Under the pieces are notes generated by a model. The model saw nothing but the letters and a program-made list of their open reading frames with translations. It did no database searches and was not told where the DNA came from. From contig CAXHJY010000093.1 in the NCBI GenBank assembly GCA_964016885.1, positions 1-64,000 on the forward strand: DNA of 64,000 nucleotides. Reading direction: 5' to 3'. The translations under genes and the position numbers were made by a program. This DNA comes from Eledone cirrhosa. Lineage: Eukaryota. Below are positions 1-64,000 of this stretch, piece after piece (positions within the stretch are counted from its first letter, which is position 1; each line of letters opens with the position of its first letter).

Positions 1-485
1 TCCTTACCCCCAGGTTTATTTTCACTGTAAATGTTGACTGGAACCCCACAAGGAGGGAATATAAGGGAGCACTCTTTTCAGCTATTTATATCTTCTATCT
101 TTGACCTTCAAGTTTATTTTAGGGGTTTGAGGATTGTTTGTTGTGTTGGTTTGAAAGGGACTTGCTGCTGAATGTAAGTAGTATTAGATTCTGTTGTTGC
201 CCCTCATCAAACAGATGAAAGGCGTTCCAACCATGGCAATCTTTCTGTTTTTCCATTTATCTTATTTAGCTTGACATTATCTAAAGAGCTAATCTATTTT
301 TGAAGTTTTAGGGTGTGATTTGATGGATATTTAGTTGTTATCTTTAACAGATCAAGCAACCAAATAGAGTCTCTCAAACACGTATTCTGTGAGTCAATGA
401 AGGAAACTCTATGTGGTCTCCTGCTCTGCAAAAAATAACAAACTCTATTTCAATAAATTGATGAAGAATTTTCAAGGACTTAGGT

Positions 486-1184
486 TGGTATCAAAGTTTT
501 GACTGAGCTGCTATCAAAGTTTTGACTGAGGTGATATCAAAGTTTTGACTGAGCTGGTATCAAAGTTTAGACTGGGTTGGTATCAAAGTTTTGACTGAGC
601 TGGTATCAAAGTTTTGACTGAGCTGGTATCAAAGTTTTGACTGAGCTGGTATCAAAGTTTTAACTGAGCTGGTATCAAAGTTTTGACTGAGCTGGTATCA
701 AAGTTTTGACTGAGCTGGTATCAAAGTTTTGACTGAGCTGGTATCAAAGTTTTAACTGAGCTGGTATCAAAGTTTTGACTGAGCTGGTATCAAAGTTTTG
801 ACTGAGCTGGTATCAAAGTTTTGACTGAGCTGATATCAAAGTTTTAACTGAGCTGGTATCAAAGTTTTGACTGAGCTGGTATCAAAGTTTTGACTGAGCT
901 GGTATCAAAGTTTTAACTGAGCTGGTATCAAAGTTTTGACTGAGCTGGTATCAAAGTTTTGACTGAGCTGGTATCAAAGTTTTAACTGAGCTGGTATCAA
1001 AGTTTTGACTGAGCTGGTATCAAAGTTTTAACTGAGCTGGTATCAAAGTTTTGACTGAGCTGGTATCAAAGTTTTGACTGAGCTGGTATCAAAGTTTTAA
1101 CTGAGCTGGTATCAAAGTTTTGACTGAGCTGGTATCAAAGTTTTAACTGAGCTGGTATCAAAGTTTTTACTGAGCTGATATCAA
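486..1184. repeat. 23-bp minisatellite, ~30 copies
   Basis: Unit tggtatcaaagttttgactgagc. Confidence 0.95.
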
Positions 1185-2639
1185 AAGGATGAAATTTTTG
1201 TTTTTTATATACACATATGACTATATTGTGTATCCATCAGCTTCAAATGGTGTTAGTTGTTGCTACTGGCTTCCTGTGGTGGTTGTTGTTGTTGTTATGA
1301 TATTTGTAGCGAGGGGGGGGGGGTAGAGAACCAACCTCAATCTTTTCCTCATCGTTTGTTTACTTTTTCTACTCTGAGCTGTGTGTGTATGTGTCAGTGT
1401 AGGTGTGCGTTAGTGTGTGTCTCAATGTGTATGTGTGTGTGTATATGTTGGTGTGTATTTCAAAGTGTGTTTATGTGAGTGCTTCAATGTGAACTACACT
1501 TAAATGTTTTAGCATGTATTAAATGAAATATATACCTACATTGAGATGTGTGTGTGGTTATATCAACATGTGTGTGTGGTTACATCAACATGTGTGTGTG
1601 TGTGGTTATATCAACATTGTGTGTGTGTGTATGTGATTACATCAACATTGTGTGTGTGTGTGATTACATCAACATTGTGTGTGTGTGGTTACATCAACAT
1701 TGTGTGTGTGTGTGGTTACATCAACATGTGTGTGTGTGGTTACATCAACATTGTGTGTGTGTGTGGTTACATCAACATGTGTGTGTGTGGTTACATTGAG
1801 ATTGTGTGTGTGTGACTTCAGTATATGGATGTGGTGACATCAAGAGATATATGAGTGTGTGTGAATGTATGAGTGAGTGAGTGTGTGTGTGTGTGTGTGT
1901 GTGGTTTTCATTGTGTGTGTGTCAGTGCATACATGTCACTAGTTTCTGTATTTCCACCATTTTGACATACTATGGCCCCACCCCCTCTAGTTGGTGGGGT
2001 GGGGCAGTGGTGATGTTTGTTTCTCTTGTCCTTGGAACTGTTTAGTGGGGATGGCTGAGACATGTCTGTCTTCCCTCCCCCTGTCCTTTTCTGTGGGGGT
2101 AGCAGAGAGGGCAGGTATGTGTCCCTGTGAGAGTAGGGCCTTGTCTCTCTCCCTTCTCCCTATAACTGTTCTGTCGGGGGGGGGGGGGGGGGTCGTGTCT
2201 AGGTCCCTCCCTCATCAGTGTAGCTGTTCTCTGGGACAGGGGCCATATCTACCCCACCCCTCCCTCCCTCATCAATGTAGCTGTTCTGTGGGATGGGCCA
2301 TATCAAACCCCCCTCCCTCATCAATGTAGCTGTTCTCTGGGATAGGGGCCATATCAACCCCCTCCCTTGCCCCTATAACTTTTTTACCAGTACAACCTGT
2401 ATATGTTTATGTAAGAATTGATAAACATTTGTGACTGGGACTAACTTCAGATTTACACTGATAGACCCTACTAAGTTTAGGGGTCACAGCTGGGTTTTTT
2501 GACAAATAGGGGACCTGACTTTAGGATGAAAATTGATCAGTTTAAGGAATTTGCTTGTTTTATGGGTTGTTGACCTTGTTGAGTGGTTAGTTACTATAGC
2601 AACAGCAGCAGTAGCAGCAGCAGCAGCAGTAGCAGTAGC

Positions 2640-2681
<42 letters not shown>

Positions 2682-2880
2682 AGTAGTAGTAGTAGCAGTT
2701 GTAGTAGTAGTAGCAGTTGTAGTAGCAGTTGTAGTCGCAGTAGTAGTAGTGGTAGTAGCGGTAGTGGTGGTGGTAGTGGCAGTAGTAGTAGTTTAGAAGT
2801 TAGTCAATCCTTTTATCTTTAAAATCTTCCCAGCTCTTCTTTCCTGAGACATTCTAACCATATGTCCGTAATATTGGAGC

Positions 2881-4106
2881 TGTGATCTCCCAATCCAGAG
2901 AAGTAGCTGCTCTACATGGAGTGACTCCCTGTGATCTCTCAATCCAGAGAAGTAGCTGCTCTACCTGGAGTGACTCCCTGTGATCTCTCAATCCAGAGAA
3001 GTAGCTGCTCTACCTGGAGTGACTCCCTGTGATCTCCCAATCCAGAGAAGTAGCTGCTCTACCTGGAGTGACTCCCTGTGATCTCTCAATCCAGAGAAGT
3101 AGCTGCTCTACCTGGAGTGACTCCCTGTGATCTCTCAATCCAGAGAAGTAGCTGCTCTACATGGAGTGACTCCCTGTGATCTCTCAATCCAGAGAAGTAG
3201 CTGCTCTACCTGGAGTGACTCCCTGTGATCTCCCAATCCAGAGAAGTAGCTGCTCTACATGGAGTGACTCCCTGTGATCTCCCAATCCAGAGAAGTAGCT
3301 GCTCTACATGGAGTGACTCCCTGTGATCTCTCAATCAAGAGAAGTAGCTGCTCTACCTGGAGTGACTCCCTGTGATCTCCCAATCCAGAGAAGTAGCTGC
3401 TCTACCTGGAGTGACTCCCTGTGATCTCTCAATCCAGAGAAGTAGCTGCTCTACATGGAGTGACTCCCTGTGATCTCCCAATCCAGAGAAGTAGCTGCTC
3501 TACCTGGAGTGACTCCCTGTGATCTCCCAATCCAGAGAAGTAGCTGCTCTACCTGGAGTGACTCCCTGTGATCTCCCAATCCAGAGAAGTAGCTGCTCTA
3601 CCTGGAGTGACTCCCTGTGATCTCCCAATCCAGAGAAGTAGCTGCTCTACCTGGAGTGACTCCCTGTGATCTCTCAATCCAGAGAAGTAGCTGCTCTACC
3701 TGGAGTGACTCCCTGTGATCTCCCAATCCAGAGAAGTAGCTGCTCTACCTGGAGTGACTCCCTGTGATCTCTCAATCCAGAGAAGTAGCTGCTCTACATG
3801 GAGTGACTCCCTGTGATCTCTCAATCCAGAGAAGTAGCTGCTCTACCTGGAGTGACTCCCTGTGATCTCTCAATCCAGAGAAGTAGCTGCTCTACATGGA
3901 GTGACTCCCTGTGATCTCTCAATCCAGAGAAGTAGCTGCTCTACCTGGAGTGACTCCCTGTGATCTCCCAATCCAGAGAAGTAGCTGCTCTACATGGAGT
4001 GACTCCCTGTGATCTCCCAATCCAGAGAAGTAGCTGCTCTACATGGAGTGACTCCCTGTGATCTCCCAATCTAGAGAAGTAGCTGCTCTACCTGGAGTGA
4101 CTCCCT
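2881..4106. repeat. 49-bp minisatellite, ~25 copies
   Basis: Unit tgtgatctcccaatccagagaagtagctgctctacatggagtgactccc. Confidence 0.95.
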
Positions 4107-4374
4107 CATTGAGTTTCACACTCTATTGAGTAACATTAGTCCAAAGACTCCTCTTCGGGGGAACCTCATTTCGGCTGCCTCATTTGTGAATATATTACTC
4201 AAGATTCATGACCAAATGTAAGGAATGCTTCAACTGAACAAATGGTTTCTATGACAAGGGTCCATGTCTATTTTCTCCAATGACCACATTACTAGTTGGT
4301 TTGTTTGTTTGTTGGATACCTCAACTAAACAAAAGGTTTCTATGACAGTGTCCATGTCTATGCTATATTATTAA

Positions 4375-4582
4375 CCCTTTAGCGTTTATATTACTCTATA
4401 TATACTATCATATTTTTATGGTAAAGGCTTTACCTCACATAATATCGAATCCATGAGATTTTGATGTTATTTATTTTGAGAACAATACCTTAACATCAGT
4501 ATGAGTGACCAGTTACAGCCGGTTTGAACAGAAAGAGGTGAGCGAATTCTGGATGGATATGACCGGTTTAAATGCTAAAGGG
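4375..4582 (+). mobile_element. piggyBac-type MITE family A
   Basis: TTAA|CCCTTTAGCGTTTA...TAAATGCTAAAGGG|TTAA. Terminal inverted repeats start CCC, there is a TTAA target duplication, and six copies occur in the window. Confidence 0.85.
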
Positions 4583-4651
4583 TTAAAAACAGTAGTTTCT
4601 CTCCATGTCTTTCTGATCTTTTCCCATGTTATGGCAGTTGTTTTGGTGGGT

Positions 4652-4705
<54 letters not shown>

Positions 4706-6057
4706 GTGGGTTAGGACTAACTGTAAAATTTGCCCTTCCAAGTTGTCGGTTCTCAAATAACCATAACAACCTTCCAGATATAATTGGCCCTGCCTTCTTC
4801 TCTAGACAACAAACAGTTACATATCTGTTGTAACTACAGGCCTTCCTTTATTCAACAGTCAACACTGATACCAAATATAGCAGCAGCACCAGAAGCAGCA
4901 TATCTTTAACACTGCCACTAACACCACCACCATCATCAACACCGCCGTCACCACCATCTTCAACACTGCTACTGCCACTAACACCACCACCATCATCATC
5001 ATCATCACCACCACCACCATCATCATCATCATCATTATCACCATCATCAACACTGCTACTGCCACTAACACCACCACCACCACCATCATCACCATCACCA
5101 CCACTGCTACTGCCACTAGCACCACCTTCATTATCACCATCACTACCACCACTACCACCACCATCACCATCAATACTCTCACCACCATCATCATGACCAC
5201 CACCACCACCACCATGATAACTACCATCATCATCATCACCATCAACATTACCACCACATTCATCATCATCATCATCATAGTCATCATTAATATTAAAATT
5301 AGTCATCTTAACTATTAATTTGCTACTAGTGTCTGACTGGTTCGCAAGGTTTTGTCTATGGACAACACATGTACATAGACATGGACACATACACTCACAC
5401 ATACACTCCACATACACTCACACATACACTCACACATACATGGACACATACACTCACACATACACTCCACATACAACATATACACCCCCATATATATATA
5501 TACACATATACTCTCCACATATACACACACACACATACCCTCCACATATATATACATACACACATACACTCCACATATATACACACACACACACACACAT
5601 ACCTTCCACATATATATACACACACACACATACACTCCACATATATACACACACACACACATACCTTCCACATATATATACACACACACACATACACTCC
5701 ACATATATATACACACACACACATACCCTCCACATATATATACATACACACATACACTCCACATATATACACACACGCACACACATACCTTCCACATATA
5801 TATACACACACACACATACACTCCACATATATATATATACACACACACACATACACTCCACATATATATATACACACACACACACATACACTCCACATAT
5901 ATATATACACACACACACACTCCACATATACATATACACACACACATACCTCCACATATACATACACACATACCCTTCACACACACACATACCCTCCACA
6001 TATATATATATACACACACACACACATACCCTCCATATATATACACACACACACACC

Positions 6058-6111
<54 letters not shown>

Positions 6112-6191
6112 CCTCCCTCTACATATATATACACACACACACATACACTCCACATATATATACACACACATACATACAAACATAGATTAGT

Positions 6192-6312
6192 GTATCCAGC
6201 CGTAGAAAACCCGCCAGAGACAACCAATCTTGCCTCAAGTGGGAAAATTACCGTCCAAACCCATGCTAGCATGGAAGATGGACGTTAAACGATGATGATG
6301 ATGATGATGATG
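6192..6312 (+). mobile_element. Short RTE/SINE 3'-tail fragment with (GAT)n
   Basis: atccagccgtagaaa...gtccaaacccatgctagcatggaagatggacgttaaacgatgatgat. Similar stubs at 32572-32655(+), 49218-49318(-) and 50583-50640(+). Confidence 0.65.
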
Positions 6313-7202
6313 TAGTATGTGTGCGTGAGTTAATATGTCAATTTTAGATTGGCAAATTTAGGATTTTTAAATCACTGCTCTCTGATTCTAGTTAACATCA
6401 ATTATGAATAGTTCTGTTTAGTTTAATGCTTGCAACTCGCCAAGAAAGAATTTTGTTCTTATAGATTATTCATATTTCTATAGACTGGCCTCCAGTTTCA
6501 ACTGTTTGCTTCATATCTCTTTGTTTTGGCCAGATAATCCCTTGAGCATTCATAGTTCTGGCTATTCATAGCTATTCACTGGACTTTTCTTTCCTTGTTT
6601 TCTAGTCTCTGTATGGATGGAACTGACTTGCTTTTCAAAAACCTTTTCCCTTGATATTCTATATTTTATTAATGTAAAATGTTAAACACATGAAAGTGAT
6701 TGAACTCAGCATTTTTCCCCTGGTGGTTCGTTTATTTTTTTAGTATTTTTTTTTTTTTTTTTGTGTGTGTTTGTTAGTTTGGTTGTTTTTTTTTATCTTC
6801 ATTGTGTGTTGTTTAGTTTAGACTGAGTGAGAAACAAAGAGGAGACTTTTCATTTCATTGAAGCGACGATGGCTCGCTTCTTTAGATCATTCACACACAC
6901 TAGTTTCTCATTTTGTATGATAATATTATTTTTGCTTGTATTCTTTTTCTATTGACATCTCTCACTTGCAGTGTCTTCTACATATTCCTGCAGGGAGAAC
7001 AAAAAAGATGTTTTAGACATACAAGGAATGCCTGTTGAAAAAAATTGCCGTTATTACCACAAGTGTGGTACCATCAAGTCCAAATAAATCTCCAATATTC
7101 AGCGACAGACCATTAGTAATGCTAGATACCGTAGAGTTACTTAAGTTCTCAGTAAAGTCCCTGTGTGCCATCTGTGATGGTGACCTACTTGAGGAAGGAA
7201 TT

Positions 7203-7785
7203 CTGCAGTGGGTCTCTGTGATAAGGGGTGGCTGTTGCAGTGGGTATCTCTGGCTATTCTCCATCTCTCTGTGATAAGGGGTGGCTGTTGCAGTGGGTAT
7301 CTCTGGCTATTCTCCATCTCTCTGTGATAAGGGGTGGCTGTTGCAGTGGGTATCTCTGGCTATTCTCCATCTCTCTGTGATAAGGGGTGGCTGTTGCAGT
7401 GGGTATCTCTGGCTATTCTCCATCTCTCTGTGATAAGGGGTGGCTGTTGCAGTGGGTATCTCTGGCTATTCTCCATCTCTCTGTAATAAGGGGTGGCTGT
7501 TGCAGTGGGTATCTCTGGCTATTCTCCATCTCTCTGTGATAAGGGGTGGCTGTTGCAGTGGGTATCTCTGGCTATTCTCCATCTCTCTGTAATAAGGGGT
7601 GGCTGTTGCAGTGGGTATCTCTGGCTATTCTCCATCTCTCTGTGATAAGGGGTGGCTGTTGCAGTGGGTATCTCTGGCTATTCTCCATCTCTCTGTAATA
7701 AGGGGTGGCTGTTGCAGTGGGTATCTCTGGCTATTCTCCATCTCTCTGTAATAAGGGGTGGCTGTTGCAGTGGGTTCTCCATCTA
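7203..7785. repeat. 53-bp minisatellite, ~11 copies
   Basis: Unit ctctgtgataaggggtggctgttgcagtgggtatctctggctattctccatct. Confidence 0.95.
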
Positions 7786-8508
7786 GCTGTTGAAACAGCA
7801 ATAGCTCAGCCATCTGAGTCTGGAATTAGTTGTTGAAATGGCAAGAGCTCAGCCGTTGGGCCTGCCTCTTTATAATATAATATATATATATATAGTTTTA
7901 CATTATTGCATGTGATAAATGTTTCCTGTATTGTAAATATATATCAGATTGCCACCATCATCGTCATCAGTAGTAGCAGTAGCACCAATAGCTCTAATAT
8001 CTCACTATAGATCTGTTTAGTTGTCCTGTACAACAAATACACATTAAATGTTTCAAAAGAGGTGTAAAGTTACACATCTCACAGCTACAATACAATGTCA
8101 CACTCAAGGATTTGACCCCCTCCCCCACCATTATATAGATCAGCTGATTATGTGTGTACATTACATATTACTATTGTAAACAGCAATAAAATATCTCAGT
8201 TACTTCACTGTATATAACAGGACTACATATAACTACTAAGACTGATGTAACATACTACACTACTCACACACACGACTGTGTTGCTTACCTACACACACAC
8301 ATAAATTGATGTAATGCCTACACACACACACACATTGATGTAAGACCTACATACGCGTTGGTCCCATCAGACAACTGTAACCCCACTCTCTAAGTTAATG
8401 AGGCCTGAGATCTTGTCAATTCAGATAAAATAGAAAGTAGACCCAATATCAAATAACTCTACAAATCCTACCTCAGTTGGTTTTAAAAATTGAATGACCA
8501 AAACTAGT

Positions 8509-8712
8509 GTAGCTTCCTTGACCCTAGATCAGTTGTATCAGGGTTGGTGATCACATCTAGACTATAGCTTCCTTGACCCTAGGTCAGTTGTATCAGGGTT
8601 GGTGATCACATCTAGACTATAGCTTCCTTGACCCTAGGTCAGTTGTATCAGAGCTGGTAATCACATCTAGACTATAGCTTCGTTGACCCAAGGTCAGTTG
8701 TATCAGAGCTGA
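8509..8712. repeat. 55-bp tandem repeat, ~3.7 copies
   Basis: Unit tagcttccttgaccctaggtcagttgtatcagggttggtgatcacatctagacta. Confidence 0.9.
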
Positions 8713-8879
8713 CATGGTGACTAAATGGTAACAGTAATTGATACCATGTATATTGATGCTGGGAAATAACAAAAAGATGTCAAGACAATCGTGGTAGGAA
8801 TGAACTCAGATCTCACCAGATCAATTCTGTCTTAATCATTCTCATTATTTTATTTAGAAAATGAGAATGATTAAGACAT

Positions 8880-8997
8880 TCTGAGTTCAAATCCCGCCGA
8901 GGTTAACTTTGCCTTTCATCCTTATGGGGTCGATAAAATAAAGTACCAGTAATACACTGGAATTGCTGGCCTTGTACCAAAAGTAGAAACAATTATT
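8880..8997 (+). mobile_element. tRNA-derived SINE family 1, 5'-truncated
   Basis: B box GAGTTCAAATCC followed by the core gaggttaactttgcctttcatccttayggggtcgataaaataaagtaccagt and the tail aaagtagaaacaattatt. Confidence 0.85.
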
Positions 8998-9744
8998 TTA
9001 TTTAAAAAACAGAAAAACCTATAAATTTCTGCCCATTAATCCATGAAAGTCAAATCTCTTTAGCTTAATCCCTCTTCCAGGAACACTTTCTCCTCTCACC
9101 TTCTTCCCTTTCCCACAACCCCAGCGCCCCCTAGCCCTGTCTTTTTTTTCTTTTAATCTTTCATATAATCTCACACGATGATGCACTCCCTCTACACCCA
9201 CCCTTACTAATCCCACCATTTTTGTTTTTCGCCTTAAACTCCAAACGTTTCCTTTCTTTCTCTGTCTCTGTCAAAAGTTAAACTTACATTTAAATTGCTG
9301 AATATGGAAGGATAGCCATGGTAATAACCCCTCCCCTCATCCCCTTATCCCCCCTTCGTCTATTTCCCCCCTCTCTCTCTCTCTCTCAACTCTACTCCAC
9401 TCCTTTTCTCCAATTGCAGCTTTCTTCCAAGTGTGACTCAAACGATCAAGTGTGACTCAAACGATTTTGAGTGAGTCTGTTGAGGGATATTAATTTGTTT
9501 ATAATTCTTTATTTTTTTTTTTTATTTCTTAGTCATATATAATCATTAGAAGGTTCTTTCTCCCCCCACACCCCTGTCCTGCCACTAATCCTTCGTTAAT
9601 TATAATCCTTCTCTATCCGCGAGCTGCTAAATCTGATGAATTTGTTCCTTCATTTTATTTTTTTTTTCATCATTGTTATTTTTTTAACGTTATGGATTTC
9701 AAGGCTTGGGAAAGTTCCTGAACAGTGACTGGTTTAATGGTGAC

Positions 9745-9875
9745 GTCAGCGCCACTGATAATGTACCAAACATGGGACTGTGTCAGCGCCACTGATAATG
9801 TACCAAACATGGGACTGTGTCAGCGCCACTGATAATGTACCAAACATGGGACTGTGTCAGCACTGACAATGTACT
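9745..9875. repeat. 37-bp tandem repeat, ~3.5 copies
   Basis: Unit gtcagcgccactgataatgtaccaaacatgggactgt. Confidence 0.9.
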
Positions 9876-9922
9876 ACATTTTGTTATTCAGATTGGAAAT
9901 CTTCCATATCTCCCCTTTCTAA

Positions 9923-10100
9923 TGGATTGGCAGAATCAGTAGAGGGTCAGACGCCATGCTTTGACGCATAGAGTTATGACCCTTTCCATTCTGAGTTCAA
10001 ATCCCGCCAAGGTTAACTTTCATCCTTACGGGGTCGATAAAATAAAGTACCAGTAATACACTGGGATAATTGCTGGCCTTGTGCCTAAAGTAGAAACTAT
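9923..10100 (+). mobile_element. tRNA-derived SINE family 1
   Basis: A-box-like TGGCAGAATCAGTAGAG, B box, shared core and tail. Confidence 0.85.
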
Positions 10101-10120
10101 TCTTTAGCTGACATAGCTTT

Positions 10121-10528
10121 GTATACAGAATATAGTATTGTTGTATATGTGTGTATATATACAGAATATAGTATTGTTGTATATGTGTGTATATATACAG
10201 AATATAGTATTGTTGTATATGTGTGTATATATACAGAATATAGTATTGTTGTATATATGTATATATATACAGAATATAGTATTGTTGTATATATGTATAT
10301 ATATACAGAATATAGTATTGTTGTATATATGTGTATATATACAGAATATAGTATTGCTGTATATGTATGTGTATATATACAGAATATAGTATTGTTGTAT
10401 ATATGTGTATATATACAGAATATAGTATTGTTGTATATGTGTGTATATATACAGAATATTGTATTGTTGTATATATGTGTGGATAAGACACTGTGTGTGT
10501 GTGTACAGAATATAGTATTGCTATATAT
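10121..10528. repeat. ~36-bp minisatellite
   Basis: Unit atacagaatatagtattgttgtatatgtgtgtatat. Confidence 0.9.
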
Positions 10529-11323
10529 GAAATGATGAGAGAGAGAGTGTGTGAGTTATAAATAAAACAATGAGAGAGAGAGTGTACAAAGTAGGATGTA
10601 GAACTAAAATGACTTTATAAAAAAAAAACCTTTACTTCGAAGAAAGTGAAGCAGGGGGGGGGGGGGGGGGGGGGGGGACTAAAGAATAGATTGTTAAATA
10701 AAGATAAAAATATTTTTAAAAATAACTAAAAATAATGAAATAAAATGTAAAATTGGAAAGTTCTGACAGTTTTGTTGCCAAGTCTTGGAGAGAATCTTAA
10801 GGAATATTTCTTAAGTTTATTTAATTTTCTGAAATCTAGGCTGTTGTTGATTGGAAGCGAAAGTACAATTATAGTGTGGTGGTGGTAGTGTTGGCAGTAG
10901 TAGTGGTGGTGTTGGCAACAGTGGTAGTGGTGTACCACTAGGTGAACCATCCCCTAATAAACTCAAAACTATTTTCTAGTTCTAACCATGGTTACCAATT
11001 GTTATTCTGTTTGTTTTATTATTTTATTTCTATTTTTTGTTATTAGAAACTCCATTTTATTGTACCTCCCCCCTGTCTTTTACTACTGTCCCCTATACGT
11101 ACTCCCTCTGTCCTTTACTACTGACCCTTATATGTAGATTCCCTGTCCTTTACTACTGTCCCCTATGTCTAACCCCCCTGTCCTTTACTACTGTCCCCTA
11201 TATCTACCCCCCTGTCCTTTACTACTGTCCCCTATATGTAGGCCCTTGTGGCCAATAAAGAAAGTATATTCAGTAATACTTTCTCCAGTGTGTTCTTCAG
11301 TAATGTGTGTGTATGTGTTTTAA

Positions 11324-11443
11324 CCCTTTAACATTTACATTACTCTATATATACTATTATATTTTCATGGTAAAGGCTTTACCTCGCATAATTATCTCAC
11401 ATAATATCGAATCTATGAGAAAAAGGTAGAGAACATTAAAGGG
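11324..11443 (+). mobile_element. piggyBac-type MITE family A, internally deleted copy
   Basis: TTAA|CCCTTTAA...TTAAAGGG|TTAA. The left ~95 bp match family A. Confidence 0.7.
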
Positions 11444-12040
11444 TTAAAGATTTCAGAGTAGACGTGGGCTCTGGAAACCCTGTAGTGTGTGTGTGTGTGT
11501 GTTTTAGGGAAGATTTGGGGGGTAGATGTGGGCTCTCAAAACTCTGTAGTATGTGTTTTAGGGAATATTTTGGGGCAAGATGTGGGCTGTGGAAACTCTG
11601 TAGTGTGTTAGGGAAGATTTTGGTTGGGGAAGACATGGGCTCTGGAATCTCTGTGATGTGTGTGTGTATATGTTTTAAAGAAGATTTTGTGGGCAAGATG
11701 TGGAGTCTGGAAACTGTAATGTATATGTTTTAAGCTAGTTTTTTGGAATAGGAGATATGAAAGAATTCACATCTAAGGTATTGAAGCTTTGGGAAATAAT
11801 TCTGTAAGGGGAAAATGTAGAAAATATGCACATATACTTATATATGAAAGATGAAAGTGGTGGTGGGGATAGTGGTGTTGGTGGGAACAGTGGTTGTGGT
11901 GATGGTGGTGGGGGTGAATAAAGAATTTGCAAACAACCAAATAAATAAAGGAAGTTATCTTGGTTGTAGAATTTTTGAGGCACATATTTGAGAGAGAGAC
12001 AGAGAGCATGATATGTATATATATATATATATATATATAA

Positions 12041-14133
12041 TATCATCATCATCATCATCATTTTACATCCGCTTTTCCCTGCTTGCAAGGGTGGGACGGG
12101 TCTTATTCAGCACAGCATCTCTCCACTCGTCACGGTCCCTCGTCATCTCCACCGTGAGCTTCAATGATCTGAGGTCTGTTCTCACCACCTCCGCCCATGT
12201 TTTTCGTGGTCTACCTCTACCACGTCTTCCTTCAACTGGCATTTCCTGGCACTTCTTCACCCATCGGTCATCCTCCATGCGCATCACATGTCCATACCAC
12301 CTCAGTCTCCTCTCCCGTACACTACATTCTATCCCTCTCAGACACAGTTTCTCTCTCAACACATTTATGCTGGGTCGTTCACGCACATTTACACTGCACA
12401 TCCAACGGAGCATGCTTGCCTCATTTCTCTCCAGCCGTTGCATATCCTCTGCGGTTGCTGCCCATGTCTCACTACCATGCAGCATCGCGCTCCTCACACA
12501 GGCATCATACAACCGGCCTTTCGTACGCAGGGAGAAACCCTTCTTCGTCAACAGAGGAAGCAGCTCCCTAAACTTCTTCCAACCCGTCCTTATTCTAGAT
12601 ACTATGGCCTCGGAACACCCTCCTCCCATGCTAATCTGATCTCCTAGGTACCGGAAGCTATCCACCACTTCTATAGCGCCCTCTCGCATTTGAAAAATGT
12701 GTCTATCAGTGCGACTTCTACTGTCTAATTTCCCTGTACATCTACTGCATACATATTTCTCCCTACCTGTTAGTTTGCCTGCTATCCCGCTACATCTCTT
12801 GTGTACCCAGGACCTGCATTGTGTGCATTTTATAGAATTTATGCCAGTTCCTTTTCTGCATATCGAACATGGCCATTTCCCTGACGGAATCAGGGTTTTG
12901 TCCTCTTTTCTACTCATCAACACTTTTGTCTTAGCTAGATTTACTCTCAGTCCTCTTGCTTCCAACTGCTGTTTCCATAGCCGGAATTTATTATCTAGCT
13001 TCTCTACTGATTCTGCTATAAGAGCCAGATCGTCAGCATAGAGAAGTTCCCATGGACAGCCAGTCTGAAACTCCTCTGTTATGGCTTGGAGGACTATAAT
13101 GAACAAGAGCGGGCTGAGGACCGAACCCTGATGTACTCCTACTTGTATCTGGAATTCCTCACTAAACTCCATTCCTACCCTGACTTTACTGAGAGTACCT
13201 CTGTACAAAGTTTGCACTGTCCTCACAAGCCATTCCTCAACACCTAGCTTCCTTAGGGACCACCAGATGACAGATCGGGGTACCCTATCAAAGGCCTTCT
13301 CTAGGTCAACAAAGGCTAAGTATAGTGGCTTATTCTTCTCTAAGAACCTCTCTTGCACTTGTCTCACCAAGAAGAGGGCATCTGTTGTACTCTTCCCAGG
13401 CACAAAACCAAACTGCATCTCATCTAGTTTGACCCTTTCTCTAATTAGTTGTGCTAAAATCCTTTCTGCCACTTTCATAACCTGATCTATCAGTTTTATA
13501 CCCCTATAATTGCTCCTCTCCAAAGCATCCCCTTTACCTTTGTAGCAATTTATGAGAATACTGCTGCACCAGTCTTTGGGTATGACCACCATATATAGCC
13601 TGATTGATGATGCGTGCAACCAGTTTAGTGCCTACGTCCGCTGATGCCTTCAGCATCTCAGCAACTATCCCCGAAGGTCCAGCAGCCTTACCGTTTTTCA
13701 TTTCCCTAATCGCCTCTTGGACCCTATAATCATCAATCTCAATAGCTGGTCCCTCTGTCGGATCTACCAAGGGTAATTTCTCTCTCTCCCATTCGTTCTC
13801 CACATTTATCAGTCTCTCATAATGACATTTCCAGGCCTCCTTTTTCTGGTCATTCGTGACACTAAGTACACCGGCATCATCCCGGACACATTTATCTCCA
13901 ACATCCTGATTTGCATTGACACACTGCCTTGCACTGTGGAACACCGCACGCCTCTGATCTTCCCGTCGCAGAACATTGGCAAACCTCCTACTCTCGGCCT
14001 CCCTGCGTGCTAAGTACACCTGACGTCTAGCTTCTCTCTTAGTGGCTGTATATTCTTCCCTACTCCCACCCTTTTTCCAAGCCTTCCATGCTAGTCTTTT
14101 GTCTCTAATGGCCTTATCTACTGTGCTGTTCCA
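12041..14133 (-). mobile_element. 5'-truncated RTE-clade non-LTR retrotransposon (LINE) with reverse transcriptase; one frameshift near 13590
   Basis: Overlapping ORFs 13534-14133 and 12063-13619 contain KAAGPSG, KGKGD...NYRGIKL, QFGFVPGKSTTDA, FVDLEKAFDRV, GVHQGSVLSPLLF, LLYADDLAL, FRYLG, RRLRWYGHVMR and RGRGRPRKTW. 3' tail is (TGA)n at 12041-12061. Both ends abut (TA)n. No endonuclease domain is present. Confidence 0.95.
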
Positions 14134-14204
14134 TATTATATATATATATATAATATATATATACATATATATATCATGCTTTCTGACTCTCAAGCTCTCT
14201 CATC

Positions 14205-14294
<90 letters not shown>

Positions 14295-14464
14295 ATGATG
14301 TATATATATATACATATAATTGAATAAACAAGAGAGATGAACACTAATATAAACATACATGTAAGAGACTATGAGTTTCTAACTCACTATACACACACAT
14401 ATATCTATCTATATATATATACATATATATGTGTGTGTGAGAGAGAGAGAGAAGAAAGAGAGAC

Positions 14465-14511
<47 letters not shown>

Positions 14512-14517
<6 letters not shown>

Positions 14518-14723
14518 GGAGGTGAGTTTTATTGTAGTACAATAAAGCAATGCAGATATCGGATAAGATATGTTGATTTAAAACTGCACTATCCACAAGT
14601 GTTTTTAACCTTCATATCATGTCTTCTTGTTTTATCTGATGAAAACACAAATATTATTGCATGATGATATTTGTTTTTGAAATGCGCATAATAAAATACA
14701 TGGAACTCTTTTAACCATCTTTT

Positions 14724-14728
<5 letters not shown>
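14512..14728 (+). mobile_element. Hammerhead-bearing Penelope-like non-autonomous element, family 1 (internally deleted copy)
   Basis: Flanked by (TA)n on both sides. Near-identical to the reverse complement of parts of 53050-53387. Confidence 0.75.
14628..14698 (+). ncRNA. Minimal type-I hammerhead ribozyme
   Basis: tgttttat-CTGATGA-aaacacaaatatt...gatatttgttttt-GAAA-tgcgca-TA-ataaaata. Stem I is 8 bp, stem II is long, stem III is the palindrome ATGCGCAT, and the cleavage triplet is AUA. Confidence 0.8.
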
Positions 14729-14793
<65 letters not shown>

Positions 14794-16360
14794 AGAAAGA
14801 GAGACGAATATATATATATATAAATATATATATAAGAGAGAGAGATAGAGAGAGAGAGATGTTACCTGCAGCAGAGCTTTTTGAAGAACAGTATTTGATG
14901 GTTTTGATAGTTAATAGATGTTCAAAGTTGTTTGTGATGTTTATTTTCTAAAGTTTGTTGATGATGTTTCGTAATCTGTTAAATCTCTTCATTCTTAGCA
15001 CAATATATACTTGGCAACATTCTTAACTGCTAGGATGGTGTGTCTGTGTACTTGTCTGTGTATACATACATGTGTGAGTCTGTGTGTGTGTCTGTGTACT
15101 TGTCTGTGTATTCATACATGTGTGAGTCTGTGTGTGTGTCTGTGTACTTGCCTGTGTATACATACATGTGTGAGTGTGTGCATATGTTAATGTGAGTGTG
15201 TACATATGTAAATGTGTATGTACGTGTATGTGTGTGTACTTGTCTGTGTATACATACCGTACATGTGTGAGTGTGTGCATATGTGAATGTGAGTGTGTAC
15301 ATATGTAAATGTGCATGTACGTGTGTGTGTGAGTGTGAGCACATGTAAATGGTAGTGTGTGCTTGTGTGTGATGCTATGTATATGTTTATTGCTGAGTAT
15401 CTATGTGAATCTGTGTGTGAGACAAGTTGAGAAATAGAAAAATAATTTTGGAGGTTATTTTTTTTTTTTAAAAAGAAAAAGGAATCTTCCTTCTCCATGG
15501 AAACCTAAAAGATTCTAAGTGTATCACCCCCACCCTCCAGACCCCCACCCCCACCAGAATCATCAATCAGAATCCGCAGGGCAGAAACAGATACCACATG
15601 GTACCACATGTCTTCCTGTCCAATATTCACACATTTCCACAGGACAGGAACAGATACCACATATCACCCTGTCCACAAATACCACATGTCATCCTATCCA
15701 ACCTTCACACAACTCCAGCGACCCACCACCCCTTCACTAGTATTGAATCATCCACAAAAGCATGAAAGACAAATTGTAACTCTGAGCACAGACAGTTGGA
15801 ACAAATACTAAATCTTACTAATATTTCACATGTTCTGTCCATCCCTTCCACTTCCGAGTAGTTAGCACAGGTGCATTGAATACATGTTCTGACGATACTA
15901 GAGAGTTTGTTAATATACATATACAAATATGTACACACACACACACACACACACACATTTTGTGGGTATAGAAATTGTCTACAATTTTCAAACAAATTTT
16001 TAAAATATTTTTAAAATTTGTTTTGGGACTTTTATAAATTTTATTTTTATTTATTATACTAGACAAATCCAGTTGATTCTCCTTTTGAGAATGCTTTCTG
16101 TACTTGGTGATAGATAGATAGATTTCTTTATTTAGGGCGTACAAGAAAAGGGGACAATACAAAGACATATGCTGGGCATTTTACATACTATCGTGTAAAA
16201 AAAAATTTAACATAAATTCAACAATATCCCCAATGGGGGGGGGGGGGGGGGGGGGGGGTTTACAAATGGGTTGTTTTAAACCCCGTAGATAGAACAACCA
16301 TCAACCCCAGGAGCATGTTGTACAATAGATAGATAGGAATAGATAGATAGAAAGAGGAAT

Positions 16361-16823
16361 ATAAATGTAATCTGAGTTTTTCGAATATTAATAATATTTG
16401 ATTTGTTTGCAATTATGCAAACATACCTCATTTTTATAGCCATGTCAGTAGAATGAACCCCTCATTCCTGCTCTTGTGTTGGCATGTAAACAGAACTGCA
16501 AACACTAACGTTTCTGGGTATCACCCTTCATCAGTACATGGTTATAAAAATGAGACTTGTTTGCATAATTACAAACGAATCGAATGTTATTATTAATATT
16601 ACAGCGGTGGATTGGCAGTATCGGTGGAGGGTCGGACACCATGCTTTGACACATAGTTATGGCCCTTGCCATTCTGAGTTCAAATCCCGCTGAGGTTAAC
16701 TTTGCCTTTCATCCTTACAGGGTCGATAAAATAAAGTACCAGTAATGTACTGGGATAATTGTTGGCCTTGTACCAAAAGTAGAAACAATTATTATTATTC
16801 GAAAAACTCAGATTACATTTATT
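16361..16823. mobile_element. Foldback element (~85-bp imperfect inverted arms) with a hammerhead core in the spacer; right arm split by a SINE
   Basis: 16361-16445 pairs with 16536-16600 plus 16795-16823. The minus-strand spacer has CTGATGA-a-gggt-gat-accc-a-GAAACGTT (16508-16534). Confidence 0.65.
16603..16799 (+). mobile_element. tRNA-derived SINE family 1, full length
   Basis: gcggtggattggcagtatcggtggag head, B box, core and (ATT)n tail. Confidence 0.9.
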
Positions 16824-17442
16824 GTATTCAGCCATATAGAGCGAAAATGTTCTTTTATTTGAAGGAGGAATAAATAGGTAGGAAGGTGTGTTGTAGAAAC
16901 TAGTTAATATATAAATACAATAAATAAATTCAATAAAGTTGTATCAAAACATTTTATCCTCTCTGATTATTATCATTAGACCTGTTAAATGATTTCTATT
17001 TAATTATCAAATGTTTATATAACAACTTATTGTAGGTGATTAGTTGGGGTGGTGGCTTCCTGATTGATTGATCAGCATGTTTGGTAAGGTTTTAGCAGAA
17101 TATTATTGTTCCCTCTTTCTATCTCCCTCTCCCTACCTCTCTCACTCTTTCCCTCCCTCCCTGTCTCTCTACCCCCCCCCCCCCTCCTGACAGTGACCTG
17201 TCACTCACCACTGCCTATCCTCTCAGTTCCAACCTCTGCCCCTCTTACCATCCATTACCTTCTATTCAACTAAAGTTCAATGACATAACCAACTTTTACA
17301 TCTCAATACTTTCTCCATAACAAAGGAAGACCCTTTTTTCTGACTTTTTCTCTTTTTTCTGTTTTTTCTGTTTTTTTCTATTCACTCTTCATGCTGAGAT
17401 ATGAAGTGTTTCACTAGACAATGTCTGTTGTTCTACTAACTT

Positions 17443-17490
<48 letters not shown>

Positions 17491-17786
17491 ACTCTCTCTC
17501 TATCTTTGTTTCTCCCTCTCTCTTTATTGTCTCCCCACATTTGCACACACACAAGCACACACACACCACCACCACTACACTGACACACACACACAACACC
17601 ACAACACCACAACACACAACATCATACCACCAACACACCACACACACACACACACACTACACACATACATACACACCTGCCTACCTAAGATCTCTACTGA
17701 TAACCAGTTTATGCCAATGAGGGTCGGTGAAACACCACAGTGACTTTTGATCCAATTTCCTTGTGTTCTGATTCACAGAACAATAC

Positions 17787-17960
17787 CATAGAGTTACGGC
17801 CCTTTACGTTTTGAATTTAAATCCTGCGGAGGTTATAGCTTTGCCTTTCATCCTTACAGGGTAGATAAAATAAAGTACCAGTAATGCACTGAGGTTGATT
17901 TAATCTACTTTTCCCTTCCCTGTAAATAACTGGCCTTCTGCCAAACAGAAGTAATTATTA
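17787..17960 (+). mobile_element. SINE family 1, partial, long-tail subfamily
   Basis: Core match with an extra gttgatttaatc...cccttccc segment before the tail. Confidence 0.75.
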
Positions 17961-18220
17961 AACCATTAAAGAAAAAAAAAAGCTTAAACAAATAATGAAT
18001 AAATAAATAAATTAAAAGAGAAATGTCTTTTGCATAAAGTTCTCTAGCTGCGATGTGATGCTGAAGATAGAAACTAAGGAATTCAGATGTTCTAGATTAT
18101 TCTTGTTGTAAATATTGTTAGGGTGGTGCTTCAAAGAATCAGTGAAGCTCAAGAAATAGTTTTACATATAGTTGTGTTCTTTAATATTTTGTATTTACCA
18201 TCATCATCATCATCATCATG

Positions 18221-18597
18221 AGGGCGATGGAGTGGCAGTATCTGTAGAGGGTCGGACGTAGGGCGGTGGAGTATCTGTAGAGGGTCGGACGTAGGGCGGT
18301 GGAGTATCTGTAGAGGGTCGGACGTAGGGCGGTGGAGTATCTGTAGAGGGTCGGACGTAGGGCGGTGGAGTGGCAGTATCTGTAGAGGGTCGGACGCTAT
18401 GCTTCGCAGCATAGAATTACGGCTTTTTACAGTCTGTGAGTTCAAATCCTGCCGAAGTTAACTTTGCATTTCATCCTTACAGGGTTGATAAAATAAATTA
18501 CCAGTAATGCACTGAGGTTGATTTAATCGACTTTTACCCCTTGCCCAGAAAATAAAAAAATTGTTGGCCTTGTGCCTAAATCAGAAACCATTATTAT
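18221..18597 (+). mobile_element. SINE family 1 with its head tandemly amplified (5 x 33-39 bp)
   Basis: agggcggtggagt(ggcagt)atctgtagagggtcggacgt repeats over 18221-18397, then the normal body follows. Confidence 0.85.
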
Positions 18598-19362
18598 CAT
18601 GTTCTGAGTTCAAATCCTTCATCTTCAGCCAACCCTTGTAGTGTGTATGTATGTATGTATGTATGCATGCATGTATGTATGTATGTATGTATGTATGTGT
18701 GTGTGTATATATATGAGGGTTGGCTGAAAGGTTCATAGGCTGACCAAGATACTCTCTTGGTATGATCAAATGGAGGTTTATTTTTCAACATAGACTCTAG
18801 AAAGAAACAATACAGCAATTTATTAATAATAAGAGTTGAAATTAATGCATACAAGATTTCACATCTCTAGCATCACTCCTTCATCTTCATGTTCAGCCTA
18901 TGGACTTCTTAGCTAACCCTTATAGTATGATTTGAAGTAGGATTTGGCTGCTGTTTCTGATAGTTTGAGAGCAAGCATATATAGGTTCTGTTATTGACCC
19001 TATAGATAAAATGTAAAACTTATTGCTAAGCTGTCAGATTTGATACATCGCAGTTCTGTGATATTCACAAATTCATGGACATCTTTATATGAGAAAAACA
19101 ACCAAACTAAATAGAAAATAAGGTATCCATTTTCTGACCTCCTTCTTCTCCTCTTCTTCTCCTCCTCCTCCTTCTTCTTCTTCTTTTTCTTTTTCTTCTT
19201 CTTTTTCTCTTTTTATTTTTCTTCCTTTTTATTTTTCTCTTTTTATTTTTTTCTTCTTCTTCTTTCAATATGAAAGTTATTCTTGTTTGGCAGTAAGAAA
19301 CTATTATAGAATATTGGTGGTTATTGATGTAACAAGGAAGTTTACCAGTGTTTAACTCTACC

Positions 19363-19403
<41 letters not shown>

Positions 19404-20438
19404 CAATCCTCAGATCATTCTCTTCTTATTTCCAGGAATCATTGCTTATGAAATTTCTTTCCACATTTTTGGTTTCCACAAATTGTCAGTTCTGATTGGT
19501 TGTTAGTAAGATCTGACTGGTTGCCATTAGGTACTAAACTCTATTGGTGTGTCTGTGTGATTCTCTGTGTATCTGTGTATTTGTGCTGGTGTGTGTATAT
19601 CTGTTTGTGCTGGGGTGTGTGTCTGTGTACGCTAAGGTGTGTGTGGTGTGGTTCTGTATGTATGTATGTGTGTATCTGCGTGCTACGTTGTGTGTGTATG
19701 TATATATATGTGTGTGTGTGTTTCTGTATGTGTGGTGTGGTGTGCTAGATTGTGTATGTGTGTGCTCGATATTCTAGATTGCCTCTTTGGATCACTTTAA
19801 TGAGCTTGTTCTGCCAACCGATAAATGTTTCTATTTTGATTGGCCGCTTAGCTGTCACTTGATTAACTGCTACACTTCTCATTGGTCACTTCTTTCTTTC
19901 ATTACTTTATTGATTATTATTATTTTCTTTTTTTTATTTTTTTTTGCATTGATATTTATTCATTTACCTTTTTTTTAGCTTTGATTGGTCACCCATGTCA
20001 TCTGATTACTTCTTTTAGCTTTGATTGGTCTTAAACTGTCTTTAATTCTATTTGTGTGTTGTTTTTTCTGTTTTCTTGATTTTGATTGGTCCACTTCTGT
20101 CAGTTCGTTTTACTTACTGTTTAAGGTTTGATTAGCGGCCAGGCATCAGTTGATTGCTTTCCTTCGGTGTTGATTGGTCAGTTGTGGATGGTAGATTCCT
20201 GATCATTGAAGCTTCGATGATCACGAGTTGCCTTCGTTGAGATGAGGAGGAGTGGGGGGGGGGGGGGTCTGTTATGGTCAAAGCATCATCAGATCTGTTT
20301 TCTGTTTTTCCATAAGAAATTACGATTAAATTTCTTCCACAGATAAATGGTGCTTAACCAAAATCTGTAGAGGGTTACAACATCTCTGAGCAATTTGGGG
20401 GGAAGGGGAAGGTCAGTTACATCAATTCCAATATTTAA

Positions 20439-20808
20439 CCCTTTATGACCACAGTTCTAATGAAATGAGTAGACCTCGAGCAAGATGGTTGGATAACATC
20501 CATGAGCTTGGCTGGTCTTGCTTGGAGATCCAGCTGGATAAGTTGGAGAGGGTTGCTTCTAACACAACCTGCTGGAGGGAATGTTTGAAGACACTGCCCC
20601 CATCACCCTCTCAGGAATAAGTGAGCGAAGAAGAAGAATTTTGAGTGATTTACTAAAATTATTATTTCATTACTAAGATCGTAACTTAATGTAAGGTTCT
20701 TATCTGAAATTATGTTGGAAGATTTAATTTAAATTGGAAACCTTTAAAATGAGTGATTTTTATTTCATTGAACCGGAGCCAGTTTTGGCTGGGTTGGTAA
20801 CTAAAGGG
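20439..20808 (+). mobile_element. piggyBac-type MITE family B, inserted in a SINE and containing a LINE fragment
   Basis: TTAA|CCCTTTATGACC...GGTAACTAAAGGG|TTAA. Related partial copies lie near 33150, 45885, 46200 and 47473. Confidence 0.7.
20468..20637 (+). mobile_element. 3'-terminal fragment of a second RTE-type LINE (Expander/Rex3-like C-terminus) with a (GAA)n tail
   Basis: Reads SRPRARWLDNIHELGWSCLEIQLDKLERVASNTTCWRECLKTLPPSPSQE* and is followed by GAAGAAGAAG. The RPRxRW...W...W..L..LPP pattern matches RTE C-termini. Confidence 0.65.
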
Positions 20809-22079
20809 TTAATTGGTACTTGGTATTTTATTTGATCAACCTTGGAAGGATGAAAGCAAAGTTGACCCCAGTAGGATTCGAACTCAGAGTATAGAGAGTT
20901 GTAACTAAATAACAGCAAAGCATTTTATCCAACACTCGATGCGTCCAATCCATCACTCTCACTGAGATAACAAAGGAAGAAGAAAACATGCATTCTTTTA
21001 GACATTTCTATTGTTTTCAATTAAAACATTCTCTGGTAGAAATAGAAGAAAGATAAACAGGATGGCAGAACTGACAACTCTACACACAATAGAAATATAA
21101 CTCAGTTTAGATAGCAATGTGTATTATAGGAGAATACAGCCTCCAGTTCAATAATCACTGCTTACACAGCAGATAGTCTACTCAATCACCTCTCTTATAA
21201 TACAACAAAAGATCAATACTAAAATAACACATGAATACATCAATAATCAATCAGGTTCTCACAACAGGTGCAACCAGTCGGGGTGGGGTGGAGTAGGAGC
21301 TCTTTAGATGTGGGGTGGAGTAGGGGCTCTTTAGATGTTTGACTTTGTGTGTGTCCATCCTGGTATTTCAGTGTGGAGTAGGGTGGGAACACTGTAGACA
21401 TTTGATTGTGTGTGTGTCCATAGTATTTGAGGATGTGGTGGGGGCACTGTAGACATTTCACTATGTGTATGTCCATCATGGTATTTCAATGGGTCTTAGA
21501 ACTGTGTGCCCATTTTCTCATAACTGGTGCAACAAAGTTGTTAGAGGGAGGGTACCACTCTAAAAATTTGACTGTGTCCATCATGGTATTTCATGATGGA
21601 CACACACATACACAGCAGGCCTTAGAAATACTCGGTGGTGTCCATAACTCTGTAACTGGTGCAGCCAAGTCATTGGAAGAAGAAGAAGAAGAAGAAGAGT
21701 GCCACTCTAGACATTCAACTGTGTGTTGTCCATCATGGCATTTCAGTGGGTTTTAGAAATAGATGGCAGTGTCCTTCTCTTCCCCAAGTGTCCAGTCTCT
21801 CACTAACTTTAGCCTGCTAGCAGAAGCAGTTAACCAAGATGTGGGTGAAAAGATGTCCTACAACTGAGTCAGGTGAGAAATGTCCTAGAACTGAGTCAGG
21901 TGAGAAATGTCCTAGAGCTAGTCAGGTGAGAAATGTCCTAGAACTGAGTCAGGTGAGAAATGTCCTAGAGCTAGTCAGGTGAGAAAGAGTGTATCTGTCC
22001 ATCTTTAAGGATGCCACTAGTATACATCAAGGTATTATCTGTACCTGAACACCCCAGTTTTGAGAAAATGTTTCTTTAA

Positions 22080-22299
22080 CCCTTTACCATTTACATTACT
22101 CTATATATACTATTATATTTTCACGGTAAATGCTTAACTTCACATAATTTTCTCACATAGTATTGAAACTATGAGATTTTGATATTATTTATTTTGAGAA
22201 CAATTCTTAACATCAGTATGAGTGGCCAGTTACAGCCAGTTTGAACAGAAAGAGGTGAGAGAATTCTGGCTGGATACAGCTGGTTTAAATGCTTAAAGG
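22080..22299 (+). mobile_element. piggyBac-type MITE family A
   Basis: Full-length match to 4375-4582, with TTAA on both sides. Confidence 0.85.
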
Positions 22300-22556
22300 T
22301 TAAATCCTTGATAATAGTAAATACAATATTGAAATAACATTTCTTCCAATCACTTCACTCTATTTTCAAAGTGACAGTGTGTAATAGTGTATCTGGTTTT
22401 GAAATAATAGTTTCGGTCGTTGGATGAAGGCCATACTGGGGCACTGCTTTGAATGGTTTTAAACCTAAATACTTATGTAACATGAACAATAATGAGAATA
22501 CAGGAGGGAAATATTCACACATATCTTTCCATGTCAACATGAAAAGTAGACTTAAG

Positions 22557-22744
22557 ATAATTGTTTCTGCTTTTGGCACAAGACCAGCAATTATCCCAGT
22601 GTATTACTGGTACTTTATTTTTATCACCCCGTAAGGATGAAAGGCAAAGTTAACCTCGGCGGGATTTGAACTCAGAATGGCAAGGGCCGTAACTCTATGC
22701 GTCAAAGCATGGTGTCCGACCCTCTACTGATACAGCCAATCCAC
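22557..22744 (-). mobile_element. SINE family 1, full length
   Basis: Reverse complement of 16603-16799. Confidence 0.9.
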
Positions 22745-23036
22745 AATAATGACCATGATGATGATGTGTGTGTGTGTATGTCTGGTTTTCTATTTGCTTA
22801 TATATAAGTATGTAGGTAAATAGAGAACCACATGTGTGTGTCTTGTATTTATTTATATATAAATATATTTATGTATGTGTATATATATTTTCTGTTTGCC
22901 TATATAGAAGTATATTATGTATGTGTGTGTATTTTCTATTTACTTATATATAAGTGTATTATATATACATGTGTGTATGTGTGCGTCTGTTTAAGGGAAA
23001 GCAAATATGTATATGTGTATGTTTTGTATTTACCTA

Positions 23037-23094
<58 letters not shown>

Positions 23095-23151
23095 TATACA
23101 CATACATACATATATATACACATATACACATATATATATATACACATACAT

Positions 23152-23210
<59 letters not shown>

Positions 23211-23914
23211 GATATATAATTATGTATGTGTGTTTAAGGGAAGGCAAATATGTATGTGTCTATGTTTTGTATTTACCTATATATATATATACACACACAC
23301 ACACACATACATATGTATATGTATGTGTGTGTGTGTGTTTAAGGCAAGGCAAATATTTTATGCTTGTATGTTTATATTATTGGTATAGTTGAGTTGTCTG
23401 TAGTTATTAATGACCTTCCATATCAATCTATGGAAGCCATGTCTCTCCCCCTCGCCCTCTCTCTCTCTCTCTATATATATATATCTCCCCCTCTCCCCCA
23501 ATGTTACTATATTCACTCTCACTATACTTCTATCAACAGTTTTATGCCACACAGTCATCATTTAGATGCAATTTTATTTTATTTTCTCCTTTCCATATTT
23601 ACTTTCTTCCTTCCTTCCGTCCTTTTTTCTTTCTTTCTTTCGTTTCTTTCTTTCTTTTGTTCTATATATTTTTTTATATATTTCATTGAGATAAATAACT
23701 GTTAACTATCACAATTAATAACTGTTTTTGTTGGTGTTTTCATTGTTGTTTTGTTGGTGTTTTCATTGTTATTTTGGCACCAACCTAATGTTGATTTTAC
23801 TTTCTGTTCTCTTTTTGTTTACCTCTAGGCACTGTACAAACACTCACACACTCTCTCTCTCTCTCTCTTGCACATTTTATATGTATGTTTATTCATGTGT
23901 GTATGTGTCTGTAT

Positions 23915-24590
23915 ATGTGTGTGTGTAAATCTATATATTTATGTGTGTATGTGTCTGTATATATATATGTGTGTGTGTGTGTGTGTAAATCTATATATTC
24001 ATGTGTGTGTAAATCTATATATTTATGTGTGTATGTGTCTGTGTGTGTGTAAATCTATATATTTATGTGTGTATGTGTGTAAATCTATATATTTATGTGT
24101 GTGTGTGTGTGTAAATCTATATATTTATGTGTGTATGTGTCTGTGTGTGTGTGTAAATCTATATATTTATGTGTGTATGTGTCTCTGTGTGTGTGTGTAA
24201 ATCTATATATTTATGTGTGTATGTGTCTGTATATATGTGTGTGTGTAAATCTATATATTTATGTGTGTGTGTGTGTAAATCTATATATTTATGTGTGTAT
24301 GTGTCTGTGTGTGTGTGTAAATCTATATATTTATGTGTGTATGTGTCTCTGTGTGTGTGTGTAAATCTATATATTTATGTGTGTGTGTGTGTAAATCTAT
24401 ATATTTATGTGTGTATGTGTCTCTGTGTGTGTGTGTAAATCTATATATTTATGTGTGTATGTGTCTGTGTCTGTGTGTAAATCTATATATTTATGTGTGT
24501 ATGTGTCTGTATATATGTGTGTAAATCTATATATTTATGTGTGTATGTGTCTGTATATATGTGTGTGTGTAAATCTATATATTTATGTGC
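23915..24590. repeat. Compound minisatellite GTAAATCTATATATTTAT-(GT)n
   Basis: A fixed 18-mer separated by variable GT tracts. Confidence 0.9.
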
Positions 24591-25318
24591 ATGTATCTAT
24601 ATAATTATGTGTGTATGTATATATATGTGTGTATGTACATATGTGTATCTATATATTGATGTGTGTATATGTCTGTGTGTATGTATCTATATATTTGTGT
24701 GTATATGTGTGTATGTATCTATATATGTATGTGTGTATATGTCTATATATGTGTGTGTGTGTATCTATATTTATATGTCTGTCTATATGTGTGTGTGTAT
24801 CTATTTATGTATGATATATATATACAAATATGTGTGAATGTGGCTATCATCATCATCACCATCATATTTTCCCTGCCATCATGTGTATATGTGTCGATAT
24901 ATGCATGTGTGTATATTGACAAAACAATGATGGTGTGTATATGTTATATACACATATCTATGAAAAGTATTGACTAAATGGTTAGCAGTCTCTAACCTGT
25001 GGCCTACACTGTATTGTTTATCTAATCAACACATATTAACTTGCAGTGCAGAGTTCCCTTCCTTGTGTAACTCTTTGGTAATAGAGGTGGACATATTCTT
25101 ACAGGCTGATGTCTAGTGTATGAAATAGTAGTCCCTTCTATATCTAACTCCCTTATTGTTCATGCAGAATAGAAGCATATATGAAACCATTATATACACT
25201 ATATTTATATATAATAATTGTTTCTACTTTTGGCACAAGGCCAGCAATTACCCAGTGCATTACTGGTACTTTATTTTATCAACATAAACATACATAAGTC
25301 TCGTTATGGATATTTTAA

Positions 25319-25522
25319 CCCTTTAGCATTTACATTACTCTATATTTACTATTGCCTTACCTCACATAATTATCTCACATAATATCGAATCTATGATATT
25401 TTGATGTTATTTAGTTTGAGAACAATACTTTAACATCAATATGAGTGGCCGGTTATGATCAGTTTGAACAGAAAGAAGTGAGAGAATTCTGGCTGGATAT
25501 GGCCAGTTTAAATGCTAAAGGG
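25319..25522 (+). mobile_element. piggyBac-type MITE family A
   Basis: TTAA|CCCTTTAGCATTTA...AAATGCTAAAGGG|TTGT. Confidence 0.8.
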
Positions 25523-25873
25523 TTGTGATCATGTGTCTCAGCTACCTCAGGGGCCATGTAAGTCAGATATTTCAGAATCTATTAATTTCATCATTAGTAA
25601 CATTTATTCAGAGCAAGAAAGCTACTGGTGGATATATTCCCCAGCTACATGGAGTTACCATTATGTTTGTATGTGGGGGAGGGATGGGATTATTTATTTA
25701 TATCTATACTATAGTTTCAGCAAAGCAACCCTTGTCAATACCAATGACCTATTGGGAATGTGAAAACTTTTCTATCGTGATCTCTAAAGGTCACTGCATG
25801 AACCTGTGGCAGGGATTTAATCATGCAGTTTCCAATATCATCATCATCATCATTTTACGTCCGCTTTTACCTG

Positions 25874-25969
<96 letters not shown>

Positions 25970-26221
25970 TGAAGGCATGTGGCTGAGTGGTTAGAGAATT
26001 GGACTCACAATCTTGAGGTTGTGAGTTCGATTCCTGGACCGGGTGATGTGTTATTTCCTTGAGCAAGACACTTTATTTCACGTTGATCCTTCTACCAGGA
26101 GTTCCGACCGATAGATAGTATTAGCAATTGGAAAGACCAATGGAAACATTGTTTCCTCGGTCCGATTTGACGAAAGTCGATTGATCCTTTATATATATAT
26201 TGATTGATTGGTATGAAATGT

Positions 26222-26410
26222 ATATGGTACCCTCTTCACCCCTGAAATATATGTGGTACCCTCTTCACCCCTGAAATATATGTGGTACCCTCTTCACCCC
26301 TGAAATATATGTGGTACCCTCTTCACCCCTGAAATATATGTGGTACCCTCTTCACCCCTGAAATATATGTGGTACCCTCTTCACCCCTGAAATATATATG
26401 GTACCCTCTG
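26222..26410. repeat. 29-bp tandem repeat, ~6.5 copies
   Basis: Unit atatgtggtaccctcttcacccctgaaat. Confidence 0.9.
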
Positions 26411-26753
26411 TACTTCCACAGATAAGATGGTACCCTCTTTTACTAAAATATATTGTGATTGGTATGTGGTGTATGTGCTGCCTTCTGCACTCTCTTAGAT
26501 AAGATGTTTTTACTCCCTCCCCCCTCCTCCTCCCCACACACTTCATCTCCCTCACACTACTCCTCCCATCCACTCCTCCATCCTTCACCCCACCCCCACC
26601 CCAACCCTAGCTACCACGCCTAATCTGAAAGGGGGGAATAATTGCTTTACAAACATCCAATAAAGCCAATCAGATCGTTATCTTTATACGAGTATTGATC
26701 TTGCTACTTCTACCACCTCCATTTATGCCTCTTCTCATCGATGTATGTGTATG

Positions 26754-26811
<58 letters not shown>

Positions 26812-26938
26812 CGTGTGCACATATATACACACTCAGATATATGTGTGTGTATGTCTTATGTGGGTATATATGTGTGTGTGTGTGCATTTATGTGTATCAA
26901 AACTGATCTATTCATTTGTTTTTGCTTGTGTATTTATG

Positions 26939-26972
<34 letters not shown>

Positions 26973-27049
26973 TACACATATATATATATATTTATACACA
27001 CACACATATATATATATACACATACACACACACATATATATATAGACAT

Positions 27050-27100
<51 letters not shown>

Positions 27101-27574
27101 TATACTTATATATAGACATACACACACACATATATATATATATACACATATACACACATATGTATATACATACATACATATGAGAGAGAGAGGGAGACAT
27201 GCATAGCCATCTCTACATCACACACACACACACACACGTGTGTGTGCGTTTATATATGTATCAAAACTGATCCTTCTATTTGATTTTCTGTTTTTTATTT
27301 TCTAAAGATTCTGTGTGTGTGTCTGTATATGTGTGTTCTGTTTGTACAGTGTGTATGTATATGTGTGTGTGTGTCTATGTTATATGTGTCTATCTGTGTG
27401 TGTCTGTCTGTATGTGTATGTGCTACATAGATATTGTAATACCAACTGCAATATCAGTTATCCCATGAGTCACCAGTTTCCTCATCCCTGGAACCATCTT
27501 TCAGCTTTCATTGTTTTTCTTGATTTTTTGGTTTGGAGAATCTCTCATAATTCTTATACTACTGTAATTATTGT

Positions 27575-27772
27575 TAGTATTCGGTAGAGCCGTCGGACAA
27601 CATGCTTATGGCATAGAGTTATGGCCCTTTATGTTCTGAGTTCAAATTCCGCCGTGGTTAGCTTTGCCTTTCATCCTTACATGGTCAACAAAATAAAGTA
27701 CCAGTAATGTACTGGAGTTGATTTAATTGAATTTTCCCTTGCCTTGAAAATTGCTGGCCTTGTGCCTAAAGT
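27575..27772 (+). mobile_element. SINE family 1
   Basis: Head remnant, B box, core and tail. Confidence 0.8.
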
Positions 27773-27952
27773 CTGCCTATGATCTTTGTTTAGTTCCTCA
27801 GAGTTGACTGTGGTTTTTATATCCCACTAGAATCAATAGAATAAGTATCAGTTATATGCTGGGGGTCAATTAAATCAATTGTACCTTCCCTTGAGAATTT
27901 CTGGCTTGCTTTTTTTCCAATCTGAAAAATCATGAATAATGTCTTGTAGTCA

Positions 27953-28062
<110 letters not shown>

Positions 28063-28079
28063 CACCCATTCCCCACCTC

Positions 28080-28540
<461 letters not shown>

Positions 28541-29211
28541 TATATATATATATGTATATGTAGGTCTGTCTCTCTCCCTTATTTATATAATAATCTACTT
28601 CTCTCTTTTAATGGGTCCATATATGTAAATGAGAAGAGGGGGGGGGGAAGAATAAATAAAGGAACTAATGTAACCTCCCCTCTCTTCCTCTCTGTCCACC
28701 TTCCTTCCTTTTAACAACAAACACAACACTGTTTCCTATACCACCACTAATACTACTACTATTACCACTGTTACTACTACTACCAATACCACCAATACTA
28801 CCACCACTAATACTACTACTATCACCACCACTACAATTACTACCACCACTAATGCTACTACTACTACCACCACTACTACTACCACCACTAATACTACCAC
28901 TACCATCACTACTACTACTACTCTCACCATTACTACCACCACTACTGCTATTACTACTATTACTACTACTACTCTCACCATTACTACCACCACCACTACC
29001 ACCACTACTGCTATTACTACTACTACTCTCACCATTACTACCAACACCACTACCACCACTACTACCACCACTACTATTATTGAATACTTATTGCTTTTGG
29101 TTACAGATCAAATAAAGTTCTTTCTGATGTAGGCTTTAGTGAGAGAGTGAGATGGAGGGGGGGGTGTATCTTTTATGGTCTGATGAGCAAAAACTCTGCC
29201 TATTTGTTCCT

Positions 29212-29290
<79 letters not shown>

Positions 29291-30027
29291 TGTTTGTGTG
29301 TATGTTAATTTTTTTTGCTACCATTCCATATTTATTGATGGATGTGTTAGAGAAATAAGCTGGACTTTCAGGCTCCTGCAGACCATAACATTAACTTAAA
29401 CTCCAACAACAACAACACCACCAATAACACCAACACCACCAACAACAACACCAACAACAACAACACCACCAATAACACCAACACCACCAACAACAACACC
29501 AACACCACCACCAACACCACCAACAACAACACCAACACCACCACCAATAACACCACCACCAACAACAACAACAACAACACCAACAACAACACCACCAATA
29601 ACACCAACACCACCACCAACACCACCACCAACACCACCAACAACACCACCAACAACAACACCAACACCACCACCAATAACACCAACAACAACAACAACAC
29701 CAACAATAACACCACCACCACCAACAACAACACCAACACCACCACCAACAACAACACCAACACCAACAACACCACCAATAACACCAACACCACCAACAAC
29801 ACCACCACCAACACCACCAACACCAACACCACCACCAACAATAACAACACCAACACCAACAATATTATCAATAATCTACATTTTATTCACCAGGGCCATT
29901 TTATTATATCTTTGTTTATTTATTTTTCATACTGACATAAGAGGCCAAGCTTTTTACTATGGCATATTGCCATTCCTCTCTGCCATCAACTTCTCTGTGA
30001 GCTCCAATACTGCTTAATCAGACCTCA

Positions 30028-30330
30028 TTATTTACTTCTATGGAGGGCAGTAGAGCATCAGACAACATGCTTTGTGGTGGCATTAAGTTATGGTTATTTA
30101 CTTCTATGGAGGGCAGTAGAGCGTCAGACAACATGCTTTGTGGCATTAAGTTATGGTTATTTACTTCTATGGAGGGCAGTAGAGCGTCAGACAACATGCT
30201 TTGTGGGATTAAGTTATGGCCCTTTAGATTTTGAGTTCAAATCACATTGAGGTTTGTTTGGCCCTTCATCTTTACGGGGGGGGGGGGGGTCGATAAAAAT
30301 ATAGATTTTCCCCTCCCCGAAAATTGTTGA
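30028..30330 (+). mobile_element. SINE family 1 with a 3 x ~63-bp amplified head
   Basis: ttatttacttctatggagggcagtagagcgtcagacaacatgctttgtggcattaagttatgg occurs three times, then GAGTTCAAATC and the core. Confidence 0.75.
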
Positions 30331-30354
30331 CTTTCAGTTGTTATTTCCTTCTAA

Positions 30355-31190
30355 GTATTCTTTGATATACCTCTACCTATATGGTAGTACCTAATATGTA
30401 TCCTTTCATATACCTCTACCTATAGTACCCCATACCATTGGTAGTACCTAATATGTATCCTTTGATATACCTCTACCTATAGTACCCCATACCATTGGTA
30501 GTACCTAATATGTATCCTTTGATATACCTCTACCTATAGTACCCCATACCATTGGTAGTACCTAATATGTATCCTTTGATATACCTCTACCTATAGTACC
30601 CCATATCATTGGCACTACCTAATATGTATCCTTTGATATACCTCTACCTATAGTACCCCATACCATTGGCACTACCTAATATGTATCCTTTGATATACCT
30701 CTACCTATAGTACCCCATATCATTGGCACTACCTAATATGTATCCTTTGATATACCTCTACCTATAGTACCCCATACCATTGGTAGTACCTAATATGTAT
30801 CCTTTCATATACCTCTACCTATAGTACCCCATACCATTGGCAGTACCTAATATGTATCCTTTGATATACCTCTACCTATAGTACCCCATATCATTGGCAG
30901 CACCTAATATGTATCCTTTGATATACCTCTACCTATAGTACCCCATATCATTGGCACTACCTAATATGTATCCTTTGATATACCTCTACCTATAGTACCC
31001 CATATCATTGGCACTACCTAATATGTATCCTTTGATATACCTCTACCTATAGTACCCCATATCATTGGCACTACCTAATATGTATCCTTTGATATACCTC
31101 TACATATAGTACCCCATATCATTGGCACTACCTAATATGTATCCTTTGATATACCTCTACATATAGTACCCCATATCATTGGCAGTACCA
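30355..31190. repeat. 57-bp minisatellite, ~14 copies, ending ~110 bp upstream of the plexin splice acceptor
   Basis: Unit tggtagtacctaatatgtatcctttgatatacctctacctatagtaccccataccat. Confidence 0.95.
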
Positions 31191-31313
31191 AATTTCTTAT
31201 TTTTTACTTTACTTACCAAGAAGTAATATTTATTTGTGTTAAATTGTGTTGCAATTATAACAAATGATCTAATTCCACTTTCTCTTTTTTTTTTCTTTGA
31301 TAGGTCTTATTAG

Positions 31314-32447
31314 ATGAAGGGAGTTGTACATGCCTCTCTTAGGATGTGGCGCAATGTGGCCTTTTTAGTGTTGGTGATGCCACTGCTGTCTGTGAGTGGT
31401 GATTACATTGTAAGCAGTTTCCAAAGCTCTAAAAATGGATCCACCATGAACCATTATGTGGTTAACAAAAATACGGGCAAGATCTATGTTGGTGCTGTCA
31501 ACAGACTCTATCAACTCTCTGCCGACCTGAAGTTGGAGTTTAATGTGTCTACCGGACCGAAAAAGAGCAGTCCGCAGTGTCCACCGCAGAAATATTCCTG
31601 CAAGATAGGACAACTTACCGATACTTACAACAAAGTTCTCGTTGTGAACTATGCATCACAGGAACTGATTGCTTGCTCAACGCAGTTCCATGGTATATGT
31701 GAGAAAAGGCATCTTGCTAACATGTCCATCAACAACGCCAATGAACGACTCTTTAACCCGGTTGTTGCCAACAGCCTGAATGCAACTACTTTTGCTTTTA
31801 TTGCACCCGGACCAAGCCAAGGAAATGGCGTTCAGCCCAATGTACTGTATGTTGGTGCAACAAGAACCACCATTGGATTAAGAATATACCGCGATCTAGT
31901 GCCAGCCTTCTGTATTCGCAATCTTGAAGATTTCGAAATTGCATACAAAAGCCCTGTGGAGCAGAGTTCCAAAAAAGAAATTGAAACCCAACATAGAGAA
32001 ACATTCAAAGTGAACTACATATATGGCTTCAGCTCTGAGAAGTTCAGTTACATGTTGACTGTCCAGAAAGCCAACACCCAAGATGAACGATATGCTTCAA
32101 AGATCTTCCGGGTTTGTCAAAATGATAAAAATTTCTATTCTTACGCAGAACTATCTTTCAAATGTGGAAGTAACAGGATCTATAATTTAGTGCAAGCTGC
32201 TTACCTTGCTAAAGCAGGGAGCACATTGGCACAAAATCTTGGAATCCCTACAACTGAAGATGTGCTTTATGCTGTGTTTTCTCATGGACAGACCAACAAG
32301 GCTCAGCCCCAGCCTCAATCAGCGCTTTGCATTTATCCAATGCGGAAGGTTAGGAAAATATTTACCCAAAACATCCGCCAATGTTTCAAAGGACTAGGAA
32401 ACATTGGTCCTGAACATCTTACAAAGTCTACCTTGTGCCAAAAAACG
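31314..32447 (+). CDS. PlexA: First coding exon of a Plexin-A-like semaphorin receptor (signal peptide plus most of the Sema domain); the gene continues beyond this exon
   Basis: 378 codons of non-repetitive ORF. Hydrophobic leader (MWRNVAFLVLVMPLLSVSG). Plexin Sema motifs GKIYVGAVNRLYQL, NKVLVVNY, LIACSTQFHGIC, VVANSLNATTFAFIAPGP, NYIYGFSSEKFSY, RVCQNDKNFYSYAEL, YNLVQAAYLAKAG, DVLYAVFSHGQ, SALCIYPM. Polypyrimidine tract and TAG acceptor ending at 31303. Donor ACG|GTAAGT at 32447/32448, so the ORF tail to 32489 is intron read-through. The A-class call rests on remembered similarity to insect and vertebrate plexin A. Confidence 0.9.
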
Positions 32448-35356
32448 GTAAGTTATTTGGTTTTTTTTTTTTTTATTTATTTTAAATGAAGAAAAGAAAA
32501 AAAAAGAAAATCTTTATTATTTCTCTACTACAATGATGATGATTTTAGAAATCTAACCAGAAACAGTTTTATATGAGCAAGACACGGTCACCTGACACGA
32601 CTTGTCTCTAATGGGACAACCTGTCTAACCCATGCATAGAAAATGAATGGTAAACAAGTGATATTTCAATACCACCACCAGCTCCATACACCTTTCCATA
32701 CCCACACCATACTACCATCAACAATTTAAAGAAATAACAAAAAATCTCTCACTTTCTCCATATCTCTCTCTCTCTCTCTCTCTCTCACTCTCTCTCTCTC
32801 TCTCTCTCTCGCCATTCCTGTTTACCACCACCACCACCCCTTCTCTCTATCCTTATATTCCAAGATTGTGAATATATTCATCTCCTTCCATACAAAATCT
32901 TATATCCTCCACCCCAAATCAGAGTTGTCCCTTAATTAGTATCAGTTTCGTTTATTTATTTTTCACACACACACACCCCCCCCCATATCCCCAGGAGGTG
33001 TGAGAAAAATCAACAAAAAATCAACTAAAAAGACAAAACTTGTTTTATTGAAAGGTTAGTTGTCAACTGTGTAACAGCAAACATCTCTGTCCATGTCTTA
33101 GGTTCCCACAGTTTTACTGTTGCTGCTACTACTACTATTAACTTTATATTCACCCTTGCATGACCATAGTTCTAATGAAATACATTCTAACCTCAGTATC
33201 TCTCTAGTGTTTAGACTGTCGCGAATAAAACCACTGAAACTGAAATTGCAATATGGTGAGGAAAAGAAAGAAAGAACTTCAGTAGCTCTCTAGTACTTAT
33301 TGTAGGTAACTTCACTACCTCTCTAGTACTTATAGTAGTTAACCTCAGTAGCTCTCTAGTACTTATTGTAGATAACCTCAGTAGCTCTCTAGTACTTATT
33401 GTAGTTAACCTAATTTCTACATAAGTAACTGAAGCTATTTCTCCACAATAAGTCATTGTAAAACTAATGTTAAGGTCAGAGTGACCTCAAAATTTATTTT
33501 ACACTGACTTATTCATGTTAGCATGGGTTGGATAGGACTTTGGGCTTTAGAATTCTGCAGGGGGACATCGTTCCTGGTGACAACCACTTTACAGCATCTA
33601 CTGGATAACTTGTAGATAACTGGGGAGGTTGTCATATCCCTGACACAGCTAAAGGGTTCTTTTGGATGTTGTCTCCTGCACTGCTGTCTCTACTATTAGT
33701 CTTTGTGTGGTCAGCTCAACACATTAGTGGTTCTTTCCTCATTAAGCACAGGCTGAAAATTAGTTGAAAAATGGTGTGAATGACGTATTTAATTACAGTA
33801 TGTAAGAGATACTGGTGATATTGCTGACTTTATAAGTTTGGCACAAGGCCACATATTTATAGGAAATGAGATTGACATTGATTCCAGTATATTACTGGTA
33901 GTTACGCCATAGATTTCAATAGTGTGTGGGGCGGGCGGGGTATTGTTAACTCTCTGATCTTATTTAACTCTCAGCAGAATATTTGGGATTTTAGGCTGAT
34001 GCTTCATCTTTTTTTTGTTTTTTGTTGATTTTTTTGCTATCATAGCCATTTTAGTAGACAGCCATACTGCCACAAATCTGTGGAACGCACTCTCACTCTC
34101 ATTCTCACTCTCTCAAATACTCTCCTCTCTCTCTCATTCTCTCACCTACTCTCCTCTCTCTCTCATTCTCTCACCATCTTCCCTCTCTCCCTCTCTCTCA
34201 CTCTCTCTCTTCTTCCTCTCTCTCTCTCTCACTCCTCTCACCGTCTTCTCTCTCTCTCTCACACACATCATAAGAATGTACAGCCCAGTTCAGTTCAGCC
34301 AACATATATTATCTCTCCCTATCATTCCCCACTTTTTCCCCTCCTCACAAACTCGACTCCTTCTTTCTCTATCTTATTAACTGAAAAAGATTGAGAGCAA
34401 GCTCTGAATTAAAGCAGCCTGACCTCCCCGCCACCCTGTACACACACACCCAGCACACACACATACACTCACACCCAGCTCACACATACACTCACACCCA
34501 GCTCACACCCAGCACACACACATATACACAGCTCACCCAACACACACACAGCACACTCACACATATACATACACAAACACAGCACACACACACATACAAA
34601 AACACACACACACACACATCTCTTCTCAATTCTATTCCCCTCCTGTTCCCAAGCCCACAGTGTCAATAAGATAGGTTTTTAAGATGAGATGTGATTGAAG
34701 TGAACAAGGAGGACAAAAATGTTGGCCGGGAGGTGGGAAGAGTGTCAGTCCAGCCCCTGAGGGTTATTGAATAAGGCATTTACTGTTCCCTTAAAACTCC
34801 CACAGGACATGTCTAAATAGGGAAACTATGGGCAAGAAGGGAGAAAGAGAGAAGGAGTAGGGACTTAGGGTGATAATGTTTTGTTTTGGAGGTGGAGGGG
34901 GGGGGGGGCAGTATGTAAAATAAAATAACAACAACAATAAAAAAAAGGTAGTTATGACTTAATAAAGGGCATCTCTGCATAACATATACTGATATGGGAG
35001 CAGATCTCTGCAGTGTTGTACTGGAATGGAGAGAGAAAGAGAGAGACTGTGTGAGTGTGTTGCTGGAAATCACAATTGCTGGCTTTATTCTCCAGTAATT
35101 TCATTATTGCATGAAAGATTCTCTGTTATTTGGCGATTGGCCATTTCCATTAAACTAGGTCGGCACTTTGTAACTTTGTTTTTGCTTAGAAAGGATTTTT
35201 TTCTTGTATTTTTTTTTTGTTCATTTGTGTGTGTGGATGTATGAGTGTATGTGTGTGTGTGTAGACGTATGAGTGTGTGTGTGTGTGTATGTGTTTCTGA
35301 ATATTACGACAACTAAGCAACTTTTGATGAAGATAATGTTCTCATTACCATTATAA

Positions 35357-35950
35357 TGGTAGAGAAGTGGCAAAAGTGGTTGGTAGAGACAGCTCTGAGT
35401 TAAATATTTTGGTAGAGACAGCTCTGAGCTAAATATTTTGGTAGAGACAGCTCTGAGCTAAATAATTTGGTAGAGACAGCGCTGAGCTAAATATTTTGGT
35501 AGAGACAGCTCTGAGCTAAATATTTTGGTAGAGACGGCTCTGAGCTAAATATTTTGGTAGAGACAGCTCTGAGCTAAATATTTTGGTAGAGACAGCTCTG
35601 AGCTAAATATTTTGGTAGAGACAGCTCTGAGCTAAATAATTTGGTAGAGACAGCTCTGAGCTAAATATTTTGGTAGAGACAGCTCTGAGCTAAATATTTT
35701 GGTAGAGACAGCTCTGAGCTAAATAATTTGGTAGAGACAGCTCTGAGCTAAATAATTTGGTAGAGACAGCTCTGAGCTAAATATTTTGGTAGAGACAGCT
35801 CTGAGCTAAATATTTTGGTAGAGACAGCTCTGAGCTAAATATTTTGCAGTATTTAGTTATGCTCTGTTTACATTCTAAGTTCAAATCTCAAATAGAGATT
35901 TACTTTGCTTTTTACTCCCCCAGGGGAAGGAGTTTGATAAAATGAGAACA
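35357..35950 (+). mobile_element. Diverged SINE family 1 containing a ~16 x 29-bp minisatellite (35381-35846) between the A and B boxes
   Basis: Unit tggtagagacagctctgagctaaatattt. It is preceded by gtggcaaaagtggt and followed by taagttcaaatc...actttgctttt...gataaaat. Confidence 0.65.
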
Positions 35951-37054
35951 AGTCATTGACTTAGAAACTTTCTTGTGTTTTTAGAAGGAATTCCTTAGCC
36001 TTGTGTGTCTTTGGCAGGCTTACTATGTGTACGTGTGGGAATGTGTATCTATGTGTGTGTGTGAATGTGTATGTATGTATGTGAATGTGTACGTATGTGC
36101 GTGTATGTCGCCACTGCCTCCTTCTCTCTAGCTCTCTCCATCTCTCACTATTATAAGCAAACGGGCCACTCGCCACCCCCATGCGCTTCACTGGCTGCCC
36201 CACAGCCCCAGCGGAAGGAACAGAGAAGGTAACCCCCCCCCCCTCCCGGTAGTATCGTGAGGGAGACATGTTGAGACTTGTGTTGGATTCATTTGGCTAT
36301 ACCCCCCCCCCCCCCCACCACCACCACCAATTCTCCTCCCCTATGATATATGATTTATTACCAGTGTGAGATTATAAAGGCAGTGGTAATGGAATGCCAT
36401 TAGACATTAGATTCCACTGAAATTAACTAGATTTATTATTATTATACTTAAGGGTTGATGATATAAGTACCAGTAATTTGCTTATGTTTATTTAATTGAG
36501 TCTATGTTTGCTTAACAAATTTATAACTTTGTAACTACGTAAAAAAAACAAAATCAAATCCAATTATTGTCTGCAGTGTTGCTGAAAACTGTTCTTTTGG
36601 ATGATTTACTCTTCCCCACCACATTGTTTTTAATTATTACAGCTTCTTTGAAAGCTTCCTTTGTGGTTAGACTTCATAGAACAAGAAACTAATATTTCAT
36701 ATTTATCTTCTGTCAGTGAAGAAGACATTCCAAGGAATATCAACTCTTTTAACTATCCACAATTCCACTTTTCTCCACTTTTCCATGTGGGTAGCAGTGG
36801 GAGGAATAGGCGGTGAATTAGCAGAGCTGTAATGGCTCTTCCAATACTATTGCCCTCCTCTGGGGAAACACCTTCTCTGTTGTGTCTGCCGGGGATGCAG
36901 AGCTCCCAGCGTGTAGGCTCCCATTGGTTTATAATGGATAGAATGATTTTTGGTAGTAGTTCCAGTTTTCTATGCTCTGAGTTCAAATCCTGCCAAGGTC
37001 AACTTTGCCTTTCTTCCTTTCAAGGTTGATATAAAATAAAGAATCAGTACTCCT

Positions 37055-37516
37055 CATTTCAGCGAGGACCACCTCCCTACTCACCACCATTGGCACGGAG
37101 TTGGCTCCCCGCAGGTGTCTCAGTTTAGCAAGGACCACCTCCCTACTCACCACCATTGGCACGGAGTTGGCTCCCCGCAGGTGTCTCAGTTTAGCAAGGA
37201 CCACCTCCCTACTCACCACCATTGGCACGGAGTTGGCTCCCCGCAGGTGTCTCAGTTTAGCAAGGACCACCTCCCTACTCACCACCATTGGCACGGAGTT
37301 GGCTACCCGCAGGTGTCTCAGTTTAGCAAGGACCACCTCCCTACTCACCACCATTGGCACGGAGTTGGCTACCCGCAGGTGTCTCAGTTTAGCAAGGACC
37401 ACCTCCCTACTCACCACCATTGGCACGGAGTTGGCTACCCGCAGGTGTCTCAGTTTAGCAAGGACCACCTCCCTACTCACCACCATTGGCACGGAGTTGG
37501 CTCCCCGCAGGTGTCA
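37055..37516. repeat. 66-bp GC-rich minisatellite, 7 copies
   Basis: AGGACCACC recurs every 66 bp from 37065 to 37461. Confidence 0.95.
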
Positions 37517-37942
37517 GCCTCGTGAGCTGTAATGGCTCTTCCAACGCGTCTCCCTCATCATCCTCTGGGGAAACATCTTCTCTGTTCTGTCCGTCAGGGC
37601 TGTTGGGTGGCCAGCGCATGGGCCCCCATTTGCACCTAGAGAGAGAGATGGAGGGAGAGAGAGAGAGAGAGATGGAGGGAGAGAGAGATGGAGGCAGTGA
37701 GTGGAAGAGCAAGAACATCAATACAGACACACTTGAGAAGACGATATGTTATATGCAATATATTTACATTCAACAAAATACTCTGTGAACCTTTTGTGTC
37801 CCTGTATTATTGTGTATTTATCTAAAAGTAGTTTTTTCCAAGAATCCCTATCCTTTAAAATCCCTTGGCCAATCACCTCCACCCATCCCCCAAAATATGT
37901 ATCTCCAATCTTGGTCCTTTTTTTTTGTTTGTTTTCCTTTAA

Positions 37943-38624
37943 CCCTTTAGCATTTACATTACTCTACATATACTATTGTATTTTCACAGTAAAGGCTTTA
38001 CCTCATAACATTTACATTACTCTACATATACTACTGTATTTTCATGGTAAACACTTTACCTCATAACATTTACATTACTCTACATATACTACTGTATTTT
38101 CACAGTAACGGCTTTACCTCATAACATTTACATTACTCTACATATACTACTGTATTTTCACAGTAAAGGCTTTACCTCATAACATTTACATTACTCTACA
38201 TATACTACTGTATTTTCACAGTAACGGCTTTACCTCATAACATTTACATTACTCTACATATACTACTGTATTTTCACAGTAACGGCTTTACCTCATAACA
38301 TTTACATTACTCTACATATACTACTGTATTTTCACAGTAAAGGCTTTACCTCATAACATTTACATTACTCTATATATACTACTGTATTTTCATGGTAAAG
38401 GCTTTACCTCATAACATTTACATTACTCTATATATACTACTGTATTTTCATGGTAAACACTTGACCTCATATAATTATTTCACATATAGAATCTATGAGA
38501 TTTTGATGTTATTTATTTTGAGAACAATACCTTAACATCAGTATGAGCAGCCAATTATGGCCAGTTTGAACAGAAAGAGGTGAGAGAATTCTGGCCAAAT
38601 ACGTCCTGTTTGAATGCTAAAGGT
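37943..38624 (+). mobile_element. piggyBac-type MITE family A with an internal 9 x 58-bp tandem expansion
   Basis: TTAA flanks. The unit catttacattactct...acctcataa repeats from 37951 to ~38472. Confidence 0.85.
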
Positions 38625-38908
38625 TTAATACCAGGCTCAAGTAAGACCCCTACTGAAGTATTACTCACCTATATATAGGGTAGTTATGTTGTAATACACA
38701 CTAACATACTAAACTGTATTTAAAAGCAGGTCGGTCAGTCGCCCTCCCACTACAACCCCCCCCCCCCCTAATTCACATGTATTTTTTTTTTATCTCTCTT
38801 CCTCTCTTCTTTTATTACTAACTACAACAGTTATTCCTGCTGCTTCGTTTTCTTTTTCTTTTTCTTCATCTAAATATTGTTTTTCCTTTCATTGTAAATA
38901 TTATTGTG

Positions 38909-38960
<52 letters not shown>

Positions 38961-38984
38961 GTAATAAACGAAAGATATATACTT

Positions 38985-39062
38985 TATTTCGTTATATATA
39001 TTCCGAAGATGTAAAGTTTTATGTATAACATAAAATAAAACATGTCCTCCTCAGACAAAATA
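38985..39062 (-). ncRNA. Minimal hammerhead ribozyme, family 4, with a core substitution (GGAA for GAAA)
   Basis: Minus strand reads tattttgt-CTGAGGA-ggacatgt...acatcttc-GGAA-tatata-TA-acgaaata. It lies in a ~180-bp island between (TA)n tracts (38958-39137). Confidence 0.65.
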
Positions 39063-39133
39063 TTATAGAAAATGTATGATTTTTTTCCTGATATGCTGGT
39101 AGAGAGATGAACCGAGCAGATCAGTGACCACCA

Positions 39134-39177
<44 letters not shown>

Positions 39178-39278
39178 AGTGGAAGTTTAGTAAAATCGGA
39201 GTTTTGGCTGTGTCCAAGCTAACGATATACATTTAGGAATGAACAGCAAAGCACTCAATAAGGTTGCAGGCCTTAGAG

Positions 39279-39470
39279 TAATAACTGTTTCTACTTTTGG
39301 CACAAGGCCAACAATTACCCCAGTGTATTACTGGTACTTTATTTTATCGACCCCGTAAGGATGAAAGGCAAAGTTAACCTCGGCGGGATTTGAACTCAGA
39401 CCGTAAAGGGACGTAACTCTATGCTGGAAAGCATGGCGTCCGACTCTCTACTGATACTGCCAATCCACCA
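39279..39470 (-). mobile_element. SINE family 1, full length
   Basis: Near-identical reverse complement of 45412-45600. Confidence 0.9.
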
Positions 39471-39564
39471 CCCAGGAATAACATAGGTTAGATAGGTTGA
39501 CAAATTGAGGTAAACTAAGCCACATAATACCAAATCAACGAAAAAACTAATCAGGTTATATATA

Positions 39565-39735
39565 GTCTGTCTGTCCCGGCTCAGAGGGGGGGAGTTGTCC
39601 AGGAGGACAGTGGGGGAAATGGACCTCAACAGCCAACTCTGTTCTGACAACAGTGAAGGTTTTAAGCAGTTGAGGTCCATCTCCCTCACTGTCCTCCTGG
39701 ACAACCCCCCCTCCTCTGAGCTGGGACAGACTGAC
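39565..39735. repeat. GC-rich imperfect inverted repeat (~66-bp arms, ~38-bp spacer); MITE- or foldback-like
   Basis: gtctgtcccggctcagagg...gttgtccaggaggacagtg...atggacctcaac pairs with gttgaggtccat...cactgtcctcctggacaac...cctctgagctgggacagac. Confidence 0.85.
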
Positions 39736-39816
39736 CCTTAAGTTTCATTTATAGTTGGTAGCAGTGTGCATTTGATTTACATCCATAAGCACTCACACAC
39801 ACATACATACATACAG

Positions 39817-39847
<31 letters not shown>

Positions 39848-41903
39848 TACGCACATACATACACAAACACAAGCACACATACCTATACACAGACATACAT
39901 ACACACACACACACACATACATACATACATACATACATACACACACACACATACACACATACATACATACATACATAAAAAGTTAACAGTTAACCCTGAA
40001 AAGGAGTTAACTTGTCCTCCAAGGTACACAGTTGCTGCACCTGTCTCTGACCCTCACCTCAACCCTACACCACCACCACCACCCTTATATACTGCTTCTC
40101 ACCTATAATCCTCTATCCTATCCCCCTCTTTCTCTCTCTTTTGACAAGTTCAATATAAATTAAATCCCCCCCCCCCCCCCCCCCACCAAAGCAACAGCAA
40201 CAAGACAAGCTACCTAATTTCTCCTCCCACCCACCCCTCACCAGTCTAGTTAAGCTCTTCTATACTTGGAGGTGAAATCAGTACACTACATACATGTAAA
40301 CATTAGATGGATTCCTCACTGAAATTTTCTTGGCTCATTCCTTATATCTTTTCTTCTCTTTCTTCTTCTTCTCTTTCTTTGTTGCTTCCATTTTGGATAT
40401 TTGGCACTCCTGGCTAATAAAATAACCTTAGACAGTTGGAAAGATGGTGTGGGGTGGTGGTGGTGGTGGTGGTGGTGGTGGTGGTAGTAATTATAATGAT
40501 GATGGTGATACTTGTGGTGGTGGTGGTGGGTGGTGATGATGGTGGTGGTGGTGGTAGTAATTATAATGATGATGGTGATACTTGTGGTGGTGGTGGTGGG
40601 TGGTGATGATGATGGTGGTGGTGGTAGTAATTATAATGATGATGGTGATACTTGTGGTGGTGGTGGTGGTAGTGATGATGATGGTGTTGGCAGTGGTGGT
40701 GGTTATGATGGTGGTGGTGGTGTTGGGTGCTGGCTGGGGGTAATGGTGGTAGTAGTAGTGGTAGTAGTAGTAGTAGTGGTAGTAGTAGTAGTGGTAGTAG
40801 TAGTAGCAGTGAGGACTTTTGCCAAAATTGCAGATAGACTACTTTCGAATTCCCAACTTGTAGGTCAACTTAGAGCAAAGTCAGACAGAGGAAAGGGGTC
40901 TCCTAGGTCAATGGTGGTGGTGGTGGTGGTAGTGGTGGTGATGGTGGTGGTGGTGCTGGTGGTGGTGGTAGTGGTGATGGTGGTAGTGGTGGTGGTGGTG
41001 GTGGTGGTGGGGTTGTTGGTGTCGTTAGTAGTGATGGTGGTGGTGTAGTGTGTGGTGGTAATGACTGGCGGTTGTAGTGGTGGTGTGCTGGCGGAGGTGG
41101 GTAGGAGTAGCCTGAGGTCATCTGAAGGAGAATAAATAAATAAATAAATAATGAAGGAGGGAAGAAATAAAATAAATTTAGAAAGAAACAAAACAGGAGC
41201 CAACCATATTTTTATATTTGATTCCATACTACAGATATAGCTGCTCTTTCACTTAGTTATACCACACGTGTGTAATGTAGACATACTGTGTCTGTATGTA
41301 TATATGCATGTGTGTATGTGTGTGTATATATACATATATATATATAGAGACAGAGAGAAAGAAAGTCGTGTCATATTTATAATGCACAAGCATAGACATA
41401 CACAGTGTGCATATATATATATACATGTGTGTGTGATTTTATAATATATATGTGTGTGTGTATATATATATGTGTGTGTGTGTGTAAGTATATATATATA
41501 TATATACTTCCATTTTTCACTATATATATATGTATATATGTGTGTATATATATATATTAACCGCATGCTCACATTCTCATTTAAACATACATACACTCAT
41601 ACACTCTACCATTTACACCTGTGTTTGCACACATAAATACACACACATAAATACACATAAATACACACACATAAATACACACACTTAAATACACACACTT
41701 AAATACACACACATAAATACACTCTTGTATACTATAAATATGCCTCTCACAGTTTACTGCACTCTGAAGCATGCCCCCCCCCCCCCCGTTTGGTTGTCTG
41801 TACATGCAAAGGCTCAGCCACACACACACACACACATGCATGTCTATATATAGACATACACACACAATCTACACTATATCTGCTACTTCTACTGCCAACC
41901 TAT

Positions 41904-41957
<54 letters not shown>

Positions 41958-42011
41958 TCATCCACACATATATATACACACAATCTACACTATATCCTCT
42001 ACTACTGCCAA

Positions 42012-42087
<76 letters not shown>

Positions 42088-42136
42088 ATATATATATACA
42101 CACACACACAATCTCCACTGTATCCTCTACTACTGC

Positions 42137-42180
<44 letters not shown>

Positions 42181-43399
42181 CACACACACACACACAACTC
42201 CACTGCAATCTCTACAACTGCCAAACTTACCTTTTACACAGTTGGGGAGTGATTTCCAAATAAATTTGTAAGAATGCTGGAAGGTGGTGGTTAATTGAAT
42301 TCTGATGATAGTGGAGCAGTGTAGTGGTTGTATTGATTGGTTTAGATTGTATAGCAGCAGGTGAGGTGAGGTGGTGGTGAGCAGGGGATGTGGGGTGAGG
42401 TGAGTGGTAGTGGTGGTGGTGGTGAGCAGGTGGGGTGAGTGGTATGGTAGTGGTGGTGGTGGGGGTTAGAACCATTGGTCATTTAGATTAAGCTGCTCCC
42501 TTGTAGGGGTGTGATTTTCAACCCCTGTCCACTGTAATAGAGGATTAGATAAGGGCTGTCCCCTCTCTATCTCTCTCTCCCTGCCTTCTTTTCCCCATCC
42601 AACTGAATAATCTGTCCCCAATGGCCACTGTCCCAAATGAAACCTGACAACATCAGAGCCAATTTTAGTTTTTATCTAGACTTATATTAAAATATTAAGA
42701 TTAGTGGTGGCGGTGGCGGCGGCGGTGGTGGTGATGGTGATGGTGGTGGTGGTGGTGGTGATGGTGGCGGCGGTGGTGGTGATGACAATAATAATGATGA
42801 TTATTAGTAGCAGAGGAGTGACAGATATCTAAATATCTAGACTTGACTGTCAGCTTTCTTTTCATGCCAGTCTCTGAAGAGACGAGACCTAGAGACCTCT
42901 GGTGTCCCCAGTCACTGAAGAGACGAGACCTCTGGTGTCCCCAGCCACTGAAGAGACGAGACCTCTGGTGTCCCCAGTCACTGAACTGTCATTTTCTTCA
43001 GCAACATTATGAGGAGTGCATCTCACCAACATGTTAAGAGATAATGCTGCAAATCTTCACAACAATATGTCTACTAGTAAAAATACTATAACCATTTGAA
43101 TTAACAAACCTATTTTTAGATATTTTGTGCTAAATCATTACAGCATATTAAGAAACAAGTCACTTGCTGAACTTTTCATTATGAGTATATATATATCTAT
43201 CAAATAAAGTGTCCAGCCCTTGATTTAGATGATCCTTTGTTTTTATTTTATTTTTTGCCACACACCTACTGCAGGAAAACATAATGATGAAACACATGTT
43301 AATTTTACATATGACTTTTGAGTTAACTAACTGGCTTATTAACAAACATTACAACACCACTCTCAACCTATTACAATCACCACCATCATGGTGACTGAC

Positions 43400-43600
43400 C
43401 CCCAACCGAACAGGGGGATCCTATATGTGGTACCCTCGACCTCCTAGAAATAGCAGCTAAATCACCTTTACCTCAGGAAAGACACAATGGATAATGTAGT
43501 CCTGGATGTACAAAAGGATGGGATGGCCAAGATGAAAATAAAATGTCTTTGATCATAGGGCTGTTTAAACATGTTTGTGACTAAACAACAGCCACAACAC
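43400..43600 (+). repeat. Old dispersed repeat, probably a third SINE-like family
   Basis: The motif ctagaaatagcagctaaatc recurs in diverged form at 47431(+), 18940(-) and ~310-375(-). Confidence 0.4.
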
Positions 43601-44949
43601 CACCACCATTTATGGCTAAACACCACCACCACCATCTGTGGCTAAATATTACCACCACCACCACCACAGTCTTTATACAAGGATAAAACTAGGAATCTGG
43701 CTTGGGGTATCTATCTCAACCATCTCCTCCCCCCTCTCTCACCATCTCCTCCTCCCTCTCTCACCATCTCCTCCTCCCTCTACCCTCTATGCTACCACTA
43801 AATGGCAAAGAAAAGTTAAATACGCCCCCCCCCCTCTTCTATATTATATCTATATTTATCTATTTATATGTTTACTGTGGAACCCTGAAAACCTTTATTC
43901 CCTTGTCCTTTCCATTTGACATTTATGTGATGGAGGGAGGGAGAGAGAGAAGGGAGTAGATGGAGGGAGAGGGAGGAGGGGGTAGCTGGAGGGAGAGAGA
44001 AGGGGTAGAGGGGGGGATAGAGAGAAAGGATGGTGTTAGCATTTGTTTATTTGGTTTGGTTTTAAGGCTGAGAGGGGTGTGTATGTGTGTGGTTATGTAG
44101 ACATGTGTGTGTGTCTGTGTGGTTATGTATGTGTATGTGTGTGTGTATGTGTGTTAGGAGTATCTTAGTCTCTGTTGAACTACACTGAGTCTGGTCTGAC
44201 CTTTTTGTTTGAAATGATCTGATGCCACCACCATCACCATCATTATCACAGCAGCCATCACACCACCATCAACACCACCATCATTATCACAGCCACCACC
44301 ATTTAAAATCACTACTATTGCTACAAGGTTGTTAATTACTCTCACCATTCTCATCATTATCATTACCACCACCACCACCACCACCACCACCATTACCACC
44401 ACTACCACCATTACCACCACCAGCACGTCATTAACACCAACAGAGTCAACAACTACCAAAGCAACAATCAATATATAGTACTTTGGTAGGGTCAAAAACA
44501 CATGCACCAGTTAAATTTCACTCCAGTTTTTTTTATTATCTATTAGTCAAGTACCTAACCAAATCCATTGGTTTGTTTAGGGACCAAATGGTTATTTAAT
44601 TGTCAAAGGAGAAGAGAAAAAAGGTGGAGTAACTGGGGCAAAGCTGAAGAGGGGTCATAAAGGTAAAAAGTCATTGAGAAGGTCACTGATTGTGACAAAA
44701 GAACTTTGACACTTAAATAACTATTTGGCTGCTAAACCAACCAACAAATAGATAGATTAGTTGTCTGACTAAATAATAACATTTGACCCCTGAAATGAAA
44801 GTCAACTGATGTGTGTGTGTGTGTAGGGGGGGGGGGTATTGGCAGCATGACGCCCCTAAGTTATATCTATTTCAACACAATTTCACATCAAGAATCTTGC
44901 ACACAAATCCAAATATGAAACAACATACATGTATAACATAACTCTTTAC

Positions 44950-45250
44950 ACCTAACCACTCTACCATTCTACCACTGTACCACTATAACCTAACCACTCT
45001 ACCATTCTACCACTGTACCACTATAACCTAACCACTCTACCATTCTACCACTGTACCACTATAACCTAACCACTCTACCATTCTACCACTGTACCACTAT
45101 AACCTAACCACTCTACCATTCTACCACTGTACCACTATAACCTAACCACTGTACCACTATAACCTGACCACTATGCCACTCTACCACTATACCACACCAT
45201 AACCACTATACCACACCCTAACCACTCTACCATTCTACCACTATACCACA
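44950..45250. repeat. 38-bp tandem repeat
   Basis: Unit cctaaccactctaccattctaccactgtaccactataa. Confidence 0.9.
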
Positions 45251-45411
45251 CTAAAACCATCTTCCCTCATTACCATCACCAGGTAAACCATTTAGCTTTA
45301 TTCCTTAGTGTGTGTTTTAAGTTAGGGGTGAGTGGGTGGGCAATAATGGTTATTCTACTGATGGCAGAAGTGTATATATATATATATATATATTATTATA
45401 TGTAATATTGA

Positions 45412-45600
45412 GTAGGATTGGCAGTATCGGTAGAGGGTCGGACGCCATGCTTTCCAGCATAGTTACGTCCCTTTACGATCTGAGTTCAAATCCCGCCGAG
45501 GTTGACTTTGCCTTTCATCCTTACGGGGTCGATAAAATAAAGTACCAGTAATGCACTGGGTAATTTGCTGGCCTTGTGCCTAAAGTAGAAACAATTATTA
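45412..45600 (+). mobile_element. SINE family 1, full length (a second, truncated copy is at 45752-45851)
   Basis: Head, B box, core and tail. Further partial copies at 25214-25282(-), 36975-37045(+), 47785-47935(-), 52635-52720(+) and 63887-63972(-). Confidence 0.9.
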
Positions 45601-46619
45601 TATGTAATAATATATATAGTTAGTTAGACCTTAATAAGCCTTAATAAAGTGATTTTCACACACAGGCTTGTTATGGGTGTTAAAATAATGCAGTTATGTA
45701 TTTACTCAAATGTGTGTGCCAAGAAAGAAAGAGAGTACTCAATATATGTAGAGGATAACTTTGCCTTTCATCCTTACGGGGTCGATAAAATAAAGTACCA
45801 GTAATGCACTGGGATAATTGCTGGCCTTGTGCCAAAAGTAGAAACAATTATTTAGTTTATTTAGTGTGTGTGGACTGGTCCCAGGTGGTTTGGTATCTAA
45901 GGGGTTAATTCACCTACTAAACTTATCCAGTACCAATAAGAAATAAAATGATTTTAGTTGAAACATCTGAAATGGTGTCAAAAGTTCAAAATTGTTAAAA
46001 GCTAATGATAGCAACAGAACCAGGTGGCTGGCTGTCTGCTCTCCCCTCTTCCCCCATAACACACACTTATAACATTTGGCCACCATAGGAACTGTTAGTA
46101 GTTAGGGGAGTTTATTCTGTATGTATGACTGTGTGTATAGATATTTGTGTCATGAAGGAAGACAAATATAGGTCTGTATCAACCCCAAACTAGTCGAGCC
46201 CTTTTTTACCATATTTCTAATGAAAGGCACTGCTTATAATTTCTTTTTATGTAATCAAGAAGTTGGAGGATTTAGTGATGTAACTAACCTTCTCATTATT
46301 AAATTATCTTAATGATAGGGACCCCAGTCTTATGTTGTTATAGCCACACCTATGTAGGTTCAGCAGGTCCTCTACAAGGTTTTATCTCATAGGGGGTTTC
46401 TCAGGTGTTTTAATGAAGGGAGATTTAGTGATCTAACTAACCTTCTCATTATTGAGTCGATGTTTGGAACATATCTTAACAATGGTTCTTGCATAAAATT
46501 TATGGTGGAAAGTGTTTGTATATAAATATAATTACTTTAAAACAAACAGTTTTGTATCTAAGAACCAAGGACCCAGTTTCAGACAGAAAAGGGTCCAAGC
46601 AATTATCCCCTTCCCTTAA

Positions 46620-47056
46620 CCCTTTAGCATTTAAACCAGCCATATCCGGCCAGAATTGTCTCATCCCTTTCTGTTCAAGCCAGCCGTAACTGGTCACTCA
46701 TACTGATGTTAAGAAATTGTTCTCAAAATAAATAATACCAAAATCTCATAGATTCGAAACTATGTGAGATAATTATATGAGATAAAGCCTTTACCATGAA
46801 AATACAATAGTAGATATAGAGTAATGTAAATGTTATGTGAGGTATTATATGAGATAAAGCCTTTACCATGAAAATACAATAGTAGATGTAGAGTAATGTA
46901 AATGTTATGTGAGGTATTATATGAGATAAAGCCTTTACCATGAAAATACAATAGTAGATGTAGAGTAATGTAAATGTTATGTGAGGTATTATATGAGATA
47001 AAGCCTTTACCATGAAAATACAATAGTAGATATAGAGTAATGTAAATGCTAAAGGG
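46620..47056 (-). mobile_element. piggyBac-type MITE family A with an internal 4 x 72-bp tandem expansion
   Basis: Reverse complement of family A. Period is 72 (GATAAAGC at 46781, 46853, 46925, 46997). Confidence 0.85.
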
Positions 47057-49345
47057 TTAGACATGGAACACATTTACAAATATATATTTTGCTGGGGTCT
47101 CCTCTGCCTCATTTTAATAAGGCTTAGTCATTATGCTGATAATTATTTGTTTTGTTTTTTTCATTTCACTCCAGGTGTGATTTTAATTAAAATTTTTGTC
47201 TCACTATGTTAACTACATTACCAACCACTCAACTATATTTTCTCATGCAGAAGGCATCACTGGGTAGCTCCACCCCTCCCTTCTCCTTACCATTTTTCTT
47301 TCTTATTCAGCTTGCCTACCTTCATCCATATTTTTGCATAATTTCCATGTCTTATAGTCTCACCTCCCCCACGACTGCTGTGATTGAACAAACCTTTAAT
47401 AGGATAACTCTATATAATCTCTTAGAGTCTGCTAGAAATAACAGCCAATTTCCTCTTTCAACCCTCCCCCTATCCCTTTTGTTACCATATTTCTAATGAA
47501 ATCCACTGCTTTTGAATTAATTAATGAAGAATTTGGAGGGTTTTGCTGAAATTATTATTTTGTTATTTAAATGGAATTTGTAACATAACAAAAAGATTTT
47601 TACATCAAATTTAATTAGGAACCATTTAAAAGGGCTATGGACAAAAATATTGAAGAATTTGGCATACAGCATGTCTTGGACGTTTTTAAAACCTGGTGGA
47701 TGCCATCTCCTCTTCACATCTGAACACTGCAGGTTTCTTCTAGAGAAGGATAAAGAGAGTGACAGAAAGAGATATAGAGAGGCAGAATCGACCCCAGTAC
47801 AAGACTGGTACTTTTGTATCGGCCTTGAAAGGATGAAAAGCAAAGTTGACCTCGGCAGGATCTGAACTCAGAGAATGGAGAACCAGACACATTTTATTCG
47901 ATGTTGTAACGACTCTGGCAGTTTGCTGCCTTTGTCTCCACGTGTGATGTATGTTAATAGAGACATTTCTATTTAGTTAGGAATTTAGTCTGTGTACGTG
48001 ACTGGCTGTCAGATGAAGCCATACCCGCAGGCTAAGAATTTTTAAATGGCTTCGGAATTGTTTTCCTTTATTTCTTCTTTCATCTCTGATAATGAAACTA
48101 TTAATTAATTTCTGATAATAATCAAAGAGGTTTACCAAGCTTGTAAAATGGTGTAGTGAGTGGCTGACCGATTGGACAACTAGTTAAAAGTTCATCATTT
48201 CATAAATTTGTCACTGATGTTACGTTATCTGTGCTCAATAAATGTAGAACTCAATACAAGGTTTGGTACTGAGTATCTACAGAAAACAGTATAATCTCTA
48301 TTTCAGCTAAGTTAGTTAACCCGTTTCTCATTATATACACATAGATGTTTTTGTAGGGCAATAAACACACACAGACACACACACACTTCACACTGAACAT
48401 ATATACCCTGTATGGTGGTTGGTGATAGGAAGGACATCTAGTTGTAGAAATTATGTCGAAAAAAAAGGAGAGAACTCTTCGTGTCAAGGGGTCAACCACC
48501 TTTTGAGTGTTGGTGACATAATAAAAGATAACTGATATATTCTATAAAGAGTGAGAATGTGTAAGCGGGATGCACCCCCCCCCCCCGGGTCTACCCGAGG
48601 GGTCAGTAGTCTTGGCTATTTACTGACTTGGCCTGAAACGATCTTTCCAGCCTTTGCTTACAAGGAAAATGGACATGAAATGATGTTGATGATGATGATG
48701 CTGATGATACCCCCGCCCCTCACACACACGCACACCAACTGATTGCTTTAAACAAGCCATAATGAGTGGCTGTCTAAATGAGTTATCTGTCATGTTAGCT
48801 TTGCTTTAATTATCTTGTTTCCTCCTCAATACATTTTAATTAAGATCCACAAAGATTTATAATTAATATAAACATTCCAACTGCCCACTTTGATCCAGTT
48901 ATAGATACCATACTAAAACTTAATTTAATTTCTAGTGGTTGTAATGTTCTCAGAGATGAGCTGCTATAGATCTCATTTGCCATTCTTCTACCATTGTCTA
49001 ACTTGAAAGATCTTATAATTGGACATTTTCAAAGAGGAGCTACACTTTCTTAAACCATGAGAGGAAAAAAACTGCCTTTCTCTCCCCAACTAAGTGGCTA
49101 AAAATAACAATAACAATAACAACAAAACTGCAACAGGAAGAAATAGTCCAGTTCAGTCCAGCCCAATCCAGTTCAGTCCAGTCCAGTTCATTCTCTGTAA
49201 TACCATGATATCGATATATCATCATCATCATTTTATGACGATGTCTCCACGCTAGCATGGGTTAGATGAGTTGTCCTGTTGTGGGCAGTGCCAGGTCAGG
49301 CAACCGTGCCTTGCTCATATATATATATATATATATATATGAATA

Positions 49346-49385
<40 letters not shown>

Positions 49386-49541
49386 TAGATGTATATAGAT
49401 GTATATATATATATATATATATATATGAATAGATGTATATATATATATATATATATATATGAATAGATGTATATAGATGTATATATATATATATATATAT
49501 ATGAATAGATGTATATATATATATATATATATATATGAATA

Positions 49542-49579
<38 letters not shown>

Positions 49580-49581
49580 TA

Positions 49582-49625
<44 letters not shown>

Positions 49626-49627
49626 TA

Positions 49628-49658
<31 letters not shown>

Positions 49659-49698
49659 GAATAGATGTATATATATATATATATATATATGTGTGTAA

Positions 49699-49756
<58 letters not shown>

Positions 49757-49814
49757 ATGTATGTATGTAAAGATATATATATAAATATATATATACACAT
49801 ATATATATATATAT

Positions 49815-50002
49815 ATAGTGAAATAAAATAACAAGGACGATTGGTTACTTCTTCATTACGTTTACTGGTTGGTGACACGCGTTTCACCACTGATCAGCTC
49901 AAGGTTGGATCTGTATCGATCTGACCCGACTCTGTAATCCACGGCTCGTCAGACCCCTCGTAATGTAAAAATGAATATACTCCAAGTTACACTCCCTGGA
50001 TA
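49815..50002 (-). mobile_element. Penelope-like element, family 2, with a hammerhead-like motif (49862-49963) that has an extended stem II
   Basis: Minus strand reads ggt-CTGACGA-gccg...tggt-GAAAC-gcgt-GTC-acc. The terminus TATCCAGGGAGTGTAACTTGGAG and the 3' part are shared with 53414-53617. Confidence 0.6.
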
Positions 50003-50029
50003 TATACATATTATATATATATATATAAT

Positions 50030-50389
50030 ATATTCAATGATATTAATAAATGGAAACTATATTTATAAAACCATATTTATGCTATTATATATATTTCAAG
50101 GATACCAACATTTTGGTACGCTCTCTTCAGATAAAAATACGAAGTGTGTTTTATAAATTTTGACACAACCAAGGAGAATATACCTTAACGGTTCAAGTTA
50201 TCCTTGAGCGTACCAAAATTTTGGTACCCTTGAAATATATATAATAGAATAAATATGGTTTTATAGATATAGTTTCCATTTATTTAATATCATTGTATAT
50301 ATTATACTCCAGAAAACTTGTAGAGTGCTCTAAATCAGTTATAAACAATTATATTTGTTGAATTACCAACAAATTGAATATCCCTTCTA

Positions 50390-50392
<3 letters not shown>
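50030..50392 (-). mobile_element. Hammerhead-bearing Penelope-like element, family 3, with ~95-bp inverted repeat and AGCACTC hairpin
   Basis: 50030-50123 is inverted at 50206-50300. Hairpin motif at 50305-50329. TA-rich or (TA)n flanks. Confidence 0.75.
50078..50138 (-). ncRNA. Minimal type-I hammerhead ribozyme
   Basis: Minus strand reads tattttat-CTGAAGA-gagcgtaccaa-aatg-ttggtatcctt-GAAA-tatata-TA-atagcata. Stem III is the palindrome ATATATAT. Confidence 0.75.
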
Positions 50393-50449
<57 letters not shown>

Positions 50450-50490
50450 ATACATATATATATATATTGTATACATATATATATATATTG

Positions 50491-50586
<96 letters not shown>

Positions 50587-51904
50587 CGTCTAAGCCATGC
50601 TAGCGTGGAAAATGGACGTTAAACGAAGATGATGATGATGATATATATATACAAAATTTAGTACAGCATCAACGAAGCCCTGGTTGCAGCCAAGCTAACG
50701 AATGCAGTCTCGGTGTGCAGCTAAGCACTCAATAGGGGTATATAACCCTAGAGTTACGTTTAGACAGCTTTGCAAAATGAAGACAGCGACCGATAGAAGG
50801 GCCGCAGTGACCATAGCAACGAAAAAGACTGAACTCAGGAATGTTTCTATATAAGACAAAGACAGAACATTATATCTGACTAGACATAAAGTTGTTGTTG
50901 ATGGTGTAGTAGTCTCTCTCTCTCTCTTACTAACTCTCCCTCTGTCTATTACCTGTTACCCTCTATCTATCTCTCTCTCTCTCTCTCTCTTACTAACTCT
51001 CTCGCTGTCTATTACCTGTTACCCTCTATCTGTCTCTCTCTCTCTCTCTATTCCTGTTTCCCCTGGACTGACTGAGGGACATATGAAGGGGACACATATG
51101 AAGGGGTGGATGGGTGCATGTATAAACCAAAAAAAAAATCCTCATCCTCCTCCTCATCGGCTATATCGTCACCATTATCACCATTATCATCATTATCATC
51201 ATTATCATCATTATCATCAGCATTGTCATCATAGTTCTGCTTGCTGTCATTGTCTACATGCGTGAGTGTGTTCATGTCAGTGTGTTTGTGTGTGTGTGTA
51301 CATTTATGTGTGTTCGTGTCAGTGCATGTGTAGAGACACACAACACAGAGAGGGGGGGGCGTATGTGATTGTGAGAGAGAGAGAGAGGGAGATGTATGTG
51401 ATTGTGAGAGAGAGAGGGAGATGTATGTGATTGTGAGAGAGAGAGGGGGTGTATGTGATTGTGAGAGAGAGGGAGATGTATGTGATTGTGAGAGAGAGGG
51501 AGAGAGAGATGTATGTGATTGTGAGAGAGAGGGAGAGAGAGATGTATGTGATTGTGAGAGAGAGAGGGAGAGAGAGATGTATGTGTGTATTGGCAGTTTT
51601 TAAACAGTAAAGTCAACATGAAACAAACAGTTTGCTTTATACACACACACACATACATACACATATACAAACATACACACAAACGCACACATACACTCAC
51701 AAACAATCACTCAGAAACATACACATATATACACACACATAAACATAGACATACAGATATATACACAAACACACACACACACACATATATATATATACAC
51801 TCACATATACACACCCAGAGCACAGTTTAGAATATGTAAATATATTCACTGTTAAATCATAATTTATCTATCACTAAAAGGAAATTAGATTAAAAATTCA
51901 ATTT

Positions 51905-51960
<56 letters not shown>

Positions 51961-52294
51961 CATATGATATAATTATAAATTTATGAATTCATGCATATCT
52001 ATATATTTATGTATGCATATATATGCATTAGTATATGTATATAGTTATGAATACATGCATATGTATACATACATGTGTGTGTGTGTGTATATATATATAT
52101 ATACATACATACACTGGTATCTACCTGTCTATGGTAGCACCAATAACATTGTCAGAACTACTACCAAAGTAATAATTCCAATAAGATCAGGTGATGAGAG
52201 TTTAGTTTTTGTTTCTCTAGTAGACTTTCATTATATTGGATTCTGTAGATCATTCCATTGAGCTACAGAGTCATATATATATATATATATATAT

Positions 52295-52330
<36 letters not shown>

Positions 52331-52350
52331 TCATCATCATCATCATCATC

Positions 52351-52537
52351 ACGTGGTGGTGGAACAGTAAGGTGGAAGAGACAATCAAGGCCAAAAAGCA
52401 GGCTTGGAAAGTATGGCAGGATGGGGGAAGTAGAGAGCACTATCAAGTGGCCAGGAGAGAAGCTAGGAGACAAGTGTACCTTGCAAAAAGGGTAGCAGAG
52501 GATAGAAAGTTCAAGTATGTTATGCAACGTGAGGACC

Positions 52538-52540
<3 letters not shown>
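52351..52540 (+). mobile_element. Internal fragment of a related RTE LINE
   Basis: Translates as TWWWNSKVEETIKAKKQAWKVWQDGGSREHYQVARREARRQVYLAKR...QREDQ, collinear with WNSTVDKAIRDKRLAWKAWKKGGSREEYTATKREARRQVYLARR...RREDQ of the 12-14 kb copy. Confidence 0.85.
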
Positions 52541-52604
<64 letters not shown>

Positions 52605-52789
52605 CATTATATATATATATTTATATATATATATGCCTTTCATCCTTATGGGGTCGATAAAATAAAGTACCAGTAATACACTGGGTATTTGCTGGCCTTG
52701 TGCCTAACGTAGAAACAATTATGTATATATATTTATATATATATATACACATATATATTGTATTACACTCCCTGGATATATATATATAT

Positions 52790-52993
52790 ATAAATGGTTG
52801 TCTTGTTTTCACTCTTCATGTTCGATTTTTTGTGTCTTTACCCAGACCTTTTTTCTGGTTCTCCTTTGTGATCCTGTCTCTATCTGTACTCCCGAGGAAG
52901 GGCTTAAGCCCGACATGTTAAACTTTCTTTCCTCTTTCCAGTAGAACACATGAAACCAATAAGACTTTTGTACCTCTGTTTATTGTCTCCTTG

Positions 52994-52998
<5 letters not shown>
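52790..52998 (+). mobile_element. Degenerate Penelope-like fragment with a decayed hammerhead core at 52892-52920
   Basis: CCGAGGA-a-gggc-ttaa-gccc-GACA-tgtt resembles CTGANGA-stemII-GAAACGTT. The island lies between (TA)n tracts. Confidence 0.45.
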
Positions 52999-53049
<51 letters not shown>

Positions 53050-53055
<6 letters not shown>

Positions 53056-53383
53056 AGATCAGAAGATGGTTAAAAGAGTTCCATGTATTTTATTATGCGC
53101 ATTTCAAAAACAAATATCATGCAATAACATTTGCGTTTTCGTCAGATAAAATAGGGAGACATGATATGAAGGTTAAAACACACTTGTGAATAGTGCAGTT
53201 TTAAATCAACAAATGTTATTGCATGATGATATTTGTTTTTGAAATGCGCATAATAAAATACATGGAACTCTTTTAACCATCTTTTGATCTTATATATTAT
53301 TTATACTCCAGTCCTACAAACTGTAGAGTGCTACTTATCCGATATCTGCATTGCTTTATTGTACTATAATAAAACTCACCTCC

Positions 53384-53387
<4 letters not shown>
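53050..53387 (-). mobile_element. Hammerhead-bearing Penelope-like element, family 1, with partial inverted repeat and AGCACTC hairpin
   Basis: Arm 53050-53133 is the reverse complement of 53210-53300. Hairpin motif at 53304-53332. (TA)n on both sides. Confidence 0.8.
53086..53153 (-). ncRNA. Minimal type-I hammerhead ribozyme
   Basis: Minus strand reads tattttat-CTGACGA-aaacgcaaatgttat...atgatatttgttttt-GAAA-tgcgca-TA-ataaaata, with a perfect 8-bp stem I. Confidence 0.8.
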
Positions 53388-53413
<26 letters not shown>

Positions 53414-53418
<5 letters not shown>

Positions 53419-53611
53419 AGGGAGTGTAACTTGGAGATACAGTAGGTTACCCGGCTGAGCACTTGATGTTTAGGTTTACTTCTGTGTCGAGGTGTAGAGC
53501 TAGACTGAGTGTATTATAGTAAAATAAAATAAAAGGACGACGAGTGGTGACGAAACGCGCAACACCAACTAATAAACGTAATGAAGGGGTAACCACTCAT
53601 ACTTGTTATTT

Positions 53612-53617
<6 letters not shown>
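53414..53617 (+). mobile_element. Penelope-like element, family 2 (rearranged copy, ribozyme truncated)
   Basis: Starts atccagggagtgtaacttggag. Contains GAAACGCG...aaacgtaatgaag...gtaacca...cttgttatttt matching the reverse complement of 49815-49890, plus a short inverted copy of its own end (53515-53540). (TA)n flanks. Confidence 0.65.
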
Positions 53618-53649
<32 letters not shown>

Positions 53650-53650
53650 A

Positions 53651-53987
53651 GTGGAGGCACATGGCTTAGTGGTTAGAGCATTGGCCTTGCAATCGAAAGG
53701 TTGTGAGTTCAATTCTCAGACCGGGTGATGTGTTGTTTCCTTGAGCAAGACACTTTATTTCACATTGCTCCAGTTTACTCAGCTGTAGAAATGAGATGAT
53801 AGGGACCCCAGTCCCTATCATTCCACTGCAAAGTGGTCGTGGAGGTGCCACGGCAAAAAAGCACCCATCACTCACTGTAAATGAGGTTGGTGTTAGGAAG
53901 GGCATCCAGCTGTAGAAATCAAGCCAGAATCAGTTCCCGTCCCACCCTTGCAAGCAGGGAAAAGCGGACGTAAAATGAAATGAATGA
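53651..53987 (+). mobile_element. tRNA-derived SINE family 2 with an RTE-derived 3' tail
   Basis: Collinear with 28208-28540. A head-only copy is at 25969-26085. Confidence 0.9.
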
Positions 53988-54534
53988 AAAATGATTATAT
54001 ATATATATATATATATATGTTGTCTTAATACCAGCGATCTTTGATCTTCTTCATTATTATATATTTTATATATATATATATATAATTGTGTGTTGAACAA
54101 TGAAAACAAAAAAGGTACCCTGTCTTGTCACTCAACTGTAAAATAAGACCCCTATTTTTATAAAAAGCAAACTTATGTACCTTACTGAGTGACACAAGAG
54201 GAGGGGTGTGAAGGAACAACTGTGGCCAACTGTGGTATATATCTTACTGAGTGACACAAGAGGAGGGTGGAGTAAAGTTGATCTAACAATGTTGTATATC
54301 TTACTAAGTGACCCAGGCCTACAATAGCAGGAGTGTCTAACATCTTTTATATTACAGTCAGTAGGTCAGTCAAGTTTCTTCCTCTTGTATTTTTACACAC
54401 CAAATGCACCTCCTACACACTTATTGCACTTTTTACACACCAAATGCACCTCCTACACACCTCTTTCACTTTTACTGAACATGAGACATACCCTGTTCTG
54501 CTTTCTAAAATTGTTTGTGATAAGGAAGGTATAT

Positions 54535-54657
<123 letters not shown>

Positions 54658-55326
54658 GTACACACATACATATATATATCCTGCCAAGTTGGCTCCATGA
54701 ATGCAGAGATTGGTTGGAGGAAATAACACAAGTGCACACACACACCACACACACACCACACACACCACACACACCACACACCACACACACCACACACACC
54801 ACACACACCACACACACACCACACACACCACACACACCACACACACCACACACCACACACACCACACACACACACACACACACCACACACACACCACACA
54901 CACCACACACACACCACACACACCACACACACACCACACACACCACACACCACACACACACACACCACACACACCACACACACACACCACACACACCACA
55001 CACACCACACACACCACACACCACACACACCACACACCACACACACACCACACACACACCACACACACACCACACACACACCACACACACACACCACACA
55101 CACCACACACCACACACACCACACAACATACACACAAACAGGCTGACATGAAAACAATTGCATGCTCTTGTGCACACACACACACACAGACACAGACATA
55201 GAGCCAAAGATACAGATTTACCATACACACACATCCACATATTCTCATACAGTAGACATACTACTAACGCCATCTACCTAGAAGATATTTACACACTAAC
55301 ATTATCTAGACACATCTATAACAGCG

Positions 55327-55755
55327 ACCATCTAACTCTACACCACCACCATCTAACTCTACACCACACCACCATCTAACTCTACACCACCACCATCTAA
55401 CTCTACACCACCACCACCACATCTAACTCTACACCACCACCACCACATCTAACTCTACACCACCACCATCTAACTCTACACCACCACCATCTAACTCTAC
55501 ACCACCACCACCACATCTAACTCTACACCACCACCATCTAACTCTACACCACCACCACCACATCTAACTCTACACCACCACCATCTAACTCTACACCACC
55601 ACCATCTAACTCTACACCACACCACCACCATCTAACTCTACACCACACCACCACATCTAACTCTACACCACACCACCATCTAACTCTACACCACACCACC
55701 ATCTAACTCTACACCACACCACCACATCTAACTCTACACCACCACCACCACATCT
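55327..55755. repeat. Variable minisatellite CATCTAACTCTACA-(CCA)n
   Basis: A fixed 14-mer with variable CCA tracts. Confidence 0.9.
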
Positions 55756-55880
55756 GGGGGCAGAGGTATAATTGGGGAAATACTGTGTGTGTGTGTGTGT
55801 GTGTGTGAAATATGTGTGTGTGTGTGTAATTGCTCAACTGAGTGTCTTAAATTCTTTCAATCTTTAAAAATATTTTCACC

Positions 55881-55921
<41 letters not shown>

Positions 55922-56659
55922 CCCCACCCATCCACACACACACACACACATCCCCCACCCATCCATACACACACACATACACTGTCTCGTCATCCAACAT
56001 CTCTTAATCACTCCTATCTCCCACTTCTCCATATTATAGTACTGTGTTGTGTGGTAGTGTTGTGGTGGTAGTATTGTGTGGTAGTGTTGTGGTGGTAGTA
56101 TTGTGTGGTAGTGTTGTGTGGTAGTGTTGTGTGGTGGTAATGTTGTGTGATGTTATTGTGGCAGTATTGTGTGATAGTGTTGTGTGGTAGTGTTGTGTGT
56201 GGTAGTGTTGTGTGGTAGTGTTGCCTGTTGCTTCCTCTGTGCTGTTGTAGTATGGCATTACATTCTACCCTGTATTGATCGGTTAGTTTAGTCTGGCTTA
56301 TCTCCCTTCTCTATTATCTCAACAACTCAATACATTCTGGGTTTGGTAGATTTTCTGCTCAAAATACTGTACACACACAGGCACACACACACACATACAC
56401 ACATACACACAGGCACACATACACACAGTGGCACACACAGGCACACACACACAGTGGCACATACACACAGGTACACATACACACACAGGCACACACACAC
56501 ACAGTGGCACATACACACAGGTACACATACACACACAGGCACACACACACACAGTGGCACACTCAGATGGGAAGTAATGAGTATTTTGTGTAGAGAGAGA
56601 TTGTTGATATAAGATTTAAGTAGCTACTACCCTTTCACAACTGCTACATATATAGCAGC

Positions 56660-56714
<55 letters not shown>

Positions 56715-58259
56715 TGCACACTCATACACACCTACAATTTACCATTATCACCTACGTTAGGCAACACTCCACACTACACCACGCTGCACAACACCAGACT
56801 ACACTACACCACGCTGCACAACACCACGCTACACTACACTACACTACACCACACCACACTACACCACGTTACACTACACCAGACCAGACTACACTACACT
56901 ACACTACACTACACCAGACCAGACCAGACTACACTACACTACACCAGACCAGACTACACTACACTACACCAGACCAGACCAGACTACACTACACTACACC
57001 AGACTACACTACACTACACTACACTACACCAAACCAGACTACACTAGACTACGCTACACCAGACTACACTACGTTACACTACACTACACTACACTACACT
57101 AGACTACGCTACACCAGACTACACTACACTACGTTACACTACACTACACTACACCAGACCAGACTACACTACACTACACTAGACTACACTAGACTACACT
57201 GCACTACACTACACTACACTACACTACACTACACTACACTACACTACACTACACTACACTACACCAGACTAGACTAGACTACACTACACTACACTAGACT
57301 ACGCTACACTGCACTACACTACACTACACCACACCACACTTCACCCCACCACCACCACAATTACCTCTGTTAGGCAACATTCCTTCCATCTATCCAACCT
57401 TCTACATTAGTCAGCCTGTCAAAACCTACAACTTAGCTGCCTACTTCCAAAAACACTACATTGAATAAAAGAATATGTAAAAAATATAGATTTTGATTTC
57501 ATCATCACCTCCTCCACCACCATCACCACCACCGTCAACACCACCACCTCCTCCACCACCACCAACACCACCACCTCTACCACCACCGTCAACACCACCA
57601 CCTCCACCACATCCTCCACCACATCCAACACCACCTCCTCCACCACCACCGTCAACACCACCACCTCCACCACATCCTCCACCACCACCACCACCTCCAC
57701 CACATCCAACACCACCTCCTCCACCACCACCGTCAACACCACCACCTCCACCACATCCTCCACCACCACCACCACCTCCACCACATCCAACACCACCTCC
57801 TCCATCACCACCATCACCATCAACACCACCATCACCATCATTGTCACCATCATTATCACCATCATCATCATTATCATCACCACCATCACCACCACCATCA
57901 CCACCACCATCATCAACATCACCATCGTCAGTTGTTTATATACTCATATTTATTTATTGATTTTATTTCATATTGTGGAGGTGGTGGGGGTGACATTATT
58001 GGTGGTGGTGGTGGTGGTGGTGGGGGTGGCATTATTGGTGGGGGGTAGGGGGTGGCATTATGGGGGAGGGGCAGTGATGGTGGTTGTGGTGAGGGTGGGT
58101 AGTGGGGGTTGTGACATTGGTGGTGAGGGTGGTGGGGTGAATTTCTGTTCCTAATTGGTTCCTATCTGTGGTGGCTCCTTATCCTTCCTCTGTATGTTGG
58201 GGGGGGGGGGATCACATGCAACTTGTGTGCAGGAATTATCCTTGTCTATCTTAACAGAT

Positions 58260-59682
<1,423 letters not shown>

Positions 59683-60427
59683 GCACACGCACACATATAT
59701 ATATATATGTGCGTGTATGTGTATACCTATGGCGAGTGTTTTCGCGCATGCTTGTGTATGTACGTATATGGATGCGTGTATGTATTTATTTAATTTCTAT
59801 TACCTCTGTATTTTATTACTTTATTCTTAACTCTGAAGCCGAGGATCATTCGGTTCCTAGTTAGAATTTTAGTCTACGACTTCACTTATACCATTTACGT
59901 GTTTTGTCTTTGCGTGCAATTGTTCTCCACGCTCCACATATGACGTATTATCTTCGTTTTTTCCGTTCATTGCCAGAGAACGTCTCTATGAACCACCTAA
60001 GAGAACATTAGTCTACGACCTCTTTTATACCATAAACGTGGTTCTGTCTTTGCGCGTAATTGTTTTTCACCGCTCCATTTAATGACATATTATCTTCGTT
60101 TTTTCCCGTTCTTTGCCAGGGAACGTTTCCACGAACCAAAGTATCGTCTTCCTGTCTTTCCCCGGTTGCAACGTTTTTTGAAATATTCACTTCTGCGTTC
60201 ACAGATTGACTTTGTTAGTTTCAGAAAATCCCGTTAAGGGTGAAAGCAGCGATTCTTTGCTTAAACTTTAATCTGTTATTTTAATAAACAAATATATATA
60301 TATATATATATATGCCAATTAATTATAAGTTGGCACTATATGCTAATGAGTATTTATAGCTGATGTTTTCTATTTGCTATATGCAAATGAGCATCTCCTA
60401 TACGAGTGAATGTATCTCATGGGTGTG

Positions 60428-60462
<35 letters not shown>

Positions 60463-60974
60463 GGCTGTCCTGGCTTGTGTATGTGCACATGAATGCAGGT
60501 AATGTTTCCCTGTGTATGTGTGTGTATGTATATATATGTACACATTCATGTGTATGTGTGTGTATGTATATATATGTACACATTCATGTGTATGTGTGTG
60601 TATGTATATATATGTACACATTCATATGTATGCATGTGTATTTATATATATAGACCCATGTAGATATATCACCTTACGTATGTGTCTGTATGTGCTTATT
60701 AACGAGTGTTGATACCCTTGTCTATGGGGTGGATACCCGGGTACCTCATGGTATTGGCCAATCCCTTGGGTGGTATAAATCAATGTAGAGATGTATTCAT
60801 ATGACCAGGTATGTGTAAGGTTCACTATTCCCATACACTATTCATTATCCTGACATTTGTACATTATTCTATGTACTATACATGCACCTTTGATTAGTTG
60901 TAGTGCACCTGAGCACTGTACACAATAATTTCGTTATTATTATTATCTATATATAAATTCTTCTGTCGTGCGTG

Positions 60975-62481
60975 TGTGGCCCTCAGACGACATATATGTG
61001 ACCCATGTGGCCCTCAGACAATACATATGTAACCCATGTGGCCCTCAGACAACACATATGTGACCCATGTGCCCTCAGACGACATATATGACCCATGTGG
61101 CCCTCAGACAATACATATGTGACCCACGTGGCCCTCAGACAACACATATGTGGTCCATGTGGCCCTCAGACAACACATATGTGGCCCATGTGGCCCTCAG
61201 ACAATACATATGTGACGCATGTGGCCCTCAGACGACATATGTGGCCCTCAGACAACACATATGACCCATGTGGCCCTCAGACAATACATATGTGACCCAT
61301 GTGGCCCTCAGACAATACATATGTGACCCATGTGGCCCTCAGACAACACATATGTGACCCATGTGGCCCTCAGACAACACATATGTGACCCATGTGGCCC
61401 TCAGACAATACATATGTGACCCATGTGGCCCTCAGACAATACATATGTGACCCATGTGGCCCTCAGACATCACATATGTGACCCATGTGGCCCTCAGACA
61501 ATACATATGTGACCCATGTGGCCCTCAGACAATACATATGTGATCCATGTGGCCCTCAGACAACACATATGTGACCCATGTGGCCCTCAGACAACACATA
61601 TGTGACCCATGTGGCCCTCAGACAACACATATGTGACCCATGTGACCCTCAGACAATACATATGTGATCCATGTGGCCCTCAGACAATACATATGTGACG
61701 CATGTGGCCCTCAGACGACATATATGACCCATGCGGCCCTCAGACAACACATATGACCCATGTGGCCCTCAGACAATATATATGTGACCCATGTGGCCCT
61801 CAGACAATACATATGTGACGCATGTGGCCCTCAGACGACATATATGACCCATGCGGCCCTCAGACAACACATATGACCCATGTGGCCCTCAGACAATACA
61901 TATGTGACTCATGTGGCCCTCAGACAATACATATGTGACCCATGTGGACCTCAGACAACACATATGTGGCCCATGTGGCCCTCAGACAATACATATGTGA
62001 CCCATGTGGCCCTCAGACAATACATATGTAACCCATGTGGCCCTCAGACAACACATATGTGGCCCATGTGGCCCTCAGACAATACATATGTGACGCATGT
62101 GGCCCTCAGACGACATATGTGGCCCTCAGACAACACATATGACCCATGTGGCCCTCAGACAATACATATGTGACCCATGTGGCCCTCAGACAACATATGT
62201 GACTCATGTGGCCCTCAGACAACACATATGTGACGCATGTGGCCCTCAGACAATACATATATGACCCATGTGGCCCTCAGACAATACATATATGACCCAT
62301 GTGGCCCTCAGACAACACATATGTGACCCATGTGGCCCTCAGACAATACATATGTGATCCATGTGGCCCTCAGACAACACATGTGACGCATGTGGCTCTC
62401 AGACGACATATATGACCCATGTGGCCCTCAGACAATACATATATGACCCATGTGGCCCTCAGACAATACATATGTGGCCCT
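60975..62481. repeat. 31-bp minisatellite, ~48 copies
   Basis: Unit tgtggccctcagacaatacatatgtgaccca. Confidence 0.95.
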
Positions 62482-62895
62482 CGAGGGACCCTAGTTTGAC
62501 ATACCTGGGCTCTATACTGCCATATATAATTGCTCTGTCTGTGGTAGTGTGACTATCTGGGTGTATAGGAACTGATCCTTACATACTTGTGGGTGGATAT
62601 TTGCTGGGATCTGAGGGAAACTATTCCCCCCCCCCCAAAAAAAAAACCCTGAACACCATTGAAGATAACAATGGAAGGGGACCATTCCTATCTTCATTGA
62701 GCGGCAGGTTGTTGTGTCTGTGTGTATATAAACAGCAAGAGAGACTTCCAATATAAATACATGTGTATGTATGTGTGTATGTATGTGTGTATGCATATAT
62801 AACCAACAACAGCAAGAGAGAGTTCCACTGTAAATACATGTATGTATGTATGTGTATATAACCAACAGCAAGAGAGTTACACTGTAAATACATGT

Positions 62896-62934
<39 letters not shown>

Positions 62935-64000
62935 ACCAACAGCAAGAGAGAGTTCCACTATAAATACATGTGTGTATGTATGTGTGTATGTATATATATA
63001 ACCAACAGCAAGAGAGTTCCAGTGTAAATATATGTGTGTGTGTGTGTGTGTGTGTGTTAGGATGAAATAATAACAGCTAAACTATCAGATTTAAGCCGGG
63101 GTGTCTGCCTTTGAAACCCGACACACCGGATGATGGAACACATGATACCAGTCATATGTTGGTAAGGAAGGAAATGTATTTAAACCTTCTGTAGGTGTCT
63201 TGGATGGGAGTCGGGGTGTTGGGGTGGAACGGGGTGTCGGGGTGTCTTGTATGAGGGTTGGGGTAGAATGGGGTCTTGTATGGGGGTTGGGGTAGAATGG
63301 GGTCTTGTATGGGGGTTGGGGTAGAATGGGGTCTTGTATGGGGGTTGGGGTAGAATGGGGTCTTGTATGGGTGTCGGGGTGGAAAACACTTCCTTGAACA
63401 CTTACAAACATTTCACTCTGATGAGAGAAAAAACTGTGGGGCACTACACATTAATAGCATATGAATACATTTATGTACACACAAACATATGTACATGTAC
63501 ACACACACATATATATGTGCATGTACACAGACACTCACACACACATATATGTACATGTACACACACACACACCTATGCACATGTACACACACACGCATAC
63601 TCACACACATTAAGAGCAAAAACAAATATTTCATCATTTTCTGCAAAGCCAGTCGTAAAATCACTCAGTATTCAAATGAGGTTAATCAGCCATTGTATAC
63701 ATTTGAGAATACTATATATTCTCAGCAGGTGGCAGTGACAAGAGAATACAGTTTCGATAAGGTACAAAAACTCTGAAACAATTGTCAATTCTTTTCTCTC
63801 AGCTACTACTGGAACAAAAGATGACATTTGTGATCTAACACATATGGTGTTAGTGAGGCTGTTTATTTGCAAACAAACCAAATATTAATAATCGTTTCTA
63901 CTTTTGGCACGAGGCCAGCAATCATCCCAGTACATTACTGGTACTTTATTTTATCGACCCCGTAAGGATGAATATCAATAATACTATGATATTATTCACT

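Follow-up and report, generated by a model that had tools for sequence, protein, structure and literature searches.

Paired bulged hairpins upstream of the start codon in Hydra-clade Penelope-like elements of Eledone cirrhosa coincide with both ends of inserted copies

The Hydra clade of Penelope-like elements (PLEs) with a C-terminal endonuclease (EN) was described by Craig et al. 2021 (PMC8557442), whose text lists the RWK and DKT motifs, a CxCX5C linker, the C-terminal EN, hammerheads and insertion into (TA)n, and calls the elements “generally” short (<3 kb). PLE insertions with inverted pLTRs consist of head-to-head arms with a short extension, the “tail”, at one end only, and the passages on them in PMC3846280 and PMC8557442 give no sequence or structural signal for the two ends. 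In the Poseidon element PAc from Anolis carolinensis (Frangieh et al. 2024, PMC11167929), reverse transcription starts at two internal sites bounding the tail and requires RNA 3' of these sites, each of the two target strands is nicked and extended, and the hammerhead is dispensable in vitro; the starts are placed in a stem loop rich in AC, inside the ORF, and lack homology to the target. Non-autonomous PLE derivatives, the non-LTR retrozymes, have been reported mostly from vertebrates in a preprint whose text names no recognition signal (bioRxiv 10.64898/2026.07.22.740005).

The DNA analysed here, the window, is a 64,000-nt stretch of Eledone cirrhosa (GCA_964016885.1, contig CAXHJY010000093.1, positions 1 to 64,000). 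A pattern search returned the four AGCACTC motifs of the original prediction at the expected places, reading as AGCACTC on the strand opposite to that given in Table 1, i.e. + at 39250 and 50724 and - at 50306 and 53305; shuffled windows contained 0.42 on average, and 0/100 reached four. Their gaps to (TA)n, proposed as 55-80 bp, are 75 nt (39250), 63 nt (50306), 73 nt (50724) and 54 nt (53305). The motif is conserved as claimed, whereas its assignment to four different elements does not hold, because the elements at 39250 and 50724 share homology (80% over 192 nt), which also explains their shared CCAAGCTAACGA. Two of the copies (A and B) belong to ORF-bearing Hydra families and the other two (C and D) to related ORF-less tandem elements.

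Table 1. Features of the window, with strands given in element sense
Feature	Position	Strand	Remark
Family A, hairpin 1	53305..53332	+	ACTC, 4-bp inner stem, UA bulge, GAGUGCU
Family A, tail	53333..53386	+	ends in (TA)n; read-through copies continue into hairpin 2, followed by a Hydra-type ORF
Family A, inverted short arm	53041..53175	-	carries hammerhead core CTGACGA at 53145; terminates at the hairpin 1 foot
Family A, long arm	53209..53304	+	3' part of the hammerhead up to hairpin 1; 98% to locus L238
Family B, hairpin 1	50306..50329	+	3-bp inner stem including a G-U pair; absent from its MFE structure
Family B, tail	50330..50391	+	terminates in (TA)n by the foot of hairpin 2, which is uncopied
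Family B, inverted short arm	50030..50186	-	hammerhead core CTGAAGA (50130)
Family C, hairpin 1	50724..50754	-	ORF-less tandem element
Family C, tail	50652..50723	-	ends in (TA)n; read-through copies reach a long-loop hairpin 2
Family C, 5'-truncated body	50755..50841	-	relatives match query 65-254
Family D, hairpin 1	39250..39279	-	homologous to family C
Family D, tail	39176..39249	-	ends in (TA)n
Insertion at the foot of family D hairpin 1	39280..39472 (ends approximate)	-	present in 5/30 D loci
Family D, body resuming upstream of the insertion	39473..39553 (ends approximate)	-	read against D relatives
L216 family, degenerate fifth hairpin 1 and tail	53417..53513	-	83% to L216; motif near 53458-53511
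Family A, foldback	14513..14744		one arm tail-only, starting just 3' of hairpin 1; other arm with hammerhead, ending at the foot of hairpin 1
L183 Hydra family, short copy	60121..60288	+	ends in (TA)n ~5 nt before hairpin 1

The ORFs and hammerhead cores of the elements read the motif as ACTC...GAGTGCT, so that the meaningful strand is the opposite of the one originally proposed. Read in this direction, the motif takes the form RCTC-[stem-loop]-UN-GAGY and represents hairpin 1 of Hydra-clade PLEs. It does not directly adjoin the hammerhead, as had been supposed for two copies: in the families of 50306 (B) and 53305 (A) the hammerhead core is located ~120-130 nt upstream of GAGTGCT, and the sequence abutting the hairpin at 39280 is an insertion, presumably SINE-like.

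Assignment of the ORF-bearing families to the Hydra clade is based on sequence motifs. RWK or RWR together with DKT, and the CxCX5C linker, are present in 6/6 aligned ORFs; family A reads RWI/RWT with DKT and family B reads RWR, and the loci fetched for these two families end before the linker. As read from the alignment of Hydra ORFs, the C-terminal EN is GIY-YIG-like, without CCHH and with CxxC and CxH near the end, and Hydra-like EN pieces were found upstream of family A tails in loci L029 and L109. The Hydra ORF was not recognised by Pfam. Putative hammerhead cores of the form CUGANGA...GAAA were found by pattern in families A, B and the ORF-bearing loci, and Rfam gave no hammerhead among the matches listed. 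Both the genome-wide pattern and the mapping of copy ends place Hydra-family copies in (TA)n. The tandem unit of the one family measured (L159) is ~4.3 kb with a microsatellite-rich 3' UTR, so that local repeat units can exceed 4 kb, unlike the <3 kb described for the clade.

Within the window itself, no Hydra or Neptune ORF pieces were found; Pfam matched one RVT_1 ORF and one Sema domain among ten ORFs and no GIY-YIG, and Rfam gave no family at gathering score among the matches listed (150 of 231; 28 of 28 in a second search), only repeat-driven miRNA matches. Neptune-type ORFs, with a CX2-5CxxC linker, are present in the genome. The motif was in 0/4 Neptune 5' regions (two of them truncated) and in 0/9 3' ends of Neptune and one other GIY-YIG family, on which Neptune was rejected as its partner element. 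The originally proposed link to Penelope elements stands, narrowed to the Hydra clade.

The predicted outer stem, 2-nt bulge and covarying inner stem are borne out in the local families and in metagenome relatives. The mean inner stem of the local motifs is 3.24 bp, compared with 1.51 bp after permutation (0/2000), and inner pairs 1-3 are formed in 96, 73 and 71% of 51 metagenome motifs, defined by sequence only, compared with 77, 42 and 38% (0/5000); both permutation tests ignore kinship between families. The metagenome excess is seen only with a 2-nt bulge. The outer pair is A-U in 141, G-C in 17, G-U in 8 and A-C in 1 of the local motifs and G-C in 51/51 metagenome motifs. In the local families, A-U at the outer pair with GCU behind the stem is more frequent than the G-C / ACU form of Hydra elements elsewhere. 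The loop varies freely from 3 to ~90 nt while the stems covary. Wobble pairs show a modest bias toward the sense strand (G-U 29 vs A-C 12; 12 vs 6 in the metagenome), a bias that cannot separate RNA from single-stranded DNA. Thermodynamic stability was considered as a signal and is weak, the single hairpins of the window folding with z-scores of -0.5, +0.68, -1.31 and -2.25.

The hairpin is present twice. By eye, the order hammerhead, hairpin 1, hairpin 2, ATG is seen in full-length elements of 10/11 local Hydra families whose 5' region is intact, and a strict descriptor gave 20 matches in sense and 1 in antisense, with 0.23 in shuffles. Hairpin 2 was predicted behind the end of the tail and then found there in 257 read-through matches of family A and 18 of family B (controls 0), followed by a Hydra-type ORF in 12/12 and 10/12 loci, respectively. 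The motif does lie near the (TA)n junction; however, it is the second, uncopied hairpin, directly behind the junction in read-through copies, rather than the predicted one that marks it. A pattern for direct read-through from tail to ATG gave mostly ordinary tail ends and showed the diversity of the families. The two hairpins are 67-166 nt apart in 10 families, longer than the 30-40 nt between the PAc starts (PMC11167929) and the 30-40 bp of PLE tails, and the distance from hairpin to hammerhead core varies from ~90 to 300 nt.

Relatives from metagenomes carry the motif in 44/51 5' regions (1.74 in shuffles) and in 28/32 families, 23 of which have two hairpins; viral contigs yielded no Hydra relative. 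Families sharing the motif have ORFs ~40% identical, flanks that cannot be aligned, and compensatory changes in the stems. Three published consensi carry the exact hairpin (PMC8557442): by eye it is seen in Hydra-2_Amil and Hydra-2_Ajap and twice before the ATG in Hydra-1_Ajap, with only degenerate forms in the Hydra-1_Amil and Hydra-1_Crog consensi and none in that of Hydra-1_Obim. Genome-wide, (TA)4-N45-75-AGCACTCWA-N8-24-GAGT has 136,844 forward and 20,937 reverse matches (~157,800, overlapping), the forward count being inflated by overlapping starts inside TA arrays, compared with 27 and 101 (128) for the pattern read backwards; these matches are copies of amplified families and not independent events.

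Copy ends were mapped in loci not fetched by the motif. Among 115 copies ending in TA, 97 have their end between -8 and +2 relative to a hairpin foot, where 8.6% would be expected, in AU-rich stretches, while other AU-rich stretches of the same 300 nt are not used. One family (L182) is without a clear hairpin 2, yet has a second cluster of ends. In 60/66 head-to-head pairs (32.7 expected), and in 36/40 from unselected loci, the two arms end at different hairpins, one at hairpin 1 and one at hairpin 2; none of the 66 has two hairpin-2 ends. These 60 pairs, of one short and one tailed arm, show the optional one-sided extension described for inverted or tandem PLE insertions, with both ends mapping to a repeated hairpin. 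With one arm per hairpin, the 55-80 bp gap corresponds to the PLE “tail”, and its junction is set by hairpin 2, itself uncopied. Stalling of the reverse transcriptase (RT) at hairpin 1 is unsupported, as 60/72 tailed arms pass it. Arms of one insertion are 95.3% alike, compared with 89.8% between insertions, and the own partner is the best match in 31/50, a likeness that does not discriminate between a single RNA, a single source locus and conversion at a later time.

Families C and D resemble the retrozymes (bioRxiv 10.64898/2026.07.22.740005) in being ORF-less and tandem where read-through was seen. They carry a candidate for the type I hammerhead of retrozyme units, a hammerhead-like core that begins UUGA instead of CUGA. 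Their tandem periods are 659 nt (L272) and 602 nt (L312), in one locus each, and their longest frame is 85 aa; Hydra matches occur in 2/60 loci, both on the opposite strand. The core, UUGAYGA...GAAAC with a long stem II and U for C at position 3, was seen in 7/30 C and 4/30 D loci, with 5' truncation affecting many of the remaining ones. Strict hairpin-2 patterns found nothing in C and D; hairpin 2 was located afterwards, its loop long and its first base altered, in complete form in 3 C loci and in degenerate form in 1 D locus. Copies of C or D ending at hairpin 1 numbered 0/49, nearly all of these having been selected by their tail.

We estimate at about two in three the probability that the motif forms the first member of a pair of bulged hairpins between hammerhead and start codon, each of which likely binds the RT of the element, copying starting a few bases 5'. 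The role as an RT start signal is likely, as judged from the sequence features of the copies. The protein would bind the hairpin in a read-through RNA, nick (TA)n and use the adjacent upstream AU-rich stretch to prime cDNA, with the result that the hairpin used would never be copied. Starting at hairpin 1 would give a short copy, while starting at hairpin 2 would copy hairpin 1 and the spacer, i.e. the tail. As a further step, both hairpins may be used in a single event, one for each nicked target strand, and the ORF-less C and D, which retain them, would be mobilised in trans. Small, often bulged RNA stem-loops recruit the cognate RT also in stringent LINEs and SINEs, at their 3' ends, and in hepatitis B virus (epsilon), with no homology to the Hydra hairpin implied; the LINE stem-loop belongs to the copied part, whereas the Hydra hairpin used would be outside it. 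The PAc starts lie within a stem loop of the ORF, while the two Hydra hairpins are conserved, situated in the 5' UTR and each just 3' of an AU-rich end. A more detailed version, less probable than not, is that the start signal is duplicated outside the copied region, with two RT-EN protomers on the hairpins of one RNA, each priming one (TA)n strand and both arms deriving from that RNA.

The mapped ends also fit an action on DNA, in which the hairpins of cDNA or donor DNA are recognised by the GIY-YIG endonuclease. Cleavage immediately 5' of each hairpin would resolve an intermediate exceeding unit length and leave two staggered ends. Craig et al. ascribe the tail to EN-mediated resolution (PMC8557442), the D. 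virilis EN required the tail to recognise plasmid DNA, as reported in PMC11167929, and G-T wobbles are possible in single-stranded DNA as well. The two ends of the sole PLE tested were, however, RT start sites on RNA (PMC11167929), and stems that covary around freely varying loops speak against recognition of duplex sequence; we consider such cutting improbable, if less so than the alternatives that follow.

A role in RNA processing or expression, such as hammerhead docking, nuclease blocking or control of promoter or translation, is suggested by the position between hammerhead and ATG, and RNA 3' ends made at the hairpins, with the RT starting at the RNA end, would likewise give two copy ends. 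Against this, the ORF-less C and D keep the hairpins, so that translation control need not be invoked, RNA ends arising independently would not yield one arm of each kind in so many pairs, and the spacing to the hammerhead core is variable; this role is quite unlikely. It is scarcely credible that common descent alone keeps the motif, as a passenger, and that AU-rich microhomology to (TA)n is all that determines the ends. Amplification would account for the high copy counts and the ends do lie in AU-rich stretches, but the motif is kept twice among families this divergent, with compensatory changes, and neighbouring AU-rich stretches are ignored; end mapping and metagenome covariation already largely refute this explanation.

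As originally predicted, the retrotransposition machinery is linked to a cis motif that is conserved, covaries and is apparently undescribed; neither of the outcomes named in advance as refuting this was obtained. The original interpretation as a whole is partly supported. Hydra-clade PLEs are a known family; the paired hairpins are apparently undescribed. Neither they nor any pairing is described in the parts of PMC8557442 covered here, whose main text uses “hairpin” and “stem-loop” 0 times, and no description was found in the literature searched.

The hairpin pair bears on the choice of internal start sites and on the cause of the inverted arms and one-sided tail in PLEs. To our knowledge, in vitro work exists for one PLE only. 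Start-site choice becomes testable by point mutants with a short paired hairpin that is found across the clade and maps onto both copy ends. Since PLE RTs and telomerase RTs form sister groups, an RNA element that positions template entry would be of wider interest. If the two-protomer version is true, two-strand, twin-primed TPRT would explain the one-sided tail and inverted PLE insertions, and a 20-30 nt tag would let unrelated ORF-less RNAs be mobilised. The hairpin is also a marker for Hydra-dependent non-autonomous repeats, of which there are tens of thousands in this genome.

All four instances of the AGCACTC-bulge-hairpin-GAGT motif noted in the window are present, one in each of families A (53305) and B (50306), which are Hydra-type elements with an ORF, and C (50724) and D (39250), which lack one. 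The pattern matches the window four times against a shuffled mean of 0.42, and at least four matches were reached in 0 of 100 shuffles. Its expected abundance next to (TA)n is borne out in the 3.0-Gb genome of E. cirrhosa, where 136,844 forward and 20,937 reverse matches lie behind (TA)n, far above the 27 and 101 of the reversed-pattern control. Overlapping match starts inflate the forward count; judging from the reverse count, there are probably close to 40,000 sites. These matches are copies of amplified families. The comparison of the window with Rfam gave no family for the hairpin among the matches listed.

The motif is real but had been read on the wrong strand: in the fetched loci the hammerhead core (CUGANGA...GAAA) sits on the opposite strand, ~90-190 nt before GAGTGCT. 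Read in the hammerhead sense, the order is RCTC, a stem-loop, two bases and GAGY-RCT, followed after 37-79 nt by (TA)n. A sequence-only harvest yielded 254 instances, which fall into 64 clusters; it is biased in that motif or homology searches had supplied many of its loci. The upstream RCTC is found in 21 of the 27 clusters with at least two copies. Of the local instances, 141 have A-U as the outer pair, 17 G-C, eight G-U and one A-C. When the bulge is 2 nt, the mean inner stem is 3.24 bp, versus 1.51 after permutation of the 3' arms (0/2000); bulges of 0, 1, 3, 4 or 5 give no significant excess under the same permutation.

The covarying inner stem and its 2-nt bulge are confirmed in metagenome relatives. 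An alignment of six local ORFs was used as the query, and 77 loci were fetched from the best 80 of 247 matches. The motif occurs in 44/51 of the 5' regions with at least 100 nt upstream (1.74 in shuffles) and in 26/40 regions behind a 3' hammerhead (0.66 in shuffles); seven antisense matches in the 5' regions arise because the outer stem is palindromic. Among 32 clusters at 75% DNA identity, which retain some near-duplicates (L324, L325), 28 contain at least one motif and 23 contain two. Inner positions 1-3, which are free of any pairing criterion in the motif definition, are paired in 96, 73 and 71% of 51 motifs versus 77, 42 and 38% after a permutation that ignores relatedness (0/5000 each). 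Only the 2-nt bulge gives this excess; its sequence is UU, UC or UA in 48/51.

The hairpin is duplicated upstream of the ORF. The 16 ORF-start clusters reduce to 11 distinct families with an intact upstream region, the rest being truncated or duplicates, and in 10 of the 11 the order is hammerhead, hairpin 1, spacer, hairpin 2 and ATG. A strict descriptor, tuned on these data, gives 20 sense matches, one antisense match and 0.23 in shuffles. Only hairpin 1 is clear in the L182 family; there a second cluster of ends lies ~45 nt before the ATG, with GCAC...GTGC after it, which may be a compensatory form of hairpin 2.

In each window family a second hairpin was predicted beforehand to stand immediately past the end of the tail, the stretch of a copy from hairpin 1 to (TA)n. 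It was recovered for families A (257 matches, control 0) and B (18 matches, control 0), with a Hydra-type ORF following in 12/12 and 10/12 loci, respectively. The same kind of pattern gave no match for families C and D, which are related according to homology searches. Read-through was found in five of their loci: three C loci have hairpin 2 in complete form, its loop ~80-90 nt long and its first base changed, another C locus is cut short, and the D locus carries a degenerate hairpin 2. Each family also has one locus with an ORF-less tandem, of 659 nt (C) and 602 nt (D), and their core reads UUGAYGA...GAAAC. Both look like non-autonomous, retrozyme-like elements. A SINE-like element lies exactly at the foot (first base) of hairpin 1 in 5/30 D loci and 0/30 C loci, with an apparent target duplication of ~14 nt at L310; it may be one old insertion amplified with D, or the site may be a preferred target.

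Copies end at these hairpins. Judged against 11 read-through references, 160/194 TA-ended copies stop within -8 to +2 of the first base of a hairpin. For loci not fetched by the motif the figure is 97/115, with 8.6% expected under uniformity, and these ends are divided between hairpin 1 (45) and hairpin 2 (52). Ends outside this range fall mostly at -9 to -18 or belong to family L182; one is inside a hairpin. Head-to-head pairs, counted with both ends classed in wider windows and with 37 pairs having a read-through or unclassed arm left out, carry one arm at each hairpin in 60/66 cases (32.7 expected if independent); in the other six both arms are short, and no pair with two tails occurs. Each of the window's three foldbacks is of the mixed kind. 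The 55-80 bp noted between motif and junction is therefore the spacer from hairpin 1 to the foot of a hairpin 2 that was not copied. Arms within one insertion are more alike than those of different insertions, which is compatible with a shared RNA but is no proof of it.

Genome-wide, two short RT patterns have 422 and 6,303 matches (controls 0), and the intact ORFs at these sites contain RWK or RWR, DKT, CxCX5C and a C-terminal nuclease. RWK, DKT, CxCX5C and a C-terminal nuclease are the features given for the Hydra clade in section 11 of PMC8557442, and on these shared ORF features the motif-bearing elements are assigned to that clade. In the consensi consulted from its supplement, inspection by eye shows the hairpin in Hydra-2_Amil and Hydra-2_Ajap and twice directly before the ATG in Hydra-1_Ajap; it is only degenerate in Hydra-1_Crog and Hydra-1_Amil, and absent from Hydra-1_Obim. 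Three loci (L141 5199, L142 4714, L144 5305) have, 500-750 nt past a Hydra-family ORF, a motif resembling hairpin 1, with a GCTC/GAGT wobble and a tail similar to that of family B. One Hydra family (L159) has two hammerhead-like motifs, at 4944 and 6393, in a 1.9-kb microsatellite-rich 3' UTR, and some of its copies end behind the first, without a hairpin after it.

Neptune, initially suspected as the partner element, was rejected; its ORFs were recovered by a GIY-YIG search, and the motif is found in 0/4 of the 5' regions and 0/9 of the 3' ends. Copies of Neptune elements also end at two places (L062 6550-6625, ORF-oriented; L072, L067, L073), both at an internal TATA-like stretch and followed by small hairpins of different sequence, and these elements may have a paired signal of their own.

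Other features in the window and the SINE-like insertion of family D
Feature	Position	Strand	Remark
Inverted repeat, 374 nt	58967-59730		hammerhead-like cores at 59317 and 59380; matches 3' end of a Neptune family
521-aa frame, RVT_1 and PHD finger	12063-13631	-	domain search; probably a non-LTR retrotransposon piece
Sema-domain match, E 2.8e-08	31314-32489	+	domain search; probably a host semaphorin or plexin exon
Hammerhead-like cores	38958-39060	-	other families, beside TA arrays
Hammerhead-like cores	49900-50010		other families, beside TA arrays
Hammerhead-like cores	52860-52995		other families, beside TA arrays
SINE-like insertion	39280-39472		family D; further loci L290, L292, L303, L310

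The clade, its hammerheads, the (TA)n target, the one-sided tail and retrozymes as derivatives of Penelope-like elements (PLEs) have already been published. The kind of element is known, and the hairpin is real and testable; no description of the hairpin was found in a full-text literature search, based on the portions consulted of PMC11167929, PMC4209133, PMC8557442, PMC3846280 and a 2026 retrozyme preprint.

The structure is conserved, duplicated and placed at both copy ends. A probable mechanism can be modelled on the one PLE studied in vitro, for which the consulted part of PMC11167929 describes reverse transcription starting at two internal sites that delimit the tail, a need for RNA 3' of these sites, and extension of both target strands. 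By analogy, the element's protein would bind the hairpin in read-through RNA, and nicked (TA)n would prime cDNA synthesis in the AU-rich stretch directly 5' of the bound hairpin. The weak folding energies of the hairpins and the modest wobble bias in local and metagenome motifs count against such a mechanism. The hairpin may instead be recognised on DNA by the nuclease, an action on DNA having been proposed for the tail in the parts consulted of PMC8557442 and PMC11167929. As for the paired arrangement itself, the strict one-of-each arm pattern suggests that both hairpins act in one event.
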